A stretch of DNA of 64,000 nt. Origin: Minisyncoccota bacterium. GTDB taxonomy: Bacteria; Patescibacteriota; Minisyncoccia; Phycocordibacterales; UBA6065. Under the pieces are notes generated by a model. The model was given only the letters and a program-made list of their open reading frames with translations, was not told where the DNA came from and did not search any database. Below, one piece after another: positions 1 through 64,000 of this stretch; the first letter of the stretch is position 1; each line of letters begins with the position of its first letter. Position numbers and translations under genes: made by a program. The stretch spans positions 35,716 to 99,715 of the forward strand of contig DASWWW010000003.1 of NCBI GenBank assembly GCA_036400935.1, written 5' to 3'.

Positions 1-220
1 CGACAAGACTTCGGGCGAGAAGAAGTATCGCACCGAGATCGTCGCAGAATTGGTCCAGTTCGGACCAAAGGCAGGCGGCTTCGGCGGGGCAGAGGCTCCC
101 GCGTCGCGACCAGCGGCGGCATCGAGCGCGAAATCTTCGGCCTCAGCGCCAAAGAAGGACGCTGTCGACACCATCGACTATCCGTCAGAGGACATCAATC
201 CTGAAGACATCCCATTCTAA
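1..220 (+). CDS. ssb: Single-stranded DNA-binding protein, C-terminal fragment (the 5' end lies outside the window).
   Basis: In-frame translation ends ...GGFGGAEAP...EDINPEDIPF*. The Gly-rich linker plus acidic DIPF tail is the SSB C-terminal signature. rpsR follows immediately, matching the conserved ssb-rpsR order. Confidence 0.6.
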   Translation, partial: DKTSGEKKYRTEIVAELVQFGPKAGGFGGAEAPASRPAAASSAKSSASAPKKDAVDTIDYPSEDINPEDIPF

Positions 221-238
221 AAGTTATAACCAATCATT

Positions 239-442
239 ATGAGCAAGCAGTGTTTCTTCAAACAGAACAATATCCAGCACGTCGACTACAAGGATACTGA
301 GATCTTGAAAAAGTTCCTCAATCCTCACGCTCGAATCCTCAGCAAGAAGCGCACCAGCGTTTCTGCCACGAATCAGCGAAAGCTCGCCGAGGCAGTAAAG
401 CGAGCGCGATTCATGGGCCTTCTCCCATATATCGCCCGATAG
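239..442 (+). CDS. rpsR: 30S ribosomal protein S18.
   Basis: The 67-aa ORF has the typical S18 sequence (FFKQNNIQHVDYKDTEILKKF...RKLAEAVKRARFMGLLPY). Confidence 0.9.
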   Translation: MSKQCFFKQNNIQHVDYKDTEILKKFLNPHARILSKKRTSVSATNQRKLAEAVKRARFMGLLPYIAR

Positions 443-455
443 TTCTGATAGACGA

Positions 456-482
456 GAGCCTCCCCGAAAGGGAGGCTTTTCG
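456..482 (+). terminator. Rho-independent terminator after rpsR.
   Basis: gagcctccccgaaagggaggc hairpin followed by a T-run. Confidence 0.55.
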
Positions 483-522
483 TTGACTTTGCCCGACTGC
501 GGGGGTAATGTTTCTGGGCATC

Positions 523-822
523 ATGAGTAAATGCAGATACGGCAAAGTTCTTTTTTGGAAGCCTGAGTTCGGTCTCGGTCAGATTCAGGAAGACGATACG
601 GGGGCCAAATTTACCTTCGGAGTTTCGGGCCGCAGGAATGCCGAACGTTCGGAAGTGGCTCTCAGTCTCACTTCAGGTGCTTGCTACGTGGGGCCGAAAT
701 GGCTTCAGCTCGAGCGGCGTGAGATTCCGGTCAGACGCCCGAAAGATGGTGATCGCGTGGTGTTCGATCCTGATATTTACGGATCGCCCGAGGATCCGGT
801 TTGGGATTTCATGGATCCTTAG
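523..822 (+). CDS. Hypothetical protein with an N-terminal cold-shock-like (CSD/OB) motif.
   Basis: MSKCRYGKVLFWKPEFGLGQIQEDDTGAKFTFGVSG resembles the CspA pattern (G.V.WFN..KGFGFI..DDG..F.F). Start chosen at the second ATG (523); the ORF tool starts at 508. Confidence 0.4.
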   Translation: MSKCRYGKVLFWKPEFGLGQIQEDDTGAKFTFGVSGRRNAERSEVALSLTSGACYVGPKWLQLERREIPVRRPKDGDRVVFDPDIYGSPEDPVWDFMDP

Positions 823-845
823 TAACTTGGTAGTTAGCCTTCAAA

Positions 846-880
846 CCACATAACCCCTAGCGGTCGTGTGGCTTTTTATT
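846..880 (+). terminator. Weak hairpin plus T-run downstream of the 523-822 gene.
   Basis: ccaca...tgtgg stem followed by ctttttatt. The loop is long, so this is a weak call. Confidence 0.3.
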
Positions 881-1034
881 GACTTTGGATGGGGAGAAGG
901 GCAATATGCGCTTATCACTCCGCCTAGGCGCAGTGGGCCGTTAACGGGCCTTTCTCGGGCTCGTAATGCAGGATACCGCACTCCGCGGAAGCTGCATTCC
1001 ATGCTGGCAACGGGAACCTCTCAAAGGAGGAAAC

Positions 1035-1529
1035 ATGAGAAATCGCAAAAAAGACAAGAAGAAAACGCCGGAAGAAACGCTCATCGAAACCGCAAACAAG
1101 ATGATCAATGAGTGCCGACAAGCCAGTTCGGCGCTTTATTGGGACGAAGCGACGCGGTTGGAGCCGCCGACGTTCTTCCAGTCGATATCCGGTCTCAGTC
1201 ATCGGCTGGAGACCAATTTCAGCCCTGAGACTTTGGGCGAGATTGGCGCGCTCGGCCTCGGTCACAGCAGTTCTACCGACTGGCGCCGGACATCGATGCT
1301 GGATATCTGCGGCCCCGGTCCCCGCCGTGATTTCGATTTCGACATGGTTGATGGAAAGATGCTCTTGGTTCGACTGGCTCGAATTGTCATTGCGGCTGCC
1401 ATGTATGACATTCTGGCGACTCGGCATACCCTAAGCATCGAGGCTGGATCGGTGCCTCGCAGCACAACTTATGTGCCGCCAAAGCTGCTCCGCGAGTATG
1501 TTCGCAAGGTGCGCCGGGCCCATATCTGA
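1035..1529 (+). CDS. Hypothetical protein with a Lys-rich N-terminus.
   Basis: The ORF has an ATG preceded by aaaggagg. The + strand is supported by a downstream hairpin plus T-run. The competing minus-strand ORF 924-1427 looks non-coding. Confidence 0.45.
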   Translation: MRNRKKDKKKTPEETLIETANKMINECRQASSALYWDEATRLEPPTFFQSISGLSHRLETNFSPETLGEIGALGLGHSSSTDWRRTSMLDICGPGPRRDFDFDMVDGKMLLVRLARIVIAAAMYDILATRHTLSIEAGSVPRSTTYVPPKLLREYVRKVRRAHI

Positions 1530-1555
1530 TATTCAAGTTCTTTCGTGCAGCAAAT

Positions 1556-1585
1556 CGCGAGACCTTTCGGTCCCGCGTTTTTTAT
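1556..1585 (+). terminator. Rho-independent terminator, possibly bidirectional with efp.
   Basis: cgcgagacc-tttc-ggtcccgcg hairpin followed by ttttttatt. Confidence 0.5.
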
Positions 1586-1593
1586 TGCCTGAG

Positions 1594-2190
1594 CTATTTA
1601 TTGATGCGCTCTCGGTACTCGCCGGTGTCGGTGTTTACCTTTACAACGTCGCCTACGTTGACGAAGAGGGGAGCGGTGACGACCAATCCTCCCTTGAGGA
1701 CGATCTGCTTGCCTCCGCCTCGGGCGGTGTCGCCCTTGATGCCTGGAGGAGCCTCCATGACCTCGAGATCTACTGTCGCAGGGAGCTTGATGTCGAAGAT
1801 GATGCCGTCCGCCTCGTCCGTGTCAGGAGCGATATAGACCTGGAGGTCGTAGATCTCGTTAGGGAGGAGGAACTTCGACTTGACGCCGAGGAGCTCTTCA
1901 GAGATCTTGAATCGCTTGCCTGGATTGGTCGGGTCGCAGAACCACCACTCGCCCTTGGAGCTGTAGAGGAATTTCGCCTCGCGGGTAGTGATCTCGGCCT
2001 CTTCTACTTTGTCCGCAGCGTGGAAGGTGACGTCAGAGATGCGTCCTGTAAGGAGGTTCTTGATCTTGGTCTTGTTCTGGGGCTTGCGCTGCTGCATGCG
2101 GAAGATATGGTTCTCCATAACCTCGTACGGCTCGCCCTCGTATACGATGTATTTCCGGACTGTTATCTCGCTGTAATCAAGCATCGACAT
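1594..2190 (-). CDS. efp: Elongation factor P.
   Basis: 198 aa. The C-terminal LKGGLVVTAPLFVNVGDVVKVNTDTGEYRERI and the loop region RMQQRKPQNK align with EF-P. Confidence 0.85.
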   Translation of the reverse strand: MSMLDYSEITVRKYIVYEGEPYEVMENHIFRMQQRKPQNKTKIKNLLTGRISDVTFHAADKVEEAEITTREAKFLYSSKGEWWFCDPTNPGKRFKISEELLGVKSKFLLPNEIYDLQVYIAPDTDEADGIIFDIKLPATVDLEVMEAPPGIKGDTARGGGKQIVLKGGLVVTAPLFVNVGDVVKVNTDTGEYRERINK

Positions 2191-2430
2191 AGTTTTTTGT
2201 AATATGGCTTAGTAGGGCTTTATCCTAGCGCAGGAGCAGGGGATTGTCCATTATCCACGGCATGCCGGCGGATTTGAGCTTTGCTTCATATTTTCTTGAG
2301 CAGATCTTTATGCGCGGATCGCTATTGTAGGTCCAGATCGCACTTTCAAACATGTGGACCAAGCGCAGAAATCGCCCATCGGGCGGTTTTCTGTTTGCGA
2401 CGTTTGTTGGCAATGCGAGCCAAAGGAATT

Positions 2431-2928
2431 ATGATTGGTGCCATGAACACACTCGTCTATCCTCACGCGCTCAAGTTCGTCGCGGCCGTCACCCGTGCCC
2501 TTGATACGCTCGCTTCTGCCGCTAGGGAGCAAGGGCGTTATCCTGCCGGCTATTTCACTGTACGTTCAAGGCGGGACAACACGCTCGCACTCTTGATGCC
2601 TTTCGGCGACGGCGTGGCCGAGCACACCAATCCGGAAAAGTATGTTGGCTGGCGGGACAAGGCCCTTGAGAAAGGCGACAGGCTCTTTAATAATCCAGGC
2701 CATGTGAGCAGCTGGCAGTCTCGCGATCCTGAAAAGAAGAAATACGGCGGGGCGATAGCTGTCGGCGATTATATTCTGACGTTCTCGGGCCTTCCTGAGG
2801 CCTTGGACGAGGCCTTGTGCGCACTCGTGGCGCTCGATATGGGCATTGCTGATGCGCAGACCGTCCAGAAGATATTTGAAGTGAGCGGAAATGCCGAGGG
2901 CCAAAGGTTTCTGGCACAGATCAAATAA
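2431..2928 (+). CDS. GlcG/HbpS-like (DUF336) putative heme-binding protein.
   Basis: YGGAIAVGDYILTFSGLPEALDEALCALVALDMGI resembles the GlcG core (GG.I...G..IGAIGVSG..V..D). Start chosen at ATG 2431, which follows aaagga; alternative starts are 2413 and 2443. Confidence 0.35.
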   Translation: MIGAMNTLVYPHALKFVAAVTRALDTLASAAREQGRYPAGYFTVRSRRDNTLALLMPFGDGVAEHTNPEKYVGWRDKALEKGDRLFNNPGHVSSWQSRDPEKKKYGGAIAVGDYILTFSGLPEALDEALCALVALDMGIADAQTVQKIFEVSGNAEGQRFLAQIK

Positions 2929-2931
2929 AGC

Positions 2932-2962
2932 GAAAGCCGCCCTTGGGCGGCTTTCGTTTTGC
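2932..2962 (+). terminator. Bidirectional rho-independent terminator between the 2431 gene and recA.
   Basis: gaaagccgccc-ttgg-gggcggctttc hairpin followed by gttttg. Confidence 0.55.
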
Positions 2963-2974
2963 ACGAGAAGGGGA

Positions 2975-4078
2975 CTAGATTTCCTTGAGCTTCTCTCGGA
3001 TCTTCTTCAAGATCTCGTTTGTGATCTTCGAATTCTCCTTGAGGAATTGGCGGGTAGCGTCGTATCCGCGGCCGAGGGCGATTTTTTCGCCTCCTTCAGG
3101 CTGGTACGAGTACGATGCGCCCGATTTCGCGATGATGCCGTGCGACTCGCCGAGAGCGATGATCTCGCCCTCGCGGCTGATGCCTTCGTTGTACATGAGG
3201 TCGAACTCGGTCTGCTTGAATGGGGCGGCGACCTTGTTCTTTACGACCTTAACGCGCACGCGGCCTCCGACGATCTCTTCGCCTTTTTTAATTTGCGCGA
3301 TGCGGCGGATATCGAGTCGGACAGAGGTGTAGAATTTGAGAGCCTTGCCGCCTGGAGTGGTCTCAGGATTGCCGAACATGACTCCGATCTGCATGCGGAT
3401 CTGGTTGATGAAGATGACGACGGTTTTCGACTTTGCGGTGATGGCGGTGAGCTTTCGGAGGGCCTGCGACATGAGGCGTGCCTGCTTGCCCATATGCGAC
3501 GCTCCCATGTCTCCCTCGATCTCATCCTTTGGGGTGAGGGCGGCGACGGAGTCGATGACGACTACGTCGAGCTTGCCCGATCGTACGAGCGATTCTACGA
3601 TCTCGAGAGCCTGCTCGCCGGTGTCAGGCTGCGAGATGAGGAGATCGTCGATCTTTACGCCGATCTTCTTTGAGTATTCGGGATCCATCGCGTGCTCGGC
3701 GTCGATGAACGCGCAGATGCCGCCTTGCTTCTGGGCCTCGGCGATGATGTGGAGGGAGAGGGTAGTCTTTCCGGACGATTCAGGCCCGTATATTTCGATA
3801 ATTCGGCCGCGGGGAACGCCTCCGATGCCCAAAGCGGCATCGAGTCCGATCGAGCCGGTAGGGATGGCGTTTATGTTTACCTTCGGCTTTGCGCCGAGCT
3901 TCATGATGGCTTCGTCGCCGAACTTGGTTCGGATGGCCGCGAGGGTATCGTCCATATTCGCGGGCGCCTTTTTAGATGCGACGGGCTCGTCATCGTTGGT
4001 GACTGTTCGTTCCTCGTCTTTTTCCTCGACCTTCTTAGCTGGAGCGTCCTTCAAATCCTTCTTGTCTTTTTTTGCCAT
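2975..4078 (-). CDS. recA: Recombinase RecA, with an approximately 41-aa Lys/Glu-rich N-terminal extension if translation starts at 4078.
   Basis: Walker [17 protein letters not shown], the L2 loop and the C-terminal domain are all present. The canonical RecA N-terminus would begin at the internal [13 protein letters not shown]. Confidence 0.95.
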
Positions 4079-4079
4079 G

Positions 4080-4433
4080 TTATTTATAGATTAGCTGCAA
4101 TGTCTTCTGTGCCGTCCTGCCGAAACGATCTTTTGCTTCAAGGGTCATTATATTATATCCGTACGAAAGAAGTACCTGTTCCGAGAATACGCCCGACTCG
4201 TCGGTAAATATCTTCTCGCCATTGAGGGTGAGGAAGGATATGTTGCGGGCGAATCCCTTTACCTCGACTAATGATTCGGCCAAGGTCGCCCCGTTGGCAG
4301 GGGAGTCTATGCCGATATCGGGACCCTCGATAAAGCTCATGGCCCTGAATATGCCATAGCCTATGACTAGAGCGGCTACGGCCACGATAGCCCATATCTT
4401 TATCCATCGTTTTACTTTGCGGCGGTCGGTCAT
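4080..4433 (-). CDS. Small membrane-anchored hypothetical protein, translationally coupled to recA.
   Basis: 117 aa with one N-terminal TM helix ([20 protein letters not shown]). Its stop codon abuts the recA start. Confidence 0.5.
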
Positions 4434-4473
4434 GTGCGTCTGGAATTAGTCTCTCACCGGGCTGCTAAAGGAA

Positions 4474-6774
4474 TTATAAAGACTCGTCGTCTGCCTGTGG
4501 ATTATCCGGGGCAGCGTCCGCCTTTGGGGCAGCGCTTCCTCCGCCCATTATGACCGGCCGAGGCTTCGATCCGTCAGCCTCGCCGATAACGCCTCGCTCC
4601 TGGAGGAGATCCATCAATCGGGCCGCGCGGGAATAGCCGACGCGCAGCTTTCGCTGGATATATGAGGTCGATGCTTTGCCAGCCTCTATGACGACGCGCT
4701 TGGCCTCTTCATACATGTCGTCATCGTCGCCGCTGCCTCCGTCCGCGCCCGGCTCGTCGAGAGTCGCCGAAAAGATAGCGTTGTCTACCTGGGCTGAATC
4801 GGAAAGGTTGATCTCGTCGTTGAGCTCGTCTATGTGGCTGTCTATGAGGAACTTAACGATCTTCTTCACCTCCGCTTCGGTAATGTAGGCGCACTGGATA
4901 CGGGTAGGCTTGGACATCTCTCCGCCGAGGAAGAGCATGTCTCCCTGGCCGAGGAGCTTTTCCGCGCCCGGCTGGTCGAGAATTGTTCGGGAGTCGATCT
5001 GGGAAGCCACCTGGAGGGCGAGGCGGGAAGGGATGTTCGCCTTGATGAGGCCGGTGATGACGTTAACTGACGGTCGCTGGGTCGAAAGCATGAGATGGAT
5101 GCCGACGGCTCGGGACATCTGGGCGAGGCGGACGATGCCGGCTTCGAGCTCTCGAGGGTAAGTCTGCATGATATCGGCAAGCTCGTCGATGATCACGACG
5201 ATATACGGCATAGGATCGAGGCTCTTTGTCTCCTCAGCGTCCTCGCCGTCCTTCTTTACCTTCACTTTCTTCAATGAAGGCTGGTAGATGTTCTTGTGGT
5301 ACGAGTCGATATCGCGCACGGAGTGCTCCTGGAGGAGGTTGTAGCGCCTATCCATTTCCTTTGCCGCCCATTTGAGGGAGAGGATGGCCTTCTTGGCATC
5401 GGTAATAACAGGGGTGAGGAGGTGAGGGATCTTGTTATAGAGGGTGAGCTCGACGCGCTTCGGGTCGATCATGATGAATTTGAGCTTCTCAGGGCCCATC
5501 CGGTAGAGGAGGGACACGATAAGGGCGTGGATGGTCACGGACTTACCCGAGCCGGTAGCACCCGCAATAAGAAGGTGTGGCATTTTCGCCACGTTCTGGA
5601 ACTGGGACTTGCCCGAGATGCCCTTGCCGAGGCCGACAAGGAGGGGCTTCTCCGATGTCTGAAATTCTTCTGTTGCGAAAAGAGTGCCGAGGCCGACGGT
5701 GGTCTTTGTCGTATTAGGGATTTCGATACCGACGAGCGACTTGCCCGGAATAGGGGCCTCGACGCGGATCGAAGGGGCGGCGAGGGCATAGGCAAGGTTG
5801 TCCTGAAGGGCGACGATGCGCGAGAGCTTCACGCCTTCGGCAGGCTTGAGCGCGTATCGGGTGACAGACGGTCCGATCGACACCTCGTCCATCTCGACGT
5901 CGATGCCGAAATTCGAGAGGGTCCTCTTGATGATGTTGGCGTTAGCCTTTACGTCACCGACGACAGGCTTGCCCTTGTCGCGTTCAAGAAGGGAGAGAGG
6001 GGGCGGGGTGTACTCCTTGTCAGCATCATGCTTCGAAGGCTTGATGAAGTCCTTGTCGTCCTCGCTTGCGGCGAGCTTGAGGTCTTTCGGCTTCTTCTCA
6101 GGGACCGGCTTCTCCGCTTCCGGCTCCGGCTTCTTGATCTTCTTAGGGGCCTCTTCCTCTGGAGGAAGGTTGAGCTTGAGATTCACGTCGTCCTCGATGT
6201 CTGCCTCGTCCTCTTCCTTCTCCTCCTTTTCGCGTCGGAAGCTGAAGAGGGACTTGAGGTCGAGCTCGTCATTGAATGCGATCAATATTGAAACGACCAC
6301 GAACGATGAGAGGAAGACGAGCGCGGCAGTTGTGTCGACGAGCTTTACGAAAGGGTAGGCGGTCCAAGTTCCTACGAATCCTCCCTGGCCCTTGGAGACG
6401 ATATCGATGATGCCGAGGGTGGCGATCAAGAAGAGGAGCGATCCGTAGAGCTTTGCGACATCGAACTTGCGATGGAGATTCCGCAGGAAGGTGAGGGCGA
6501 GGACGATAGAGAGGAGGGGGAGGAGGTAGTATCCGACTCCCAACATATATGTGAGGCCGACGAAGGTGTAGTGCCCGACGATGCCCGCCTTGTGCCACGG
6601 CTCGATGGCCAAGGATGTGAACACCGCGAGCACGAAAAACGCCACGGCGGCGATGCCCTGGACGGTCTCATCCGGCAGGTTCTTTATAAAGCCTTTCTTG
6701 GTTTCCTTCTTTTCCTTGCGCTCCTTTTTTATAGGTTCCTCTACCTCGTCTTCGATAATTTTCTTTTTCGCCAT
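4474..6774 (-). CDS. ftsK: DNA translocase FtsK/SpoIIIE.
   Basis: N-terminal TM helices, a Lys/Glu-rich linker, a motor domain (GATGSGKSV, VVIIDELADIM) and a C-terminal gamma winged-helix domain (YIQRKLRVGYSRAARLMDLLQERGVIG). Confidence 0.9.
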   Translation of the reverse strand: MAKKKIIEDEVEEPIKKERKEKKETKKGFIKNLPDETVQGIAAVAFFVLAVFTSLAIEPWHKAGIVGHYTFVGLTYMLGVGYYLLPLLSIVLALTFLRNLHRKFDVAKLYGSLLFLIATLGIIDIVSKGQGGFVGTWTAYPFVKLVDTTAALVFLSSFVVVSILIAFNDELDLKSLFSFRREKEEKEEDEADIEDDVNLKLNLPPEEEAPKKIKKPEPEAEKPVPEKKPKDLKLAASEDDKDFIKPSKHDADKEYTPPPLSLLERDKGKPVVGDVKANANIIKRTLSNFGIDVEMDEVSIGPSVTRYALKPAEGVKLSRIVALQDNLAYALAAPSIRVEAPIPGKSLVGIEIPNTTKTTVGLGTLFATEEFQTSEKPLLVGLGKGISGKSQFQNVAKMPHLLIAGATGSGKSVTIHALIVSLLYRMGPEKLKFIMIDPKRVELTLYNKIPHLLTPVITDAKKAILSLKWAAKEMDRRYNLLQEHSVRDIDSYHKNIYQPSLKKVKVKKDGEDAEETKSLDPMPYIVVIIDELADIMQTYPRELEAGIVRLAQMSRAVGIHLMLSTQRPSVNVITGLIKANIPSRLALQVASQIDSRTILDQPGAEKLLGQGDMLFLGGEMSKPTRIQCAYITEAEVKKIVKFLIDSHIDELNDEINLSDSAQVDNAIFSATLDEPGADGGSGDDDDMYEEAKRVVIEAGKASTSYIQRKLRVGYSRAARLMDLLQERGVIGEADGSKPRPVIMGGGSAAPKADAAPDNPQADDESL

Positions 6775-6912
6775 AATGTAGAAATTATATCACGCGGGCG
6801 CTCAATACGGGCCTATATTTCTATGTCCTATTGCACGTCCCATTGTTTCGTGTCAGAGACAGGCGAAAGACCTTTACGTCCGTTACGCGAAAATCTATAA
6901 TGGACACACCTC

Positions 6913-6941
6913 TTGACATTTTGGTATAAAGGACATATTAT
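6913..6941 (+). promoter_or_regulatory. Sigma-70-like promoter for the 7020 gene, in the divergent region shared with ftsK.
   Basis: TTGACA, a 17-nt spacer, then TATTAT, in an AT-rich intergenic region. Confidence 0.4.
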
Positions 6942-7019
6942 ATATAGGACAAAATACGCAGTATTCTAAAGGACTATTATTAAAGACATTCTCTAATTAG
7001 CCTTAATTTACAAAGCTTT

Positions 7020-7901
7020 ATGGAAGGGACACACGAGAACCAGAATCATAGCTCTCCAACGAAGACCGAACTCGGTCTCGCATCTCTCTCGCTCTTCAAC
7101 CAGAGCGCTCACTTCTCATACATCTACAAAAAGACAGAGAAGCTTGTCACGGCGATCTACATGATCACCAACTTCATCAAGGACAGCGAGCCTTTGAAAG
7201 GGAAGCTCCGCGAGAACGCCCTCAAGCTCCTCTCCCTTAACCGCGCGTTCACTACCGTATCGCTTTCTGACAGGAAAGACCTTATGAAGGAATACCAGGG
7301 CGTGGCTCTGGAGGTATCTTCTTTGGCTACCGTCGCATATCATGGGGGACTTATTTCTGAGATGAATGCGGGAGTACTCACTCGCGAATTCAACGCTCTC
7401 GTCATGCTCATCGAAAAGGACGAGAACAAGAAGGCGAACGAGCAGACGGTCATTCTCGATTCGAGCTTCTTCCAGATCGCTCCGAATGCAGCGGTCGAAA
7501 GCCGCGTCGAGCGACCGGTCTCGGCACCGACGCCAGTGCCTAATGTCCTTTATAATATCGAGCACAAGGAGCCTATTGCAGATAAAGGACATGCCGTTCC
7601 AGCTCCAGTGGCAAGCGCTCCTGCAAAGCCTGAATACCTTTCCATTAAAGACGTCCATATGGCCCCAGCTCCAGTCGTAAGAGAGAAGACTCCGCGAACG
7701 GCAGACTCAAAGGACAGCAGGCAGTCTGTCATCCTCAAAATCCTCTCAAAGAAGGGGGGCCTCAATATCAAGGACTTTACTGACGCCATAAAGGGCGTCA
7801 GCGCAAAGACCATACAGCGAGAATTGCTCTCCATGGTCGCCGCCGGTGTCCTTAAAAAGGAGGGGGAGAGGCGTTGGAGCACCTATTCCTTGGCTGACTA
7901 G
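7020..7901 (+). CDS. Hypothetical protein with a C-terminal winged-helix-like domain.
   Basis: 293 aa. The N-terminal half is helical, the linker is Pro/Ala-rich, and the C-terminus is RQSVILKILSKKGGLNIKDFTDAIKGVSAKTIQRELLSMVAAGVLKKEG. Confidence 0.5.
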   Translation: MEGTHENQNHSSPTKTELGLASLSLFNQSAHFSYIYKKTEKLVTAIYMITNFIKDSEPLKGKLRENALKLLSLNRAFTTVSLSDRKDLMKEYQGVALEVSSLATVAYHGGLISEMNAGVLTREFNALVMLIEKDENKKANEQTVILDSSFFQIAPNAAVESRVERPVSAPTPVPNVLYNIEHKEPIADKGHAVPAPVASAPAKPEYLSIKDVHMAPAPVVREKTPRTADSKDSRQSVILKILSKKGGLNIKDFTDAIKGVSAKTIQRELLSMVAAGVLKKEGERRWSTYSLAD

Positions 7902-8427
7902 ACCTCTGCCGTCCAAGCTTGCTTTTTCCCGTTTTTCGGTATAGTATAGATAGGTGGCTAATACCCATTGGAATAAGGCTTTTAAAGGGCTTTATTCTCT
8001 TATCCACATATGTTTTTGCGCCCCAGGGCTCGAAAATATATAATTATTGGGTTACGGCATTCCAGACCTATCCGTGCTCTAGACCATTGAAAACCGAATA
8101 GCGATTAAATACCGATTACTGATTCTTTCCGACGGTGCGCCGATATTCAGACGATCCCTTACATCCCTTGCCGCTATCTCCAGACTTTGTGTCGACCTAC
8201 TTGCCCGAGGTTAAAAACTCGGGCAAAGGAAAAATAAAGTTTGGTGAATAGTCGAGGAGCAGGCGTCAGGCGAAAGCTTGGCGTTGCGCTCTACACTCCC
8301 CCTGTTGCTGTCGAAGCGCAGGGAAGAGTGAAGATTATTGAAAGTTTATTCGCGGGGCAGAGAAAGCATTCATTATTAGTACAAGCCTTTCTCTGTTTCC
8401 ATCATTACTAGAAGTACACACACAATT

Positions 8428-10299
8428 ATGAAAATTTCTTCAAGGATTGTTGTTGGCGCATTGAGCCTTGCTCTCGCGTTCTCAGCATCTTCTGTTGCAT
8501 CTGCACAGGCAACCATGTCTTATGCAGACCTTATCAAGGCTTTCGTCGCAGCTGGAATCATTTCAGCAGACAAGGCAGCTCAGGCTCAGGCAATCATCTC
8601 TGCTACAGTTTCAACTTCATTCACTCGAGACCTCACTGTAGGTTCTACTGGTGCTGAGGTTACTGCTCTCCAGAATGCTATCGGAGTTACACCAGCTACT
8701 GGTTACTTCGGTTCATTGACAAAGGCAGCTGTTCAGAAGTACCAGGCTTCAAAGGGTATCTCAGCAACAGGTTACGTTGGACCGCTCACACGAGCAGCTC
8801 TCAACGCTTCTGTTACTACTACAACTGGCGGTTCAACAACAACTGGCGGTTCAACTGTTGTTAACTCAGGCGTAGAAGGTACTCTCACTGCAGATCGATT
8901 CTCGATCTCGAACACTACTGCGTACGAGGGTGATTCAATGGTTCCTGTTCTCGCTGTAAAGCTCCAGGCAAAGCTCTCTGACATCACTGTTCAGCGCATC
9001 AAGCTCGACCTCGGTGACTCAACTTCAATCTACACAAAGGTCTTCAAGACTCTCTATGTAGTTGACGATGCAGGCAACGTTGTTGCACGAGCAGATCTCA
9101 ACAGCAACACTGTTGTTAAGAACGACGGTCGCTACGAGCTCACCTTCGGTGGCTTTAGCTACAATGTCGCTAAGGACTCTTCAAAGGTTCTTACCATAAA
9201 GGGCGATGTCTACAGCTCAATCAAGACTGCAGACCAGGGTACTAAGACTATCCGACTCGCAACTGACGGCATCCGAGGTGTTGACGGTGCAGGTATCGAC
9301 CAGTACGCTGGCGGTACATCTGTAACTCAGAACATCACGATCGCTACGACTCTTGCTGACTCAGCAACTATGAGCCTCTCGACAAACTCATCGAACTACA
9401 AGACGACTGAGGTTGTTGCGGCAAACGGTTCTGAGGAGGATGAGCTCGACAAGCTTGCTGTCCTCGCGTTTGACCTCAAGGCAAACAAGGCAGACCTCGA
9501 CGTAACTGATCTCGCAGTTCGACTTACCACTTCTGGTACAGCGACAGCGACAACAGCTTACCTCTACGATGGTTCTACTCTCCTCGCAACTGAGTCTATC
9601 AACGGTGGCGTAGCAGCGTTCAACGACTCGAACGAGCTCTTCACAGTTGCAAAGGATTCTACAAAGACTCTCACTGTTAAGATCGACATCCGAGACGCAG
9701 CATCGTCGGCAACGACTTTCACCGCTCGCGTAGAGGCTGCAGATATCTCAGCTGAGAACGTTGCATCAGAGTCAAAGACAACTACAGGTTCAGCAACTGG
9801 TGAAGCTATGGTAGTTCGAAACGTTGGCCCAGTATTCTCGCTCTTGAGCAAGAACATCTCGGTTAGCGGTACAAACAACTCTGGTTCTACACTCTCGACC
9901 TCAACCATCACAGCGACATTCTCGCTCCAGGTTCAGGCTCTCGGTGGAGACATCACCTTCGGATCACAGGCTTCTGCAACTCCTATGTTCGGATTCAAGA
10001 CATACGATGTAGCAGGTTCTGAGGTCACAAGCGTATCTTCAACTACTGGTTTCACTATCCCTTCATCGGGCGTAGTAACAGCAGGCCTCACAAACAGCTT
10101 CACTGTTCAGGAGAACAACACTGTAACTCTTAACCCAATCACAGTTACGATTGCTGGTAAGGATACAGCTGGTGCTCCACGAAACGCGATTGCTGTTGCG
10201 ATTGACTCGATCAAGTGGATCGGTACAACTGCAGGCGTTCAGACTTCAAACTTCATGTCAGGTAAGACTGAGTGGAGGACAAACACACAGACTCCTTAA
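8428..10299 (+). CDS. Secreted cell-surface protein: signal peptide, peptidoglycan-binding domain (PG_binding_1-like), then repeated Ig-like Ser/Thr-rich domains. It is S-layer-like and likely abundant.
   Basis: Signal peptide MKISSRIVVGALSLALAFSASSVASA. The PG-binding motif is TGAEVTALQNAIGV...GYFGSLTKAAVQKYQASKGISATGYVGPLTRAAL. The rest is Thr/Ser-rich repeats. Codon usage (gct/gca/tct/act/gtt/ggt/cga) matches rplJ, rplL and pyk, not the bulk genome. Confidence 0.8.
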   Translation: MKISSRIVVGALSLALAFSASSVASAQATMSYADLIKAFVAAGIISADKAAQAQAIISATVSTSFTRDLTVGSTGAEVTALQNAIGVTPATGYFGSLTKAAVQKYQASKGISATGYVGPLTRAALNASVTTTTGGSTTTGGSTVVNSGVEGTLTADRFSISNTTAYEGDSMVPVLAVKLQAKLSDITVQRIKLDLGDSTSIYTKVFKTLYVVDDAGNVVARADLNSNTVVKNDGRYELTFGGFSYNVAKDSSKVLTIKGDVYSSIKTADQGTKTIRLATDGIRGVDGAGIDQYAGGTSVTQNITIATTLADSATMSLSTNSSNYKTTEVVAANGSEEDELDKLAVLAFDLKANKADLDVTDLAVRLTTSGTATATTAYLYDGSTLLATESINGGVAAFNDSNELFTVAKDSTKTLTVKIDIRDAASSATTFTARVEAADISAENVASESKTTTGSATGEAMVVRNVGPVFSLLSKNISVSGTNNSGSTLSTSTITATFSLQVQALGGDITFGSQASATPMFGFKTYDVAGSEVTSVSSTTGFTIPSSGVVTAGLTNSFTVQENNTVTLNPITVTIAGKDTAGAPRNAIAVAIDSIKWIGTTAGVQTSNFMSGKTEWRTNTQTP

Positions 10300-10355
10300 C
10301 CGGAATCTGTACGGACCGGACGCTAAGCCGCAAGGCCTAACGTAAGGTAAGTCGA

Positions 10356-10390
10356 AAAACACCCCTTCTTTCGAAGGGGTGTTTTTCGTT
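10356..10390 (+). terminator. Rho-independent terminator.
   Basis: aaaaacaccccttc-tttc-gaaggggtgttttt hairpin. Confidence 0.6.
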
Positions 10391-10410
10391 GTCTGGGATA
10401 TAATAATCGC

Positions 10411-11400
10411 ATGAAGAAAAATACAGAACAGGGCGGCTTTGTCATAAAGCTCATGATCATAGTCGTCGGCGCCTGCGTCATGTTCCTCGTGTTGGCCGTG
10501 CTCGCAAACGGCACCCTGGGATCGATTAACCTCAGCGCTCCGATAGGGGACCTGACGGAGCGAAATCCGAATACCGATTATTACGATGGCCGCATTAACC
10601 CGCTGCTCGATTTCGGCGATGGCACCGGATTCATCGACGACAGCACCCGGTCGACCCCGAATACCGATGGCAAGGGCGTTTCGGCGTACTCGAACGCCAT
10701 CAGCTTCTCTGCGGGCAATACATCGACGAGCCAGCCGCATGAGGAGTATCTCGTCTTGCGCAATTCCGGCAAGACTCCCATCGATATAACCGGCTGGGCG
10801 ATCATGAACGGAAAGGGCAGCCGTCCGATCCAAAACAGCGGCAACAGCTATTTCTATCCATCCGCTGATGTCGCCGTCATCGGGCAGGGAACCGAGTTTC
10901 TCGATCCGTCGGGCCGATCGAATATCGGCAATATCGTCCTCAAGCCGGGCGATACCGCGTACATAACAACGGGCGGTCCGTTTGCGCAGTTCCCGTTTCC
11001 GATCGCAACGTCGTTCCGCGAGAATATCTGCCAAGGGTATTTGGAGGACTATCCATTCTTCCCGCGCTTGCAGCAGTCGTGCCCGTCTATCGCGGCTGAT
11101 CCCCAGATAAGGACCGTCACCGACGAGTGCTACGACTACATCACGTCGCTCGCACGCTGCCCGAACCCTCAGCGTACCGAGCGAAAGGTCTACGACCAGC
11201 AGCCGTCGCACTGCAAGGCATTCATCGAGGCCCGCGTCGGATACAAGGCTTGCGTTGCCCAGAACGGCAACGTCTCGGGATTCTCTCTCAAGCAGTGGCG
11301 CGTATTCCTCGGCCAAAAGAGGGAGATGTGGGCGAACAGCCGCGAGACCATCACCCTGTACGACTCGAAGGGAACGGTGGTCGACCAGATCAGCTACTAG
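10411..11400 (+). CDS. Membrane-anchored lamin-tail-domain (LTD) protein.
   Basis: N-terminal TM helix followed by an LTD-like segment (HEEYLVLRNSGKTPIDITGWAIMNGKG...FYPSADVAVIGQGTEF) and a Cys-containing C-terminal part. The antisense ORF 10258-11316 is rejected. Confidence 0.65.
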   Translation: MKKNTEQGGFVIKLMIIVVGACVMFLVLAVLANGTLGSINLSAPIGDLTERNPNTDYYDGRINPLLDFGDGTGFIDDSTRSTPNTDGKGVSAYSNAISFSAGNTSTSQPHEEYLVLRNSGKTPIDITGWAIMNGKGSRPIQNSGNSYFYPSADVAVIGQGTEFLDPSGRSNIGNIVLKPGDTAYITTGGPFAQFPFPIATSFRENICQGYLEDYPFFPRLQQSCPSIAADPQIRTVTDECYDYITSLARCPNPQRTERKVYDQQPSHCKAFIEARVGYKACVAQNGNVSGFSLKQWRVFLGQKREMWANSRETITLYDSKGTVVDQISY

Positions 11401-11486
11401 TTATCAACAGGGAAGGGTGAATCTTTAGGGTTTCTTTATGGCCGTGCTGAGATGATAGCCTGATGGAAAAGGTATTTCATTCAAAT

Positions 11487-11519
11487 AAAAAGCCGCGCAC
11501 GAAGTGCGCGGCTTTTTTC
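11487..11519 (+). terminator. Rho-independent terminator.
   Basis: aaaaagccgcgcac-gaa-gtgcgcggctttttt hairpin. Confidence 0.55.
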
Positions 11520-11543
11520 TATTCACATAAAGAAAAAATAAAA

Positions 11544-12812
11544 ATGCTCAGAAAATTAGCGAAAAGCGCGACCGTTTTCTGCTTTCTGCTGGCGGCACCC
11601 GTCATGGTTTATGGCCAGGTTAAGTTCAGCGAGATCATGTATGACATTGAAGGGGCGGATACTGGAAGGGAATGGATCGAGGTCCAAAATACTGGTGATA
11701 GCGGAATAGACCTCACTGCTTGGAAACTCTTTGAGGCAAACAGCAATCATAAGATTTCAGCAATCGGCGATGCAATCCTTCCGGCCTTGGGATATGCGAT
11801 TATCACTGACAATCCGGAAAAATTCAAAGCAGACAACCCGCAGTTTTCAGGATTGCTATACGATAGCGCTTTTTCGCTCAGTAATGACGGGGAAACGATA
11901 GTTCTTCGGAACGAATCGTCGGTAGATTCTGATACGGTCTCATATACGCCGGATATGGGTGCTCTGGGCGACGGGACTTCTCTTCAAAAGATCTCTTCTG
12001 GATGGATATCGGCCGTGCCTACGCCCGGATCGCTAACTACTGCGACTGAATCCTATCATCCGACGACTCTCGATAATGATAGCGGCAACCAGGGATCAAC
12101 GACGACCTCCGATAATTCGAGCGATCAGGGCAATGCGACCGATTCGAACAGTACGAGACTCTCGGACTATTCAGCCCATTCGGCTCAGGCTGCGGCAACG
12201 GTCTCGTACGACATCCCTGAGTTTCAGGTTACGGCCGGCCGAGCGCGCCTGGGATTCGTCGGGACGCCGATCTTCTTTGAGGCCAAGATAAAGGCCGCTA
12301 AGAATCTCTTGTCGGGCGGCCTCGGTGCCGAGTGGTCCATGGGTGACGGCACCGAAAAGGCGGGCCAGACGATATATCACACATATCAGTTTGCTGGAGA
12401 TTATGTCGTCATTCTTAATGCGCAACTCGGAGGATCCTCTGCAGTGTCCAAGATTCAGGTAAAGATTGTCGATCCATCCGTTGAGATCGTTTCAAGTCCT
12501 GCCGGCTATATCGAGATATCAAACGCTTCCGACAACGAGCTCAATATCGGCGGCTGGATTCTCGAAACGGTCGGCGCCAGATCGATCCTTCCGCGAGACA
12601 TTTTGATTCAGTCTAAGTCCTCTATAAAAATCCCTGTCGGCGTTATCGGAATGAGGGAGCAGAGAGAATATGTCAGGCTGGCGAATCCCTCGGGAAAGAT
12701 TGTCGCGATTACCGGAGCAGCCTCAATGGTGGGCGAAACCCTCATTATCTTGCCTGACGGCATCGACAGCTCGGACATTATAAGCAGGCTCGAAGGCGTA
12801 ATTGTTAAATGA
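11544..12812 (+). CDS. Secreted protein with two lamin-tail-domain (LTD) modules.
   Basis: Signal peptide MLRKLAKSATVFCFLLAAPVMVYGQ. LTD 1 is FSEIMYDIEGADTGREWIEVQNTGDSGIDLTAWKL...NDGETIVLRN. LTD 2 is GYIEISNASDNELNIGGWILETVG. Start moved to ATG 11544, downstream of the terminator, instead of the tool's 11463. Confidence 0.65.
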   Translation: MLRKLAKSATVFCFLLAAPVMVYGQVKFSEIMYDIEGADTGREWIEVQNTGDSGIDLTAWKLFEANSNHKISAIGDAILPALGYAIITDNPEKFKADNPQFSGLLYDSAFSLSNDGETIVLRNESSVDSDTVSYTPDMGALGDGTSLQKISSGWISAVPTPGSLTTATESYHPTTLDNDSGNQGSTTTSDNSSDQGNATDSNSTRLSDYSAHSAQAAATVSYDIPEFQVTAGRARLGFVGTPIFFEAKIKAAKNLLSGGLGAEWSMGDGTEKAGQTIYHTYQFAGDYVVILNAQLGGSSAVSKIQVKIVDPSVEIVSSPAGYIEISNASDNELNIGGWILETVGARSILPRDILIQSKSSIKIPVGVIGMREQREYVRLANPSGKIVAITGAASMVGETLIILPDGIDSSDIISRLEGVIVK

Positions 12813-12813
12813 T

Positions 12814-15800
12814 ATGATGTACCCATGTTCGACAAGACTTTCTTTAAATTCGCGTTTGGTTTCCTTGCTATCGTCGCGATCAGCCTCTGCTTCATCTACT
12901 TTAACGGCACCGTCTCGCGATAGGGCTCTCGGCTGCTTGCCGCTATTACTTTCGAGGTTTGCCTTGCTTCTTATTGTGTGCGCAAGCCTCTTTCTGTTCG
13001 AAAAGGCTGAGGCCTATGTCATTGCCCCGCAGGAGATAATTACCGATGCTGTTTGGACAAAGGAGCTCGGTCCATACCTTGTGTTTGGTGAGTTAAAGAT
13101 TGGTTCTGGCGCGACTCTTACAATATCGCCCGGAACTGTCGTAGCTCTGCAGGGCGAGCCCATAACCATACAGGGGACGTTCCGTATTGTTGGCGATCCT
13201 TTAGACAAAATCCGGTTTGTATCAATATCAGAATCCAGTCTTCCATATCCAGAAACTATCACTCCAAGTACTGCCGTTAATCTGCAGCTCGAGGTCGATC
13301 AGGGATCTGTTTCTATTGAGAATGTTGATATTCCGGGCACGATGTTTATCGGAGCACGTGGCGGAGGGGTATCGGTGAGATCGGCGACTGCGCGCAGTAC
13401 TGGCTGGCGCCTTTCGTCGGGCGCTCGAATAGATTTCGATAACGTTCATCTGGGCAATGCGCTCATAAGGACGTTGTCGGACGGTGCTGAGCTTGCAGCG
13501 CGATTGTCATCGTTCCCTCAGGGATATTGGTCTATCAGAGACGGCGCGCGTCTGAATCTCGTCGATTGCGATCTGACCGATTTTGGCGGTTTTGAAATAT
13601 CTGGCGGTTATGGGACGTTCGAGAAGACGTCCTTTGCCGATTCATCAGGAAGCTTTGCGGTCCAAGCGGGCGGATCGGCGCTGTTTAAGGATTCTCTCAT
13701 AAGGGACTTTTCGGCAAACAAGGTTTTTGAGGTCTCCGGGCATTCAAGCGTTCTATTCGAAAGCTCGCGAGTGTCTCCAGTGCGATCTGATTTTGCTTTG
13801 CTCAAAGAAGGATCGGTTCTGGCGGCTACGTCGACGATAATAGAGAATGTTTTAAACGGAGCGATCCAGGGCGTGGGGCGGTCTAGAATTTCCCTCTATG
13901 ATACAAGCTTGCGGAATACCCTGTCGGGACAACCGAGCGCTTTTCTTGTTTTGCTGGCCGGCTCGACTTTATCGGCTGACAAATCGATCTTTTCAAGCAG
14001 TACCGGATTTGCTATCGGCACCGAGCGTGTCGACGGGTTGGGGCCGAGTGAATTAGACATACGCAATTCCGTCATTTCTGACTACGGTAATGTTGGTGTT
14101 TTTGCCGGCCATGCAACTGGTACACTGCGGGGCGTAGAAATACGGAAAGGAGGGATTGGCGTAATGTCGGATGGGTCTCATTTGGATATATCGAATTCTT
14201 CTTTCGCTGAGAGTGCGTCTGCGGCGGTAGAAAATACTAGTCCGAGCAATGCCGTTATCGCAAAGAATAATTTCTGGGGCGACGCCTCTGGCCCCGGCAA
14301 CCAGTCCTCGAATCCGGAAGGGAGAGGGGATCGAGTTTCTGAGGGCGTCATCTACTCCCCGTGGCTTTCATATGATCCCAACGGCCCTTGCTGTTCGAGC
14401 GTTTTGTTCGTGCCGGGATTTCAGGCAACCAGGCTCTATTCCTCCGAAGGAGACGGGGTACGCTTGTGGGAGCCGTCGATCGTCGGGAGGGGGGATATCA
14501 GGGAGCTTTTTCTCAATGATCGGGGACAGAGCATGCGCTCGGATATTGTCGCCAAAGAAATCATAGACGAAGCATTGGCGCCGGTAATCGGTTCCAACAT
14601 ATACAAGTCATTTATCGCTGATATGGACGCGCTTAAGTTGAGTGGCACTTTTGCAGATTGGCGCCCGTTTCCTTATGATTGGCGTTTCTCAGTCGACGAC
14701 ATTGTCGATGCGAGCGATATTGTTGATCAGATAAGAGGAATGGCTGAGAGTTCCAAAACGGGCAGGGTAACGATTATCGCGCATTCGAACGGAGGGTTGG
14801 TGGCGAAGGCCATCATGCTGCGGCTGCGAGAGCTAGGAATAGAATACCTGGTCGATACGCTCGCGCTTGTTGCTTCGCCGCAGAGCGGAACGCCTCTAGC
14901 AATCGGCGCGCTACTTCATGGGTTTGATCAGGGCATACCGCTTTTGGCGCCCACAAAGGAAATGAGGGTATTGGGTCAGAACATGCCTGGTGCATACGGA
15001 TTGCTGCCTTCGCCCGATTATTTCAGGGAGGATGGCCAAGCTCTAATATCTTTTGATGCTTCTTCGACCATGTCTTGGATGCGAAACTCGCTTTTGGCCT
15101 TTGGAGAATCGATTTTATCTTATGCATCTTTGAATGGTTTTTTGAAGGCTGTCGACGGCCGTTTTTCTCCAGAGAGTTCAGATCTGGCTTCTCCGAGCGT
15201 TTTGAATTCAGGCTTAATCGATTCCGGGCAGGAGATGCACAGGATCATTGATGGATGGGTTCCGCCCATGAATCTGAGGGTCATACAAATAGCCGGACAA
15301 GGAGAGGATACCGTCAGCGGTCTGAGATACTACGAGGGCAGAAAGAGAGGTGAGCCTGTCCTCAGGTATGACCCTCTGTTTACGTCGGCCGGCGATGAGA
15401 CTGTCGTGGCGTCGAGCGCTCTGAGCCTGTTTTCGCTACCTCAGGTTTCTAGCTATATTGTTGACTTGGCGCAGGCAAATCTCGGATTGTCGGTGCGTAG
15501 AAGCCATGCCGATATTCTCGAACTCGCTCCCGTCAGAGACCTCTTGCAGAAAATAATTGCGCGAGAGCCTGATTCTCTGCGGATAGAGGGCGTGATGTCT
15601 CTTTCGGACGATGAGCTGTCTGAGGATCAAAAGTCAGGAATTCGGCTCCTTCTTCATTCGGATGCCTTTGCGATGAGCGTCTATGATTCCTTTGGCAATC
15701 ATACAGGAATCTCTACGAGCACGGGAAGGATTGAGGAGCTGATACCGAATAGCTCATACGGAAGGTTTGGCGATGTCGCTCACGTTAGCATCAAATCGAC

Positions 15801-16425
15801 AGATTCCTCCAGTCTTCGTGTCGCCATGCAGCCGTCCTTTCATATAATGATTCGACCAGCCGATGTTGATAGGGCGGAAAGGGAGCCTTACACTCTTGAT
15901 GTCGTACGATTCAGGGGCAACGAGGTTGTCTCCTCGATCTCGTATATCGATATACCAGCGTCCGCGTCATCGATCTCGAGTCTTGATGTATCGGGGCAGG
16001 AGATTCCTTCGCAGCTGATGGTGGATCAAGACGGGGATGGCGATATCGATATCGAATTTATTCCAGGATTACGTCCAGAATCAGAGCCGGATGAAGCGGT
16101 AGCTGTGCCGGTCGAGATCTCGTCCTCTAAAAGAGGAAGTGGGAGAGCGGCCAGGATTGCGATTGGCTTGCATGATGCCGGGCATCTTGAGAGAGCTCCT
16201 CGGGATGTTGCTTCCAGTGAAATTACAGAGACACAAAAGCCTGCCGGACCTAATTTAACCTTTAGAATGGCGACAGGAAGCCCGCGGGCCAATTTGCCGA
16301 CTACTTTGGTGCAGACCGCATCGGTTTTCCAAGGAGTGGATGGCGACGGAATCAAAGTCTGGCTAAAGGCGATTATTTCTAGGCTAATTCAATTTGCTGA
16401 AAGGCTGAAGCACTGGGCATGGTAA
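12814..16425 (+). CDS. Giant 1203-aa signal-anchored protein: right-handed parallel beta-helix repeats, then an alpha/beta-hydrolase (lipase-like) domain, then a C-terminal region with a Ca-binding-like DxDGDGDID motif.
   Basis: Hydrophobic anchor LPLLLSRFALLLIVCASLFLF. Repetitive G/S/N-rich beta-helix segments. Lipase-like nucleophile elbow IIAHSNGGL (AHSxG, as in class-2 lipases) near aa 658. DQDGDGDIDIEF near the C-terminus. Its start abuts the stop of the 11544 gene. Confidence 0.7.
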   Translation: MMYPCSTRLSLNSRLVSLLSSRSASASSTLTAPSRDRALGCLPLLLSRFALLLIVCASLFLFEKAEAYVIAPQEIITDAVWTKELGPYLVFGELKIGSGATLTISPGTVVALQGEPITIQGTFRIVGDPLDKIRFVSISESSLPYPETITPSTAVNLQLEVDQGSVSIENVDIPGTMFIGARGGGVSVRSATARSTGWRLSSGARIDFDNVHLGNALIRTLSDGAELAARLSSFPQGYWSIRDGARLNLVDCDLTDFGGFEISGGYGTFEKTSFADSSGSFAVQAGGSALFKDSLIRDFSANKVFEVSGHSSVLFESSRVSPVRSDFALLKEGSVLAATSTIIENVLNGAIQGVGRSRISLYDTSLRNTLSGQPSAFLVLLAGSTLSADKSIFSSSTGFAIGTERVDGLGPSELDIRNSVISDYGNVGVFAGHATGTLRGVEIRKGGIGVMSDGSHLDISNSSFAESASAAVENTSPSNAVIAKNNFWGDASGPGNQSSNPEGRGDRVSEGVIYSPWLSYDPNGPCCSSVLFVPGFQATRLYSSEGDGVRLWEPSIVGRGDIRELFLNDRGQSMRSDIVAKEIIDEALAPVIGSNIYKSFIADMDALKLSGTFADWRPFPYDWRFSVDDIVDASDIVDQIRGMAESSKTGRVTIIAHSNGGLVAKAIMLRLRELGIEYLVDTLALVASPQSGTPLAIGALLHGFDQGIPLLAPTKEMRVLGQNMPGAYGLLPSPDYFREDGQALISFDASSTMSWMRNSLLAFGESILSYASLNGFLKAVDGRFSPESSDLASPSVLNSGLIDSGQEMHRIIDGWVPPMNLRVIQIAGQGEDTVSGLRYYEGRKRGEPVLRYDPLFTSAGDETVVASSALSLFSLPQVSSYIVDLAQANLGLSVRRSHADILELAPVRDLLQKIIAREPDSLRIEGVMSLSDDELSEDQKSGIRLLLHSDAFAMSVYDSFGNHTGISTSTGRIEELIPNSSYGRFGDVAHVSIKSTDSSSLRVAMQPSFHIMIRPADVDRAEREPYTLDVVRFRGNEVVSSISYIDIPASASSISSLDVSGQEIPSQLMVDQDGDGDIDIEFIPGLRPESEPDEAVAVPVEISSSKRGSGRAARIAIGLHDAGHLERAPRDVASSEITETQKPAGPNLTFRMATGSPRANLPTTLVQTASVFQGVDGDGIKVWLKAIISRLIQFAERLKHWAW

Positions 16426-16459
16426 AATGATCTTTGTAACCCTCCTAACCAACCTACAT

Positions 16460-17131
16460 ATGAAAAAAATAATCTGGATCATAATTGCCGTCATCGCCGT
16501 TGCCGCAATTGCGACATTCGCGTATTTCCTAAAGCCCGTATCGGCCCCTTCGCAGGATATAAACGAGGTGACCTCTAAATTGCCTGCGGGATCGGCTACA
16601 TCGAGCGTGTACCGCATTTCTCAGAAGGAATCGCTCGTCACCTTCACCATGAACGAGCTCCTTCGGGGCAAGCCTTTCCTCGTCGTCGGAACTACCACCC
16701 AGATCGCGGGCGATATCGCCGTTAAGGACGGCAAGTTCGATATAGGGGAGCTCGCCATCAATGCAAAGACTCTCGTCACCGACAGCGCCTCCCGAAACGG
16801 CGCGATCGCCCGAGCCATCCTCAAGTCGGAGACTCCAGGAAACGAGTTCATGATCTTCAGGCCGTCTTCTAACGACTTTACGGGCGCTCTCGCCATGGGC
16901 AAGGAGGTCTCGTTCAACGTCATGGGCGACCTGACCATCTCAGGTGTTACCAAGCCGGTAACGTTCAAGGTGACGGCCACCGTAGAGGCGGGTAAGGTCA
17001 CGGGAACCGCTACGACAACCCTCAAGCGCTCTGACTTCAACCTCAAGATCCCGGACCTTTCGTTCATCGCCAATGTCGACGACGAATTCCCGGTCACCGC
17101 AAAGATCGTCGCTGACAGGGTAATGTACTAG
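16460..17131 (+). CDS. YceI-like domain protein, membrane-anchored or secreted.
   Basis: N-terminal hydrophobic helix followed by a YceI-like fold (YRISQKESLVTFTMNELLRGKPFLVVGTT...VSFNVMGDLTISGVTKPVTFKVTA). Confidence 0.65.
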   Translation: MKKIIWIIIAVIAVAAIATFAYFLKPVSAPSQDINEVTSKLPAGSATSSVYRISQKESLVTFTMNELLRGKPFLVVGTTTQIAGDIAVKDGKFDIGELAINAKTLVTDSASRNGAIARAILKSETPGNEFMIFRPSSNDFTGALAMGKEVSFNVMGDLTISGVTKPVTFKVTATVEAGKVTGTATTTLKRSDFNLKIPDLSFIANVDDEFPVTAKIVADRVMY

Positions 17132-17135
17132 CCTG

Positions 17136-18446
17136 ATGCCTCAAGCACCTTCGAACAAGAGGAAGATAATCGCGGGCGTTCTCGTCATCGCGGTCCTCGC
17201 GGCCGGCGGGGCGTATTACGCATTGCGCCAGGACAAGACCGAGGCCGTCGCGTACAAGACCGCTGAAGAGAAGGACGAGTACGTGCGCTTCCTTATGGAA
17301 GGCTTCGACAAGATTGGCCAGAACTATTGGGAGAAGACCGACGAGGCCGCGATGGCGGGGCATTTCCAGCTCTCGTTGCAGAAAGCCCAGAACTCTATAA
17401 CCATGCCCATCCTCGCTACCAAGGATCGCGCGGGCGCCTCAAAGATGCTCGCCGAGGCGATGTCTCTCGCCACCTCGACGGATGCCAAGAAGAACCTCGC
17501 CTTGAACACCCTCAACGTCGCTCTCTACAACCTTCAGCCTGTCGGGCGAAACAGCCTGCTTTCCCAGACTCAGGAGACCGCATTCCGGGACAATGTCGCC
17601 AATGTCGACCAGAGCAAGGATCTGTACCAGGACCTCGGGCTAGAGAAGGGGGCAAGCGAGGCCGATGTGAAGGTCGCATATGAGAAGAAGGCCGCGGAGC
17701 TCGCCGCATCGACCTCGCCTGAGGCGATTGCCGAGCTCGAGAAGGCGTCTCATGCAAAGGACGTGCTCGCCAACCCTAATACCAAGGATCTTTACGACAC
17801 CGCAAAGATCGAGCCGACCGCGTCGACGAACGTCATAGGCAAGACCCTCTACATCAAGATAGACAAGATATCGCCGACGACACTTTTGGAATTCGGCAGG
17901 ACCGTATATGCCGCCACGACCACTCCGGGACTCAATAGCATGGTTATCGACTTCCGCCAGAACCTCGGCGGCGCCCTCGATTTCGCGCAGCATTTCCTTG
18001 GCTTGTTCCTCGGGCAGAATCAGTTCGCATTCGACCTTTACCAGCAGGACGTGTATAACGTGCAGAGGACCGCTCAGCCGTATTTCCCGGAGCTCGCCCG
18101 ATACAAGAATATCGTCATCCTTACCGACGGCATGACTCAGTCGACTGCCGAGGTTACGACCGCAGCCTTCAAGCGTTTCAAGCTCGGCACCGTGGTGGGC
18201 GAGACGACCCGCGGTTGGGGGACGGTGGAGAATACGTTCCCGCTCGATACGGTCATCGATTCAAAGGAGAAATACCTCATGCTTCTCGTTCACAGCATTA
18301 CGCTGCGCGAGGACAATCAGCCGACGGAAGGCAGGGGCATCGACCCGGACGTGAATATCAAGGATCCGAATTGGAAGACGCAGCTCAGGAGCCGATTGGG
18401 TTCGGAGGAGTTTGCGAAGACGGTCGAGAGCGTTTTGGCGAAATAA
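17136..18446 (+). CDS. S41-family C-terminal processing peptidase-like protein, membrane-anchored.
   Basis: TM anchor, then an S41-like core (MVIDFRQNLGGALDFAQHFLGLF...ILTDGMTQSTAEVTTAAFKRFKLGTVVGETTRGWG). Confidence 0.65.
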   Translation: MPQAPSNKRKIIAGVLVIAVLAAGGAYYALRQDKTEAVAYKTAEEKDEYVRFLMEGFDKIGQNYWEKTDEAAMAGHFQLSLQKAQNSITMPILATKDRAGASKMLAEAMSLATSTDAKKNLALNTLNVALYNLQPVGRNSLLSQTQETAFRDNVANVDQSKDLYQDLGLEKGASEADVKVAYEKKAAELAASTSPEAIAELEKASHAKDVLANPNTKDLYDTAKIEPTASTNVIGKTLYIKIDKISPTTLLEFGRTVYAATTTPGLNSMVIDFRQNLGGALDFAQHFLGLFLGQNQFAFDLYQQDVYNVQRTAQPYFPELARYKNIVILTDGMTQSTAEVTTAAFKRFKLGTVVGETTRGWGTVENTFPLDTVIDSKEKYLMLLVHSITLREDNQPTEGRGIDPDVNIKDPNWKTQLRSRLGSEEFAKTVESVLAK

Positions 18447-18482
18447 AAAACGGCCGCGATCGTCAGATCGCGGCCTTTCGTA
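18445..18482 (+). terminator. Rho-independent terminator.
   Basis: aaaaaacggccgcgatc-gtca-gatcgcggcctttcg hairpin. Confidence 0.55.
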
Positions 18483-18789
18483 TCAGAAGCTAGCTGCTAT
18501 GAAAGTGACGGTTGCGGCCGATCGCCGAACGCCGAGAAAAGGGGTTGTGAGTCTCTTGGCCTCCACGCCGACGAAGGGCGCGGCGAGCCGCGTGATTGAG
18601 CGGGGCCGGCGTATTGGTGGCCGACGTATTGCGAGCAAATGACTTTTTGGCCATAGGGGTGAGCAAGCTACTTAACCAGCATTATGTATGGTCCTTTCAT
18701 CCGGGACCGTGTACGGATTCATTTCCCAGTATATCTAGGGCGCCACGCGTGTCAAAGCTTGAAAAGGGGACAGGTTTCTGATAGTCTCT

Positions 18790-18950
18790 ATCTCGAAAGG
18801 CCGGAGAAAGTAGGTGGCCCTATACAAGGCCATAATCCTCGAAAGAGGCACTCCTACTGAGGTCGAAACGCCAAAGCGCGCAAGCGCCGAAGCGTCTCTA
18901 CTCCACCTGCCGAAAGGCAGCCTTTTATTTATCAGAGGTAAGTTGAAATA
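18790..18950 (+). promoter_or_regulatory. Candidate ribosomal-protein L10 leader (autoregulatory structured 5'UTR) upstream of rplJ.
   Basis: Sits directly upstream of rplJ within a roughly 470-nt non-coding gap. Several complementary segments are visible (ggccggag...ctccacctgccgaaaggcagcc). No model was run. Confidence 0.25.
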
Positions 18951-18953
18951 TAC

Positions 18954-19445
18954 ATGCCAATCACGAAAGACAAGAAGAAGGAGCTCGTCTCGGAACTCGA
19001 GACAGTCTTCAAGGGTTCGAAAGGAGTCGTCTTCGTAGGATTCAAGGGTCTCAAGGTAAACGAGGCTAACACCATGCGAAAGGGCTTCAAGGCGCAGGGA
19101 GTTAACTTCATCGTAGCCAAGAAGACTCTCATGGGCCGCGCTCTCGAGTCGGCAAAGATCGAAGGCACAAAGCCTGAGATCGGCGCAGAAGTCGCAGTCG
19201 CGTACTCAGCTGAGAATCTCACGACAGCTCGCGAAGTCGGAAGCTTTTTGAAGGCGAACAAAGGCAAGCTCTCTATCCTCGGAGGTATTTTCGAAGGAAA
19301 GTACATCACGGCGGCGGAGGTAGCAGTCTACTCTTCGATCCCAGATCGCAAGACTCTCTACGCTCAGGTGGTCAATCTCTTCAATTCTCCTATCCAGGGA
19401 TTTGTTATGGCCGCTAGCGAGATAGCTAAGAAGAAGCAGGCTTAA
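18954..19445 (+). CDS. rplJ: 50S ribosomal protein L10.
   Basis: 163-aa L10 sequence. It has the codon bias of highly expressed genes and is followed by rplL. Confidence 0.9.
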
Positions 19446-19465
19446 TTAATAATCTATTTATCACT

Positions 19466-19840
19466 ATGGAAACCCCAGCAAAATTCAAGGCAATCGTAGA
19501 TGCTCTCGAAGCAATGTCGGTCCTCGACCTTCACGAGCTCGTAAAGCACCTCGAGACTAAGTTCGGCGTATCTGCAGCAGCAGTCGCAGTAGCGGCTCCA
19601 GCAGCGGGCGCAGCAGCAGGCGAGGAGAAGTCTACCTTCACGGTAGAGCTCAAGGACGCAGGCGCTTCAAAGATCAACGTTATCAAGGTCGTGAAGGAAG
19701 CTCTCGGACTCGGCCTCAAGGAAGCAAAGGACCTCGTAGACGCAGCTCCAAAGGTACTCAAGGAGGGCGTAAAGAAGGAGGATGCAGACAAGCTCAAGAA
19801 GGAGATCGAAGCTGCAGGAGGAAAGGTAGAGTTGAAATAA
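19466..19840 (+). CDS. rplL: 50S ribosomal protein L7/L12.
   Basis: 124 aa with an N-terminal dimerisation domain, an Ala-rich hinge and the C-terminal domain ([40 protein letters not shown]). Confidence 0.9.
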
Positions 19841-19860
19841 TCTCCCTTATCCCCAAGAAC

Positions 19861-19884
19861 GAGCCGCCGCAAGGCGGCTTTTTC
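19861..19884 (+). terminator. Rho-independent terminator after rplL.
   Basis: gagccgccgc-aa-ggcggctttttcg hairpin. Confidence 0.6.
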
Positions 19885-19903
19885 GTGGGATACTGAATCC
19901 ATC

Positions 19904-20569
19904 ATGGACAAGGCATTCATCGCGATAATGGTGCTCGTAGCCCTCATCATGCTGGGCGGGGCGGGAGGGTCGTCATCCGCGCCCGCGGACAGGAACGTCG
20001 GGACAGATACGTATCTCGTCCCTGATACCAAACCAGTCGTTCCTGAGGCGATTCAGGCATCGCCTATACGGCCGACTGACAATTCCTGGCAGGGCGAGGA
20101 GGGCACGATCGCGGTAGGCAGCGTCTCTTCGGGACCTGTCACGATATACGAGGGAAGCCCGACGAGGATAATGTCATTTAGCGTAAGCGCTCGCGGATCG
20201 CAGGTGTACGTCCAGCGCGTAAGGGTCGACCTCGGCCAGACCAAGGACGTGTGGCTCAAGATCCTGAGCGAGGCAACCCTGCGGGATGACTACGGCACCG
20301 TGCTTGCTCGCGTCGTGCTCGACAATTCTACGGTAAGCACGATCGGCGGCAGGCAGATCCTGACATTCGCCGGCTTCAACTATGCGGTAGACAAGAACGC
20401 CACCCGCACTCTCCATGTCTACGCCGATCCGTACTCGACCATAGACGGCGGCAGCGGCAGGGAATACGCCATCTCTATCCCAAAGCATGGCGTCCGCGCC
20501 CAGGACGGAAGGGCGTCTGAAATATACGGCCCGGAGCGGGCTATCTTGACCTCGATAAGGCTCCAGTAG
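19904..20569 (+). CDS. Membrane-anchored hypothetical protein carrying one copy of the repeat domain found in the 8428-10299 surface protein.
   Basis: TM helix, then VYVQRVRVDLGQTKDVWLKIL...DDYGTVLARVVLDNSTV...ILTFAGFNYAVDKNATRTL. This aligns at roughly 45 % identity with ITVQRIKLDLGDSTSIYTKVF...DDAGNVVARADLNSNTV...LTFGGFSYNVAKDSSKVL in the surface protein. Confidence 0.6.
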   Translation: MDKAFIAIMVLVALIMLGGAGGSSSAPADRNVGTDTYLVPDTKPVVPEAIQASPIRPTDNSWQGEEGTIAVGSVSSGPVTIYEGSPTRIMSFSVSARGSQVYVQRVRVDLGQTKDVWLKILSEATLRDDYGTVLARVVLDNSTVSTIGGRQILTFAGFNYAVDKNATRTLHVYADPYSTIDGGSGREYAISIPKHGVRAQDGRASEIYGPERAILTSIRLQ

Positions 20570-20644
20570 CTGCTACGGTAGGGTTTTTGTGTTGTACCGC
20601 CGTTTTGCTATACTCCATGTACTTTTATACAGAAATCAAAACAC

Positions 20645-21274
20645 ATGGACACACTTTCGCAGCTCTTCGGTTCCGCTCTTCGGGTAAAGCTCATGAGGCT
20701 TTTCCTTTTCAACAAAGGCGTGGCGTACGACGTCATGTATATCGAGGACAAGACCGGCGCTCGCGCTAAGGACATCGAGAAGGAGGTCGCATCACTGAAG
20801 AAAATGAAGCTCGTGAAGGGTACTTCGCTCTCCCGCGTCGTATCCATAAAATTCGGCAAGAAGACTGTCGAGAAGAAAAAGACCTTCAAGGCATGGACTC
20901 TCGACAGCGGCTTCGAATTCACCGAGGCTCTTACCGATTTCCTGATAAAGACCCACTCGCTCGAGGACAAGGCCATCGTCCGCAGGCTCGACAAGGTCGG
21001 CCGCATCAAGGCCGTACTGGTATCCGGCATATTCATGCGGGATTCGGATAGCCGCATAGACATGTTCGTCGTCGCCGACGCTCTCAAGCAGGCGTCCATG
21101 GACAAGGTCATCAAGTCTATAGAGTCGGATATGGGCAAGGAGATCCGCTATGCGGTAATGTCGGCCGCCGATTTCGAATACAGGCTGAGCATGAACGACA
21201 AGCTCGTCAGGGACGTGCTCGATTTCCCTCATAAAGTGCTCTCGAACAAGATAGGCATCATCAGCAAGCAGTAG
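20645..21274 (+). CDS. Hypothetical protein with an N-terminal winged-helix-like segment.
   Basis: 209-aa ORF followed by a clean terminator. N-terminus is LRVKLMRLFLFNKGVAYDVMYIEDKTGARAKDIEKEVASLKK. Confidence 0.5.
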   Translation: MDTLSQLFGSALRVKLMRLFLFNKGVAYDVMYIEDKTGARAKDIEKEVASLKKMKLVKGTSLSRVVSIKFGKKTVEKKKTFKAWTLDSGFEFTEALTDFLIKTHSLEDKAIVRRLDKVGRIKAVLVSGIFMRDSDSRIDMFVVADALKQASMDKVIKSIESDMGKEIRYAVMSAADFEYRLSMNDKLVRDVLDFPHKVLSNKIGIISKQ

Positions 21275-21284
21275 GGGAAGGTGG

Positions 21285-21312
21285 AAAAATCGCCAGCGGT
21301 GGCGATTTTTTC
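21285..21312 (+). terminator. Rho-independent terminator.
   Basis: aaaaatcgcc-agcggt-ggcgatttttt hairpin. Confidence 0.6.
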
Positions 21313-21359
21313 GTTGTATAATTACCAGCGCAGGAGTTTATTACTTTTAATTACTTATT

Positions 21360-22049
21360 ATGTTGATGTCACTCAGGGAGTCGCTCGTCGGCTCATTTAA
21401 CGGAATCTCAACAGGCCTCGTAGCGTTCATCCCGCGCCTTTTCTGGGCGGCGATCACGTTCATCGCGGCTTGGATCATCGGCGCTTTCATCGGAAAGCTC
21501 GTCGCCCACATCTTTAGGGCACTCAAGGTAGACAGCGCTCTCGAGAGGGCGGGCTTCAGCGCTACGCTCCACCGAGCGGGCCTCACCCTTAACTCGGGCG
21601 CTCTCGTAGGCGGCCTCGTAAAGTGGTTCATCATCGTTATTGGCCTCGTCGCCGCTTTCGATATCATCGGCCTCGTGCAGGTGAATATCTTCCTCCAGTC
21701 GGTCGTATTGCTCTATCTCCCTCAGGTGATAGTGGCCGTGCTTATCCTCTTGGTATCGATCGTCATCGCTGACGTCGTATCGAAGGTCATCCAGAGCTCT
21801 GCAAAGGCGGCTGGCGTCCGATCGGCCAACTTCCTCGGCACGATGGCTCGATGGGCAATTTGGATCTTCGCTATCCTCATGGCTCTCGTCCAGCTCCAGA
21901 TCGCGACCACTTTCATCCAGACCCTCTTTACCGGCGTCGTTGTGGCTCTCGCCATCGCTTTCGGCCTCGCATTCGGACTCGGCGGCCAGGAGGCTGCTGC
22001 TCGCTACATCGAGAAGGTAAAGCAGGATATAGCAGATCATAAGAACTAA
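21360..22049 (+). CDS. Integral membrane protein with repeated conserved TM helices (TM_helix / MscS-N-like).
   Basis: 229 aa with about six hydrophobic helices. The antisense ORF 21408-22052 is rejected. Confidence 0.55.
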   Translation: MLMSLRESLVGSFNGISTGLVAFIPRLFWAAITFIAAWIIGAFIGKLVAHIFRALKVDSALERAGFSATLHRAGLTLNSGALVGGLVKWFIIVIGLVAAFDIIGLVQVNIFLQSVVLLYLPQVIVAVLILLVSIVIADVVSKVIQSSAKAAGVRSANFLGTMARWAIWIFAILMALVQLQIATTFIQTLFTGVVVALAIAFGLAFGLGGQEAAARYIEKVKQDIADHKN

Positions 22050-22054
22050 CAATC

Positions 22055-22462
22055 ATGAGAAAAGACATTACCGCTCTCGTAGTCAGGCTCATTGTCGGAG
22101 GCATCTTTATTACCGCCGGATACCTTAAGGTTACTGAGATGGCCGGCACTATCGGATTCTTCGGCCAGCTCGGCATTCCAGCGTTCCTCGCGTATGTAGT
22201 CACGTACGCCGAGCTCATCGGCGGTGCGTTCATCGTGCTTGGCCTCTGGACGTGCATCTCTGCCGCGGTCCTCGCCGTCGTGATGCTTGTCGCCGTGGTT
22301 CTTTCGTTCCCAGGAGGGTTCCAGGCGTACTCGTATCCTCTCGTCGTCCTCGCGGGATTGGTATCCCTTATCGGCTCGTGCGGAGGGAAGTACTCGATTA
22401 CCGGCTGCCGATCGTGCAGGAAGGTAAGCGTGCCTGCAGACGCTCAGACGCCTCAGATATAG
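22055..22462 (+). CDS. DoxX-family membrane protein.
   Basis: 135 aa with four TM helices. RLIVGGIFITAGYLKV is the DoxX signature (RL.LG..F...G..K). Confidence 0.65.
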   Translation: MRKDITALVVRLIVGGIFITAGYLKVTEMAGTIGFFGQLGIPAFLAYVVTYAELIGGAFIVLGLWTCISAAVLAVVMLVAVVLSFPGGFQAYSYPLVVLAGLVSLIGSCGGKYSITGCRSCRKVSVPADAQTPQI

Positions 22463-22475
22463 ACTTGTTCGTTTG

Positions 22476-22514
22476 AAAGCGGCCGGGACCCTTCGGGTCC
22501 CGGCCGCTTTTCGT
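22476..22514 (+). terminator. Rho-independent terminator.
   Basis: aaagcggccgggaccc-ttc-gggtcccggccgcttttcg hairpin. Confidence 0.65.
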
Positions 22515-22621
22515 CGTTTTTATTACAACCTCCATATACCCATATGTCAATCTCTGTAAGGGTCCTGTGGCAGGGCCGTCACCCAATCCTTAGACAAAAG
22601 GGAAGAATCGTGGTTTAGGGC

Positions 22622-22649
22622 TTGACGAATAGGGCGCGATAAGTATACT
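22622..22649 (+). promoter_or_regulatory. Promoter of the 23S-5S rRNA unit.
   Basis: TTGACG, 16 nt, TATACT, then tacttctacctc. It is near-identical in -10 and downstream sequence to the 16S promoter at 40730. Confidence 0.5.
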
Positions 22650-23009
22650 TACTTCTACCTCCAAATGGTTATTAATTCTCATCTAGCGCGAACGAAATAA
22701 AGGCCATTCAGTTGGCTATATTACGTTTCGCTCGAGAGAGCGATTTCTTTTTTAAGGGGGTATGTTGTTTCTTCGACAATAGAACCCCACCGCATGAGTC
22801 TTTCGAGTCAGTCCTACAAGGGACCGATGAGATGGTCTTTTCAAGCATGCAGGTGACTGCAATGATCTATAGATGGTTATTGCAAAACCTACTTTTTTCC
22901 AGGAAAGAAAAAGTAGAACAGGTAAATTAAAGTATTGAATTTCTGTTCGTTGTAAGCGAACAGGGATCATTGAGAGAAATTAGTTTAGTGGTTTTTAAAT
23001 TTCCTAATA

Positions 23010-26300
<3,291 letters not shown>

Positions 26301-26412
26301 TTATTAGGAAATTTATGAATCACACATGCCGTTCGAAAGGACAGCGGTGGTCTAGTTTCCTCAACTTTATTTACTTGAAATTACATATTTCCGAAAAACA
26401 ACATGATTGAGC

Positions 26413-26534
26413 TCTCTGTTCTGGTGATTCAACGCGATGGAACCACCTCTTCCCATCCCGAACAGAGAAGTTAAACGTCGTAGTGCCGATGATAGTCCTA
26501 CAGGGCGAAAGTAGGTAGTCGCCAGTACAGAGAG
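26413..26534 (+). rRNA. rrf: 5S ribosomal RNA.
   Basis: cccatcccgaacagagaagttaaac...gccgatgatagt...agtaggtagtcgcc. The terminal helix is ctctctgttc / acagagag. Confidence 0.85.
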
Positions 26535-26545
26535 TTCAATCGAAG

Positions 26546-26575
26546 AAAAAGCCGCCCTCCTGGGGCGGCTTTTTC
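26546..26575 (+). terminator. Rho-independent terminator after the 5S rRNA.
   Basis: aaaaagccgccc-tcct-ggggcggcttttt hairpin. Confidence 0.65.
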
Positions 26576-26610
26576 ATGTCTGCATTCGTATGTGCTAAAA
26601 TATGGGCACT

Positions 26611-27372
26611 ATGGCATCTTGGTCAACCAGACGAAAATACGGATACTTTCTCGCGCTCGTGGTAGTCGCGGTCGTGCTTATCGGCTTGCCGGCCTTTTTC
26701 CTCTTCTACAAGCCGCCGACCTGTGCCGACGGCAAGATGAACGGATCGGAGAGGGGAATCGACTGCGGCGGCAAATGCGCGCGCCTCTGCCCGGCCGATT
26801 TCTCGGAGGCGAAAGTCCTTTGGAGCTACTCGTCCCAGGTCGTCCCCGGCGTCTATAACGCGCTCGCGTACGCCCAGAATCCGAATCAGAACGTCGAGAT
26901 AGCATCGCTCGGATACACGTTCAAGCTGTACGACTCCGAGGGCATACTGGTCGCGGAAAAGAACGGCACGACATTCGTGCCTGCCGGCCAGAAGTTCGTC
27001 GTATTCCAGGCGGGCATACAGACAGGCACCCGCGTACCGGCCCGAACGACATTCGAATTCACCGGCACGCCTGCATGGCGCCCAGGAGCCGTGCTATCCA
27101 AGATCCGAACCCTGAATGTCGAGCTCGAGCAGGACGGCGCCCCGTCCGCAGAGGTGAGGATCAAGAATGACGCCGTCGACCAGGCTTTCTCAAATATCGA
27201 TGCCTATGTGGTTCTCTACGACAGGGACGATAATCGCGTGGCGTTCTCGAAGACTGTTATCGAGAAGATCGGCGTTTCCGAGACCCAGACCCTTTATTTC
27301 ACGTGGCCAGGGGCATTCGTCCGCCCGGTCGTAAGGACGGAGGTCATATTCATGGCTCGCCCTCAAAAATAG
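26611..27372 (+). CDS. Membrane-anchored hypothetical protein with a Cys-rich motif, translationally coupled to ftsW/rodA.
   Basis: TM anchor, then CADGKMNGSERGIDCGGKCARLCP and a beta-rich domain. Its stop overlaps the start of the SEDS-family gene. Confidence 0.5.
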   Translation: MASWSTRRKYGYFLALVVVAVVLIGLPAFFLFYKPPTCADGKMNGSERGIDCGGKCARLCPADFSEAKVLWSYSSQVVPGVYNALAYAQNPNQNVEIASLGYTFKLYDSEGILVAEKNGTTFVPAGQKFVVFQAGIQTGTRVPARTTFEFTGTPAWRPGAVLSKIRTLNVELEQDGAPSAEVRIKNDAVDQAFSNIDAYVVLYDRDDNRVAFSKTVIEKIGVSETQTLYFTWPGAFVRPVVRTEVIFMARPQK

Positions 27373-27373
27373 C

Positions 27374-28519
27374 ATGCCGGAGCTCGTCAAAGGCATCGGC
27401 GCGCGCATAGCGCGCGCCCCTATAGACTGGGTGATGCTCGCGGCAGCCGTCACGCTCGTCCTCTTCGGCCTCATTACCATGAACTCGTTCGTGGGGGAGA
27501 ACTATTTCTTCGAGAAGCAGGCGATCTGGCTCGGAGTCTCATTGGCGGTATTCTTCGGCACGAGCGTCATCGATTGGACGTTCCTCAAGCGCACGCAGGT
27601 GCTCGTGACGCTCTTTGGCGCCTTGCTGGCTCTGCTCGCATTCCTCCTCATCGCGGTACGAGCCGTAAAGGGAGCGCAAAGCTGGCTCGATCTCGGCTTT
27701 TTCTCGTTCCAGCCGACCGATCTGGCCAAGATCCTTCTCATACTTATCCTTGCAAAATACTTCTCGCGCAGGCATGTCGAGATCGCCCGCATCCGCCACG
27801 TCATAGTGTCGGGCGTCTATGCGCTCATCTTATTCTGCCTTGTCGCCCTGCAGCCCGACTTCGGAGGCGCCGTCATCATCGCCTGCGTATGGCTCGGCAT
27901 GGTGCTCGTCTCGGGCATATCCAAGAAGCATCTTTTGATATTGGGAGCTTGCGGACTGCTGGTGTTCACGCTCCTGTGGAATTTCGGCTTCAAGGATTAC
28001 CAGAAGAACCGTATCCTTACTTTTATACATCCGCTCTCCGATATTCAGGGGACGGGATATAACGCCTATCAGTCGACGATCGCCGTGGGATCCGGCGAGA
28101 TCTTTGGAAAGGGTATCGGCTATGGCACCCAGTCAAAGCTGAAATTCTTGCCCGAATACCAGACCGACTTCGTATTCGCCGCATTTGCTGAGGAGTGGGG
28201 CTTCTTTGGAGTGATACTGCTGTTCGGCACGTTCGGCGTGCTCATTTGGCGTATCGTTGCTAATGCGCGCAGGGGGGCGAGCAATTTCGAAATACTCTAC
28301 GGCCTCGGCCTCTCGATATTCTTTATGAGCCATTTTTTCATAAACGTCGGCATGAATATGGGCCTTTTGCCTGTTACGGGAATCACCTTGCCGTTCGTAT
28401 CCTACGGAGGATCGCATCTGCTTGCCGGATTCTTCGCCCTCGGCTTGCTCCAGTCTCAGCGCAGGTATATGCGCGAGGTGCATAGGGAAGAGACTAAAAA
28501 AGAGTTTCTCGGAATCTAG
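27374..28519 (+). CDS. SEDS-family peptidoglycan polymerase (FtsW/RodA).
   Basis: 381 aa, about 10 TM helices, and the motif DLGFFSFQPTDLAKILLILILAKYF (compare QPSEFAK). Confidence 0.85.
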   Translation: MPELVKGIGARIARAPIDWVMLAAAVTLVLFGLITMNSFVGENYFFEKQAIWLGVSLAVFFGTSVIDWTFLKRTQVLVTLFGALLALLAFLLIAVRAVKGAQSWLDLGFFSFQPTDLAKILLILILAKYFSRRHVEIARIRHVIVSGVYALILFCLVALQPDFGGAVIIACVWLGMVLVSGISKKHLLILGACGLLVFTLLWNFGFKDYQKNRILTFIHPLSDIQGTGYNAYQSTIAVGSGEIFGKGIGYGTQSKLKFLPEYQTDFVFAAFAEEWGFFGVILLFGTFGVLIWRIVANARRGASNFEILYGLGLSIFFMSHFFINVGMNMGLLPVTGITLPFVSYGGSHLLAGFFALGLLQSQRRYMREVHREETKKEFLGI

Positions 28520-28529
28520 TTTGGAAAAG

Positions 28530-28560
28530 CAAAAGCCCGCATCTCGCGGGCTTTTGCTTC
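28530..28560 (+). terminator. Bidirectional terminator between the SEDS-family gene and the minus-strand GT4 gene.
   Basis: aaaagcccgc-atct-cgcgggcttttg hairpin. Confidence 0.55.
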
Positions 28561-28564
28561 AGCA

Positions 28565-29722
28565 TTATTTCTTTTCGTACACCGCGACGGTATTCTTGAC
28601 CATGAGCTCGATCGAGAATTTCGCCCGTACTTTCTCCTCGAGGGCTTTGCCGAATGCGGCGGCACGAGCCCGCTCATCGAGCACCATATGGAGCCCTTGG
28701 GCTATATCGGCTGGCTTTCGGGTCTGGACAAGGATGCCGGACTGCATATCGTCGATGATCTCGCGTACGCCGCCGACATTGGTCGCCACGACAGGCAGGG
28801 CAGCGAATCCGGCCTCAATAACTACATAGGGCAGGCCTTCCTTTATAGAGCTGAGGACGAAAGCATCAAAAGCCTTGAGGTAGGTAGGGGACTCTTTCAC
28901 GAATCCGACGAGGGCGACCTGCTTCTCGACGCGGAATTTCTGGATGAGGCTTATGAGGCTCGCCCGCTCCTCGCCTTCGCCCATGATGACGAGCTTTGCC
29001 GGCTTGTCGAAGTCCATCGCCAGTTCGGCGAATGCCTCGATGAGGTATTCGTAGCCCTTGTTCTTGTGGAGCTCTCCCATGGCGCCGATAAGGATGTCGT
29101 CGGGAGCGATCTCTACGCCCTTTGCGTGGGCGAGCTCGGTCATGTATCTGCGGCCGCGCAATGCGTCCTTGAATTCCGGTACGCGCACGCCGTTGTGGAC
29201 GAGCGTCATTTTATGGCCAACGAAGGCCATTTTTCTGCCATCTGACAGGTCGCGTTCGGAAACAGTGATCGTGGTATGCGAAAAAGCCACGGTGAGCCAT
29301 GAAAAGAAATTGATCGCGAGGAGCGAGAGGGCAGAGCGATCCTCGTTGAACGGCCATCCGTGGCAGGTGAATATGATGCGAGGAACGCCCATTGCGCGAG
29401 CCGCGAAAGCGCCGAGACCGCCGACCTTGGAGCTGTTTACGTGGACGATGTCGGGCTTTTCCTTCCTGAAAATCGAGAGCAATCGGAAGAGGCTCGCAGC
29501 GTCGCCGAATACGGTCACGTCGCGCTGGAGCGACTTTATCGATACGGTGCGCACTCCTGCCGCCGCGAGCTTGTCGGCGAGGGGGCCTTTTCCGCCGAAT
29601 ACTACGGCCACGTCATAGGATTCCTTGGGCAGGGAGGTTGCCAGGTCGTATACGTATTTCTGAGCTCCGCCCCAATTCGATTTGGTAATGACGAACAGTA
29701 TTTTCTTTCGCTTCTGGTCCAT
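28565..29722 (-). CDS. Family-4 glycosyltransferase (GT-B fold).
   Basis: 385 aa. The C-terminal half carries the GT4 sugar-nucleotide motif (FVLSSIKEGLPYVVIEAGFAALPVVATNVGGVREII). Confidence 0.8.
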   Translation of the reverse strand: MDQKRKKILFVITKSNWGGAQKYVYDLATSLPKESYDVAVVFGGKGPLADKLAAAGVRTVSIKSLQRDVTVFGDAASLFRLLSIFRKEKPDIVHVNSSKVGGLGAFAARAMGVPRIIFTCHGWPFNEDRSALSLLAINFFSWLTVAFSHTTITVSERDLSDGRKMAFVGHKMTLVHNGVRVPEFKDALRGRRYMTELAHAKGVEIAPDDILIGAMGELHKNKGYEYLIEAFAELAMDFDKPAKLVIMGEGEERASLISLIQKFRVEKQVALVGFVKESPTYLKAFDAFVLSSIKEGLPYVVIEAGFAALPVVATNVGGVREIIDDMQSGILVQTRKPADIAQGLHMVLDERARAAAFGKALEEKVRAKFSIELMVKNTVAVYEKK

Positions 29723-29780
29723 AATGTGGCTTTAAGTATACCTTGTAACCCCGGCGGGGTCATGTAATATTACAGTCTAT

Positions 29781-31115
29781 ATGACTATGTTTAATAAGAG
29801 GGCCCCTTGGATACTGCTTTTCGGAGATATTGCCGCCTTTATCGCATCCCTCTGGCTTGCTTTGCTCGTCCGCTACGCGGAGCTTCCGAGCGAGAGCTAT
29901 TTCTTTGCCCATCTGGCGCCGTTCTCGCTCCTCTTCGTCGTGTGGGCCCTTGTCTTCTTCATATCGGGACTCTATGAGAAGCAGCTCATCGTTCTCCGGT
30001 CGAAGCTTGTGGCGTCGCTTTTCCGCGGCCAGGTCGTGAACATGCTTATCGCGACCGCTTTCTTCTATTTCATCCCTTGGTACGGCATCAGCCCGAAGAC
30101 GACGCTCTTCCTCTATCTCCTTGTCTCGCTCATCGCGATCCTTCTCTGGAGGATCTACGGGTACTTCCTGATCGTGCCGCGCACCCGCGAGAAGGCCGTT
30201 CTTATCGGCAGCGGGGAGGAGGTCCATGACCTCTTTAGGCGGGTAAACCAGAGCGAGCACTACAGCGTCGAATTCGCTTTTCTCATCGACTTGGCTGAGC
30301 CGCTGAAAGGCGATATGGCCGAGACGATTAGGGCATCCGGGGCGTCGCTCGTCGTCGTCGACATGCAGAGCGACAAGGCACGAGAGACCCTCCCTGAGCT
30401 CTATAATCTCCTGTTCTCACAAATACGTTTCATTGATATGGATCGCGTGTACGAGGACATGTTCGACCGTATCCCGCTCTCCGTCGTAAAGCACACCTGG
30501 TTTTTGGAGAATGTCTCCGCCTCGCCGAAATTCGTCTATGACGCCCTCAAGCGCCTGATGGACATATCAATCGCCTTCGTGCTCGGCGCCGTGTCCCTGA
30601 TCGCCTACCCATTCGTAGCATTGGCCATCTGGATGGAGGACAAAGGCCCCGTATTCATCGTTCAGGAGCGAACGGGCAAGAATGACAAGCCTATTAGGAT
30701 CGTGAAATTCAGGAGCATGTCTAGAAACGAGGTGAATCTCGCCAAGGGAGGCGACAATCAGGTCACCCGCGTGGGCGGATTCATCCGAAAGACCCGCATC
30801 GACGAGCTGCCTCAGCTTTGGAACGTCGTTCGCGGCGACCTGTCGCTGATCGGCCCTCGCCCTGAACTGCCTTCGGGAGTGGCCTTGTACAAGAATGAGA
30901 TTCCGTACTACGGCATCAGGCACCTCATAAAGCCGGGACTGTCGGGATGGGCGCAGATATACCACGAGAACCATCCTCATCACGGCGAGGCGATCAAGGA
31001 GACCCGCGAGAAGCTCTCGTACGACCTTTACTACATCAAGAACCGATCGTTCCTCCTCGACCTCACTATCGCCCTAAAGACTGTTCGCGAACTGGTTTCA
31101 AGAAAGGGCCGCTAA
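29781..31115 (+). CDS. Polyprenyl-phosphate sugar phosphotransferase (bacterial sugar transferase, WbaP/CpsE-like).
   Basis: TM helices followed by a C-terminal catalytic domain (KGPVFIVQERTGKNDKPIRIVKFRSM...DELPQLWNVVRGDLSLIGPRP...YYIKNRSFLLDLTIALKT). Confidence 0.85.
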   Translation: MTMFNKRAPWILLFGDIAAFIASLWLALLVRYAELPSESYFFAHLAPFSLLFVVWALVFFISGLYEKQLIVLRSKLVASLFRGQVVNMLIATAFFYFIPWYGISPKTTLFLYLLVSLIAILLWRIYGYFLIVPRTREKAVLIGSGEEVHDLFRRVNQSEHYSVEFAFLIDLAEPLKGDMAETIRASGASLVVVDMQSDKARETLPELYNLLFSQIRFIDMDRVYEDMFDRIPLSVVKHTWFLENVSASPKFVYDALKRLMDISIAFVLGAVSLIAYPFVALAIWMEDKGPVFIVQERTGKNDKPIRIVKFRSMSRNEVNLAKGGDNQVTRVGGFIRKTRIDELPQLWNVVRGDLSLIGPRPELPSGVALYKNEIPYYGIRHLIKPGLSGWAQIYHENHPHHGEAIKETREKLSYDLYYIKNRSFLLDLTIALKTVRELVSRKGR

Positions 31116-31125
31116 CATATCGCTT

Positions 31126-32100
31126 ATGAAGAAAACATCAAAGAAGGCTCCAGCAAAGAAAGCGGAGAAGAAGACGGTGATCGTCACGGGTGGGGCAGGT
31201 TTCCTCGGCGCGTCTCTCGTGCCCGCTCTCGTCGACGCAGGCTATAGCGTTCATGTCGTGGACAGCCTGGTGTCAGGCAAGAAGGAGAGGGTGCCAAAGG
31301 AGGCAACTCTCCATGTCATCGATATCCGCGACGCTCACGCGGTCGAGGGATTGTTTGCGGGCATCGCCCTCAATTCGGCAATTCACTGCGTCTTTCATCT
31401 CGCGGCGCTTCCTCGCGTCCAGTTCTCGATCGACCATCCTCGAGAGTCGCATGATACGAACGTGAATGGCTTGCTCAACGTATTCGAGGCCGCCCGCAAG
31501 GCAAAGGCACGACGCATCGTCTACTCGGCGTCGAGCTCAGCCTACGGCGATCAGACGACCATGCCGCTCCAGGAGGACATGAAGCCGAATCCAAAGAGCC
31601 CCTACGCGGCGCAGAAGTTCTATGGCGAAGTGCTCGCGAAGCAGTACGCGCTGCACTATGGCGTTGAGACCGTCTGCCTGCGCTATTTCAATATATTCGG
31701 CCCAAGTTTTGATCCGAATGGCCCCTACGCTATGGCTATCGGAAAATTCCTCGTGGCGGCAAAGGAAGGCAGGCCTCTGACCGTAACGGGCGATGGCAGC
31801 CAGACCCGCGACAGCGTATACGCTACTGACGTGGCGCGCGCCAATATCCTTGCCATGGAATCCCCAAAGGTTGGCAAAGGCGAGACGATAAATATCGGAT
31901 CAGGCAAGAATCGATCGGTCCTCGAGATGGCAAAGCTCATTGCCGGCAGGAATGGAAAGATCGAGCATGTGGCGCCTCGCGTGGAGCCGCACGATACGAA
32001 GGCGGATATCTCTAAGGCCAAGGAGCTGCTCGGCTGGGAGCCCAAGGTGGAGTTCGAGAAGGGGATCGCGGAGCTGAAAAAGCTTAGTGGCATACGATAG
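31126..32100 (+). CDS. NAD-dependent epimerase/dehydratase (SDR family, nucleotide-sugar epimerase).
   Basis: Rossmann motif VTGGAGFLGASL, the catalytic YAAQK, and YSASSSAYGD. Confidence 0.85.
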   Translation: MKKTSKKAPAKKAEKKTVIVTGGAGFLGASLVPALVDAGYSVHVVDSLVSGKKERVPKEATLHVIDIRDAHAVEGLFAGIALNSAIHCVFHLAALPRVQFSIDHPRESHDTNVNGLLNVFEAARKAKARRIVYSASSSAYGDQTTMPLQEDMKPNPKSPYAAQKFYGEVLAKQYALHYGVETVCLRYFNIFGPSFDPNGPYAMAIGKFLVAAKEGRPLTVTGDGSQTRDSVYATDVARANILAMESPKVGKGETINIGSGKNRSVLEMAKLIAGRNGKIEHVAPRVEPHDTKADISKAKELLGWEPKVEFEKGIAELKKLSGIR

Positions 32101-32118
32101 GCCCGCTAAATCTTCATC

Positions 32119-32146
32119 AAAAAGCCGCCTTCGGAGCGGTTTTTCT
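32119..32146 (+). terminator. Rho-independent terminator after the epimerase gene.
   Basis: aaaagccgcc-ttcg-gagcggtttttc hairpin. Confidence 0.5.
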
Positions 32147-32153
32147 AGCACTA

Positions 32154-32182
32154 TTGACTTATGTATTTTATATGTGTATAAT
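32154..32182 (+). promoter_or_regulatory. Consensus sigma-70 promoter (TTGACT-17-TATAAT, with TGTG immediately upstream of the -10) driving the AT-richer ORF at 32270.
   Basis: ttgact tatgtattttatatgtg tataat. A 23-codon uORF (32202-32273) lies between the promoter and the ORF. Confidence 0.5.
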
Positions 32183-32269
32183 ATTAAAGGATGTTGGATA
32201 AATGAGAAAGACAGGCATGATTTGCGAAGTAATCTCTTCGGAGCTTGTCTGCTTTCAGTTTATCCAACT

Positions 32270-32797
32270 ATGAATACGATGGAAATGAATGGGGCCCTTT
32301 GGGGCTTAGTCCGAGGGATAGATATTCCCGCTTGCCTAAGCATTGTTATCAAGAATGCTCAGGAGATTCCGATTTCTGGTAATTGCAGCATTGATTTAAG
32401 TCATCGAGACGAGGGATCGTCTTCCTTTACCGGTCAGACAAATCTGGGCAATGCGGAAGTGCACGAAAATCGGGCGCGCGTCATTGAAAAAAGTTTTGGT
32501 TCGACCAAGGCGCGGGTCGGCCACTTCAAGATCCTCCGCAGAGAGAAAGACGGCATCGGGCTCATAAGCTTCGAGCATTACTGGGCTTCGGACAGCTCGA
32601 CCCAAGGCATGAAGGATGATCCGATTACTTACGATATTCGTTATGATCTCAAGACCCTCGAACCGATCAGCTTCGGTGTGTTTGAGGAAGTCGAGGCTTT
32701 CAGTATCTGGATCTTTCACTGGATAAAAGTCATGTTCCATCCCCTTCCGGAAGGGGAGCCTGTTTTCAGCCATAACAAGGTTGCAATCATCCACTGA
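32270..32797 (+). CDS. Hypothetical protein encoded in an AT-richer segment, a possible horizontally acquired gene.
   Basis: 175 aa. It has its own consensus promoter upstream and a hairpin plus T-run terminator downstream. GC is visibly lower than the neighbours. The tool's longer ORF from 32087 overlaps the epimerase gene and a terminator, so the start was moved to ATG 32270. Confidence 0.5.
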   Translation: MNTMEMNGALWGLVRGIDIPACLSIVIKNAQEIPISGNCSIDLSHRDEGSSSFTGQTNLGNAEVHENRARVIEKSFGSTKARVGHFKILRREKDGIGLISFEHYWASDSSTQGMKDDPITYDIRYDLKTLEPISFGVFEEVEAFSIWIFHWIKVMFHPLPEGEPVFSHNKVAIIH

Positions 32798-32815
32798 ACA
32801 GGGCTTTGTCCTACG

Positions 32816-32845
32816 AGTCACGCTTTTATGGCGTGACTTTTTCTT
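32816..32845 (+). terminator. Rho-independent terminator.
   Basis: agtcacgc-ttttatg-gcgtgactttttc hairpin. Confidence 0.6.
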
Positions 32846-32899
32846 TGCAAAATAGGCCTTTGCGCGCTAGTATTGCCGTACATTAATACAGTAATTCAT

Positions 32900-34237
32900 A
32901 TGTGGAAAAAAAGAATTTCAGCGCTTGTCCTGTTGGTGATCGCGTTCGGTATCGGCTATTTTACATACGATAAGGTCGGCGTAGAGACGCGCTTCCCATA
33001 CAGGCTCGGCCTCGACCTCTCGGGAGGTACGCACCTCGTATTCCGAGCGGATACTTCAAAGCTTTCGGCTGCGGACATTCCTGGCGCGATGACGTCACTT
33101 GCGGAGGTCGTCGAGCGACGCATCAATACCTTTGGCGTATCTGAGCCTATCGTCCAGGTAGAGACGGGCGGCAGCGTAGGCAGCACCGAGCACCGATTGA
33201 TCGTAGAGCTCCCGGGCGTTACCGATGTAAAGGAGGCCGTAGATCTCATCGGCAAGACTCCGACTCTCGATTTCCGTCTCTTGAAGCCGGGCGCTGAGAA
33301 TCTCACCGAAGAGCAGCAGAAGACCGCGACTGTCGACGACATCTTCGTCACTACCGGTCTCACGGGCCGATACCTCAAGACGGCTCGCCTCGAGTTTGAC
33401 CCGACGACATACGCTCCACACGTAGCTATCGAGTTCAACAGCGAGGGCAAGGACCTTTTCGCGAAGATTACCAAGGAGAACAAGGGCAAGATCCTCGCCA
33501 TCTTCCTCGACGGCAGCCCGATCTCGACCCCTGTCATCCAGTCCGAGATTACCAACGGCCAGGCCGTCATCAACGGTAGCTTCACCGTAGCCGAGGCAAA
33601 GACCCTCGTTAACGACCTCAAGACCGGCGCGCTTCCTGTGCCGATCTCTCTCGCTTCTACCCAGACCGTGGGCGCGACCCTCGGAAAGGGAGCTCTCGAC
33701 GCGAGCATGTTCGCCGGCCTCGTCGCGTTCATCGCCGTCGGCCTCTTCCTCATCATCTGGTACCGAGTGCCGGGCCTCATCGCTACTATCGCCATGGCCA
33801 TCTACGTTGCGCTCAACCTCGCGCTCTTCAAGCTTATCCCTGTAACTCTTACCTCAGCGGGCATTGCCGGCTTTATCCTTACCTTGGGAATGGCCGTGGA
33901 CGCCAACATCCTCATCTTCGAGCGAATGAAGGAGGAGCTCGCGAAGGGCAAGAACCTCGCCGACGCTATCAAGGAGGGTTTCCACCGCGCCTGGAACTCG
34001 ATCCGAGACTCGAACATGTCCTCGATCATCACCGCGCTCATCCTCTACTACTTCGCCTCGACTCCTGTCATCAAGGGCTTTGCGCTCGTGTTCGGCCTCG
34101 GCGTCGTCGTATCGATGTTCACCGCCATTACCGCTTCGCGAACGCTCCTTATGGCTGCGGGCGTAAAGGGGGAGGGCAAGGTATCCCGATTCTTCTTCGG
34201 TTCCGGCTTCATTTCATCTAAAAAGATAAACAGCTAA
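32900..34237 (+). CDS. secD: Protein-export membrane protein SecD.
   Basis: Large periplasmic domain containing ...PTLDFRLL..., then six C-terminal TM helices. secF follows immediately. Confidence 0.9.
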   Translation: MWKKRISALVLLVIAFGIGYFTYDKVGVETRFPYRLGLDLSGGTHLVFRADTSKLSAADIPGAMTSLAEVVERRINTFGVSEPIVQVETGGSVGSTEHRLIVELPGVTDVKEAVDLIGKTPTLDFRLLKPGAENLTEEQQKTATVDDIFVTTGLTGRYLKTARLEFDPTTYAPHVAIEFNSEGKDLFAKITKENKGKILAIFLDGSPISTPVIQSEITNGQAVINGSFTVAEAKTLVNDLKTGALPVPISLASTQTVGATLGKGALDASMFAGLVAFIAVGLFLIIWYRVPGLIATIAMAIYVALNLALFKLIPVTLTSAGIAGFILTLGMAVDANILIFERMKEELAKGKNLADAIKEGFHRAWNSIRDSNMSSIITALILYYFASTPVIKGFALVFGLGVVVSMFTAITASRTLLMAAGVKGEGKVSRFFFGSGFISSKKINS

Positions 34238-34241
34238 ACAT

Positions 34242-35165
34242 ATGTTCATCGTCACACACCGAAAATTCTTCTACGCTTTCTCAACGATCCTCCTCGTCGC
34301 GTCTGTCGTCGCGGTCTCCGTCTGGGGGCTCAAGCCGGGCATCGACTTCAAGGGGGGCTCTATCATCGAGGTCGAGTACGCTTCGTCTACTCGCCCTACT
34401 GCGGAGGCGGTAAAGCCGGCTCTCAATGCCCTTAATCTCGGCGAGTATTCGGTTCGCGAGACTGGTGCTGCCGGTTTCATCATCCGAACCAAGGAGCTCA
34501 CTCCTGTCGAGCATAACGGCGTGCTTGCGGCTCTCTCTGGCAAGTCGGCAGCGACTATCTCCGAGAAGCGCTTCGATTCTGTCGGGCCTATCCTCGGAAA
34601 GGAGGCTCTCGAGAAGTCCTTCTACTCGATTGCTCTCGTTCTCATAGCCATCGTCCTCTTCATTACCTTCGCGTTCCGCGGAGTGTCGCGGCCCGTCGCG
34701 TCGTGGAAGTACGGCGTGATCGCTATCGTCGCCCTCATCCATAACATCGCCGTTCCAGTGGGGGCTTTCGCCGTCCTCGGCCGCTATGCCGGCTTCGAAG
34801 TCGACACCCTCTTCGTTACCGCACTTCTCGTCATCCTCGGCTTCTCGGTCCACGACACGATCGTGGTATTCGACCGAGTGCGCGAGAACCTCAGGGGAGG
34901 CATCGACGGCAAGCAGAGGACTTTCGACGCTGTCGTGGGCATGTCGATAAATCAGACGTTCGTCCGATCGATCAACACGTCCCTTACGACCCTGATCGCA
35001 ATCTTCGCTCTCTACCTTGTCGGCGCTGAGTCTACGAAAAACTTCTCATTGGCTCTCCTTATCGGAATCCTCATGGGTACGTACTCTTCGATTTTCCTCG
35101 GCTCGCCGCTTCTCGTGACTGTATTCAAGATGCAGGAGAAGAAGGCTGCAAAGGCGGACAAGTAG
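34242..35165 (+). CDS. secF: Protein-export membrane protein SecF.
   Basis: 307 aa with SecF topology and conserved C-terminal TM block. Confidence 0.9.
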   Translation: MFIVTHRKFFYAFSTILLVASVVAVSVWGLKPGIDFKGGSIIEVEYASSTRPTAEAVKPALNALNLGEYSVRETGAAGFIIRTKELTPVEHNGVLAALSGKSAATISEKRFDSVGPILGKEALEKSFYSIALVLIAIVLFITFAFRGVSRPVASWKYGVIAIVALIHNIAVPVGAFAVLGRYAGFEVDTLFVTALLVILGFSVHDTIVVFDRVRENLRGGIDGKQRTFDAVVGMSINQTFVRSINTSLTTLIAIFALYLVGAESTKNFSLALLIGILMGTYSSIFLGSPLLVTVFKMQEKKAAKADK

Positions 35166-35187
35166 CAAAATCCCGTCTCGTACGTCT

Positions 35188-35219
35188 AAATAGGAGGCCG
35201 CGCAAGCGGCCTCCTATTT
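35188..35219 (+). terminator. Rho-independent terminator.
   Basis: aaataggaggccgc-gcaa-gcggcctcctattt hairpin. Confidence 0.65.
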
Positions 35220-35225
35220 GCTTAC

Positions 35226-37157
35226 ATGAATAAGAAAACGTATCGATATTCGGCCCTATTCCTGGTCGCGGTCCTCGGGATCGCCGCGCTCGCAGCCTGG
35301 CAGCTATTTCCAAGGCAATCGGCGACCCCTGAGGTCGCGACGTCCGAGGGGCATATGGGCCATGCCGGCCATCGCATGGAGACGGAACAGGAGATCGAGA
35401 AGCGGGAGCCTGTCATTGCCGTCCTGCCTCCGGCAAAGACTTTGTATAAGGCATTGAGCCCTGCGGCCTATTCGAGCTATCCTCTGCGCGCCGTAGGCGT
35501 CCATGGCGGCGACGATTGGATTCCCGACCTTTCCGCGGTGGCGACCAAGGAAGTCTCGTCGAGCGGGGCTTGGTCAAAAATATTTCCATATGGAGCGCTT
35601 GCCCCGGCGGATATCGTGAAGATACCGAAAGGGGTGATGGTGATTTACGATATCTCAACCACTACGCCGCTTGCCGCGATACACGTCGCGGGAACGCTGG
35701 CTTTTTCGACTACGACCCCTACCAAGATGTCGGTAGGCACTATCTTCGTGGACGGGGGAACGCTCGCGATCGACGCTTCGAGGACAACGGCCGACATATT
35801 GTTCAAAGGGTCGGTCTCGAAAGAGAAGGATCCCTTGCAGATAACTCTCGGCTTCGTAGCGGGAGGCGGCACGGTCAGCATACAGGGCAGGGTATTGTCC
35901 CAGCCGTTCGCTTATGCGGAAGGGAATGCGGGCGAAAGGACGCTGCGCCTCGACAGGGCGGTGGATTGGCGGGCAGGAGACGAGGTCTATGTCTCTTCGG
36001 GCAATGATGCGAGCGTCGATTCGACGTTCTGGGCGTACAATCATCGCGACTGGAGCTTGCGCAGGCCTTTCCCTGAGACAGGCGAGAGGGCGAAGGTCGT
36101 TTCCGTTCGGGGAGCGGCGGTGACTCTGGATAAGGCGCTTTCATACGATCACGCGCAGAGCGTGGCGGCTGACGTCACGCGATCGGTAACGTTCCGCTCC
36201 GATCCGGCGAATGCGGGCGGCGCCCGCGGGCATGTCATGCTTGCCGGTATGACCGATGCGACGGTGCAATACGCGCGCTTTTATGACTTGGGCAGGACGA
36301 CGATCGCGGCTACGGACGACACTCTCGTGCCGAACGGCGTCGTCACGCATACCGGCACGAATCAGCGAGGGCGCTACGCCTTGCATGCGCATCACCTGAT
36401 GAGGTCGTTCCTATTCGAGGGGAATGTCGTGTACGGATCCGAGATCGCACGAAAAGTCAGATCGGGCACGGAGCGCGCCGTCTCTGGCTCGCCGAAATGG
36501 GGCATCGTCAATCACGACAGCAACGGCATCATTCGCAGGAATGTCGTCATCGGCGCGGCCGGTTCCGGCATCGTGGGCGAGGATGGTACCGAAACGGGCG
36601 TCGTCGAGAATAACTTGGTCATCGGCACGGGCGGGGGATCGGGCGACAACGACGACGAGCGCTTTGGCGTGACAAAGAGCCTCGATATGGCCCATGGCGG
36701 CTTCGGGTACTGGTTCCGCGGGCCGTTCCTCGAGGTTCGCAACAACATAGCCGCCGGACATTTCAATCAGGCAGCCTATACATACTTTGTCCATCCGGGA
36801 TTCTTGCGCGAATTCATCAGGGATGATCCTGGCGTTCCGGCCGATCTGCGCGGCAAGAGGCAGAAGGATCTGGTGAGCGTGAATACCATCCGTCAATTCT
36901 CCGGAAATACCGCTGCGGGCTATTTTGGCAATGCTGGTTTTGTCATGTTTTATTCGCAGGTCGTGCAGCCGATCGATTCCTTTACCATGCGGGCGTTCGG
37001 TTCCGGTCCGGTAGACGGGGTGCTGTCGAGGATCATGAAGGGGATGAGGGTCTCGAATTCTGATTTGCGGGGAACGGGCGGCGGCGATGCCCTGGTCGCT
37101 TCGGAAAGCGGCCCGGTGGAGGCGGTGAATACAGTGATAGACCATTTCGCTCAATAA
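35226..37157 (+). CDS. Secreted right-handed parallel beta-helix repeat protein (G8/PbH1-like) with a His-rich N-terminal segment.
   Basis: Signal peptide, then SEGHMGHAGHRME, then Gly/Asn/Asp-rich repeats typical of beta-helix proteins (NNLVIGTGGGSGDND..., NNIAAGHFNQAAY). The antisense ORFs are rejected. Confidence 0.65.
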   Translation: MNKKTYRYSALFLVAVLGIAALAAWQLFPRQSATPEVATSEGHMGHAGHRMETEQEIEKREPVIAVLPPAKTLYKALSPAAYSSYPLRAVGVHGGDDWIPDLSAVATKEVSSSGAWSKIFPYGALAPADIVKIPKGVMVIYDISTTTPLAAIHVAGTLAFSTTTPTKMSVGTIFVDGGTLAIDASRTTADILFKGSVSKEKDPLQITLGFVAGGGTVSIQGRVLSQPFAYAEGNAGERTLRLDRAVDWRAGDEVYVSSGNDASVDSTFWAYNHRDWSLRRPFPETGERAKVVSVRGAAVTLDKALSYDHAQSVAADVTRSVTFRSDPANAGGARGHVMLAGMTDATVQYARFYDLGRTTIAATDDTLVPNGVVTHTGTNQRGRYALHAHHLMRSFLFEGNVVYGSEIARKVRSGTERAVSGSPKWGIVNHDSNGIIRRNVVIGAAGSGIVGEDGTETGVVENNLVIGTGGGSGDNDDERFGVTKSLDMAHGGFGYWFRGPFLEVRNNIAAGHFNQAAYTYFVHPGFLREFIRDDPGVPADLRGKRQKDLVSVNTIRQFSGNTAAGYFGNAGFVMFYSQVVQPIDSFTMRAFGSGPVDGVLSRIMKGMRVSNSDLRGTGGGDALVASESGPVEAVNTVIDHFAQ

Positions 37158-37175
37158 GTGTAGAGTGTTTGCAAT

Positions 37176-37257
37176 GAACACGTGGCGGAACTGGTATACG
37201 CGTACGTCTCAGAAGCGTATGGAGCAATCCTTGAGGGTTCAAGTCCCTCCGTGTTCA
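37176..37257 (+). tRNA. tRNA-Leu (anticodon CAG), type II with a long variable arm.
   Basis: Acceptor GAACACG/CGTGTTC. D-arm GCGGAACTGGTATACGC is nearly identical to E. coli tRNA-Leu. Anticodon loop CT-CAG-AA. Variable arm TGGAGCAATCCTT. T-arm GAGGG-TTCAAGT-CCCTC. Discriminator A. CCA is not encoded. Confidence 0.85.
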
Positions 37258-37325
37258 CACTTTCTCCAGCCGATTGCTTTTTAGTCCAATAAGAGTAGAT
37301 TTCAGGTAAGCATACAGCTTGCCTT

Positions 37326-38822
37326 ATGAAGAAAACCCTCTATATAGCCGTCTTATCGGCGCTTATCTACCCGGCTTTTGCCCAGGCGGCGTGGCAAGAC
37401 CCATTCATCTGGATCATCTCCGGCCGCTTTAACGCGCCTGCGACCGCGGCTATTAAAACAACCATCGAGGAGGCTGAGGCGACTTCGACTGCCCCCGCAT
37501 ACGTCGCGCCTTCTACCGAGGATCTCCTAAAGAGGATCGCGGAGCTTGAGGACAAGCTCGACAAGGCTCTCGCCAAGAATGCGGAGCTCGTGCAGGCAAA
37601 GCAGGTTGCCTCGGCAGCCGCTCCTGCCGCAAAAGCGGAGTCAAACGGATCGGGCATAACATCATCCGATCTTATCGCGAAGGTTCGGCCGGCTATTGTC
37701 GCTATCGACACGGCGACGAGCTCTGGCAGCGGCGTCATCATCGACTCTCAGGGACGTATCCTTGTCTCGGCTCGTACGGTGCTCAATTACGATTCGTCCG
37801 GAGCGGCTATCGGCGCTGCCGAGAACATGTCGGTAACGTTCTCGAATGGCACGAGCAAACAGGCGAAGCTCGTCGGCTTCAATGAATCGCACAATGTCGC
37901 TATCGTGCAGCTCGCAAGCGGCAGCGCATCGTCGTATTTGAAAAATGCGGACGTGTCGGCGCTCAAGGCTGGGGACAAGGCGTACGTATTTGCCTCGGCC
38001 CAGTCAAAGACGAATTCCGGCGGTACCGATATCGTTTCAGGAACCGTATCGAGCAAGGTAGGCGGATCGGTCGAGATGACTTCGGACAAGAAGCCTCTGG
38101 ACAATGCCGGCGCGCTCGTGAACGGCAAGGGCGAGCTCGTAGCGCTTCCTCGCACGACGTCCTGCAAGATTATGGAAGAGTCGCATACCTGCCTTACCTA
38201 CAAGATCGGCGCGGATATCGTATCGTCATTCCTCGCAAAGCCTCTCGAGGGCATGCGCCTCTACAAGAACAAGAAGGTCCGCACCGATGAGGAATTCCTC
38301 GTCCGCGGACAGCTCGAGGGCACGCTCCGCGCGATCAGCTCGAGCGGAACTTTGGAGTACGGCATAGCGAGCCTCTCAGGCAAGAACTCGTTCGACAATT
38401 TCAATAACAAGCTCGTCGACGACGAGGAGGGCAAGATAACCAGGCTTTATTTGGCAAAGCTCAAGATCGGCGCGGACAGCCTCATGAAGGCGAACGACGT
38501 GCTCAAGGCGCAGGCGCACGCATTGAACATCTTCTTTATCGACTATGCTGCGCAGATCCTCACCCTCGGCGACTACCAGCGAAAGATCCTCAAGGCGATG
38601 GAGGTGGAGAATGCCCTCAAGTTCAAGGAGTACGAGGCGAAAGTGAATTACTGGTCCGCAAAGAGGAACGAGTACGATTCGCTTATCACGAAGCCGCAGA
38701 ATGCTACCCATGATTTCCTGATGGAAGAGGGCGCGGCCATGGAGTCCGGCGTGAAATACCTCGAGAAGGAGCGGAAGAGGGTGCTTGATTCGGTCTCGAG
38801 CGAGATAATCGGGCTTTTCTAA
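37326..38822 (+). CDS. Secreted HtrA/DegP-like trypsin-fold protein with all three catalytic residues substituted (a likely pseudoprotease), plus an N-terminal coiled coil and a C-terminal helical domain.
   Basis: Signal peptide MKKTLYIAVLSALIYPAFAQA. SGSGVIIDSQGRILVSARTV aligns with GSGVII...NNHVV (H to R). HNVAIVQL aligns with DIALIQL (D to N). DNAGALVNGKGELVAL aligns with GNSGGALVN (S to A). Confidence 0.6.
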   Translation: MKKTLYIAVLSALIYPAFAQAAWQDPFIWIISGRFNAPATAAIKTTIEEAEATSTAPAYVAPSTEDLLKRIAELEDKLDKALAKNAELVQAKQVASAAAPAAKAESNGSGITSSDLIAKVRPAIVAIDTATSSGSGVIIDSQGRILVSARTVLNYDSSGAAIGAAENMSVTFSNGTSKQAKLVGFNESHNVAIVQLASGSASSYLKNADVSALKAGDKAYVFASAQSKTNSGGTDIVSGTVSSKVGGSVEMTSDKKPLDNAGALVNGKGELVALPRTTSCKIMEESHTCLTYKIGADIVSSFLAKPLEGMRLYKNKKVRTDEEFLVRGQLEGTLRAISSSGTLEYGIASLSGKNSFDNFNNKLVDDEEGKITRLYLAKLKIGADSLMKANDVLKAQAHALNIFFIDYAAQILTLGDYQRKILKAMEVENALKFKEYEAKVNYWSAKRNEYDSLITKPQNATHDFLMEEGAAMESGVKYLEKERKRVLDSVSSEIIGLF

Positions 38823-38850
38823 ATTCGGCGTGAGGCGCTATTATTAGCCC

Positions 38851-39792
38851 ATGTCAGACAAAGACGATACGCAGCATTCTACATACAAGACCCGGATTGA
38901 TGCTGCCGAAATGGAATCTTTCCTCAAAGGGAAGTATGGCGACGCAGTTGCGGGCGTTACATTTTTACGTGGCGGCGAGACGTCGCAGGCTTTCTCGTTC
39001 GAGAACGCTGGCGAGAAGCTTCTGATTCGGGTAAACAAGCATAATTCTAATGGCTTCGAGAAGGATCGCTACGTCCACGGTCATTATTCGTCAGACCGTA
39101 TCCCAACTGCCGATATCTTGGAAATAGGAAAGATGCCCCAGGGTAATTTCTATGCGATATCGAAAATGATAGAAGGGCAGACTGTCAATTCGCTTTCATC
39201 GGAAGCTTTAAGGAAGATCGTGCCAATCAGCTTCAAGATGCTCGATGAGGTGCACTCGCTGTCGCTTGAGGGCACCAAAGGTTATGGATATTGGAATGCG
39301 AAAGGCGAGGGCGAGCACTCTTCGTGGAAAGAGGTGATTGTTTCAATGGCTGATCGCTATGAAAGGTGGGACAAGCTGTTCGCTACTACGTTTATGGAAA
39401 GGAGCGTTCATGCCGAGCTCTCCCGCCAGATAAAGGATCTTGTGGTTCTTTGTCCCGAGGAGCGCTACCTGATGCATGGCGACTATGGCTTCGACAATAT
39501 GATTTCGGATGGCGAGCGGATCGTGGGGGTTATCGATTGGGCGGAATCCCGCTATGGAGATTTTCTTTACGATGCTGCGTGGCTTTCTTTCTGGCCGTCA
39601 GATTTCGATTTCAAGGCCGCGCTCGATACACACTACGCGGGAAGGAGCATTCCTCATTATGAAGAGAGGATCAGATGCTACCACGCATACATCGCTCTCA
39701 ATTCGCTCAGTTTCTATGCCTACTCGAACCAGAGGGACAAGTACGATTGGGCCAAGGGAAGGATAGCCAAACTCTTGGGGATCACTCTTTAG
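38851..39792 (+). CDS. Phosphotransferase-family kinase (APH/choline-kinase fold).
   Basis: Brenner motif LMHGDYGFDNMI and the Mg-binding motif VGVIDWAESRYGD. Confidence 0.7.
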   Translation: MSDKDDTQHSTYKTRIDAAEMESFLKGKYGDAVAGVTFLRGGETSQAFSFENAGEKLLIRVNKHNSNGFEKDRYVHGHYSSDRIPTADILEIGKMPQGNFYAISKMIEGQTVNSLSSEALRKIVPISFKMLDEVHSLSLEGTKGYGYWNAKGEGEHSSWKEVIVSMADRYERWDKLFATTFMERSVHAELSRQIKDLVVLCPEERYLMHGDYGFDNMISDGERIVGVIDWAESRYGDFLYDAAWLSFWPSDFDFKAALDTHYAGRSIPHYEERIRCYHAYIALNSLSFYAYSNQRDKYDWAKGRIAKLLGITL

Positions 39793-39804
39793 CCCGGCTC
39801 GTAA

Positions 39805-40632
39805 CTATTCCCGGATCCTCTCCGAGAAATCGGTGCTGTCCGCGAATTTCTCGGCGCGCGCATTTATATTGAATGTGGCGCGCGCCGCCTCGAACGAAAG
39901 GTCCGTATCGATAAGGCCGAGCTCGTAGGCGTAGCGGTCCGAATAGCCGGGAAGGAGGACTCGCATGTCGAATGGGATGCGGTCGGGAACGAGCTTGTTC
40001 ACATGGCTCACGATATTGGTAGTGCAGGTCGAGGTGAGGGTGTTATAGAATTCCGGCTCGCGCTGGAGCTTGTCGGCGCGCGCGAGCATGTCGAGGAAGA
40101 GGCTTTTGACCTGCTCCTTGCTTGCCTTGATGGGGTAGAGGAAGACCTGGTCGTGCCGGTAGTTTGAGCGCAGCTTTATGACGTCGCGCTCGTCGGCGAT
40201 GACGTACGAGAGCTCGTACTGGCGCAGGAGGCCCTTGACCGGCGAGAACGACTCGCCTTTTTCCTTGCGTATCTCGACCGAGACCGCCACGTGATTGCCG
40301 TCGTCAAAGCCGAAGGTAAGGAGCGTGTGAGCCGCGCCGGGATTCGTCGAGAACGGCTCGACCATGAAATCGACCGTCGCTATGCGATTGAGGTCGAACG
40401 TCTTGTCGTAATAGCCGGGAGTGTAGTCGGTCGTCGTGCGATAGGTGAAATTGCGGATGTCTTTGATCATGACCTTGTCGCCGTCGATTGATATCTTTGG
40501 CTCGACCGCCTGATCGAGGTTCCAGTCGCGGTCGGTGCGGGGCACGACGACGACGCTGAAAATCGCGTAGGCGAGGGCGAGCAGGACGGCGCCAAAGAAG
40601 GCGATTTTAGCGATATATTTGATGATTTTCAT
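39805..40632 (-). CDS. Membrane-anchored hypothetical protein (DUF4105-like).
   Basis: 275 aa with an N-terminal TM helix followed by a globular periplasmic-type domain. Family assignment is from memory only. Confidence 0.5.
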   Translation of the reverse strand: MKIIKYIAKIAFFGAVLLALAYAIFSVVVVPRTDRDWNLDQAVEPKISIDGDKVMIKDIRNFTYRTTTDYTPGYYDKTFDLNRIATVDFMVEPFSTNPGAAHTLLTFGFDDGNHVAVSVEIRKEKGESFSPVKGLLRQYELSYVIADERDVIKLRSNYRHDQVFLYPIKASKEQVKSLFLDMLARADKLQREPEFYNTLTSTCTTNIVSHVNKLVPDRIPFDMRVLLPGYSDRYAYELGLIDTDLSFEAARATFNINARAEKFADSTDFSERIRE

Positions 40633-40729
40633 ATAGGGCTATTGTAGCCCATGCGGGCCTTTATTTTAAGCCGTTTTATGGCCTAGTCACGCCCTTGACC
40701 CGATTCCTGTAATGAAAGCCAAGATACGC

Positions 40730-40757
40730 TTGACTCTTTTCCCGCCCTGAGTATACT
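40730..40757 (+). promoter_or_regulatory. Promoter of the stand-alone 16S rRNA gene.
   Basis: TTGACT, 16 nt, TATACT, then tgtacttacctc. It closely matches the 23S promoter at 22622 (shared -10 and downstream +1 region). Confidence 0.5.
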
Positions 40758-41099
40758 TGTACTTACCTCTGAAAAACTCAGGTTTGAGGAAAAAAGACTT
40801 CGAAAGATGTCCTTTTTCTTTAAGGGGGACGGCAACTGTCGGACTTTGAAATAATTATTGTTATATAAGATTGAGAACGTGCAGAAGAGAGACTGGTTCA
40901 AGTTTCTTTGAATGTACGAGTCCAAATCTTTGAGTATGTTGGATACTGCGATCGGGTCAAAATTCGGACCAAGAGCAGATAATAGGATTGTGGAGGCGGG
41001 AAAGCACCCGTGAATCTCCCAGAGCAAAATATGCAGCAGTTCATACTGTCGTCTATTTTGTTCCGTTCGCTTTGTGCGCTCTTCGGAGCTTCAAAGTTT

Positions 41100-42592
41100 A
41101 TATTAAGAGTTTGATCCTAGCTCAGGATGAACGCTGGCGGCGTGGATAAGTCATGCAAGTCAAGGGGGCCGCAAGGCAACCGGCAGACGAGGTAGTAATA
41201 AGTAGGTACGAAACCAAAAGTCATGAATAGCCCACCGAAAGGTGGGGTAATACATGATAGTCCCTCCGGGGTAAAGATTTATCGCTTTTGGATCGGCCTG
41301 CTCGGTATCAGCTAGTTGGTGAGGTAAAAGCTCACCAAGGCTATGACGCCTAGGGGACCTGAGAGGGTGACCCCCACCGATGGAACTGAGACACGGTCCA
41401 TACACCTACGGGTGGCTGCAGACGAGAATATTCGACAATGGACGAAAGTCTGATCGAGCGACGCCGCGTGCAGGATGAAGTCCTTCGGGACGTAAACTGC
41501 TTTTATTGGGGAGGAAGTTTATTGACGTTACCCATTGAATAAGAGGTTGCTAAACTCGTGCCAGCAGCAGCGGTAATACGAGTGCCTCAAGCGTTATCCG
41601 GAATCATTGGGCGTAAAGGATGTGTAGGTGGCCGCATTAGTCTTTTGTTAAATTTCCCGGCTTAACTGGGAACCTGCAGAAGAAACGGTGCGGCTAGAGG
41701 ATGCAAGGGGTCTGCGGAACTCATAGTGTAGCGGTGAAATGCGTTGATATTATGGGGAACACCAAAAGCGAAGGCAGCAGACTGGGGCACTCCTGACACT
41801 GAAACATGAAAGCGTGGGTAGCGAATGGGATTAGATACCCCAGTAGTCCACGCCCTAAACGATGACAACTAGCTATTTCGAGTATCGACCCTCGGAGTGG
41901 CGTAGCTAACGCGTTAAGTTGTCCGCCTGGGTAGTACGACCGCAAGGTTAAAACTCAAAGGAATAGACGGGGACTCGCACAAGCAGAGGATCATGTGGTT
42001 TAATTCGATGGTAAACGAAGAACCTTACCAGGGTTAGAAATGTAGCTGAAGACAAGCAGAAACGTTTGTCGCCGCAAGGCAGTTACACAGGTGCTGCATG
42101 GCCGTCGTCAGTTCGTGGTTTGAATTGTTCCCTTCAGTGGGGTAACGAACGCAACCCTCATTGCCTGTTACAAGTGTCAGGCGAGACTGCCCAGCTTTTT
42201 GAGCACAAATCGAAAGATTTGCGAGCAAGAAGCTGGGAGGAAGGTGAGGATGACGCCAGGTCAGCATGGCCCTCTGATACCCTGGGCTACACACGTGATA
42301 CAATGGTGCATACAACGCGACGCGACGAGGAAACTCTGAGCAAATCGTAATAAAGTGCACCCTAGTTCGGATAGGAGTCTGCAACTCGACTCCTTGAAGC
42401 TGGATTTGCTAGTAATCTCGGGTCAGCCATACCGAGGTGAATACGTTCTCGAGTCTTGTACTCACCGCCCGTCAACTCAAGGGAGTTGGGAGTGCCCGAA
42501 GTCTGCGCCTGTCGCGGCCTAAGGCAAGCTCAATGACAGGGAGTAAGTCGTAACAAGGCACGGGTAGCGGAAGCTGCTCGTGGATTATTTCA
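41100..42592 (+). rRNA. rrs: 16S ribosomal RNA, unlinked from 23S-5S. Its 3' tail lacks the anti-Shine-Dalgarno CCUCC.
   Basis: The 5' end is agagtttgatcctagctcaggatgaacgctggcggcg. Internal blocks gtgccagcagcagcggtaatac and gtcgtaacaagg are present. The 3' end reads ...ggaagctgctcgtggattatttc, where CACCUCCUU is expected. Confidence 0.9.
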
Positions 42593-42765
42593 AGTGAAAA
42601 CACGCTTCTTATCTACGGATAAGAGCTGATAGAGTCGATCGTTTCAATAACGGGTTCGCGAGACACCTAAATCTCGCTGGAATCAGGGAAGACTGATAGA
42701 AGTCCGGTAGCCTTTATGGAGACCGAGATTAGAACGGGACAAAATAGAAGACAGTATACATGAAA

Positions 42766-42792
42766 GAAAGCCGCCCTAAAGGCGGTTTTCTT
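42766..42792 (+). terminator. Rho-independent terminator downstream of the 16S rRNA.
   Basis: gaaagccgcc-ctaaa-ggcggttttc hairpin. Confidence 0.55.
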
Positions 42793-42806
42793 CTGCCCGG
42801 ATATAT

Positions 42807-42835
42807 TTGACAAAAACATATAAGTTTGATAATAT
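42807..42835 (+). promoter_or_regulatory. Sigma-70-like promoter for the 42854 small gene.
   Basis: TTGACA, 17 nt, TAATAT. Confidence 0.45.
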
Positions 42836-42853
42836 ATAAACGTAATCCTGCAT

Positions 42854-43228
42854 ATGAGCGCCTTGCACGCTCCGCGTCGTATGTGCACAAGCTACGACAA
42901 GGAGATTCGCAGAAAGCAGTTCATTGTGCCCCTGTGGCTTTACGCCATGGTGGAGATCACGAGGCGGTCGTTCAAGCCCGTCCTCGTCGTGGTAGCGGTC
43001 GCTGCCGCATTGTACGGGATCTACGTATTCGACAAGAAGATAGACGCCATTCCGGTCGTCTATCGCGAGTACCTCGGACATGGAATTACGGGGAATGTGG
43101 TCCAGGTCAGAATTGCCGACACCGTTCGGCTCGCCAAGGACATCCCTCCTGCCGAGATGAAGAAGATCCTGAGCAGCGTGCGCGAGGAGGTTGCGTTCGA
43201 CCCAAGAGCGGAACCCAAACGGCCCTAA
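42854..43228 (+). CDS. Small hypothetical membrane protein.
   Basis: 124 aa with a central TM helix (VLVVVAVAAALYGIYVF). It has a promoter upstream and a terminator downstream. The 227-aa antisense ORF is rejected because it runs through a promoter and the tRNA. Confidence 0.45.
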   Translation: MSALHAPRRMCTSYDKEIRRKQFIVPLWLYAMVEITRRSFKPVLVVVAVAAALYGIYVFDKKIDAIPVVYREYLGHGITGNVVQVRIADTVRLAKDIPPAEMKKILSSVREEVAFDPRAEPKRP

Positions 43229-43251
43229 AGGCCAAAAAATAAACCAATAGT

Positions 43252-43292
43252 GGCGCTGGAGTCGAAAGACTCCAGCGCCCTTTAGCTTTTCT
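43252..43292 (+). terminator. Rho-independent terminator.
   Basis: ggcgctggagtc-gaaa-gactccagcgcc hairpin followed by ctttagcttttc. Confidence 0.55.
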
Positions 43293-43432
43293 TGAAAAAT
43301 AAGGCGTTTTCTGCTATATTTCTGAAACGTTTTGGAAGGCCAGAACAGACGAAAGACATATGCGCGTTTGGCTGTTTTGGTAGTTAAACTTGCCGAGCGC
43401 GCAATATAAGTAGCAGAGAGTAATTCAAATAT

Positions 43433-43505
43433 GCGCGTATAGCTCAGTTGGTAGAGCACATCACTGATACTGATGGGGTCCTAGGTTCAAATCCTAGTAC
43501 GCGCA
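43433..43505 (+). tRNA. tRNA-Ile (anticodon GAT).
   Basis: Acceptor GCGCGTA/TACGCGC. D-arm GCTCAGTTGGTAGAGC. Anticodon stem-loop CATCA-CTGATAC-TGATG. T-arm CTAGG-TTCAAAT-CCTAG. Discriminator A. Confidence 0.9.
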
Positions 43506-43548
43506 CAAAATGAAAGGCCGCCGAAAGGCGGCTTTTCATTTTGTGCGC
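43499..43548 (+). terminator. Long (about 23-bp) hairpin beginning inside the tRNA-Ile 3' acceptor strand. It likely acts as a terminator or processing element.
   Basis: cgcgcacaaaatgaaaggccgcc-gaaa-ggcggcttttcattttgtgcgcg is a near-perfect inverted repeat. Confidence 0.45.
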
Positions 43549-43575
43549 GTAAGCAATCGCCTGTGGCGATTGCGT

Positions 43576-43669
43576 CTAGGATTTGAAGCCCGGTTGAGCA
43601 TATTTTATGAGCGCAGCGAAATAAAATATCCAACCGCGGGTACTGACCCTGTAAGGGTCAAATCCTAGG
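43576..43669 (+). repeat. Extended imperfect hairpin of about 94 nt whose outer arms resemble the tRNA-Ile T-arm (ctaggatttga...tcaaatcctagg).
   Basis: Nested complementary segments: cctaggatttga/tcaaatcctagg, cccggttg/caaccgcggg, atattttat/ataaaatat. The arm ggtcaaatcctag matches the tRNA T-arm ggttcaaatcctag in 13 of 14 positions. Confidence 0.3.
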
Positions 43670-43720
43670 CAAATCCCCCTGTAATTTTCCTCATCTCCCG
43701 GCGTCTGTAGGACTGGCTCT

Positions 43721-43915
43721 ATGAACGATTTAAAGAGAGACCTGAAAGAGCTACTTAACCAAAAGCAGTTCAGCATGGAGGTATCCCCGTACAAGACCTA
43801 TGGCCGGACCAGGGAGCAGGACATTGCGGTATTCATGATACCTTCCGCGATCGTCGTCGCCTTGCTCCTGGCCTTTGCCTTGAGAATCTGGTGGGTAAAG
43901 CATGTTGGCCATTAA
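43721..43915 (+). CDS. Small hypothetical protein with a C-terminal TM helix.
   Basis: 64 aa (…IPSAIVVALLLAFALRIWWV…), followed by a hairpin plus T-run (gcgcctc-gcgg-gaggtgctttttt). Confidence 0.35.
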   Translation: MNDLKRDLKELLNQKQFSMEVSPYKTYGRTREQDIAVFMIPSAIVVALLLAFALRIWWVKHVGH

Positions 43916-43998
43916 TATACCGATTAGCGCCTCGCGGGAGGTGCTTTTTTATACGCTTTTCGGCCTTTTGCGCCCAGAGCGGACCGTGGTGCAATAGC

Positions 43999-44026
43999 TT
44001 GAAAAAGCCCTATTTTTCTGTATGAT
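43999..44026 (+). promoter_or_regulatory. Sigma-70-like promoter upstream of pyk.
   Basis: TTGAAA, 16 nt, TATGAT. Confidence 0.4.
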
Positions 44027-44050
44027 GAGGGCTCTCAATTAATTAAAAAT

Positions 44051-45427
44051 ATGCTCACCAAGAAATCAAAGATTCTCGTAAAGATCGCCGACAACAAGTC
44101 GGAAGTGGCTTTTATCAAGTCTCTCGTCGACGCGGGCGGCAACGTTGCGTGGCTTAACACCGCGCATCAGGACGAGGAGGCGACGCTCAAGGTGATCAAC
44201 AATATCCGAGCCGTCAGCACCCTTATCCCGATCGCTATCGATACCAAGGGTCCTGAAGTTCGAACAAAGAACGTCGAGGTTCCTTTCGAGGTAAAGAAGG
44301 GCGATCATATTACTTTCACAGGCGACGCGACCCTCAAGGGTAAGAATGTCGTCCTCGTAACGTATCCTAATTTTCATAACGAGGTGCCGGTAGGCGAGAT
44401 TATCCTCTATGATGATGCATTGATCGAGACGATCGTCGTCGAGAAAGTATCAAAGGGCATCAAGTGTATCGTGAACAACCCTGGCCTCATCAAGAACAAG
44501 AAGAGCCTCAACATCCCGAACGTCCACATCCAGCTCCCAGCTCTCTCTGAGAAGGACAAGGGCTTCATCCATTTCTGCGCGAAGCACAATGTCGACTACA
44601 TCACTCACTCGTTCATGCGCAGCCGAAACGATATCGCTGAGATTCGAAAGATCACCGATACGTACCCTGATTACGCTCCAAAGATCATCGCGAAGATTGA
44701 GAACCGAGAAGGATTCGAGAACGTCCGCGACATCCTCAAGCACTGCGACGGACTGATGGTTGCCCGTGGAGATCTCGGTGCTGAAGTCGGCCTCGAGAAC
44801 GTCCCATTCATGCAGAAGAAGATGGTCGAGGCTTGCCTCGAATTGGGCAAGTACTGCATCGTCGCTACCCAGGCTCTCGAGAGCATGATCAAGAATCCTC
44901 GCCCAACTCGAGCAGAGGTTTCTGACGTCGCGAACGCTGTCCTCGAAGGCACCTGCGCCGTATCTATGTCGGGCGAGACCGCTTACGGAGACTATCCGGT
45001 AGAGGCGACTACGACTATGGCAAAGGTCATGAAGGCAACTGAGGACAAGCGATCTGAGCTTCCTCACTTCGCCGCTCAGCCCCTCAAGCCTAACGCTACG
45101 TTCAAGCTCGCTCAGGGCATCTTGAAGAAGGCGGCGGCAGGGAAGGCAAAGGCAATCTTCGCGGTCGGATCTGATATCACTCTCCTCCGCGCATTCTCGG
45201 CATACCGACCGGCGATTACCGTCCTCGCGGCCTGCTCAAAGGAGGCTGACGTCCGAGAGCTCGGCCTCGCATACGCTGTCGACGCTCGACTCGTGGCAGA
45301 GCCTACCGCTCCTCACCTTGCTCAGCTCGAGAAGGACTCATTCAAGCCAAAGGATATGGTTATGGTGGTGGAGAAGGCGGGAAAGGGCTACAAATCGTCC
45401 CTCAAGGCATTCTCAGCAATCAAATAG
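44051..45427 (+). CDS. pyk: Pyruvate kinase.
   Basis: [40 protein letters not shown] and [10 protein letters not shown] are all present. It has the codon usage of highly expressed genes. Confidence 0.9.
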
Positions 45428-45459
45428 CTCCTGGAGCATTTTAAGCCCTCTGGAAGCCT

Positions 45460-45490
45460 CAAAAACCGCTTATTTTGGGCGGTTTTTGCA
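45460..45490 (+). terminator. Rho-independent terminator after pyk.
   Basis: caaaaaccgc-ttattttg-ggcggtttttg hairpin. Confidence 0.6.
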
Positions 45491-45517
45491 TGATCAGAAT
45501 GGGCCCGCTTTGAGCGC

Positions 45518-45546
45518 TTGACAAATACATCTAATGGGTGTATAAT
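45518..45546 (+). promoter_or_regulatory. Perfect-consensus sigma-70 promoter (TTGACA-17-TATAAT) of the first unknown gene in the cassette.
   Basis: ttgaca aatacatctaatgggtg tataat. It is followed by the motif gatatgagc and a 13-bp perfect hairpin (45579-45625) in the roughly 160-nt 5'UTR. Confidence 0.5.
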
Positions 45547-45712
45547 ATACTCAGAATAAGCACATTGATATGAGCATGCGGTTGCAGAATCGAGGGCCGG
45601 CAATGGGCCTTGGATTCTGCAACCGACACCAAGTCTTAATTATAGCTTTCGTGATTTACACGAAGGTTCCCTATCCAGGGAAGACAAGCAAGTCGCTGCA
45701 GTGCTTATTCCT

Positions 45713-46360
45713 ATGTCAACTCAGTCCCTCCGTCCCGCGTTCCGCCCCGCCGCTCAGGCTCAAGCCAGCAGCATCAACCTCAACGACAAGGATATGACGA
45801 AGATGCTCCTGAAGTTCAACTTCCGGAGCCAGAGTCATATTCCCAAGGGTATCCCTCAGCAGCCGCGCCGCGCCGACTTCACCGTCGATCAAGCGCATGC
45901 TGCCAAGGCCGCTAACTCGAATCTCGGGGAAGTGGGCCGCGTCCGTGAAGGGCGCGTCGATACCGGTCGTCCGGTGATCCAGAACCTGCCGTTTGTGCAG
46001 GTGCGGGTCCTCCGTGCGAGCTTGCGGAATGCCGGTTGCGGCATCATCGCCGCCCACTGGTATCACAATCCGTCGAAGGACACGTACGTGGTCGTCGTCG
46101 AGGTCGCCCTCGGCAGCAATCCGGATCGTTACAACGATACCCCGCTGTCCGCCGAGGCGATCGAAGGCTTGCGCAACCTCTCCCGCTGCATCTGGCAGTA
46201 CTGCCATGTGTGGGAGAACAAACCGAAGGATACCGGGACGAACGGCATCTTCACGGTGAACTTGGTCGGGCTGCAGCCTTCAAACGCCCGCAGCCAGAAC
46301 ATGCTCGCAGTTCGGGACGGCCACATGCTGGCCATCCCTTTCGTGGAATCCGAAGACTAA
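45713..46360 (+). CDS. Hypothetical protein (unknown-function cassette, gene 1).
   Basis: 215 aa with a Gln/Ala/Ser-rich N-terminus (MSTQSLRPAFRPAAQAQASSINLNDKD) followed by a globular part. It has its own consensus promoter and terminator. Confidence 0.5.
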   Translation: MSTQSLRPAFRPAAQAQASSINLNDKDMTKMLLKFNFRSQSHIPKGIPQQPRRADFTVDQAHAAKAANSNLGEVGRVREGRVDTGRPVIQNLPFVQVRVLRASLRNAGCGIIAAHWYHNPSKDTYVVVVEVALGSNPDRYNDTPLSAEAIEGLRNLSRCIWQYCHVWENKPKDTGTNGIFTVNLVGLQPSNARSQNMLAVRDGHMLAIPFVESED

Positions 46361-46380
46361 ACCTCTCCGGAATCCGCAGG

Positions 46381-46417
46381 AACAGGCGCTTCTCACGAAG
46401 CGCCTGTTATTCTTTTT
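46381..46417 (+). terminator. Rho-independent terminator.
   Basis: aacaggcgcttc-tcac-gaagcgcctgtt hairpin followed by attcttttt. Confidence 0.65.
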
Positions 46418-46425
46418 GGTAAGCA

Positions 46426-46453
46426 TTGACAAATATATTTTATATGCTATAAT
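46426..46453 (+). promoter_or_regulatory. Near-consensus sigma-70 promoter (TTGACA-16-TATAAT) of the second unknown gene in the cassette.
   Basis: ttgaca aatatattttatatgc tataat. It is followed by the same gatatgagc motif, here forming an 11-bp perfect hairpin (46484-46527). Confidence 0.5.
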
Positions 46454-46583
46454 TGTACACAGAACAATTCATTTACATCCTCTCGATATGAGCCTTCAAA
46501 GATTCAATGCTTTGACGGCTCATATCGAGCAATTCCAGTCCTCAAAACTGGAAACAGCCAAAACACAAATAGGAAGTTCCAAA

Positions 46584-47330
46584 ATGAGTACATCGTCTCA
46601 GGCTGCGGCTACCGCAGTTACTAAGGATCAGACGGCCGATACCGGCGCGTCTTTGCAGCAGGGCAAGGGTCAGGGCAAGGGCGACAAGAAGGTGGTTCAG
46701 TTTCCGCCTCAGTCGGGTTCGATCAATCTGATGCGTCAGCCGCTTCAGCGCGATGCTCATCGGCACTACGAGGCCGAGGGTACGCTGTTTCGGGGCTCGC
46801 TTCCGATTCGGTGCTATGTCGAGCGGAGAAAGCTGGGCCTTCTGGCGAGCGCCCTCGGCCGACAGATCACCAAGGAAGAGCTCAGCCTCTTCATCGGGGT
46901 CGAGGCGGTCGGCGCAGAGTGCGCGATCACCAAGAAGCCCTTCCAGCCAGTGTGGTGGGCGGTGATCACGCAGCATCTGATCGATCTGGCCGCGCGTGAC
47001 AAGGAGATCATGCGCGATCGGATCGTAAAGGTCGGTTGCTTCTTCATGTCTCCCGACCCCGAATCGGACCAGGTGCTCACGTTCTCGGGCTATCCGTACT
47101 CGTGGAAGCGCGGGCGGTTTAGCGAAGAGTCGGATCGTCTCGCAGACGAGAATCCACTCATCTTCGCTTACCGCGAGAGCGAGTTCCGCTGGGGATTCAC
47201 TCTCGACCGCGTCAACGAAACGGTTGCAAGTCGCAAGAGCGCTCGCAAGCGGGAGCAGGAGGCGGAGGTCCGGCTGGTGCAGGTGAAGGAGTTCTTTACC
47301 AAGAAGCCCAAAGATAAACGTCGGTCGTAG
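46584..47330 (+). CDS. Hypothetical protein (unknown-function cassette, gene 2).
   Basis: 248 aa with a Ser/Gln/Gly-rich N-terminus (MSTSSQAAATAVTKDQ...GSINLMRQP) and a Lys/Arg-rich C-terminus. Start placed at ATG 46584, after aggaag. The tool's start at 46416 lies inside the promoter. Confidence 0.5.
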   Translation: MSTSSQAAATAVTKDQTADTGASLQQGKGQGKGDKKVVQFPPQSGSINLMRQPLQRDAHRHYEAEGTLFRGSLPIRCYVERRKLGLLASALGRQITKEELSLFIGVEAVGAECAITKKPFQPVWWAVITQHLIDLAARDKEIMRDRIVKVGCFFMSPDPESDQVLTFSGYPYSWKRGRFSEESDRLADENPLIFAYRESEFRWGFTLDRVNETVASRKSARKREQEAEVRLVQVKEFFTKKPKDKRRS

Positions 47331-47342
47331 CCCTTAAGGGGC

Positions 47343-47392
47343 AAAAGGGGGTGTCATGCAAGTGACACTCCCTTAAAGCTTTTTATATATCT
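47343..47392 (+). terminator. Imperfect hairpin between the convergent genes (cassette gene 2 and truD).
   Basis: ggggtgtcatgcaagtgacactccc followed by ttaaagcttttt. Confidence 0.35.
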
Positions 47393-48785
47393 ACGCCGCC
47401 TCGCCGCCGTCCGCCCTCACTTCCAATTTTCTGAATATATCAATAGTTTGGGCGCGCGCCGGATTCTCCGAGACTGCCGATCCGTCGATCCTTTCTTTGG
47501 ACATGCCTTCGGGCAGGGCGTCGCCGACGATCGTGATGTGGTGCGAGAGGAACGTCGTCGCGTAGGCTCCCTTTGGCAGGCTGAACGATACGAACGATCC
47601 GTGCTCGGAATTGCGCACCTCTATGTTCCGCGCCGTCTCGATCGTCTTTACAGTCCTATGGGCGAGTCGGATAAAGGGTAGCGGCTTGAGGTTCTGGAAT
47701 GGCGGCGGAAACATGCCGAGGGCGGTGAGTTCCTTTCTGTACGCCTCGATATCGGCCCTGTCGAACGAGAATATGAAAGGCAGGACCGTCGGCGGGCGCA
47801 TGTCCTTCTGGACGAAGCTCGATATCTTCTCGTTGAAGAGCAGGGAGGCCAGGCCGTAGAGCCAGAGCTGCACCTGATCGGGAATGAGGTTGAGCGCTCC
47901 TGTAAAATCCTTTGGGTTCGAGATGAGCCGGTCGAGCATCGGCGCCTCGCAATGCATGATGTTGAGGATAGGATCAAAGACCTCCTTTACCTCTGCCCAG
48001 GTCTTTTTCGTCTTGGCCTCGTTGCGCAGCTGGGATATGAAAGGAAGCTCTCGCGGCTGCACGTCGAACATGACGCTCCGGACGGCCGCCTCGTAATTGC
48101 CGCGAAGGAGCTCGAATCCCCAGAGGTAGTTGATGAGGCGCGGGCTGCCGAATCGCTGCATGTAGAAATAGTTGTAGAAATCCTCGCTCGGCTTGTCGGC
48201 GAGGGCGATCGTCTCGCCCGGATTCATGCGCAGGAATATGCCGAAGCGGTTTCCGGACAGGTTGGTCATGCTTATGACTCCTTTGCCTCGAGCGACATCC
48301 TTGAGGAAATAGAAGGGCGACGATACGTTCCTCAGCGCGCTCTCGTCGGCGCCGCGCAGCGATATGCGCTGCGACGTCACCGCGTGCTTGTCCTTGATTC
48401 CCGCATAGCCGATCGATTTTTCAGGGATGTTGAGCTGCTTCGCCAGATCCTTCACCACTTCGAGGGTGGAGAGGCTGCATTTTACGAGCGTGGCATAGAT
48501 CGTGTCGCCCTCGCCGTCGATAGCGGAGTCTTTTGCGAGCACGTTCTCATGGTCGATGGTAAGCACTTTGCCCGATAGGTCGATTTCCTCGACGATGAAG
48601 TCCTCGGCATAGAGCTTCATGAAGCCCTGAGGCAGCAACTCCTTGCCGGGAATGAATATGCCAAAGCGGCTGAGGTCCTGAGCGCTCTCGACAAACGAGG
48701 GCTTGGTGAAAAGCTCGGGATGCTCGGCGAGTGCCTTCTTTACGACGGGGTGGTTGTGGCTGATCATTTGCCTGTAATTATACAC
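47391..48785 (-). CDS. truD: tRNA pseudouridine synthase TruD/Pus7 family.
   Basis: 464 aa. Catalytic motif GYAGIKDKHAVTSQ (TruD GxKD) and the TruD-like core RFGSPRLINYLWGFELL. Confidence 0.7.
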   Translation of the reverse strand: MYNYRQMISHNHPVVKKALAEHPELFTKPSFVESAQDLSRFGIFIPGKELLPQGFMKLYAEDFIVEEIDLSGKVLTIDHENVLAKDSAIDGEGDTIYATLVKCSLSTLEVVKDLAKQLNIPEKSIGYAGIKDKHAVTSQRISLRGADESALRNVSSPFYFLKDVARGKGVISMTNLSGNRFGIFLRMNPGETIALADKPSEDFYNYFYMQRFGSPRLINYLWGFELLRGNYEAAVRSVMFDVQPRELPFISQLRNEAKTKKTWAEVKEVFDPILNIMHCEAPMLDRLISNPKDFTGALNLIPDQVQLWLYGLASLLFNEKISSFVQKDMRPPTVLPFIFSFDRADIEAYRKELTALGMFPPPFQNLKPLPFIRLAHRTVKTIETARNIEVRNSEHGSFVSFSLPKGAYATTFLSHHITIVGDALPEGMSKERIDGSAVSENPARAQTIDIFRKLEVRADGGEAA

Positions 48786-49657
48786 GCTACGGTTCCTGCG
48801 AATGTCGCGCCTTTCGCCTTTGCCCTGATGAGTCCGGCAAGAGACAGTGCGCCGTTTCCAGTCGCCTCGATGGCGGCTTTTTCTTTGAGCAAGTTCTGGG
48901 CGGTCCTTATATTCGCATTGGTAGCGATCCAGCCGTTTCCGCGCGTTTCGGTGAGTATTTTTTCAAGGGCGGTGCGGCGATGGGCGACGCGGTCGACGAT
49001 GGCGTCAGCGAGGGATTCTTCTTTCGCCGCTGATGCCTGCGCGGCGCCGTCCTTGTCGAAATCGGCGGCCATGGTCGATACCTCGGTTGTCTGAACGATA
49101 TGCACGGCGATTTTCTTGCCTGTGTTATGGAAATACTCGGCGAGGGCCTGGGCAGTCGTGCCCGACGACGTGGCGACAAAGACGTCCGAAAGGTTCGGCA
49201 GATATGAGAGGTCCTCTGCGAGCTCGTGATAGCCGGCAAGCGCGCTGTCGTCATTGGACTGGCGTAGGCTCACGGCCGAGGTGCCCTTTATAAAATTCAT
49301 CAGGGACTGGAGCGGGCGAGGGGCGGTTGCGATGGTGATAGCGCTGTCTGCGCCGATCTCGGATTCGAGCCGCGCCTTCTTGCCCGCGTCGATGTGCTCG
49401 CCGACGAATACCGAGAGGGTGAGGCCGCGGCCCTCGGCATTCAATTTCTGGATATGACGGACGGCGGCGAGGGCCGCGTTCCCGGACGAAGAGAGGGCGA
49501 AGCTTGTCGCGCCGAGGGCGACTTTCTCGTCTATCATTCGGGGGATGGAGCGCCCCTTGTGCGAGCCGTACGGATGGAGATCCTCTCGCTTCAAATAGAG
49601 GGCCGGAATGCCGAGAGTCGCGGCCAATTCAGGATATTCTTTCTGCGGGGTTGTCAT
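48764..49657 (-). CDS. PLP-dependent enzyme of the tryptophan-synthase-beta / threonine-synthase fold.
   Basis: LHPYGSHKGRS (compare the Lys-bearing LHPTGSFKDRG), a Gly-rich loop and SSSGNAALA. Start placed at MTTPQKEYPE; the tool's upstream extension lies in AT-rich leader sequence. Confidence 0.55.
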   Translation of the reverse strand: MTTPQKEYPELAATLGIPALYLKREDLHPYGSHKGRSIPRMIDEKVALGATSFALSSSGNAALAAVRHIQKLNAEGRGLTLSVFVGEHIDAGKKARLESEIGADSAITIATAPRPLQSLMNFIKGTSAVSLRQSNDDSALAGYHELAEDLSYLPNLSDVFVATSSGTTAQALAEYFHNTGKKIAVHIVQTTEVSTMAADFDKDGAAQASAAKEESLADAIVDRVAHRRTALEKILTETRGNGWIATNANIRTAQNLLKEKAAIEATGNGALSLAGLIRAKAKGATFAGTVACIITGK

Positions 49658-49710
49658 GGTTGTATAGTATCGTTTTTCGGCTATTATATAAAGCACTAAC
49701 CAAAACAAAC

Positions 49711-49875
49711 ATGAAATGCGTATGTCCAGAATGTAAGAACGATATCGACGTCTCGAAGCATCCAAAGATCGCTATCGGCTACGTCATCGAGTGCGATACC
49801 TGCGGCATCATGCTTGAGGTTCGATCGATGGACAATGGAACGGTAACAACGGAGATCGTAGACGAGGGCAAGTAG
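49711..49875 (+). CDS. Small zinc-ribbon protein, LysW-like (CxxC...CxxC).
   Basis: MKCVCPECKNDIDVSKHPKIAIGYVIECDTCGIMLEVRSMD...EIVDEGK resembles amino-group carrier LysW (CPECGAE...CEDCGAELEV). It lacks the C-terminal EDWGE tail. Confidence 0.4.
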   Translation: MKCVCPECKNDIDVSKHPKIAIGYVIECDTCGIMLEVRSMDNGTVTTEIVDEGK

Positions 49876-49904
49876 CAAAAGCCCCGCATCGCGGGGCTTT
49901 TGCT
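49875..49904 (+). terminator. Bidirectional rho-independent terminator.
   Basis: gcaaaagccccgc-atc-gcggggcttttgc hairpin. Confidence 0.65.
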
Positions 49905-51332
49905 TTATTTCTGTGCCAATTTTTTTACCGTCTCCTCAATCATACCCCTGAATCCGTGTGAGCCGAGGAAGGCGATGACGTCGCCTTCGCCGCGGGCCAT
50001 GGTTACGAAATCGACGAGCAGGCTGTCGTCGGCGATGTAGTGCACGTCCTTGTGCTTTGCCTCGATCGTGAGGGCGAGCTCCTCGCCGTCGAATGTCTTT
50101 TCTGGATTCGACTCGTCCACTTTTAGCTTTGAGAGGCGAGGGATGACGACCGTATCGGCATCCTTGAACGCGTCGTCGTATGCGGGCTTTGACTGCGGGG
50201 TGCGGTTGCCGATATTCGGCTCGTAGACGGCGATGATCATGCCGCTGTAGATCGAGCGGAGGTTTGCGAGCACGGATTTTGCCTTTTCAGGGCTATGCGC
50301 GATGTCGTCGATGACCGTGATCTTGTTCTCGTAGCGCTTCTCGAGGCGGCGCTTCATGCCGAGGAACGACTTGATCGCGTCGCTGATATCGCCCGGTGCG
50401 ATGCCCGAGGCGTGCGCCATGGCAAAGCAGCCGGTCACGTTCTCGGCATTGTACGCGCCGAGGAGAGGGCATTCGATATGGTACGTCTTGCCGTGATAGA
50501 CAATGTCAAAGGAGATGCCGGTTGGGGTCGATACCACTTTCTCGTAGCGGTAGTCGGCGTTCTTGTCCTTACCGTAGCTTATGAATTCGCGCTTTGCCGA
50601 TGCGAGCAATTTTGGCAGTGTCTCTGTGTCGATGCAGGCGACGATGACGCCCGTGCCCTCGGATGCTTTAGGCATGCCGGCGATGAGCTGCCTGAATGCG
50701 TCGAAATACGATTCCTCGGTAGGGTAGAGGTCAGCATGATCCCACTTTACGGCCGTAAGGAGGAGATGCGTCGGCTTGTAGTGGAAGAATTTCGCGCGCT
50801 TGTCCCACTTCGCGGTCGAGTACTCGTCGCCCTCGACGATAGACCAGTCGCCCGTGTCGACAGCGGCCGATGGGGCGCCGTCCTGAGTAAGCCCGCCGAC
50901 CATGTATGAGGGCTTCTTGCCCGCATGCTTGAAGATGTGGGTGAGCAAGGCGGAAGATGTCGTCTTGCCGTACGTTCCAGACACGACGATGGAATTTTTC
51001 TGGATCAAATATTCGCCGGTAGTCTCGGGGAACGACTTGAAAGGGATGCCGTGCTCCTTGGCATAGAGAAGCTCTGGGTTGTTCGACGACGCGGCATTGC
51101 CGACGACGATGAAATCGGGAGCGCCGCCCTCGATCATTTTTTCAGGGTGCCAGCCAGAGTAGTAGGGCACGCCGAGAGCCGTAAGGTGAGTCGAGATAGG
51201 CGGGAAGAAGCCTGCGTCGGAACCGGTGACCTTGAATCCCTTCTGCCAGAGGGCGGTAGCGACGGCTGACATGGCGACGCCGCAGATGCCTATAAAGTGG
51301 ACTTTTTGAGCGGTTTTGGTGGTCTGTGACAT
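49905..51332 (-). CDS. Mur ligase of the MurC/Mpl family (UDP-N-acetylmuramate-L-alanine or -tripeptide ligase).
   Basis: HFIGICGVAMSAVATALWQKGFKVTGSD, SGTYGKTTSSAL and EGDEYSTAKWDKRAKFFHY (closest to E. coli Mpl, EADEYDCAFFDKRSKFVHY). Start placed at MSQTTKTAQKVHFIG. Confidence 0.8.
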   Translation of the reverse strand: MSQTTKTAQKVHFIGICGVAMSAVATALWQKGFKVTGSDAGFFPPISTHLTALGVPYYSGWHPEKMIEGGAPDFIVVGNAASSNNPELLYAKEHGIPFKSFPETTGEYLIQKNSIVVSGTYGKTTSSALLTHIFKHAGKKPSYMVGGLTQDGAPSAAVDTGDWSIVEGDEYSTAKWDKRAKFFHYKPTHLLLTAVKWDHADLYPTEESYFDAFRQLIAGMPKASEGTGVIVACIDTETLPKLLASAKREFISYGKDKNADYRYEKVVSTPTGISFDIVYHGKTYHIECPLLGAYNAENVTGCFAMAHASGIAPGDISDAIKSFLGMKRRLEKRYENKITVIDDIAHSPEKAKSVLANLRSIYSGMIIAVYEPNIGNRTPQSKPAYDDAFKDADTVVIPRLSKLKVDESNPEKTFDGEELALTIEAKHKDVHYIADDSLLVDFVTMARGEGDVIAFLGSHGFRGMIEETVKKLAQK

Positions 51333-51411
51333 GGGTCTAAGGATAGCAATAAAGGCTAAAAAGGGCCATTGGAGTCGAAGATTTCTCGTTGTGTGGTATA
51401 ACTTACATGCA

Positions 51412-52629
51412 ATGAAGCGCACAACGATACAGGGCGTCGCCATACTCCTTCTTTTCGCCTTTTCCGTCTGGCTCGTATCGCTTGTCGGCATCGGTTTTGG
51501 TCGGGACAATCTTGCTGCCGTATTCAGCGTGGACAACGTTACGCCGCAAGAGCTGCAGGACAAGGGGCGACTCGCCTCTACCGACTCGCAAGCTCAGAAG
51601 ATCCGCATCTTCATCATGCCGGGGCACGAGCCGGATTTTGGCGGCACCGAATACCGCAAGCTCAAGGAGCGCGACATCAATATCGAGATCGCTACGGAGC
51701 TGCGGGACTTTTTGCATAAGGATGGCGCATATGACGTTGTGCTTGGGCGCGACGCTTCGGGATGGGATCCGCGGCTGAAGGAGTATCTGGACAAGAACGT
51801 GAAAGAGATCGACGCGTGGAGGGCCGATCAGGCTCGCATCATGCGCCAGCTCGTATCGGAAGGCGAGATTGAGGCCAAGACGGACGGCGTTCCGCATAGC
51901 TCCGCGCCGAAGGACGTGGCGAACAGGCTTTTCGGCATAAACAAGTGGGTGAGCGAGACCTATTTCGACCTCGTTATTCATATCCATATAAACGATTACG
52001 GGTCGCGCCGCTTCGACCGGCCGGGCGAATTTACCGGCTACTCGATCTACGTGCCTGACAGGCAATATTCCAATGCCGCGGCGGCGCGCCAAGTAGCCGA
52101 ATCCATCAGCTCGCGCCTCGACGATTTCGTCGCTCAGAGCGATCTGAAGAAGGAATCTGGCGGGGTAGTCGAGGATCAGGAGCTCGTAGCCGTGGGCCGA
52201 TACAATACCGTCGACGTGCCAAGCGTCCTTATCGAATACGGATACATATACGAGCCGCAGTTCCAGGACGCCGACGTGCGAAAGGCTGTCGTTCGCGAGT
52301 ACGCGTATCAGACGTACTTGGGATTGCGCGAATTCTTCTCGTCGGGCATCGCTCGAACGGGCGCTTTGCCGACCGTCACTCTTCCGTATGAATTCAAAAA
52401 AGATATCCGCGAAAGCTCCAGCTATAGCACCGACATTTTTGCCCTGCAGATGGCGCTTGCCCAAGCCCGAGCCTATCCGGCAAAGGGAAGGACTCTCAAC
52501 GACTGCCCGATATCGGGATATTTCGGGGCATGCACTAAAAACGCCCTGACGGCATTCCAGGCGGCCAAAGGCATAACAGGGGAGAAGGGGTATGCGGGCG
52601 AGAATACTCGTGCGGTACTGAATTATTGA
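51412..52629 (+). CDS. N-acetylmuramoyl-L-alanine amidase (Amidase_3) with a C-terminal peptidoglycan-binding domain.
   Basis: IMPGHEPDFGG, HIHINDYG and LIEYGYIYE (amidase_3 zinc site). C-terminal PG_binding_1-like segment FALQMALAQA...GYFGACTKNALTAFQAAKGI. Start placed at MKRTTIQ (51412). Confidence 0.8.
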   Translation: MKRTTIQGVAILLLFAFSVWLVSLVGIGFGRDNLAAVFSVDNVTPQELQDKGRLASTDSQAQKIRIFIMPGHEPDFGGTEYRKLKERDINIEIATELRDFLHKDGAYDVVLGRDASGWDPRLKEYLDKNVKEIDAWRADQARIMRQLVSEGEIEAKTDGVPHSSAPKDVANRLFGINKWVSETYFDLVIHIHINDYGSRRFDRPGEFTGYSIYVPDRQYSNAAAARQVAESISSRLDDFVAQSDLKKESGGVVEDQELVAVGRYNTVDVPSVLIEYGYIYEPQFQDADVRKAVVREYAYQTYLGLREFFSSGIARTGALPTVTLPYEFKKDIRESSSYSTDIFALQMALAQARAYPAKGRTLNDCPISGYFGACTKNALTAFQAAKGITGEKGYAGENTRAVLNY

Positions 52630-52727
52630 CTTTTTGTCAATAATATGTAGTGTAAATTTCAAAGGCTCTTCGTAATGCGCGGCAAATCGCGTCTGCAAGA
52701 GTCTTTTGTGCTTCAATTCCCATTCTC

Positions 52728-53177
52728 ATGAAAGCTCGGAAACTCAGCATGGTTATGCGGGCGTCAGTCGCCCTCTTCGCCGCCTCGTTCTTTGCGAGCA
52801 TCGGCTTCGTTATCGGCAATCCCAACTACAGCGGTAGCGACTTCCGCATCGACGTGGCCTACTACGCCAATCCGGCAAGTTACTTCGCGGACGAGCATCC
52901 CTTCACCGGGCGCTTGAGCGATCGGGCGGGGACGCATACTCCGTTTCTTGTTCCTATCGATCGGCCCGAGGCGCAAGGTGTGGTGCAGGCGCCCTCGGGC
53001 TTCCTGATCACCTCGGCCTTCTTCCCGATGATGGTTGCCGGATCTGTTTGGCTGATGCTGCTCGTCGGAACGGCTTATGCCCTTTCCTGGGCGGTTGATC
53101 GGATTCCGAAACCTGTCGCTTTTTGGCGGAAGGGAACTACCGAGCAGCCGGCGGCGATTAGCGCCGCGTCAAACTAG
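52728..53177 (+). CDS. Small hypothetical secreted or membrane protein.
   Basis: 149 aa with an N-terminal hydrophobic segment and a C-terminal TM helix. Confidence 0.4.
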   Translation: MKARKLSMVMRASVALFAASFFASIGFVIGNPNYSGSDFRIDVAYYANPASYFADEHPFTGRLSDRAGTHTPFLVPIDRPEAQGVVQAPSGFLITSAFFPMMVAGSVWLMLLVGTAYALSWAVDRIPKPVAFWRKGTTEQPAAISAASN

Positions 53178-53235
53178 TCGACGATTCGTCTCGTGGCCCG
53201 TACTCATTGGAGTGCGGGCTTTTTTATTTCACGGA

Positions 53236-53658
53236 CTACTCGTGATGATACTTCTCGTTCTTGAGGATGGTGAATGCTCGATAGAGCTGCTCGAGGAAGA
53301 TGACGCGCACGAGGTCGTGGGGGAATGTCATTTTTGAGAGGGCGATGGTGCCGTCGGCGATGTCGCGTACCGCCTGAGTAAATCCGAATGGCCCGCCGAC
53401 TACGAAGGCAAGGCTCTTTGGGCTCATGTTGAGCTGCTTCTCTATGAATTGCGACATCTCTACCGACGTGTACTCGCGGCCCTTCTCGTCGAGGAGGTAC
53501 ACGCGCTCGAATTTTTCCAAAGTCTTTTCAAGCTTGTCGTCGGTCGTCTCTACGAATTCAAACGGGCTGTAGCGGCTGATGCGTCCTGAATAGTCCCGGA
53601 TCGATTCCTGGAGCTCCTTGATGCTTGTCTTGCCGATAGTGACGAGGGCGATTTTCAT
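53236..53658 (-). CDS. rlmH: 23S rRNA (pseudouridine1915-N3)-methyltransferase RlmH (SPOUT).
   Basis: MKIALVTIGKTSIKELQESIRDY...YLLDEKGREYTSVEMSQFIE...LAFVVGGPFGFTQAVRDIADGTIALSKMTFPHDLVRVIFLEQLYRAFTILKNEKYHH. The tool's longer ORF upstream is Arg-rich junk, so the start was moved to MKIALV. Confidence 0.8.
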   Translation of the reverse strand: MKIALVTIGKTSIKELQESIRDYSGRISRYSPFEFVETTDDKLEKTLEKFERVYLLDEKGREYTSVEMSQFIEKQLNMSPKSLAFVVGGPFGFTQAVRDIADGTIALSKMTFPHDLVRVIFLEQLYRAFTILKNEKYHHE

Positions 53659-53666
53659 GAGATTGA

Positions 53667-54335
53667 TTATTTGAGGATCTCTTTGAGGGGCGCCGTATCC
53701 GCTCGCCATGTCTCTCCGTCGAACCACTCTCCGCCGAGGAATTGGAGCTTGTAGGTGTCGCTTGGGCGCTGGAGGGAGCCGAGGTACATGTATTTCTTGC
53801 CCGAAGCCTTGGCCCATTCGATGGCCTTGGTCATCATGCCGAGACCGCGCGACGGCTCGCTCGCGTCTTCGATATAGAAAGGAAAGCTGTAGTGGATGAT
53901 GTCCGCCGTTTCGGCGCAGATCACGTACCCGACAGGCTGGCCTGCGGTAGGGCTGTCGGTTCGGGTGTCGGTGAATACCAGGAGCTTGTTGAAGTTGCTC
54001 TTTGCGGCGTCCGTGACGATCTCCTTGGTCTTGTTGGCCGAGAAAACGTTGTCGCCGAATTTCTCGTAGAAGTCCTTTGCCAGCTTGCCGATCTTCCACG
54101 AATAGTCGGCATAGGGGATAGTCTCGGCCGATAGGGCGAGGTGCTCAGACTTGCGCATGATGCGGCGATTCTCGGATGACGACACGTACGCGCCCAGGTC
54201 GATCCTGAAAGACCGCGTCTTGTTCATCACGCCCCTGTCGACGCGCGTGAAAACATAGCCCTTGTCGTACATGGCCTCGATGTTGGCGACAGAGAAGTCG
54301 CTTATGATTTGCGTGTCCCAGTTGAGGTAGGTCAT
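53667..54335 (-). CDS. Aminoacyl-tRNA-protein transferase-like protein (ATE_C / Bpt-like GNAT fold).
   Basis: The C-terminal segment YMYLGSLQRPSDTYKLQFLGGEWFDGETW resembles the R-transferase/Bpt C-terminal block (YLGYW...YK..F.P.E...G.W). Assignment is from memory, not a search. Confidence 0.35.
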   Translation of the reverse strand: MTYLNWDTQIISDFSVANIEAMYDKGYVFTRVDRGVMNKTRSFRIDLGAYVSSSENRRIMRKSEHLALSAETIPYADYSWKIGKLAKDFYEKFGDNVFSANKTKEIVTDAAKSNFNKLLVFTDTRTDSPTAGQPVGYVICAETADIIHYSFPFYIEDASEPSRGLGMMTKAIEWAKASGKKYMYLGSLQRPSDTYKLQFLGGEWFDGETWRADTAPLKEILK

Positions 54336-54339
54336 TGAA

Positions 54340-55491
54340 TTAGTGAAGCCCGATCCAGACGCCGAGGAGGACGAAGCCGAAGTGGATCACCCAGAGGCGC
54401 ATGATGGTCTTTTCCTCGCTCCAGCCGCATAGTTCGAGGTGATGGTGAAGGGGAGCCATGCGGAATACGCGTCGGCCAAAGATGTGCCGGCCGATAGCCT
54501 GGATCATGACGGTGATCGCCTCGGCATAGAACATAAAGGCGATGAAAGGCAGGATGGCCATCGAGTTTACGGCCAGCGCGTTGATGGCGAGGAGTGCGCC
54601 CAATCCGAGCGATCCGACGTCTCCCATCTGGAAGCGGGCAGGCTTGATATTGAAATAAGTATACGAGACGAGCGATCCGGCTGTGACGGCGTTCAAAATG
54701 GCGAGAGCGTCGAAGCCGTATATCCACGCCATGAATGCGAGCGCGCCGAATGTGGGGATGAGCATTCCACCCGCGAGCCCGTCCATGCCGTCAGAGACGT
54801 TTACAGCGTTCGCCGTGAACATGACGATGAGGATGATGAGGGGGATGATCAGGATGCCGATGCTCTCGTACCCGTGGAAAGGGATGTATATGTCCCTCCA
54901 TGCCTCGCCGAGCTTATAGTAGATCCACCATGCCGATACGGCGCCGGCTGCGAACTGAAGGATGAGCTTCTCGTGCACGAGCACGCCGGTGCGCTGCTTT
55001 GACCCAAGGACGGTCGTCATGCGCTTGAAGAGCGTCCAAGGCAGGGTGACGATGAGCCAGAGCTTTACGTACCACAGCTTGTGGACGCGAATGAGGGTCA
55101 TTGTCTGGGCGAGCGAGCGCTGCCTGCGGATGCCTCCGAATACGTTCAGGAGGTCGTCGATCGCGCCAAGGAGGGCCGCGATAAAGAGCACGCCTATAGG
55201 CACCCACGTGAACTGTCGGTCCCAGTTCCAGAGATAGGTGAATACGAGAACGGTGAGAATGACGAGGAGGCCTCCCATGATAGGGGTCTGGGCCTTTCCT
55301 TGGCGGCTCTCGAGCTCCATCGTCTTGTCGCCGGCGCTCTTGCGGGCGATGCCGTAGCGGCGCAAAAACGAGATGAGAAGCGGCGCTGCGGCGAGGCTGG
55401 CTATGCTCGCGGCAATGCCAAAGCCGAGGATGAGGATGAGACTGTCGATCTGGGAAGGGAGAAAGTCGGTCATGGCTTCATTATATAGCAA
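54340..55491 (-). CDS. mraY: Phospho-N-acetylmuramoyl-pentapeptide transferase.
   Basis: 383 aa with about 10 TM helices and the motif ANAVNVSDGMDGLAGG. Confidence 0.9.
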   Translation of the reverse strand: MLYNEAMTDFLPSQIDSLILILGFGIAASIASLAAAPLLISFLRRYGIARKSAGDKTMELESRQGKAQTPIMGGLLVILTVLVFTYLWNWDRQFTWVPIGVLFIAALLGAIDDLLNVFGGIRRQRSLAQTMTLIRVHKLWYVKLWLIVTLPWTLFKRMTTVLGSKQRTGVLVHEKLILQFAAGAVSAWWIYYKLGEAWRDIYIPFHGYESIGILIIPLIILIVMFTANAVNVSDGMDGLAGGMLIPTFGALAFMAWIYGFDALAILNAVTAGSLVSYTYFNIKPARFQMGDVGSLGLGALLAINALAVNSMAILPFIAFMFYAEAITVMIQAIGRHIFGRRVFRMAPLHHHLELCGWSEEKTIMRLWVIHFGFVLLGVWIGLH

Positions 55492-56257
55492 ACTTCAGGC
55501 GGCGTACGGAAACTTCCTTGGCGTCGGCCGCGCTCTGATAGGTGTAGTTGTCGGCTCCTGTCACGCTGCGCTCCTTCCAGGTGCCGGCAAGGATATCGTT
55601 GTCGCGTATGAGAATGTCGCCTTCGCGCACGCCGGTATCGTAGAGGCCGTCCGACGGCCATGCATACGAGTGGGCGTACGAGAGCCGGATGCCGTTTTCT
55701 GATCGCTCGACGGCGGTGATGACGAGGATGTGATTATAGGTCTTGTCCTTGCCCGTGCCGATGAAGGTAACGATGTCGCCGGGCTTCGCGTCGGCAGCTG
55801 AAATGGCTGAGCTGTTCTTGTCGTTCCGAAACGAGTTCACTCCGAGGTTCTCTGCGGGGCGCAGGCGGGCGAGGATCGAGCCGATGAATCCCGACCGCAT
55901 CGACGTCACGTAGCTCGCTATGCCCTTGCCCTTGGTCTCGAGAGCGAGCGCGTTGAGCACGTGATAGGCGAATCCAGAGCAGTCGACGCCGAGGCCATTC
56001 TCGACGAGGAACTGCTTGAGCTTGTCGGTCGCGAGAGTCTGGATATCCGTTCGTGCGAGCTTTGCCATGATAGTCGCTTCCTCGACGATCTCAGCGGGCG
56101 AGCCTTTTCCGATCATCACGCGCAGGCCGCCGCGATTCTTGAATCGGCGGTTGTTGTAGTAGGGGCACGAAGGCTTCGTGCCGACAGGCAATGCCAAATA
56201 GGCGTCGATTACGGCGCGCGCATTGGTCGGGATCGCTGCAGTTTCTACTTGATGCAT
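55481..56257 (-). CDS. NlpC/P60-like papain-fold cysteine peptidase/amidase family protein.
   Basis: GLGVDCSGFAYHVL (Cys nucleophile) and, later, AKPGDIVTFIG...YNHILVI (His), in the NlpC/P60 order. The ORF overlaps mraY and the ATP-grasp gene, indicating an operon. Confidence 0.45.
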   Translation of the reverse strand: MHQVETAAIPTNARAVIDAYLALPVGTKPSCPYYNNRRFKNRGGLRVMIGKGSPAEIVEEATIMAKLARTDIQTLATDKLKQFLVENGLGVDCSGFAYHVLNALALETKGKGIASYVTSMRSGFIGSILARLRPAENLGVNSFRNDKNSSAISAADAKPGDIVTFIGTGKDKTYNHILVITAVERSENGIRLSYAHSYAWPSDGLYDTGVREGDILIRDNDILAGTWKERSVTGADNYTYQSAADAKEVSVRRLKFAI

Positions 56258-57432
56258 GATGAGATTTTCTTACCCAAGGCGTTGAGGACGTTGTGGTCCT
56301 CCATTATACCGACATGCGACTGAATACGGAAAAGCTCCTTGTTGTGAGCGTCGTTCTCGTATTCAGTCACCGCGAGCTTCATCTCGCGGAGCGCGCCGAC
56401 GTCGACAGTGTGCGGGACTTTCGTCACGCGCGATACGATCTGCGCGCCGACGTAGATGTTCGAGGTCGAGGTCGGGAAGAGGCGATTGAGCAAGCCGGCG
56501 ATGTGGGCCTGAAAGACGCTCGCCGATCCGCGGCTGTCGTGATGGAGCGTTTTCTGGAGCGTCGACTCGAATACTGCCGACGCCGCCTGCCGCGCGTTTA
56601 TCTCGAGCAGGTACATCTTTCCGGTCTCTGCATCCTTGATCGCGTCGATGCCAAAGAGGCCGCGCCAGCCGTCCTTCTTGAGTCGCTTGCCGACGATACG
56701 GGCGATCTTCGCGACTTGGCGGCGCTCTTTGCCGGTGGGCAGGGCCCAGTCGTTGCCGATCGTAGAGAAAGGAAGGTCTGTGAAAGGCTGTAGCCCGGTG
56801 ATCTGATAGCTCGGCGAGCCGATGAGCACGCGAGCGCGGTTGACCGAGGCGTTTATGGTAAAGACCGGCCCATCGACAAAGTCCACGATGCGGCATTCGC
56901 GGTCAGGAAATTTCGCCTTGAGCGCCTCGAGATCCTTTGCCGACTCGATGACGAATGTGCCTTGCCCCGTATGCGAGTGATTGAACTGGAGGACGAATCG
57001 CTTGCCCTTGAACGTCACGTCTTTGACGACGGTGACCTTGTGCGGCGGCAAAAGGCCGGCATCCTCGCCGAGCCACGCGACTTGCGAGATTTTCTCCTCT
57101 ACCTTTCGGGCGAGGGCTGCCGAAGGGTTGATGAGATTCCATTTCATTTCGGCGGCGATCCTCTCGATGCGCGGCGTGTTCTGGAATACGACGAGATCTG
57201 CGTCGAGCTTGCTGATGATCTTCTCCACTTCGGGAAGGGCGAGCAGGTCGTGCGTGTCGAGAGCCTCGGTATTCTTTACGAGAAAGACGTGGTCGGGATG
57301 CTTTGCCTGTATTTCGCGTCCGTGCGGGGTGTCGTTCGACACTATGAAATACTTGCCCTCGGGCTTCATTCCCAGGGCCCTTTCTATATCTCGGGTGACG
57401 TAGACAAGCGGTTTTTTGAGGCGTATGGACAT
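56245..57432 (-). CDS. ATP-grasp domain enzyme (carboxylate-amine ligase).
   Basis: GLFGIDAIKDAETGKMYLLEINARQ is the ATP-grasp C-terminal core. 395 aa. It is the first gene of the minus-strand operon ending in rlmH. Confidence 0.6.
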   Translation of the reverse strand: MSIRLKKPLVYVTRDIERALGMKPEGKYFIVSNDTPHGREIQAKHPDHVFLVKNTEALDTHDLLALPEVEKIISKLDADLVVFQNTPRIERIAAEMKWNLINPSAALARKVEEKISQVAWLGEDAGLLPPHKVTVVKDVTFKGKRFVLQFNHSHTGQGTFVIESAKDLEALKAKFPDRECRIVDFVDGPVFTINASVNRARVLIGSPSYQITGLQPFTDLPFSTIGNDWALPTGKERRQVAKIARIVGKRLKKDGWRGLFGIDAIKDAETGKMYLLEINARQAASAVFESTLQKTLHHDSRGSASVFQAHIAGLLNRLFPTSTSNIYVGAQIVSRVTKVPHTVDVGALREMKLAVTEYENDAHNKELFRIQSHVGIMEDHNVLNALGKKISSCIK

Positions 57433-57455
57433 AATGAATAGTATACTTAATAACC

Positions 57456-57677
57456 ATGATCAAGCCAGGAATATATAGGCATTCGAAGAAGGGGAACGAG
57501 TATCGCGTCATCGGTACCGGCAAGCATACCGAGACGCTCGAATCGATGGTCGTCTACGAGGCGCTCTACGATAACAAAGAGTCAAAGATCTGGGTGCGCC
57601 CCGAAGAGATGTTTCAGGAGATCGTCGAGGTGAACGGAGCCAAGGTCCCGCGATTTGTATTCGTGAGGGCGGAGTAG
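57456..57677 (+). CDS. DUF1653-family small protein.
   Basis: GIYRHSKKGNEYRVIGTGKHTETLESMVVYEALYDNKESKIWVRPEEMF matches the DUF1653 pattern. Confidence 0.55.
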   Translation: MIKPGIYRHSKKGNEYRVIGTGKHTETLESMVVYEALYDNKESKIWVRPEEMFQEIVEVNGAKVPRFVFVRAE

Positions 57678-57689
57678 TAGAGTGGCTCC

Positions 57690-58355
57690 ATGGCAACTCT
57701 CTATATAGTGGCGACCCCGATAGGCAATCTCGAGGACATAACTTTCCGCGCTGTCCGCGTGCTCAAGGAAGTCTCGGCCGTCTTTTGCGAGGACACCCGC
57801 ACGTCGCGTGTCCTATTCTCCAAATACGGCATCGAGACCAAGGCCGAGAGCTTTCACGCTCAGAGCCCTTTGTCGCGCATAGACTACATATCCGAACTTT
57901 TGGAGGGCGGCAGCGATCTTGCTCTCATTTCGGACGCCGGCACTCCAGGCATATCCGATCCGGGCATGGTTCTGGTCTCCGAAGTGCGCAAACGCCTGCC
58001 GCAGGTACAGGTGATCGCCATTCCGGGCCCGTCAGCCCTTACCGCCGCTGTCTCTGTCGCGGGCCGACCCCTGCATGAGTTCGTTTTCCTCGGATTTTTG
58101 CCGCACAAGAAAGGCCGCCAGACTATTTTCGAAGAGATTAAGGCGGGCGAGAGGCCGTACGTCTTCTACGAGTCTCCGCACCGCATAGAAAAGACTCTTG
58201 AATCGCTCAAGGAGATCCCGAAGACCGTCACCGTCCTCCGCGAGATTACGAAAGTGTACGAGTCGTACATTTCAGGCACTGCCGAAGAGGTTTTGACGAG
58301 TTTCAAGAGCAACCCGGAGACTCTCCGCGGCGAATTCGTGGTCATCGTCGGATAA
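57690..58355 (+). CDS. rsmI: 16S rRNA (cytidine1402-2'-O)-methyltransferase RsmI.
   Basis: LYIVATPIGNLEDITFRAVRVLKEVSAVFCEDTRTS and the tetrapyrrole-methylase-like fold, 221 aa. Confidence 0.85.
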   Translation: MATLYIVATPIGNLEDITFRAVRVLKEVSAVFCEDTRTSRVLFSKYGIETKAESFHAQSPLSRIDYISELLEGGSDLALISDAGTPGISDPGMVLVSEVRKRLPQVQVIAIPGPSALTAAVSVAGRPLHEFVFLGFLPHKKGRQTIFEEIKAGERPYVFYESPHRIEKTLESLKEIPKTVTVLREITKVYESYISGTAEEVLTSFKSNPETLRGEFVVIVG

Positions 58356-58424
58356 GAAATCGCCGCGCATTCGAAAATTACTTCCATCGCGTGCTATAAT
58401 TGCCGCATAATTTTTTATATTTGA

Positions 58425-58634
58425 ATGCGATACAGAAACATAATCATCGGCCTCGGTTTTTTCGTCGTCATTATCCAGTTCTTGGGCTTCCCTCAGTCAT
58501 GGAGGAACGCCTTTTACGCAGTTTCGGGTATCCTGATCGTCGCCGGAGGCTACATGTCTGACAAGGAGCGCAAGATGCATCCTGCGGCGGCCACCGTCTC
58601 CACATCCGCCGACAGCTCAGGTACCCTCTCATAA
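58425..58634 (+). CDS. Small hypothetical membrane protein.
   Basis: 69 aa with two hydrophobic helices. Support is weak. Confidence 0.3.
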   Translation: MRYRNIIIGLGFFVVIIQFLGFPQSWRNAFYAVSGILIVAGGYMSDKERKMHPAAATVSTSADSSGTLS

Positions 58635-58640
58635 ATTCCT

Positions 58641-59891
58641 GTGGCGCAAGGCAGAACGAAAGAGAGCATAAGGGCTTATCGCATCGGGGTCGCCGTCCTG
58701 ATAGCCTTTTTGTTCCTCTTTATCGTCATATATGCCGGCGTGCCGGGTGGCGACATCAGCTATACGTCGGGGACGCCCGCTAGCGTAGCTACGTCGGCGC
58801 CGGCGGCGCCACTGATTCCCGAAGTCCCGCATCTCGCGACGCCGCCGGCGGTCAAAGGCATATATATGACGTCGTGCGTGGCCGCCACCCCGAGCCTGCG
58901 CGACAATCTCGTGAAGCTCATCGATGAGACCGAAATAAACTCTGTCGTCATCGATATAAAGTCGTTCGACGGGTACCTCTCGTTCGAGCCGGAGAACCCC
59001 GATCTCAAGCACGCTACCGGCGGCTGCTTTGTAAAGGACATGAAGGACTTCCTCGAGACGCTCCATGATCACAATATCTACGTCATCGGCCGCCTCGCCT
59101 CGTTCCAGGACGCGCTGCAGGTAAAGCTTCGCCCGGAGCTTGCCGTAAAGAAGGCGACGGCGACTTCTACCGTCTGGCGCGATCACAAGGGAATCCCTTG
59201 GATCGACGCTTCGGCCCGGCCGCACTGGGAATACCTCATTGCCGTGGCAAAGGACGCGTACGCGGTCGGCTTTGACGAGGTCAATTTCGATTACATCCGC
59301 TTTCCGTCTGACGGCAACATGAAGGACATCAGCTTCCCATGGAGCGGGGACAGGAAGAAGAGCGAGGTCATGCGATCCTTCTTTGAATATATCCACGAGG
59401 AATTGGGACCTACCAAGATCGTTACCTCCGCCGACCTCTTTGGCATGACGACGACTAATACCGACGACCTCAATATAGGTCAGATCCTTGAATATGCATT
59501 GCCCAATTTCGACTACATCGCCCCGATGGTCTATCCGTCGCACTATCCGAAGGGATTCATGAACTTTTCCGATCCAAATCAGCACGTGTACGAGGTGGTC
59601 AATCATTCGATGCAGGTAGCTGCGGACCGGACCGTTGCGACTACTACGAAGGTTCCGATGCCCGATTCGCGCATGGGCACGTCGACCCTCTACATGAAGC
59701 CCTCTTTCGATATCAACAAGCTCCGGCCGTGGCTTCAGGACAACAATTATCCGGTAACCTATACGGCCGAAATGGTGCGCGCGCAGATACAGGCAACTTA
59801 CGACATCGGCCTCAATTCATGGATGCTTTGGAATGCGGGGAATAGGTACACGAGGGCCGCTTTGGAGACCGCTACGAGCACCGATTTTTAG
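58641..59891 (+). CDS. Membrane-anchored putative glycoside-hydrolase-like TIM-barrel protein (DUF4015/GHL-like).
   Basis: 416 aa with an N-terminal TM helix, then GIYMTSCVAATP...VVIDIKSFDGYL...GFDEVNFDYIRFP. The antisense ORF 58629-59606 is rejected. Confidence 0.55.
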   Translation: MAQGRTKESIRAYRIGVAVLIAFLFLFIVIYAGVPGGDISYTSGTPASVATSAPAAPLIPEVPHLATPPAVKGIYMTSCVAATPSLRDNLVKLIDETEINSVVIDIKSFDGYLSFEPENPDLKHATGGCFVKDMKDFLETLHDHNIYVIGRLASFQDALQVKLRPELAVKKATATSTVWRDHKGIPWIDASARPHWEYLIAVAKDAYAVGFDEVNFDYIRFPSDGNMKDISFPWSGDRKKSEVMRSFFEYIHEELGPTKIVTSADLFGMTTTNTDDLNIGQILEYALPNFDYIAPMVYPSHYPKGFMNFSDPNQHVYEVVNHSMQVAADRTVATTTKVPMPDSRMGTSTLYMKPSFDINKLRPWLQDNNYPVTYTAEMVRAQIQATYDIGLNSWMLWNAGNRYTRAALETATSTDF

Positions 59892-59894
59892 CCT

Positions 59895-60250
59895 TAATTT
59901 GCACAAGGCGGTACTTGCAAACTTTTGTCAATTGGGTAGTATTGGGGAGTCTTGGCGGTACCAGGACCCTTCCTCTGGAAGGATTTCGTAATCAAGTAGC
60001 TCCTTAGAAAATGCGCACTAGCTCACGTCGGCGGTCGTTCCTGTCCTCGCAACCATCGCAGCAAACGGGAAATCCTTTCCCGAAGCCTGATTCGAACCGT
60101 GGCGGTTCTGATGATGGCCTCAAGTGGGTGCAGACGGGTTCGCGCCGCGGTCACTGGGAAAAGCGGTAGCGTAAGTGGCGGCGAGAAGGCTTCATCATCT
60201 CGTCATTCGAAGCTCGGCGGCGGATCACCCCTGATCCGCCGCTTTCGCTT
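59895..60250 (+). ncRNA. Candidate structured non-coding RNA with its own rho-independent terminator (60217-60250), class unknown.
   Basis: About 390-nt GC-rich gap with no credible ORF. Several local hairpins (ccttcc-tctg-ggaagg, gggaaa-tcc-tttccc) and a long-range 7-bp pairing (gaagcct at 60083 / aggcttc at 60186). It ends in the terminator ggcggcggatca-cccc-tgatccgccgc-tttcgcttt. Confidence 0.25.
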
Positions 60251-60285
60251 TGTCTAAATAAGATAAAAATGGCACAATAGGGCAA

Positions 60286-62271
60286 ATGACAAGCGACGAC
60301 AAGGTAACATATTTCGGCGAGACCGACGCGCGAGGCAAGAGGGTCAAATTCGGCATCAAGGCCGAGGACCGCACCCGCCACATGTACGTCATCGGAAAGA
60401 CGGGAATGGGAAAATCGAACCTTCTCGAGGTCATGGCCGTGCAGGATATCCAGAGCGGGGAAGGCCTCTGCTTTATCGACCCCCACGGCAAGACAGCCGA
60501 GCTTCTCCTCAATTACATCCCCGAGAACCGCATCAAGGATATCGTGTACTTCGCGCCGTTCGACGTGGACAATCCGATTTCCTTCAACGTCATGGAGGAC
60601 GTGGGCTACGACAAGCGACACCTTGTCGTTTCGGGCCTCATGTCCACCTTCAAGAAGATTTGGGTCGACGCATGGTCTGCCCGTATGGAATACATCCTCG
60701 GCAACACGCTTCTCGCGTTGCTTGAGTATCCCGACGCGACGCTCCTCGGCGTAAACAAGATGCTTTCGGACAAGGTCTACCGCAAGAAAGTGGTCGACAA
60801 TATTACCGATCCCGCCGTTAAGTCCTTCTGGGTCGACGAATTCGCGAAGTACACCGAGAAATTCGCCGCCGAGGCGACTCCCGCTATCCAGAACAAGATC
60901 GGACAGTTCACGAACAATCCTCTCATCCGAAACATCATCGGCCAGCCGAAATCATCGTTCGATATCCGAAAGATGATGGACGAGCGCAAGATCCTCATCG
61001 TGAACCTCTCGAAGGGACGAGTGGGCGAGTCGAATGCGAACCTCCTCGGAGCGATGTTCATCACGAAAATCTATCTCGCCGCCATGAGCCGTGCTGACGC
61101 GTCCGAAAAGATGATGAAGGCCCTGCCTAACTTCTACCTCTACGTAGACGAGTTCCAGTCGTTCGCCAACGAGTCGTTTGCTGACATCCTTTCCGAGGCC
61201 CGAAAATACAAATTGAACCTGACCATTGCTCACCAGTACGTCGAGCAGATGTCCGAGGAGGTGCGCGCGGCCGTATTCGGAAACGTGGGAACTATGATCG
61301 TTTTCCGCGTGGGCTCTATCGACGCCGAGCAGTTCGAGAAGGAGTTCGCTCCCAAATTCACTGCGGACGATATCGTAAACCTCGGCAAGTACCAGATGTA
61401 CTTGCGCCTTATGATCGACGGCGTGGGATCTCAGCCATTCTCTGCGAGGGGATTGCCGCCAGTAGCGGTGCCAGCCATATCGTATAAGGAGCAGGCGATC
61501 GCGGCTTCTCAGGCTACGTTCGGCAATCCGCGCGAGAAAGTCGAGGAATACATCCGCGAGTGGATGCTTGGCGGCCCCGCTGAGGCAAAGGCGGACAAGC
61601 CTGCCGCGGGCGACAAGGCGGTTTCGGCTACTCCCGCTTCGGGTTCGCCCGCGGCATTGGCACAGGTCCCTCGCGCCCCTCAGCAGGCGACGCGCCCGGC
61701 CCAGGATTTCCGAAAGCCTCAGGAGAACAGGCCGCCTCGCGCGCCGTCTCCTATAGACATGCGCCAGCCCGTAGCGCCAGTCCCTCCAAAGCCGCGACCC
61801 GCGATGCCTCTTCCGCCTGCGGATCCCGCTGACGGCTTTCAGGGCCTCGCTTCATTGAAATCTCTCGTCCAGGCTCCGGCTCCAAAGCCGGCGGCAGATA
61901 ATCGCCCAAAGGAGAATCGCCATCCGGAAAGAAAGGGCGTGACTGCCGAGTCGCGCCTCGATCTCAAGATGGCGTTGGCCGCCCTCATAAAGCCGGAACA
62001 GAATTCCAGCAAGCCTGCCGAGCCGAAACCTGCGCCTGCAAAGGACAAGCCGGCGGCGGTCCCAGCGGCGACCCAGGCAAAGCCGCCCGCTCCGGCCCCG
62101 GCCCACAAGATCGCGCCCGCCATAGACACCTCTCGCTCTACCGTGAAGCCCCAGGAAAAACCTGCTGAAAAACCGGCGGAAAAGCCGGTCGAAAAGGCGG
62201 CGCCTCAGCCAAAGAAAGAGGGCCTTCAGGAAGTTCCCGAGGACGTCCTAAAGAGGATGCTCGAAGTCTAA
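60286..62271 (+). CDS. TraD/TraG/VirD4-like (TrwB-type) P-loop ATPase, soluble, with a long Pro/Ala/Lys-rich C-terminal tail.
   Basis: Walker A HMYVIGKTGMGKSNLL, IDPHGKTAE (compare the DPKGE of coupling proteins), Walker B YLYVDEFQSF. There are no N-terminal TM helices. The C-terminal 200 aa are low-complexity (PAPKP-like repeats). Confidence 0.5.
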   Translation: MTSDDKVTYFGETDARGKRVKFGIKAEDRTRHMYVIGKTGMGKSNLLEVMAVQDIQSGEGLCFIDPHGKTAELLLNYIPENRIKDIVYFAPFDVDNPISFNVMEDVGYDKRHLVVSGLMSTFKKIWVDAWSARMEYILGNTLLALLEYPDATLLGVNKMLSDKVYRKKVVDNITDPAVKSFWVDEFAKYTEKFAAEATPAIQNKIGQFTNNPLIRNIIGQPKSSFDIRKMMDERKILIVNLSKGRVGESNANLLGAMFITKIYLAAMSRADASEKMMKALPNFYLYVDEFQSFANESFADILSEARKYKLNLTIAHQYVEQMSEEVRAAVFGNVGTMIVFRVGSIDAEQFEKEFAPKFTADDIVNLGKYQMYLRLMIDGVGSQPFSARGLPPVAVPAISYKEQAIAASQATFGNPREKVEEYIREWMLGGPAEAKADKPAAGDKAVSATPASGSPAALAQVPRAPQQATRPAQDFRKPQENRPPRAPSPIDMRQPVAPVPPKPRPAMPLPPADPADGFQGLASLKSLVQAPAPKPAADNRPKENRHPERKGVTAESRLDLKMALAALIKPEQNSSKPAEPKPAPAKDKPAAVPAATQAKPPAPAPAHKIAPAIDTSRSTVKPQEKPAEKPAEKPVEKAAPQPKKEGLQEVPEDVLKRMLEV

Positions 62272-62307
62272 CGTAACGTTTATCCAGCAATTCGGATTAT
62301 AGAAGCC

Positions 62308-63534
62308 ATGGCTGACCAGAAGAAAAAAATACTCATATTCTCCTTCGTATATTACCCGCGATTCATCGGCGGGGCGGAGATCGCTATCAAGGAAATCACC
62401 GATCGCGTCGAGGGTGTCGAATTCGACCTCATAGCATTGCGCCTCGACAAGAGCCTTCCCGAGACCGAGAAGATCGGCAATGTGACCGTACATCGCATCG
62501 GCTGGACCGGCAGCGCGCAGGCGTCGCCGGACTCTTTGCCCGCCTTCCTTCACCTCAACAAGTACGCCTATCCATTCCTGGCAGCCATAAAGGCGTGCAA
62601 GCTCCACGCGCACAGGAAGTACACGGCGATCTGGGGGATGATGGCGAACTATTCGGGCTTTGCGGCGCTTTTCTTCAAGCTGTTCCATATGGACGTGCCG
62701 TTCCTCCTGACGCTTCAAGAGGGCGATCCGATCGAGTACATCAAGAGCCGCGCGTTCAGGATTTCTATCGGCCCGATAAAGATCCCGGTGAAATGGATCA
62801 TGCTGCCGGTCTTTGGGATGATCTTCAAGCACGCCGACCGCATTCAGACGATCTCGAATTACCTCGCGGATTTCGCAAAGAGCATGGGCGCGACCTGCCC
62901 GGTGACCGTCGTGCCTAATGGCGTCGACGTCCCGCATTTCTCGCAGGAGTATTCGCCTGACGAGATCGGCGCCATCAAGACGAGCCTCGGCAAGGCGGAG
63001 GGGGATGTCTTTATCATTACCACTTCGCGTTTGGTCGTGAAGAATGCCGTGAACGACATTGTCGAGGCGCTCTCGCATTTGCCGGCGAACGTAAAGCTCA
63101 TCGTCCTCGGCGTCGGCTACGAGCTGGCGAACCTCAAGGCCCTCGCAGCAGAGCTCGATGTCGCCTCTCGCGTACAGTTTTTGGGCTATGTCTCGCACGC
63201 CGACATGCCCAAGTATCTCAAGGCATCCGATATCTTTATTCGACCGTCGATCTCCGAGGGCTTTGGCAATTCATTCATCGAGGCGATGGCGGCAGGGCTT
63301 CCTGTCATAGCGACGCCCGTCGGGGGCATCGTGGATTTCCTTAAGAACAAGGAGACAGGACTCTTCTGCGAGGTCTCGAACCCGGAGGATATCGCTCGCA
63401 AGGTAGAGGTATACATGCATGACACAGGATTGCGTGACGAGATCGTCGATAATGCCATGCATATGGTGCTTGACCATTATGATTGGAAGCTCGTGTCAAA
63501 GGACATGAGAGAGAAAGTATTTGATATACTCTAG
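62308..63534 (+). CDS. Family-4 glycosyltransferase.
   Basis: RPSISEGFGNSFIEAMAAGLPVIATPVGGIVDFL is the GT4 C-terminal motif. 408 aa. The antisense ORF 62248-63198 is rejected. Confidence 0.8.
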   Translation: MADQKKKILIFSFVYYPRFIGGAEIAIKEITDRVEGVEFDLIALRLDKSLPETEKIGNVTVHRIGWTGSAQASPDSLPAFLHLNKYAYPFLAAIKACKLHAHRKYTAIWGMMANYSGFAALFFKLFHMDVPFLLTLQEGDPIEYIKSRAFRISIGPIKIPVKWIMLPVFGMIFKHADRIQTISNYLADFAKSMGATCPVTVVPNGVDVPHFSQEYSPDEIGAIKTSLGKAEGDVFIITTSRLVVKNAVNDIVEALSHLPANVKLIVLGVGYELANLKALAAELDVASRVQFLGYVSHADMPKYLKASDIFIRPSISEGFGNSFIEAMAAGLPVIATPVGGIVDFLKNKETGLFCEVSNPEDIARKVEVYMHDTGLRDEIVDNAMHMVLDHYDWKLVSKDMREKVFDIL

Positions 63535-63536
63535 GC

Positions 63537-64000
63537 ATGAAGATTCTGATCGCTACCGGCATATTTCCGCCCCAGATAGGCGGTCCCGCGACCTATTCCA
63601 AGCTCCTCTACGACGAATTGCCGAAGCGCGGCATCGACGTCGAGATCTCGACGTTCGGCGACTATCTGGACAGGCCGAAGCTTGTCCGCCATTTCCTCTA
63701 TTTCCTCGAATTGCTTCGAAAAGCCGAGGGCGTCGACATGATATACGCTCTCGATCCGGTATCGGTCGGCTTGCCGGCCCTCATCGCTTCGCAGATCCGC
63801 AACAAGAAATTCGTCCTGCGCATCGCCGGCGACTATGCTTGGGAGCAGGGTACGCAGCGATTCGGCGTGACCGACATGCTCGATGATTTTTCCAAGAGAT
63901 ACCAGAAGTACCGCTGGCAGGTGAAGGTCATGAAGAAGGTCCAGAAGTATGTCGCCGACGGGGCATACCGCATCATCGTGCCGAGCAATTACCTGAAGAC
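63537..64000 (+). CDS. Family-4 glycosyltransferase, N-terminal fragment (continues past the window).
   Basis: MKILIATGIFPPQIGGPATYSKLLYDELPKRGIDVEI is the GT4 N-terminal domain signature (GG). The frame is open to the end of the window. Confidence 0.65.
   Translation, partial: MKILIATGIFPPQIGGPATYSKLLYDELPKRGIDVEISTFGDYLDRPKLVRHFLYFLELLRKAEGVDMIYALDPVSVGLPALIASQIRNKKFVLRIAGDYAWEQGTQRFGVTDMLDDFSKRYQKYRWQVKVMKKVQKYVADGAYRIIVPSNYLK

Follow-up and report, generated by a model that had tools for sequence, protein, structure and literature searches.

A probable surface-coat (S-layer) protein gene of Paceibacteria behind a conserved control region with two promoters, a DnaA-box-like site and a structured leader

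The closest described counterparts of the protein studied here, by architecture and size, are predicted S-layer proteins. The SymProFold preprint (10.1101/2024.05.28.596244, supplement) predicts a short three-Ig class of Patescibacterial S-layer proteins, 643-727 aa long, with members in Yanofskybacteria (GMX57981.1, 692 aa), Vogelbacteria (A0A1G2QP48, 643 aa) and Nealsonbacteria (DGGOD1a UMX47672.1, 727 aa). The lattice modelled there closes in p6 at 13.5 nm and matches the 13-nm lattice from cryo-ET (10.1101/2024.05.28.596244); an apparent S-layer on Nealsonbacteria has also been reported from cryo-EM. Kuroda et al. 2024 (PMC10936435) found genes for PGBD proteins among the five most-transcribed secreted-protein genes in three Paceibacteria. 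One of these genes, PMX_810_sub_00350, is among the five most highly transcribed signal-peptide genes and encodes a peptidoglycan-binding domain (PMC10936435); from its length (2079 bp, or 692 aa) it appears to be the Yanofskybacteria member of the preprint. The protein that we describe resembles this class in its Paceibacteria host, its size (623 vs 643-727 aa), its signal peptide and its three Ig-like beta-sandwich domains, and both the class and our family include a Vogelbacteria member. The preprint leaves the gene leader, the promoters and the codon bias undescribed.

For the expression of S-layer genes, the lactobacilli provide the reference. Their hallmarks are a long structured 5' UTR, biased codons, strong promoters and the presence of two promoters, and the 5' UTR is credited with mRNA half-lives of 14-15 min (PMC3666127). 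All four hallmarks are present here at the sequence level and, as in slpA of Lactobacillus acidophilus and L. brevis, a monocistronic mRNA encodes a two-part protein with a wall-binding and an assembly part. However, the proteins and leaders are unrelated in sequence, anchoring is by PG_binding_1 instead of SLAP or teichoic-acid-binding regions, and the UTR is far longer than that of Lactobacillus slpA, with invariant loop motifs and in an organism without an anti-Shine-Dalgarno sequence. In addition, no DnaA-box-like operator has been described for Lactobacillus S-layer genes. The slpA gene of Thermus thermophilus offers a different likeness, since its 5' UTR is reportedly bound by SlpA itself, plus a repressor, SlrA. 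It is an S-layer gene with a conserved 5' UTR as a post-transcriptional autoregulation operator and with a dedicated transcription factor, though it has no sequence relationship to our locus.

Two further systems resemble parts of the locus. In Escherichia coli, TTATCCACA lies between dnaAp1 and dnaAp2, and DnaA represses both promoters through this box (PMC8203912). The same 9-mer sits between two tandem promoters of a single gene here, but that gene encodes a surface protein, DnaA is only a candidate binder, and the spacing from box to second promoter is rigid (the -35 begins 6-9 nt after the box in 70 species), which differs from E. coli dnaA. The PG_binding_1 module (PF01471) at residues ~68-127 belongs to the same fold and sequence family as those of SleB, Zn DD-peptidase and phage endolysins. 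In those enzymes it targets a catalytic domain, whereas here there is no catalytic domain and the cargo is three beta-sandwich domains.

Taking these comparisons together with the evidence below, we think that this is probably the gene for the main wall-anchored surface-coat (S-layer) protein of a Paceibacteria (CPR) cell, equipped with a high-output leader and box-controlled promoters. Its features are given here in coordinates of the window, the whole 64-kb stretch of DNA that was analysed.

7020-7901, + strand: syntenic gene for a 293-aa protein, directly upstream of the leader
7919-7924 and 7942-7947, + strand: promoter P1, -35 TTGCTT, 17-nt spacer, -10 TAGTAT; inferred TSS ~7954
8000-8008, + strand: TTATCCACA, the DnaA-box consensus, between P1 and P2
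8016-8021 and 8039-8044, + strand: promoter P2, -35 TTGCGC, 17-nt spacer, -10 TATAAT; inferred TSS ~8051
8051-8427, + strand: long structured 5' UTR, ~376 nt from P2 or ~473 nt from P1
8085-8104, + strand: conserved, apparently unpaired block TTGAAAACCGAATAGCGAT
8174-8253, + strand: UTR domain B, with outer helix CUAU/AUAG, second covarying helix, internal loop and apical hairpin
8256-8292, + strand: UTR hairpin C1, variable, missing in two relatives
8295-8329, + strand: UTR hairpin C2, with conserved apical loop UGUCGAA (8309-8315)
8354-8399, + strand: UTR hairpin D, a long stem with conserved loop UUAnnAnU (8373-8380)
8400-8427, + strand: CA-rich unstructured pre-start region CATCATTACTAGAAGTACACACACAATT, without Shine-Dalgarno
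8428-10299, + strand: coding sequence of the 623-aa surface protein
8428-8505, + strand: signal peptide of 26 aa, MKISSRIVVGALSLALAFSASSVASA, followed by Q
to ~8808, + strand: helices and PG_binding_1, then a Thr/Gly linker
8869-9363, 9364-9825 and 9826-10296, + strand: beta-sandwich domains D1, D2 and D3
10363-10389, + strand: intrinsic terminator CCCTTCTTTCGAAGGGG then TGTTTTTCGT, closing a monocistronic mRNA

A sequence-only reading of the region had described a 623-aa open reading frame with a signal peptide and a PG_binding_1-like module, preceded by an unusually long non-coding stretch at 7902-8427, and all of this is borne out. The open reading frame is present as first described. A26 and Q27 are nearly invariant across 50 homologues, so that an AXA/Q cleavage site is conserved, and residues ~68-127 match the PG_binding_1 profile above its gathering score and adopt the three-helix PGBD fold. 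The protein thus combines secretion with an envelope-anchoring module. An AF2 model (pLDDT 82) places three beta-sandwich domains at roughly aa 148-312, 313-466 and 467-623. D1 and D2 are homologous (hhalign probability 97.8%, E 8e-13) and D3 has no detectable sequence relation to either, so the earlier count of at least two repeats was correct.

The family is large. More than 741 homologues, with a length conserved at 617-690 aa, are spread over Paceibacterota, Taylor-, Zambryski-, Vogel- and Nomurabacteria, and at least 478 species genomes carry a relative. Orthologues occupy a conserved chromosomal position adjoining ftsK and recA. The Vogelbacteria member of our family (L065) is 715 aa long, which does not fit the 643-aa Vogelbacteria protein of the preprint, and no exact entry was found. 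The 293-aa product of the upstream gene consists of an Avd/S23-like four-helix bundle (aa 30-141), a disordered linker and a C-terminal winged HTH (wHTH; aa 231-291), and is a candidate nucleic-acid-binding partner or regulator; its gene is immediately upstream in 69/69 orthologous loci. Just downstream of the gene for the 623-aa protein, LTD2 and a 1207-aa open reading frame have a different, AT-shifted and foreign-like codon pattern. The 1207-aa product was considered as a member of the preprint's 'six-Ig' S-layer class and rejected, as it consists of a beta-helix and an LCAT-like lipase with no string of Ig domains and has foreign-like codons.

The upstream region is long throughout the family. 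In the window it spans 526 nt against a median gap of 59 nt, and across the family its median is 389 nt vs 79 nt for 523 other gaps; in 43/69 loci it is the longest gap of the locus. It is 89% identical among the window and two relatives (L001 and L002), though the genome of L002 has 43% GC. A coding role was rejected, as there is no conserved open reading frame and the longest ones starting with ATG code for 26 aa (window) and 17 aa (L001). Most likely the region is a deeply conserved control module in which two promoters flank a box and are followed by a folded mRNA leader.

Both promoters are of sigma-70 type, with a TTG -35, a TA...T -10, 17±1 nt between them and conservation across species. 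P1 is invariant at T18, T19, G20, T41, A42 and T46 of a 14-sequence alignment, and a P1-like pair lies 5' of the box in 70/70 loci, with a mean score of 8.2/12 and scores of at least 9 in 28/70 loci vs 4.4% of random windows. A simple promoter scanner missed P1 because its -35 matches the consensus at only 3/6 positions. P2 has invariant -10 columns (T138, A139, T140, A141, T143) in the same alignment. Its -35 starts 6-9 nt after the box (median 8 nt) in 70/70 loci, and its mean score is 9.06/12. A score of at least 9 is reached in 51/70 loci, but in 2.7% of random windows of 60 nt. TTGAAA at 8088 was rejected as a third promoter, as no conserved -10 follows at 16-18 nt in the 14-sequence alignment. 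Transcription starts are placed from the promoter hexamers only; on these positions the box falls between about +10 and +50 of P1, with its centre near -49 of P2.

The box at 8000-8008 is the sole exact copy of TTATCCACA in the window. Across the family it is present exactly, on the sense strand and within 800 nt upstream of the gene, in 64/69 orthologous loci, and the other five carry one-mismatch variants, TTTTCCACA or CTATCCACA, also in sense. No change occurs at positions 2 and 4-9 in 70/70 loci, and the flanking sequence varies. The degenerate form TT(A/T)TNCACA, the classical DnaA-box consensus, accommodates three further leaders in addition to the 64 exact ones.

Which protein binds this site? 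Most likely, from the form of the site, the protein binds DNA as a monomer, and the best candidate is DnaA. A perfect but asymmetric 9-mer that has no dyad or repeat partner is typical of monomeric DnaA domain IV and unlike the sites of most wHTH dimers. Of the five variants, three (TTTTCCACA) still match the classical consensus, and the box word is also over-represented in other parts of these genomes, at rank 2-3 among 1680 9-mers of equal composition. However, the binder could instead be the wHTH/four-helix-bundle protein encoded upstream, or another dedicated regulator of a local surface-protein regulon. The gene for the former adjoins every orthologous leader, and exact + strand boxes recur in the 1.5 kb that follow the surface-protein gene (17 loci have 18 of them vs 0.4 expected by chance), often after the terminator and before the next surface-protein gene; in the window, TTATCAACA at 11401 precedes the second LTD gene. 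These downstream boxes are without the rigid box-to-promoter spacing of P2. We consider a dedicated regulator a real but lesser possibility, and retain DnaA as the preferred candidate.

Below the promoters, the transcribed leader is predicted to be strongly folded. The minimum free energy of the UTR is -121 kcal/mol (z = -3.98), and none of 100 shuffles was equally stable. Its inferred length from P2 is 107-485 nt across 70 loci (median 245), and full-length leader homology was found by nhmmer in 13 loci. Domain B takes the same three-tier shape in 14/14 sequences folded independently. In a plain MAFFT alignment 85% of its cells are paired and 11/19 pairs change on both sides, giving a covariation score of 0.32 vs 0.18±0.02 in shuffles (0/500) and 0.05-0.18 in slid controls. 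Its internal loop has UGUCGA (8190-8195) on one side and AAAAAUAAA opposite. The hairpin singled out in the sequence-only reading is its variable apical hairpin (8201-8226). That hairpin is real, with 8201-8209 pairing to 8218-8226 over 9 bp, but its 3' arm reads ctcgggcaaag, one base longer than was quoted. In L002, three compensatory changes convert its CCCG/CGGG pairs to TTGA/TCAG.

Hairpin D covaries as well. Its model, R1, matches 14/14 members of the clade (E 6e-17 to 3e-6), with no other match in 1.02 Mb; in a model-fitted alignment 13/14 pairs change on both sides and the covariation score is 0.49 vs 0.21±0.03 in shuffles (0/500) and 0.16-0.19 in slid controls. Since R1 has no members beyond this 14-sequence clade, the sequence of the UTR is specific to the clade, and what is shared more widely is confined to the tandem promoters with their box, a long UTR and hairpins with GUCGA loops. 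Hairpins C1 and C2 were recognised in individual folds of the 14 sequences, and the 14-sequence alignment shows no variation in the C2 loop columns G409, T410, C411, G412 and A413. UGUCGA has a 10.8-fold enrichment in UTRs (41/70 loci), where 51 copies are sense vs 3 antisense, most of them in hairpin loops. The pre-start region is nearly invariant in alignments and unpaired in all folds, and is the putative ribosome landing site. The absent Shine-Dalgarno was rejected as a peculiarity of this gene, because the 16S 3' end is without CCUCC and almost no gene in the window has one.

It is tempting to see in such a leader a cis-regulatory RNA that senses a metabolite or protein, whether riboswitch-like or an autoregulatory operator to which the surface protein or another factor binds, rather than just a stabilising UTR. 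The invariant unpaired motifs exceed what stability needs: the UGUCGA internal and apical loops, the UUAnnAnU loop of hairpin D and the block TTGAAAACCGAATAGCGAT, which is nearly invariant in the 14-sequence alignment and takes no consistent structure in individual folds. GUCGA-loop hairpins also recur in distant clades whose UTRs are otherwise unalignable. However, Rfam 15 gave no match at gathering threshold over 7850-8500 (at E≤5, a single chance snoZ30 match on the minus strand), and neither an alternative terminator/antiterminator nor a pairing that sequesters the start was seen. UTR length and most of the sequence also vary between clades. A sensing role is therefore possible, though doubtful.

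As for the protein, the S-layer reading is supported by its fit to the short three-Ig class, a comparison of architecture and size only: the class has a signal peptide and three Ig-like domains, as does this 623-aa Paceibacteria protein. It is not an SLH-domain S-layer protein, as SLH repeats gave no Pfam match at E≤1. Fold searches returned generic Ig-like, cohesin-like and pilin-like modules and matched no solved S-layer protein. Family members are 40-55% identical across candidate phyla, above typical S-layer protein conservation, which is a point against the S-layer reading. Following the interpretation of Kuroda et al., the protein could instead be an abundant peptidoglycan-anchored adhesin or host-attachment protein without a crystalline S-layer. 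These authors suggest host attachment for PGBD proteins (PMC10936435). The best structural matches are to adhesins and pilins (PrgB Ig domains, E 3.6e-11; Saf pilus; AgI/II C-terminal domains; RrgB; BcpA), and NCBI names one homologue 'trimeric autotransporter adhesin'. However, nearly all orthologues share the same length and architecture, strict synteny and an extreme expression signature, as would be expected of a structural housekeeping coat more than of an adhesin specific to a host, and the preprint's models of look-alike proteins close into a p6 lattice at the cryo-ET spacing. We therefore regard an adhesin without a lattice as unlikely and keep to the surface-coat reading. Coat and adhesin roles are compatible, not mutually exclusive.

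The codon usage of the gene sets it apart from the rest of the window. Its GC3 is 0.45 vs ~0.74 in bulk genes, with GGT at 0.62 vs 0.06, GTT at 0.62 vs 0.08 and CGA at 0.67 vs 0.17, and with no GCC, TCC, GTG, GGG or CCC codon at all. The sequence-only reading had linked this bias to rplJ, rplL and pyk as the only other genes that share it and had proposed a codon adaptation index as a check. The index puts the gene on top of 40 other genes (0.681) when computed against rplJ+rplL, the sole ribosomal-protein genes in the reference, each of which matches its pattern only partly; they prefer GTA/GTC and GGA/GGC, not GTT/GGT. On axis 1 of an RSCU PCA the order from the extreme is target, rplL, pyk, rplJ and recA, so the grouping holds but is not exclusive, as recA shares the bias too.

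High expression had been set against recent horizontal acquisition. The two-fold codons of the gene take the genome-preferred C/G endings (TTC 0.90, TAC 0.87, AAC 0.93, AAG 0.97), and in 69/69 orthologous loci, with GC of 31-58%, two-fold codons shift toward C/G and four-fold codons toward T. The C-ending fraction of two-fold Y codons is 0.64 (0.40 in flanking genes) and the G-ending fraction of two-fold R codons is 0.63 (0.40 in flanking genes), in 69/69 orthologues. Four-fold codons end in T at 0.46 vs 0.33 (66/69 loci) and in G at 0.07 vs 0.16, exceeding the flanks in no locus. These opposite shifts in every orthologue argue for translational selection rather than horizontal transfer, and very high expression is, on codon evidence, strongly supported. 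Acquisition of a surface-protein island could account for the GC3 difference, for the lower GC of the window at 8-16 kb and for the foreign-looking composition of the neighbouring LTD2 and 1207-aa genes. However, a donor of other GC could not move two-fold codons toward the genome's own C/G and four-fold codons toward T/A, and the same split recurs in 69/69 orthologues at a fixed position beside ftsK and recA. The sequence data thus remove recent acquisition, which we regard as very improbable. Least probable of all is that the conserved region is a replication origin or DnaA-titration site unrelated to the gene, because, although it is long, conserved and intergenic and its DnaA box fits the consensus perfectly, it has one box, not a cluster (no other one-mismatch copy occurs in the leader), cumulative GC skew climbs monotonically over the window without a switch, no dnaA signature was found in the window or 80 related loci, and box strand and spacing to the -35/-10 pair are fixed in 70/70 loci.

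How might the locus work? We propose that a monocistronic mRNA starts from the tandem sigma-70-type promoters P1 and P2 and ends at the intrinsic terminator, and that its 376-473-nt 5' UTR folds into at least four conserved stem-loop domains. The UTR may protect the message from decay, as in known S-layer mRNAs, and may present the CA-rich start region without Shine-Dalgarno pairing. A protein bound at the box, with DnaA the best candidate, would throttle or switch both promoters, much as this box serves between dnaAp1 and dnaAp2 of E. coli. The product would be exported by Sec and cut after Ala26, whereupon PG_binding_1 at its N terminus would hold it on peptidoglycan and the Thr/Gly linker would project the three Ig-like domains outward. 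From the preprint's modelling of look-alikes, these domains probably assemble into the hexagonal S-layer seen on CPR cells. More tentatively, and as a conjecture that we hold loosely, DnaA may gate the surface-coat gene through the single box between its promoters, where it would block P1 and act on P2 from about -49, coupling coat synthesis to replication; the GUCGA-loop 5' UTR, in this view an RNA not described before, would add post-transcriptional control, possibly via the Avd-like/wHTH protein or the coat protein.

The CPR/Patescibacteria make up a large share of bacterial diversity, and their envelope is poorly understood. Their S-layer is visible by cryo-ET and its protein has so far only been predicted. 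The locus provides independent support for that prediction from sequence only, in the form of a translational-selection signature in 69 species and an S-layer-type expression architecture, and both lines point to one family as the source of the coat in those species that were examined. A compact module of two promoters, an invariant DnaA-box-like operator, a covarying GUCGA-loop 5' UTR and a syntenic wHTH gene is also presented, in organisms for which hardly any promoters, operators or regulatory RNAs are known. In the few CPR systems that can be cultivated, the promoter and UTR might be of use as strong expression parts. If DnaA binds the box, replication and surface growth would be linked in a simple way in minimal cells, which have very few regulators.

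The 623-amino-acid open reading frame at 8428-10299 (plus strand), proposed in the sequence-only reading to encode an S-layer-like surface protein, is confirmed. The protein begins with a typical Sec signal peptide cut after VASA, such as is found at the start of 69/69 orthologues examined, and Ala26 and Gln27 hardly vary in an alignment of 50 homologues. The expected PG_binding_1 module is its single Pfam match (E 3e-10). In an AlphaFold2 model built on 50 homologues (mean pLDDT 82), two short helices lead into the PGBD (residues ~68-127); a disordered Thr/Gly linker spanning 130-146 then connects it to three beta-sandwich domains. Of these, the first two are homologous by profile-profile comparison (probability 97.8%, E 8e-13), which bears out the claim of at least two repeats; the same comparison detected no relation of domain 3 to either. 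Foldseek neighbours are tandem Ig-like domains of adhesins, pilins and integrin legs, with no solved S-layer protein among them. The family is large and uniform, with more than 741 homologues, nearly all of 617-690 amino acids, and members in at least 478 species-representative genomes.

The genome belongs to the Paceibacteria (CPR/Patescibacteria), and the nearest relatives of each gene examined are Paceibacterota, Parcubacteria, Taylorbacteria or Zambryskibacteria MAGs. The exact protein (8428-10296) was reported absent from a collection of 15 billion proteins, in which the best homologue is 88% identical. Two Logan assemblies (SRR11449182 and SRR11449183) carry DNA identical to 3020-11901, including the target with a called 623-aa gene, and a neighbouring gene is annotated in a 165-kb NCBI Paceibacterota MAG contig. 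The absence seems to be a gap in the database and not a biological fact. As is typical of CPR genomes, the rRNA genes are not linked and stand in an unusual order:

23002-26527: 23S and 5S rRNA genes, the 23S with a group I intron (25755-26010)
41099-43506: 16S rRNA gene, 15 kb further downstream, then tRNA-Ile(GAT)

The codon usage of the surface protein gene departs strongly from its surroundings, with a GC3 of 0.45 versus ~0.74 in typical window genes. In two-fold codons the genome-preferred C or G endings are kept even more strictly (TTC 0.90, TAC 0.87, AAC 0.93, AAG 0.97, CAG 1.0), and four-fold boxes shift to T or A endings (GGT 0.62 vs 0.06, GTT 0.62 vs 0.08, ACT 0.51 vs 0.15, GCA+GCT 0.88 vs 0.31, CGA 0.67 vs 0.17); GCC, TCC, GTG, GGG and CCC do not occur in the gene. 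Against an rplJ+rplL reference, it has the highest codon adaptation index (0.681, compared with 40 other genes), ahead of recA (0.677) and pyk (0.669), and it is the extreme point on axis 1 of an RSCU principal component analysis, followed by rplL, pyk, rplJ and recA. The grouping with rplJ, rplL and pyk therefore stands, except that these are not the only such genes, as recA joins them, and that the ribosomal genes match in part.

Horizontal acquisition could be invoked for such a bias. Expression and transfer were weighed in 69 orthologues from genomes of 31-58% GC, with the ORFs in the 6-kb flanks of each locus as its reference. Two-fold codons move to C (pyrimidine-ending, 0.64 vs 0.40 in flanks) and to G (purine-ending, 0.63 vs 0.40), both in 69/69 loci, whereas among four-fold codons T endings become commoner in 66/69 (0.46 vs 0.33), G endings rarer in 69/69 (0.07 vs 0.16) and C endings rarer in 63/69. 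Because these opposite GC shifts recur in every lineage, a donor of different composition is excluded, and horizontal transfer is rejected as the cause of the bias. GC rising in one codon class and falling in the other is what translational selection classically produces. The chromosomal position is fixed as well, with recA, ftsK and the gene for a 293-aa wHTH protein upstream in 73-77 of 80 loci. Recent acquisition, named at the outset as a refuting condition, is not borne out. Judged by its codon pattern, the bias points to translational selection.

The long upstream region is also real: 526 nt separate the wHTH gene from the ATG, and this leader proved more interesting than first suspected. 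It is 89% identical in the window and two related loci, L001 and L002; the L002 genome is 43% GC and its protein just 77% identical to the target, and the leader is nonetheless conserved. Full-length homology was found in 13 loci (nhmmer). Across 69 loci, the gap upstream of the gene has a median of 389 nt, versus 79 nt for 523 other gaps, and is the longest gap in 43. The leader holds no conserved ORF and matches no Rfam family. Its main elements, from a 14-sequence alignment of related leaders, are as follows.

7919-7947, plus strand: sigma-70-type promoter P1, TTGctt-17-TAgtAT, spelled by invariant columns
8000-8008, plus strand: invariant box TTATCCACA, between P1 and P2
8016-8044, plus strand: sigma-70-type promoter P2, TTGcgc-17-TATAAT, spelled by invariant columns
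8174-8253, plus strand: domain B of the 5' UTR, with a three-tier shape common to 14/14 sequences, each folded on its own
8354-8399, plus strand: hairpin D of the 5' UTR, 13/14 pairs doubly changed

The box is the sole exact copy of TTATCCACA in the 64-kb window. An exact sense copy lies within 800 nt upstream in 64/69 orthologous loci, and in the remaining five the word is TTTTCCACA or CTATCCACA. At positions 2 and 4-9 the base is the same in 70/70 loci; the flanks are variable, and no dyad or repeat partner was found in these loci. All clades share the order P1-box-P2, also where the remainder of the leader is unalignable: the -10 of P1 ends 5-52 nt before the box, and the -35 of P2 begins 6-9 nt after it. 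P2 scores a mean of 9.06/12, reaching at least 9 in 51/70 loci versus 2.7% of random windows. From these spacings, the box would lie just downstream of or over the P1 start, with its centre near -49 of P2.

TTATCCACA is the DnaA-box consensus, and the arrangement resembles that of E. coli dnaA, where the same word lies between dnaAp1 and dnaAp2 and mediates repression (PMC8203912). Elsewhere in these genomes the word is commoner than nearly all 9-mers of its composition (56 copies in 905 kb, rank 2-3 of 1680), and it recurs on the plus strand just downstream of the target, ahead of the next surface-protein gene (18 copies in 17 loci vs 0.4 expected). The most economical reading is that DnaA would bind the box. 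The main alternative is binding by the wHTH protein, whose gene is strictly syntenic. A replication origin is rejected, given one box, monotonic GC skew and no dnaA nearby.

A 13-bp hairpin, GGAAUAAGGCUUUUAAAGGGCUUUAUUCU (7970-7998), lies between the P1 start and the box and is kept, with sequence changes, in clade leaders. In P1 transcripts an invariant GGUGG (7953-7957) may pair with CCAC of the box; both are invariant, which makes covariation uninformative. A one-mismatch box, TTATCAACA, occurs at 11401, directly after the stop of the downstream gene LTD1, and its L001 counterpart is exact TTATCCACA. In one clade (L023, 8038-8760; also L022, L024, L025, L038 and L063), an exact minus-strand TTATCCACA sits inside or beside an IS200-like Y1 transposase ORF directly downstream of the surface-protein gene.

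Transcription from P2 would give a 5' UTR of ~376 nt in the window and 107-485 nt across the family (median 245). It folds at -121 kcal/mol, 4 SD below shuffles, with 0/100 as stable. Domain B is built from an outer CUAU/AUAG helix and a second helix, an internal loop that contains UGUCGA, and a variable apical hairpin, the last being the hairpin already noticed from sequence. In an unfitted MAFFT alignment, 85% of its cells are paired and 11/19 pairs are doubly changed, for a covariation score of 0.32 versus 0.18±0.02 in shuffles (0/500) and 0.05-0.18 in slid controls. Hairpin D scores 0.49 versus 0.21±0.03, in a model-fitted alignment biased towards structure. The apical loop of hairpin C2 displays UGUCGAA. 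The UTRs are enriched 10.8-fold in UGUCGA, which has 51 copies in sense and 3 in antisense (41/70 loci); in distant clades it again lies in a hairpin loop, e.g., GUUUCU-UGUCGAUUAC-AGAAAC. In the window it occurs at 8190-8195 and 8309-8314; the motif is strand-specific and usually in a hairpin loop across clades with unalignable leaders. The domain B copy (UCGAC) may pair with the C2 loop (GUCGA), both again invariant and uninformative for covariation. The 28 nt that immediately precede the ATG, CAUCAUUACUAGAAGUACACACACAAUU, are both conserved and unpaired. The target has no Shine-Dalgarno sequence, a trait of the whole genome: the 16S 3' end (42575-42595) is GGAUUAUUUCAAGU, without the CCUCC anti-Shine-Dalgarno, and almost no window gene has the motif.

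In sharp contrast to this 376-nt UTR, a hexamer resembling TATAAT lies just 0-13 nt ahead of the ATG in several window genes (LTD1, TATAAT 10399-10404, ATG 10411), which suggests leaderless or very short-leader mRNAs. Long non-coding stretches also precede the highly biased genes rplJ (18447-18953, 507 nt) and pyk (43460-44050, 591 nt, including tRNA-Ile); no L10 leader was found with Rfam at the gathering threshold. At 11463-16425, the two-fold codons of LTD2 and a 1207-aa ORF are shifted towards AT (TTT, TAT, AAT, GAT, CAT); the two have the lowest CAI of the window and on the PCA lie at the end opposite to the target. They may form a surface-protein island that was acquired horizontally or is weakly expressed. 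The product of the 1207-aa ORF seems to join a beta-helix region to a downstream LCAT/lipase-like GxSxG hydrolase. A perfect terminator-like hairpin, aaaaagccgcgcacgaagtgcgcggctttttt (~11487-11516), just before the probable true LTD2 start at 11544, which opens the signal peptide MLRKLAKS, may be an attenuator.

The case for an S-layer protein draws on related organisms. In three Paceibacteria, the five signal-peptide genes with the highest transcription include some that encode secreted PGBD proteins, among them PMX_810_sub_00350 (2079 bp, 692 aa, with a signal peptide) (Kuroda et al., PMC10936435). The SymProFold survey (bioRxiv 10.1101/2024.05.28.596244, supplement) describes CPR cells as bearing a p6 S-layer of 13-nm hexagonal pyramids and predicts two Patescibacterial classes, one with six Ig domains and a short one with three; the short class (643-727 aa; Yanofsky-, Vogel- and Nealsonbacteria) has a modelled 13.5-nm lattice that agrees with the observed spacing. 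Cryo-EM of Nealsonbacteria DGGOD1a shows an apparent S-layer. In taxon, size and architecture the target agrees with the short class, and this supports its interpretation as a candidate S-layer or major envelope protein. Its assembly into a lattice is inferred from the modelling of these look-alike proteins, with no solved S-layer protein among its structural neighbours. The S-layer idea is thus not new: the target would be a further member of a class that a preprint has put forward as Patescibacterial S-layer protein.

We found no published account of the family-wide translational-selection signature, the tandem promoters with an invariant DnaA-box consensus, the structured GUCGA-loop UTR or the obligatory wHTH neighbour, no paper pairing TTATCCACA with an S-layer and no Rfam family for the leader. 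Altogether, the original observation is real and its interpretation is supported. The locus mirrors the four expression hallmarks of lactobacillar S-layer genes (PMC3666127). In the mechanism we propose, a box-binding protein would control very high, possibly cell-cycle-tuned transcription from P1 and P2, the UTR would stabilise the mRNA and serve Shine-Dalgarno-independent initiation, and the product would assemble into an S-layer.

Follow-up and report, generated by a model that had tools for sequence, protein, structure and literature searches.

HtrA-type serine proteases (HtrA, DegP, DegQ, DegS, and PepD; MEROPS S1C) combine a protease domain (Pfam Trypsin_2) with PDZ and are characterized by a His-Asp-Ser triad and a G-N-S-G-G oxyanion/L1 motif, and they assemble into trimer-based oligomers; HtrA/DegP additionally possess a chaperone activity that does not depend on proteolysis. 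In Gram-positive bacteria, HtrA is a surface chaperone/protease for translocated proteins (PMC12826053; PMC3188284). The family also includes a catalytically dead member with a non-catalytic role, MamO (PDB 5hm9), in which position 193 is occupied by a residue other than Gly, the catalytic His and Asp are retained, Thr is present at the nucleophile position, and metal is bound via a di-His motif; MamO of Magnetospirillum carries a fused TauE transporter domain (PMC4794232). Non-catalytic S1 domains serve as binding modules elsewhere too, namely, in the S1C-NTF2 ectodomain of RsgI9 (7sjy), UmbA of the Streptomyces umbrella toxins (8w20/9oee), and the scabies mite SMIPP-S (3h7t). The protein described here belongs to a kind already known from MamO, of which its family represents a different variant.

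The 64,000-nucleotide stretch of Minisyncoccota DNA analyzed here (hereafter, the window) comes from an uncultured, ultra-small CPR bacterium (Paceibacterota) and encodes this protein in a single complete gene:

37326..38822, plus strand: complete coding sequence of the pseudoprotease, 498 amino acids plus stop

The product is identical to GenBank HEY0908329.1, annotated as 'MAG TPA: serine protease [Candidatus Paceibacterota bacterium]', and its relatives are publicly labeled 'serine protease' or 'trypsin-like peptidase'. A literature search on CPR HtrA-like proteins yielded nothing relevant, and a scan around the gene detected neither promoter-like sites nor a clear Shine-Dalgarno sequence, and terminator-like sites were no more frequent than chance would predict. 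The protein consists of a Sec signal peptide, an AWWNPF-type motif, a coiled coil, an S1C domain, and a helical bundle, without PDZ. Compared with HtrA, DegP, DegQ, DegS, and PepD, it has lost the triad and the oxyanion Gly, has a coiled coil and a bundle of about 190 amino acids in place of PDZ, and contains two additional features, a 60-loop insertion and a Cys-x8-Cys hairpin; the NCBIfam equivalog models for DegP, DegQ, DegS, HtrA, and HhoA score it at 20-34 bits against cutoffs of 416-756. It differs from MamO in belonging to a CPR bacterium and in having the coiled coil and the helical bundle as partner domains, with no transporter domain, and the MamO model NF040961 scores 21.1 bits against a cutoff of 800. 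The resemblance to RsgI9, UmbA, and SMIPP-S involves no specific sequence relationship beyond the superfamily, and these occur in unrelated domain contexts and lineages. The same overall architecture is found, however, in CPR-specific 'AWWNPF' Trypsin_2 proteases that are uncharacterized (P0039, P0042, P0044, and P0035) and are the direct evolutionary source of the protein; these retain the LTNAH, D-[LIV]-A, and HPGNSGGP motifs, are presumably active, and lack the 60-loop insertion as well as, with the exception of P0035, the Cys hairpin.

The protease-like part of the protein can be resolved into the following elements:

37656..38225, plus strand: HtrA/S1C-type chymotrypsin-fold domain, residues 111-300, apparently catalytically dead
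37773..37775, plus strand: Arg150 at the catalytic His position (profile alignment, hmmalign)
37782..37814, plus strand: insertion of about 10 residues (153-163) past the His position ('60-loop' region), specific to the dead clade in the alignment
37893..37895, plus strand: Asn190 at the catalytic Asp position (profile alignment, hmmalign)
38097..38111, plus strand: former L1/oxyanion loop, L258-D259-N260-A261-G262, the counterpart of G-N-S-G-G (alignments)
38163..38192, plus strand: C280-x8-C289 beta-hairpin, probable disulfide (family alignment)

Residues 111-300 show both an S1C-type sequence profile and the chymotrypsin fold, and the three blocks quoted in a preliminary description of this DNA were located at residues 133-152, 189-196, and 259-274. 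That description assigned Arg, Asn, and Ala to the positions of the catalytic His, Asp, and Ser; the first two assignments stand, as Arg150 and Asn190, whereas the third is off by one residue, Ala261-Gly262 being the counterpart of the GG that follows the Ser, so that the His, Asp, and Ser columns are occupied by R150, N190, and N260, that is, R/N/N rather than R/N/A. The register is defined by a gap-free profile alignment to PepD, where PGNSGGALVN pairs with PLDNGGALVN, and by hmmalign of 171 relatives, where the active homologues have HPGNSGGPLVN in the same columns; the pairwise HMMER alignment, the profile alignment, and hmmalign all identify N260 as the replacement of the nucleophile. One pairwise alignment placed the catalytic His at D156 of 'NYD', for which a gap was needed; R150 is preferred because the family consensus 'ILVxAHxVW' aligns gap-free to 'ILTNxHV', and the extra residues represent a clade-specific insertion after the His. 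Thus corrected, the claim that all three catalytic residues are replaced holds, and the profile alignment proposed as a check left none of the catalytic positions with its His, Asp, or Ser intact.

The G-N-S-G-G motif is likewise gone from the window protein, with Leu258 in place of the oxyanion-hole Gly (chymotrypsin position 193), and has given way to a conserved loop of a different kind: P257 is invariant, D259 is conserved in at least 90% of the members, the family consensus in this region is [LFI]-D-N-G-G, and the remodeled K-P-x-D-N-G-G loop is nearly invariant. C280 and C289 occur without exception in the dead clade, as well as in P0035, and are missing from the more distant active relatives. 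The catalytic columns themselves vary across the family (H15/R6/N3/Y2/S1 for His and D20/N4/G3 for Asp). Residues 111-300 have retained the fold although the His, the Asp, the Ser, and the oxyanion Gly are lost.

Could the protein still be a protease, with Asn260/Asp259, a Cys, or a Ser located elsewhere contributing to a non-canonical nucleophile or triad? The conservation of D259 and of the two Cys residues, together with the presence of Ser at 261 in four members and Thr at 260 in at least five, could be taken to point in this direction, but we regard such an activity as very improbable. The family alignment contains no invariant Ser or His anywhere in residues 111-300, and both key columns are variable in the dead clade, including N, T, G, D, M, R, V, Q, and E for the nucleophile and H, R, N, Y, S, K, I, and D for the general base; a bulky residue stands where the oxyanion Gly would be; the two Cys residues belong to a distal hairpin, away from the nucleophile position; and the window protein itself has only Arg, Asn, and Asn to offer. 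The specific idea of Asn as a new catalytic nucleophile is disfavored because the nucleophile column is unconserved. Moreover, MamO, with Thr at the nucleophile position, is inactive (PMC4794232).

The evolutionary history of the family suggests how the active site was lost. The family comprises about 37 sequence clusters with full-length ORFs, is confined to Paceibacterota, was seen in 13 of about 185,579 species representatives, and shows 39 invariant alignment columns; the MAGs GCA_016215405.1 and GCA_039796155.1 are among its carriers. The catalytic Ser is absent in all 36 members of the dead clade (36/36), as well as in each of the 12 dead-clade loci (12/12) that were re-examined from genomes or assemblies. 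The sister of the dead clade, P0035, combines an intact H-D-S triad with the Cys pair, and the full architecture is also present in the active relatives P0039, P0040, P0042, and P0044. A neighbor-joining tree built without bootstrap support implies at least 8 losses of His and at least 5 of Asp; the window protein, the most degenerate member of the family at the triad, forms a terminal branch with P0002 (R-N-N), the sister of which, P0003, is H-D-N. On this evidence, the dead clade descends from active proteases of the same unusual PDZ-less architecture, and the nucleophile was lost once, anciently, after which His and Asp decayed repeatedly, the constraint on these remaining residues apparently being relaxed. 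Comparison of orthologues, also called for in the preliminary description, accordingly separates a nucleophile loss common to the whole clade from His/Asp substitutions that are variable and came later. The entire Paceibacterota dead clade thus very probably consists of non-proteases, so that the 'serine protease' annotations, along with the metabolic and secretome inferences built on them, are very likely to be wrong for this clade.

The remaining protein has not been released from selection. On sequence pairs with dS of 0.1-0.8 (unsaturated), dN/dS is about 0.05-0.09 overall, with values of about 0.08 for the protease-like domain and 0.04-0.065 for the C-terminal domain. Strong purifying selection acts on the protein throughout, the K-P-x-D-N-G-G loop, the Cys-x8-Cys hairpin, and the bundle included. 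Because these low values extend to both domains, we regard the gene as one that encodes a maintained pseudoenzyme rather than a decaying gene. The loss of every catalytic residue, most advanced in the window protein, might evoke a functionless relic en route to elimination, but the low dN/dS, the invariant columns, and the persistence of intact full-length ORFs across organisms that are 90-95% identical in 16S effectively refute this reading, and the small CPR genomes would hardly retain a dead gene of 1.5 kb. The diagnosis of a probable pseudoprotease made at the outset is thereby strengthened: the homology to an active family is clear, the triad is gone with no conserved substitute, and purifying selection persists. 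The family amounts to an unusually clean natural record of the birth of a pseudoenzyme, from active ancestors of the same architecture, through a P0035-like stage with both the Cys hairpin and the triad, to a single nucleophile loss followed by repeated, independent His/Asp erosion, while the other parts of the protein stayed under strong purifying selection.

Outside the protease-like domain, the protein contains several elements that bear on its location and mode of action:

37326..37388, plus strand: Sec-type signal peptide, residues 1-21 (MKKTLYIAVLSALIYPAFAQA), read from the sequence
37389..37418, plus strand: Trp-rich start of the mature protein, AWQDPFIWII, with W29 invariant
37419..37505, plus strand: low-complexity linker, residues 32-60, predicted to be disordered (pLDDT <50; mean pairwise identity 15%)
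37515..37607, plus strand: helix 64-94, in which about 3 heptads form a conserved coiled-coil core (AF2, family alignment)
38286..38819, plus strand: family-specific C-terminal helical bundle, residues 321-498 (AF2, family alignment)

The signal peptide, the N-terminal coiled coil, and the helical domain in place of PDZ had all been proposed previously, and all three are borne out. The MKK start and the hydrophobic core are followed by a predicted signal peptidase I site, A19-Q-A21/A22; among 27 homologues, P16 and A21 (the -1 Ala) are invariant and the -3 position is A, V, T, or S. The mature protein begins with a degenerate version of A-W-W-N-P-F-[ST]-W, the hallmark motif of the subfamily, which is present in 74 of the best 171 relatives, active and dead alike, and contains long disordered linkers rich in Thr, Ser, Ala, and Pro. 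In the predicted helix, L67, I71, L74, L78, and A81 fall in the a/d heptad register, and all of these except I71 are invariant; this conserved coiled coil, modeled in a single chain only, is compatible with oligomerization. The C-terminal bundle is the best-conserved region of the protein, with an invariant final residue, Phe498, and with residues 321-497 all-helical in the AF2 model (pLDDT of about 91); its further invariant residues include N354, D366, K378, K380, D391, K394, W443, K446, E449-Y450-D451, and H462. A Pfam search at E<=1 detected no PDZ match in the window protein, and PDZ was likewise missing from all ten relatives that were scanned, namely, P0035 and nine active relatives (0/10). 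The structural neighbors of the bundle are generic (identity <=10%) and include phytoplasma Imp and Borrelia FbpC.

The architecture shared with active relatives raises the question of whether the protein could be a regulatory or partner subunit that forms mixed oligomers with, or allosterically activates, an active paralogue with this architecture from another locus of the genome. Because active relatives (P0035, P0039, P0042, and P0044) possess the same coiled coil and C-terminal bundle, compatible oligomerization surfaces are plausible, and MamO and Deg5 are among the structural neighbors of the protein; Deg5, which lacks PDZ, pairs with Deg8 in a comparable fashion. MamO and MamE provide a further precedent, and loss of catalysis after duplication is recurrent in the HtrA family (PMC4794232). 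We nevertheless consider this scenario unlikely: there is no paralogue within the 64 kb window, and the active full-length relatives identified are only 22-26% identical to the protein (35% for P0035) and come from other genomic contexts.

The best overall explanation, which we consider reasonably probable, is that the protein is a Sec-exported non-catalytic S1C pseudoprotease that binds rather than cuts and is likely to act as a holdase or scaffold near Sec. Outside the cytoplasmic membrane, it would function as a binding module and probably, like HtrAs, as an oligomer, perhaps with assistance from the coiled coil, with partner proteins held by the former substrate cleft, the helical bundle, or both. 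We infer binding rather than cutting because the cutting residue was lost long ago and yet strong selection persists. By analogy with the protease-independent chaperone activity of HtrA/DegP, the likeliest role would be that of a holdase or scaffold that serves exported proteins where membrane and wall meet, in the vicinity of the Sec machinery. The lack of the PDZ domain, which HtrAs use to engage substrates, argues against this explanation.

The genomic neighborhood appears, at first sight, to favor proximity to Sec:

32873-34237, plus strand: SecD, recurrent upstream neighbor
34242-35165, plus strand: SecF, recurrent upstream neighbor

In 14 of the 17 distinct dead-clade loci, and in the window as well, SecD-SecF lie upstream of the pseudoprotease gene and on its strand. 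They are immediately next to it in about 5 loci that belong to separate subclades, but unrelated genes are often inserted between SecF and the pseudoprotease gene. A larger block, consisting of Bac_transf, epimerase, SecDF, the pseudoprotease gene, Lnb_N, 16S, and pyruvate kinase, is conserved among organisms that are only 90-95% identical in 16S. The linkage is gone in L008, L018, and L020, which are the dead members that have diverged most, and in the active relative L007. Because the block is conserved among close relatives and the link is lost in divergent members, we downgraded this adjacency as functional evidence; it may reflect inherited synteny, not functional coupling, and it lends slight weight to a holdase-like role in the envelope.

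Divergence is much faster among the pseudoprotease orthologues (41-54% identity) than in the neighboring SecD and SecF (66-84%), a pattern that a surface protein facing the environment or a host would explain no less well than a housekeeping chaperone. The genomes of CPR bacteria are tiny, and the cell surface is essential to their episymbiotic life; hence a conserved, exported, non-catalytic HtrA scaffold is a reasonable candidate for a part in envelope biogenesis or host contact. An adhesin or host-interaction factor on the surface of an episymbiotic CPR cell, presenting the cleft and the bundle on a linker/coiled-coil stalk for binding a host or environmental ligand, would be in line with this divergence, the predicted secretion, the disordered Thr/Ser/Ala/Pro-rich linkers, the coiled coil, and the restriction to one narrow CPR lineage; other dead S1 domains are indeed binders (the lectin-bearing UmbA subunits, RsgI9, and SMIPP-S), and the presence of the surface or host-binding proteins Imp and FbpC among the neighbors of the bundle is a faint hint in the same direction, although these similarities are generic. 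Given, however, that dN/dS reveals no diversifying selection at the whole-domain level and that the protein lacks an anchoring motif (LPXTG or a lipobox, for example), such a role seems improbable. A bolder scenario, possible although doubtful, is that the dead clade is a CPR-specific invention in which the HtrA cleft was remodeled into a ligand-binding site, via the K-P-x-D-N-G-G loop, the 60-loop insertion, and the disulfide hairpin, and became coupled to the lineage-specific bundle with its invariant C-terminal Phe, giving rise to a dedicated Sec-proximal holdase, a surface-assembly factor, or a host-contact module for episymbiosis. If so, the function would have no characterized counterpart among the PDZ-bearing HtrAs.

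Two other neighbors separate SecF from the pseudoprotease gene in the window:

35226-37157: G8/beta-helix protein, upstream
37176-37258, plus strand: tRNA-Leu(CAG), immediately upstream

Both are situated upstream as initially reported but are not conserved partners, and their candidacy as meaningful associates of the pseudoprotease was rejected: the tRNA-Leu is present in 3 of 6 loci (the window and five scanned loci), and a homologue of the G8/beta-helix protein recurs in one other locus, L015.

The open reading frame lies exactly where the preliminary description had placed it (37326-38822, + strand), begins with ATG and encodes 498 amino acids. Pfam Trypsin_2 (PF13365) covers residues 134-274 of the product end to end, with 37.7 bits against a gathering cutoff of 27.6. 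A single-sequence search matched HtrA, DegQ and DegP structures weakly (E ~3e-4), and a profile built from 27 aligned full-length homologues recovered M. tuberculosis PepD/Rv0983 with E=1.6e-16 as well as dozens of DegP, DegQ, DegS, HhoA and HtrA1 chains at ~1e-12. Judging from these profile matches, the chymotrypsin/HtrA protease fold is real. The profile aligned with PepD without gaps around all three catalytic motifs: 'ilvsaHtvl' with 'ILTNNHVIA' at the His, 'deakDiAilqi' with 'DPTSDIAVVRV' at the Asp, and 'kkPldNGGALVN' with 'INPGNSGGALVN' at the Ser. When all 171 retrieved relatives were aligned to the family HMM, the canonical LTNAHVV, D-[LIV]-A and HPGNSGGPLVN motifs were present in more than 100 outgroup proteins, whose H, D and S columns correspond to R150, N190 and N260 of the window protein. 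Both alignments bear out the replacement of the catalytic His by Arg and of the Asp by Asn that had been read from the sequence alone; the proposed loss of the nucleophilic Ser stands as well, but the residue in its column is Asn260, not Ala261. Ala261-Gly262 match the 'GG' that follows the Ser in active relatives. Leu258 stands in place of the oxyanion-hole Gly (chymotrypsin position 193). No Ser or His is invariant within residues 111-300 of the 27-homologue alignment, so that an intact triad elsewhere, named at the outset as the contrary finding that a profile alignment might bring, is absent. Residual, non-canonical catalysis by a protein with these substitutions seems very improbable.

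By fold and profile, the window domain shares membership of the S1C superfamily with the HtrA proteases; it differs from them in lacking three defining features, namely, the triad, the GNSGG motif and the PDZ domain (absent, as first noted, from the window protein and from all 10 scanned relatives, of which nine are active), and it scores far below every NCBIfam equivalog cutoff. MamO carries the same kind of lesion at chymotrypsin position 193 (PMC4794232), and the two proteins are alike in principle, both being dead HtrAs without Gly there; the window protein is not a member of the MamO family, and we regard a role like that of MamO, as partner to an active paralogue, as rather unlikely. HtrA pseudoproteases are already known in bacteria, so the novelty lies in this variant rather than in the kind: it combines a coiled coil, an S1C domain and a helical bundle without PDZ, it is restricted to Paceibacterota, and its route from an active ancestor to a fully degenerate triad is well resolved. 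Our literature search found no description of this PDZ-less CPR HtrA-like pseudoprotease. In GenBank, the same protein (HEY0908329.1, 100% identical, on a 165 kb contig) is titled 'MAG TPA: serine protease [Candidatus Paceibacterota bacterium]'; its present public annotation is thus that of a protease, which the finding corrects.

A word-index search yielded 27 clusters (at 90% identity) of full-length homologues, 40-70% identical, in which all named homologues are Parcubacteria, Paceibacterota or Patescibacteria. An exhaustive HMM search of 1.84 billion representatives found ~20 with the full-length architecture and thousands more that match the N-terminal region and protease domain only, and a scan of 185,579 species-representative genomes gave 13 loci, all in Patescibacteria MAGs. 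In a neighbour-joining tree, built without bootstrap, the outgroup (P0039, P0040, P0042 and P0044) consists of active H-D-S proteins without the Cys pair; next comes P0035, with H-D-S, GNSGG and the C-x8-C hairpin already present, and then the dead clade, in which Ser is missing in 36/36 members and which carries an insertion of ~10 residues directly after the His position. The Ser column of this clade holds mainly N, but also T, G, D, M, R and V, to which the genome loci add Q and E. Within the clade, His was replaced on at least eight separate occasions (by R, N, Y, S, K, I or D) and Asp on at least five (by N or G). The window protein groups with its homologue P0002 (70% identical; both have R-N-N) on a terminal branch, and P0003, the sister of this branch inside the Ser-less clade, retains His and Asp (H-D-N); hence, the loss of Ser is ancient, whereas the Arg150 and Asn190 changes are recent. 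Comparison across orthologues, which had been suggested as a check, accordingly finds the loss of Ser shared clade-wide, with varying residues in its column, whereas the His and Asp losses are not shared by all members.

The predicted Sec-type signal peptide was also borne out: residues 1-21 are typical, with MKK, a hydrophobic core and A-Q-A|A, and P16 and the -1 Ala21 are invariant in the 27-homologue alignment. The mature protein begins with AWQDPFIW (37389-37418), a degenerate form of A-W-W-N-P-F-[ST]-W; motifs of this type occur in 74/171 top relatives, dead and active, and in none of the window's other ORFs. The fuller P-Q-[IV]-x-x-A|A-W-W-N-P-F-[ST]-W follows the predicted signal-peptidase site directly and is found at the N-termini of P0039-P0131 and others; the 74 of the 171 closest Trypsin_2 relatives that carry it have many different C-terminal architectures. 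The Trp motif seems to mark a large HtrA-like subfamily specific to CPR, in which it may anchor the protein at the membrane interface through its Trp residues, or else act as a signal for sorting or as a pro-peptide signal. The N-terminal coiled coil is likewise present, as helix 64-94 with conserved L67/I71/L74/L78/A81 at a/d heptad positions, flanked by low-complexity linkers (32-60 and 95-110) that are predicted to be disordered. Mean pairwise identity is highest in the C-terminal domain (51%), followed by the protease-like domain (45%) and the linkers (~15%). The C-terminal Phe498 (38817-38819) is invariant in 27/27 homologues and also occurs in distant active relatives; a conserved aromatic residue at this end is reminiscent of the C-terminal signals that PDZ domains or tail-specific proteases recognise, and the window protein itself has no PDZ domain.

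Among orthologue pairs from L005, L013 and L014, where synonymous divergence is unsaturated (dS 0.1-0.8), dN/dS is 0.05-0.09 overall, with ~0.08 for the dead protease domain and a lower 0.04-0.065 for the C-terminal one; for the window and L009, it is ~0.09, a value that is only indicative because dS is saturated (2.3). The low ratios argue that the gene is maintained, and a functionless relic is extremely improbable. Taken together, these comparisons show, at the level of sequence, an exported HtrA-derived pseudoprotease under purifying selection, with an ancient, clade-wide loss of catalysis. Between organisms with 90-95% identical 16S, the pseudoproteases are only 41-54% identical, compared with 71-84% for SecD and 66-81% for SecF; the gene diverges much faster than its neighbours. 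Such rapid divergence, together with the linkers and the family's narrow range within CPR, would suit a surface or host-contact protein, a reading to which we assign a low probability.

Genes around the pseudoprotease gene in the window
23002-26527, 23S-5S genes, unlinked from 16S
32873-34237, + strand, SecD, further upstream
34242-35165, + strand, SecF, further upstream
35226-37157, upstream, 643-aa protein with G8 and CEMIP/right-handed beta-helix domains
37176-37258, upstream, tRNA-Leu(CAG)
38851-39792, downstream, APH-family kinase
39805-40632, - strand, downstream, Lnb_N-domain protein (PF13387, E=2.8e-40)
41099-42595, downstream, 16S rRNA gene

The tRNA-Leu and the secreted beta-helix protein gene do precede the pseudoprotease, as had been stated; the tRNA is found in only three of six loci examined (window, L001 and L003). 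SecD-SecF lies upstream on the same strand in 14/17 distinct dead-clade loci plus the window, and in ~5 loci from separate subclades the gene begins 50-300 bp after secF, with 1-3 unrelated genes intervening in the others. However, a wider block is conserved (Bac_transf, epimerases, SecDF, pseudoprotease, Lnb_N, 16S, tRNA-Ile and pyruvate kinase), and the link is missing in the three most divergent dead members, namely, L018, which adjoins DnaB, ABC ATPase and pilin-like LamG genes, L008, which adjoins CysRS and an S41 protease, and L020, with no SecD or SecF detectable within 6 kb, as well as in the locus of the active relative P0042 (L007), which adjoins GroES/EL, LemA and TPM genes. The Sec association is, for these reasons, suggestive only.

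Such a protein is a neat case of pseudoenzyme evolution, solid if not very surprising as a finding, and for its function we infer binding. A near-invariant K-P-x-D-N-G-G loop, the Cys hairpin and the helical bundle, apparently kept or newly fixed after catalytic loss, would be candidate interaction surfaces, and the coiled coil plausibly supports oligomerisation. DegP S210A reportedly keeps its chaperone function. In monoderms, HtrA proteins work on translocated proteins where membrane and wall meet, both as chaperones and as proteases (PMC12826053; PMC3188284). On these grounds we favour, tentatively, a holdase or scaffold near the Sec exit; the broader statement that contains this reading, a non-catalytic envelope binding protein, is reasonably probable.

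The secF-pseudoprotease interval (35166-37325 in the window; also L001, L003, L004, L006, L011 and L015) is a hot spot of variable content between fixed flanks, holding a G8/beta-helix protein, an APH kinase, a Cu-oxidase_4 protein, VTT and GT2 genes, or hypothetical genes; some of the loci also have tRNA-Leu(CAG) there. The APH-family kinase, downstream in the window, is upstream in L006 and L011. A hydrophobic stretch at the N-terminus of the 643-aa protein is accompanied by a G8 domain (E=1.4e-8) and a right-handed beta-helix of CEMIP type, a combination best known from eukaryotes, in cell-surface proteins and in proteins that depolymerise hyaluronan. No NCBIfam model matches the 643-aa protein, and a homologue (52% identical) occupies the same slot in L015 only. 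The Lnb_N protein is a conserved neighbour: in L004, L006, L009, L011, L017 and L019 it is encoded directly downstream in the opposite orientation (72-81% identity). 16S holds the same downstream position in L001, L003, L004 and L006. Type IV pilin-like proteins (N_methyl motif plus Laminin_G_3) are encoded nearby in L018 (8240-9984) and L003 (11263-12075); because pilin-like genes abound in CPR genomes, this proximity may be coincidental. The L009, L011 and L014 orthologues lie in the same syntenic block under MAG titles 'uncultured Candidatus Saccharibacteria bacterium', their relatives being labelled Paceibacterota, Parcubacteria or Taylorbacteria, which probably reflects inconsistent automated taxonomy in the deposited records. 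In the window, the 23S-5S pair lies ~14.5 kb upstream of 16S on the same strand, and the 23S gene, ~385 nt longer than the model, contains a group I intron (25755-26010, 57.9 bits); such an unlinked, intron-bearing rRNA arrangement is typical for CPR genomes.

Follow-up and report, generated by a model that had tools for sequence, protein, structure and literature searches.

The window, meaning the whole stretch of 64,000 nucleotides that was analyzed, carries a full-length 16S rRNA gene on its forward strand (41099-42595), which is covered end to end by the bacterial SSU model of Rfam (RF00177, 1356.9 bits, model positions 1-1533). This gene stands apart from the 23S gene, which harbors a group I intron and is followed by the 5S gene at 23002-26527, 15 kb upstream; protein genes lie in between, so the rRNA genes are unlinked. 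A consensus scan identified a candidate 16S promoter (TTGACT-16-TATACT, 10/12 matches) at 40730-40757 of the forward strand, ~340 nt 5' of the gene, and a hairpin with a T-run (CCGCC-CUAAA-GGCGG; 42771-42794, forward strand) located ~175 nt past the 16S tail resembles a terminator and closes the 16S transcription unit. The protein-coding genes named in a preliminary description of this DNA are present: rpsR (239-442), efp (1594-2190, reverse strand), recA (2975-4078, reverse), ftsK (4474-6774, reverse), secD/secF (32873-35165), pyk (44051-45427) and a mraY-type gene (54340-55491, reverse).

Alignment of the 3' end of the gene to the family consensus placed the final 16S helix, helix 45, at 42559-42582 of the forward strand (CACGGGUAGC-GGAA-GCUGCUCGUG), intact and with its GGAA loop. 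The tail that follows it (42583-42595, forward strand) reads GAUUAUUUCAAGU, where the bacterial norm is GAUCACCUCCUUA. Since GAUUAUUUCAAGU aligned to the 13 unpaired consensus positions GAUcACCUCCUUu, the anti-Shine-Dalgarno (anti-SD) sequence CCUCC of the consensus is replaced by UUUCA at 42588-42592. The preliminary description had claimed a tail without CCUCC after helix 45 and no CCTCC in the next 200 nt, and had raised a misaligned helix 45 as a possible error; the consensus alignment bears out the first claim with helix 45 in place, and the second holds over a longer distance, as CCTCC is absent from 41264-43144 and next occurs on the same strand at 43145, 550 nt past the 16S end. Because the terminator-like hairpin at 42771-42794 precedes that occurrence, no 3' processing site can yield a CCUCC tail. 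A CCUCC located further downstream, behind an intervening sequence or in a longer tail, was also considered and rejected, as none lies ahead of the terminator in the window.

The best matches of RecA and pyruvate kinase were found in genomes named Candidatus Paceibacterota or Parcubacteria, and the best hits of these proteins and the syntenic loci described below also carry the names Taylorbacteria and Kaiserbacteria, which places the organism in the Parcubacteria/Paceibacteria (CPR). In addition, the window encodes rplJ-rplL (18954-19840, forward strand, by Pfam) with no rplK-rplA upstream, and the 500 nt preceding rplJ contain no credible ORF that could be an rplK or rplA remnant. This arrangement fits, rather than proves, membership of a Parcubacteria subgroup lacking uL1. 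Tsurumaki et al. (2022, RNA 28:1041, PMC9297842) detected the anti-SD sequence CCUCCU in no more than 48% of the 16S genes of Parcubacteria, with an overlap between the lineages that lack it and those that lack uL1.

Conservation of the 16S tail and trailer

Species-representative genomes were searched with a pyk alignment, which yielded 30 Parcubacteria loci (Taylorbacteria, Kaiserbacteria and Paceibacterota; pyk 53-83% identical, GC 30-57%) and ~50 unrelated bacteria used as controls. The 16S-pyk neighborhood is conserved, and 16 relatives (pyk 54-83% identical, GC 30-57%) hold the 3' end of the 16S gene upstream of pyk. All 16 carry the tail GGAWUMWUUCAA after the same helix 45, which is unchanged among the 17 related sequences; 9 of the 12 tail positions are invariant in the 16 relatives, and past the tail the sequences diverge. 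Within 450 nt of the tail, CCUCC was absent in 14 of the 16 relatives and occurred in the other two only ~400 nt downstream.

In addition, metagenome contigs were scanned for the top of helix 45 irrespective of the tail. Among the 120 sequences obtained, 73 have the normal CCUCC and 46 lack it, and the substitute tails of this set are varied and A/U-rich. CCUCC was missing from 30 of the 30 metagenomic sequences with the CACGG-type helix 45, the type found in the clade of the window (L184 has CCUUC). Thus, the comparison of 16S tails that the preliminary description had proposed gave the altered tail in every relative and every metagenomic sequence of this type: it is inherited across the clade, and the anti-SD was probably lost in an ancestor.

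Alignment of the relatives also delimited a 16S 3' trailer at 42605-42639 (forward strand), composed of a hairpin that varies among relatives with compensatory changes (42605-42625) and a conserved GTCGAT (42634-42639), which is probably a pre-rRNA processing element. In canonical 16S precursors, tail and trailer pair over at least 5 bp in 89% of cases, versus 12% of shuffled sequences, and 16S genes without the anti-SD have a shorter tail-trailer hairpin, of at least 4 bp in 76% versus 52% of shuffled sequences. The arms of the latter differ from sequence to sequence and yet match each other (UUCA/UGAA, UCCA/UGGA, UUCC/GGAA, UCCU/AGGA). These data are only suggestive of a tail retained for pairing with the trailer, as the sequences compared are related and A/U-rich. 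The conservation of the new tail GGAWUMWUUCAA probably reflects a role in ribosome assembly or in processing of the 3' end, and not in the binding of mRNA. It should be noted that Era, a protein that binds GAUCACCUCC in the course of 30S assembly, has reportedly been lost from most CPR (PMC10582724), and we infer that its loss would have removed a second constraint on the 16S tail.

Shine-Dalgarno motifs and -10 boxes at start codons

Genes were called with a simple rule based on ORFs and codon scores, which gave 48-51 genes in the window, and the same code was run on the fetched loci. Starts were set to the first ATG near the longest start, with no trained gene finder. Since this rule is crude, some gene starts are wrong; since it prefers ATG, start-codon usage is uninformative on leaderless mRNAs.

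The Shine-Dalgarno (SD) cores GGAG, GAGG and AGGA were found at a spacer of 4-12 nt in none of 48 window genes, and neither GGAGG nor AGGAG occurs upstream of any window start (48-51 genes). The relatives have SD cores at this spacer in 21/322 genes (6.5%), against an off-register background of 8.4%, whereas the same pipeline recovered them in 231/577 genes (40%) of the unrelated bacteria, with the expected maximum at 5-9 nt; against these controls, Fisher's test gives p = 1.6e-10 for the window genes and 1.2e-30 for those of the relatives. The energy of duplexes formed with the canonical anti-SD leads to the same result: Parcubacteria genes show no improvement over shuffled sequences, whereas the controls reach -6.68 versus -5.17 kcal/mol (p = 1.5e-26). 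The SD frequency of 40% in control genes and their better duplex energy indicate that even the crude gene caller detects SD motifs where they are present. SD motifs are missing from every gene class, including operon-internal genes. Around the metagenomic 16S genes, where an even cruder gene caller was used, SD motifs precede 10% of the genes flanking anti-SD-less 16S (8% off-register) and 21% of those flanking CCUCC-bearing 16S (10% off-register).

The observation of ~25 inspected starts without SD made in the preliminary description therefore extends to all 48 starts, as against 40% with SD in the controls, and a motif scan and duplex-energy check of the kind it called for, run on the window and its relatives, gave no SD enrichment. 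The altered, inherited tail and the absence of SD motifs support its reading of these features, in which initiation is SD-independent and the anti-SD has been lost, and we infer that the two losses co-evolved.

A different element was identified at the starts. The hexamer TANNNT at spacer 5-10 precedes 17/48 window genes (35%; local shuffles 7.6 +/- 2.4, z = 3.9) and 143/322 genes of the relatives (44%; z = 11.1, with a sharp peak at 6 nt), against an off-register background of 12-25% due to AT-rich upstream regions, so that the excess amounts to ~20-27% of genes and not to 40%. Only 42/577 genes (7%) of the unrelated bacteria have the hexamer at this spacer, without a peak. When no motif was assumed beforehand, the commonest hexamer in -20..-1 was TATAAT (36 near versus 9 further upstream), while that of the controls was AAAGGA or AAGGAG. 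An extended -10 TGn accompanies 25% of in-register versus 12% of off-register hexamers (p = 5e-4), and 17 nt ahead of the hexamer, at the -35 distance, TT is overrepresented. Transcription usually prefers to start just after a pyrimidine, and position -1 is a pyrimidine in 76% of genes, versus 48% in controls.

We considered two trivial origins of this signal. The local shuffles and the unrelated-bacteria control reject AT-richness as its source. An artefact of upstream stop codons is also rejected, because divergent genes of the relatives, and those more than 50 nt from their neighbor (48% each), carry the box no less often than the other genes; in the window it precedes only 2/16 genes lying more than 50 nt from a same-strand neighbor. 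The box also occurs before genes that begin 1-15 nt behind their neighbor, and many genes thus seem to own a promoter inside the preceding gene. As for base composition, GC falls from 0.57 inside genes to 0.41 at the start, and the start codon is also where predicted folding is weakest (-3.9 versus about -8 kcal/mol). Upstream regions had been described as AT-rich and unstructured; they are indeed AT-rich and weakly folded, but the -10 boxes mean that they are not featureless.

Individual junctions illustrate this arrangement. On the forward strand, TATAAT at 10399-10404 lies 6 nt before the ATG of the gene at 10411-11400, an example of a leaderless-type junction, and TATTAT at 38839-38844 stands at the same distance from the ATG of the gene at 38851-39792. 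Reverse-strand boxes include TATAAT at 6784-6789, 9 nt before the ftsK ATG (6774); TACAAT at 40641-40646, 8 nt before the ATG (40632) of the gene adjoining the 16S and itself preceded by a -35-like TTAAAA hexamer 17 nt upstream; TG-TATAAT at 48777-48782, 9 nt before the truD ATG at 48767; and TATAAT at 55480-55485, 6 nt before the mraY-type ATG at 55473 and inside the end of the upstream gene. In the divergent spacer at 57433-57455, only 23 bp separate the start codons at 57432 (reverse) and 57456 (forward), which leaves 5' UTRs no room; its palindrome AGTATACT gives both start codons a TATACT box at a distance of 7-8 nt, a design also found in three relatives (L003, L010 and L012). Such short spacers serve as worked examples only and were rejected as a statistic, since spacers of at most 30 bp occur in 5/35 divergent pairs here and in 7/82 of the controls, the latter count probably being inflated by spurious ORFs. 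As a side observation, one Altimarinota locus showed SD motifs at 0/25 genes and in-register -10 boxes at 11/25.

Proposed routes of translation initiation and rival readings

The spacing between box and ATG is the one usually found between a -10 box and the transcription start, so it is simplest to suppose that many mRNAs start with the AUG. Judged from promoter position, leaderless mRNAs would then be widespread in this clade. By this route, ~35-45% of genes would be transcribed from a sigma-70-type -10 box (often TGnTAnAAT) ending 5-10 nt before the ATG, mostly 6 nt off and with a pyrimidine at -1, transcription would start at or beside the A of the AUG, and the 5'-terminal AUG would be bound by a 70S ribosome or a 30S-IF2-fMet-tRNA complex.

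A second route may be termination-reinitiation, through stop codons located 1-5 nt ahead of the next ATG. Among the 13 listed window pairs that lie on one strand and at most 15 nt apart, 8 have this stop-start spacing, which would suit such a mechanism, and 2 more overlap. Leaders without SD may represent a third route, some of them short, A/U-rich and weakly folded and a few long and structured. The pyk gene, with its -10 box 24 nt upstream, is clearly leadered, and its orthologues include both leaderless-type and short-leader forms, all of them lacking SD. Likewise, rplJ follows a sub-threshold match to the L10 leader, and the genes starting at 32270 and about 45701-45713 lie behind consensus promoters and long hairpins.

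We therefore consider it likely that the window derives from a Parcubacteria subgroup in which the anti-SD was lost ancestrally and in which mRNAs, having neither SD motifs nor a substitute pairing, are translated through leaderless, reinitiation and SD-less-leader initiation. On the broader proposition, that a widespread clade, and perhaps more of the CPR, lives without SD pairing, mainly on leaderless mRNAs and reinitiation, with an anti-SD that has drifted, we are evenly divided. Under that proposition, promoters would abut most starts, even inside the preceding gene, and would be shared palindromically by divergent genes; dominant leaderless initiation together with the loss of Era would have left the anti-SD unconstrained, giving rise to lineage-specific A/U-rich tails in which a short trailer hairpin is kept.

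Three other readings bear on these data. The TA-rich element could be no promoter at all and act instead as an A/U-rich translational enhancer, bound by bS1 or preventing folding, on leadered mRNAs similar to those of Bacteroidetes, in which case transcription would begin further upstream. Upstream regions are generally AT-rich, with predicted folding lowest at the start codon, many of the top hexamers are plain A/T runs (TTAAAA, AAAAAT), good promoters lie further upstream of pyk and of the genes at 32270 and 46488, and a pyrimidine occupies -1 in 73% of the genes without a strict TANNNT, all of which favors such an enhancer. However, the element has the anatomy of a promoter, with T, A and T fixed at hexamer positions 1, 2 and 6 and its peak 6 nt from the ATG, the TG extension is enriched at in-register hexamers only, TT recurs at the -35 distance, shuffles that preserve local AT content give half the hits (z = 11), and 23-bp divergent spacers cannot fit a promoter and a leader on both sides. 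We consequently regard an enhancer as unlikely. A new, co-evolved SD/anti-SD pair, in which the tail UAUUUCAA pairs with an upstream UUGAAAUA-like motif, is very improbable, even though the clade-wide conservation of the tail suggests a function, its duplex with -22..-1 is slightly better than shuffled (-3.27 versus -2.97, p = 0.004), and TTGAAATA stands 3 nt before the rplJ ATG. Sequences complementary to the new tail show no enrichment ahead of the start codons, and the complement of its invariant part, UUCAA, is depleted (TTGAA, 6 versus 11.9 in shuffles; CTTGA, 1 versus 5.3 expected). The sole enriched tail-complement words, ATAAT and TAATC, are both part of the -10 box and account for the excess in energy, which unrelated bacteria also show (p = 0.037). 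We thus reject a substitute SD that would pair with the altered tail. Amin et al. (2018, PMC6107228) list 128 organisms that lack an anti-SD, chiefly Bacteroidetes, Mycoplasma and Carsonella, and these have neither SD motifs nor a replacement pair.

The remaining reading treats the tail as an artefact: the 3' end might be misaligned, the assembly chimeric or the 16S gene a pseudogene, or a second, functional 16S gene might carry a normal tail. Only a single window was read, a second copy could lie elsewhere in the genome, and metagenome-assembled genomes often break or are misjoined at rRNA genes; indeed, the contigs of L001 and of many relatives end at the 16S. CPR genomes normally have one rRNA copy. 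Moreover, the covariance-model match spans the full length of the gene, helix 45 and tail are identical in independent assemblies from many samples with the same gene neighborhood, CCTCC is absent ahead of the terminator, and the absence of SD in 370 genes is consistent with the tail, all of which makes an artefact scarcely credible.

Relation to known systems

In Mycobacterium, Streptomyces and Deinococcus, which are reportedly among the "group C" genomes of GeneMarkS-2, a -10-type box lies ~6-8 nt before the start codon of many genes. These leaderless-rich Actinobacteria and Deinococcus retain the anti-SD and use SD motifs on leadered and operon-internal genes. The clade of the window resembles them in having a -10 motif ~6-8 nt from starts, above background, and differs from them in lacking SD motifs on leadered and internal genes. 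Most Bacteroidetes keep CCUCC, which is sequestered in the ribosome. Their genes, like those described here, have no SD and begin in A/U-rich, weakly folded regions, but in the clade of the window CCUCC itself is gone and the upstream motif is TATAAT-like and at a fixed distance. Mammalian mitochondrial mRNAs are leaderless or almost so. The resemblance to mitochondria is functional only, as theirs is an organelle system with dedicated factors; their small-subunit rRNA also lacks an anti-SD (PMC10582724). An anti-SD is also missing in Chryseobacterium, Elizabethkingia, Riemerella, Blattabacterium, some Mycoplasma and Ca. Carsonella (Lim et al., 2012; PMC6107228). These bacteria likewise lost both anti-SD and SD without a complementary replacement, but they belong to other phyla and are mostly scattered genera or endosymbionts, whereas the clade of the window is broad, free-standing and environmental, shares a single conserved tail in place of the anti-SD, and has a -10 box abutting its starts.

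The Parcubacteria subgroup of Tsurumaki et al. (2022) shares with the window its lineage and a tail without CCUCC; the nearest relatives of the window are Paceibacteria, Taylorbacteria and Kaiserbacteria, and its rplJ-rplL with no rplA upstream would fit that subgroup. Since loss of the anti-SD is already published for Parcubacteria, our core finding is not new and the window is one more example. Accordingly, the statement of the preliminary description that such loss is rare outside a few lineages holds across bacteria, but within Parcubacteria it is expected (PMC9297842). That study addresses the rRNA motif only, with SD usage, the substitute sequence and promoters outside its scope and the word "leaderless" absent from its text. 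To this our analysis adds that the genes of the clade lack SD motifs, that the sequence replacing the anti-SD is conserved, and that a strong promoter signal stands at a specific distance from the starts, from which widespread leaderless mRNAs are predicted. In a literature search on leaderless mRNAs and SD usage in CPR, Parcubacteria, Patescibacteria and Saccharibacteria, with most subscription journals outside its coverage, only Tsurumaki et al. (2022) was relevant.

If the broader proposition on this clade is true, it would be the first among bacteria to initiate translation in a manner resembling that of mitochondria and some archaea. If mRNAs do begin at the AUG, a free-standing bacterial lineage could live entirely without SD pairing, and the freedom of the tail to change would be explained. 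Very small genomes would then be expected to be transcribed densely, gene by gene. Finally, gene finders that rely on RBS models would misplace starts, and the start-codon calls and RBS models applied to thousands of CPR genomes would probably be off, RecA being a case in point: the deposited RecA of the window organism begins 41 codons downstream of the start supported by its homologues.

Diversity of 16S rRNA tails and the downstream trailer

In our tail-agnostic scan for the top of helix 45, CCUCC was absent in 46 of the 119 metagenome 16S rRNA 3' ends carrying the common helix 45 top (loci L082-L201). The CCUCC-less ends have A/U-rich tails of many different kinds (e.g., L184, L104, L090, and L146), including the CCUUC of L184, a single change away from the anti-SD, and a recurring variant, GGAUUAAUUCCAAUUGG, which includes a palindrome. 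In the 16S trailer, analysis of the window (42605-42639) and of the alignment of relatives' 16S 3' ends identified a hairpin whose arms show compensatory changes among relatives, followed by a conserved GTCGAT motif about 40 nt beyond the 16S tail. This region may be part of a pre-rRNA processing stem, a candidate for which we found no 5' partner.

Start signals and their consequences for annotation

Comparison of the window with the loci of its Parcubacteria relatives identified pairs of divergent genes whose start codons lie only 23-28 bp apart (57433-57455 in the window, 9302-9328 in L003, 20073-20099 in L010, and 14461-14488 in L012). Each of these spacers harbors one palindromic TATA-like box, either AGTATACT or TAGTATA, and a single box of this kind can act as the putative -10 element of both genes. 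The leaderless-type signal may also reach past Parcubacteria into other CPR, as suggested by L053, a locus on a Candidatus Altimarinota chromosome (OZ245819.1, 1217392-1238660), where none of the 25 ORF-called genes has an SD core (GGAG, GAGG, or AGGA) and, in this small sample, TANNNT lies 5-10 nt from the start in 11/25 genes vs. 4/25 off-register. It should be noted that the L053 lineage possibly uses a different genetic code.

The deposited RecA protein (P0004) of the probable source genome is 326 amino acids long, and its first codon lies 41 codons 3' of the ATG at 4078 (recA, 2975-4078, reverse strand). The longer form beginning at that ATG is covered in full by many homologues of 350-370 amino acids. 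Automated annotation may misplace starts in these SD-less genomes. Another feature of the database records is that many of the species-representative genomes retrieved by the pyk search (L002, L005-L007, and L010-L013, among other loci) are titled "uncultured Candidatus Saccharibacteria bacterium" and group with Paceibacteria/Parcubacteria by pyk, 16S tail, and synteny, which is probably a labelling problem in the records.

Promoter-hairpin elements and structured leaders

Two forward-strand elements in the window combine a consensus promoter with a hairpin. At 45518-45630, the promoter is a perfect (12/12) TTGACA-17-TATAAT, and about 30 nt beyond it comes a nearly perfect hairpin some 50 nt in length (-40.7 kcal/mol over the surrounding 98 nt). 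This hairpin has no match in Rfam and is 88% conserved at the same position after pyk in L009 (11556-11614), and may represent either a small RNA or a regulatory leader. The second element (32154-32270), with a TTGACT-17-TATAAT promoter and a hairpin some 75 nt long (-34 kcal/mol over 87 nt) that closes 2 nt ahead of the ATG at 32270, is a structured leader without an SD. Immediately 5' of rplJ, at 18783-18936 on the forward strand, the sequence aligned over the full length of the L10 leader model (ribosomal protein L10; RF00557) with a score below the gathering cutoff (25.5 vs. 44 bits, E = 0.045); the rest of the 500-nt gap before rplJ (18447-18953) contains no credible ORF, and rplK-rplA are absent there.

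rRNA gene organization and a possible acquired gene

The rRNA genes are unlinked, with 23S-5S at 23002-26527 and 16S at 41099-42595, separated by 15 kb of protein genes. The 23S gene (23002-26311) carries a group I intron (25755-26010, forward strand; RF00028, 57.9 bits) of only 256 nt, therefore leaving no space for a homing endonuclease ORF. The tRNA-Ile(GAT) gene (43433-43506) lies 840 nt past the 16S and is separated from it by a terminator, an ORF of 124 codons, and a promoter-like site belonging to the tRNA gene (43292-43320); no gene for tRNA-Ala was detected. Alignment of the 16S to the Rfam consensus revealed a 37-nt insertion (about 42196-42232) near model position 1157, where the consensus forms a loop of 4 nt, and a shortened helix 44 tip (about 42505-42520). 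Insertions of this type and a short helix 44 tip are typical peculiarities of CPR rRNA.

A forward-strand ORF at 12802-16425 encodes a 1207 amino acid protein with beta-helix and lipase/LCAT-like domains. Its codon-usage score is 9.7, compared with 70-300 for its neighbours, and it may be a recent acquisition.
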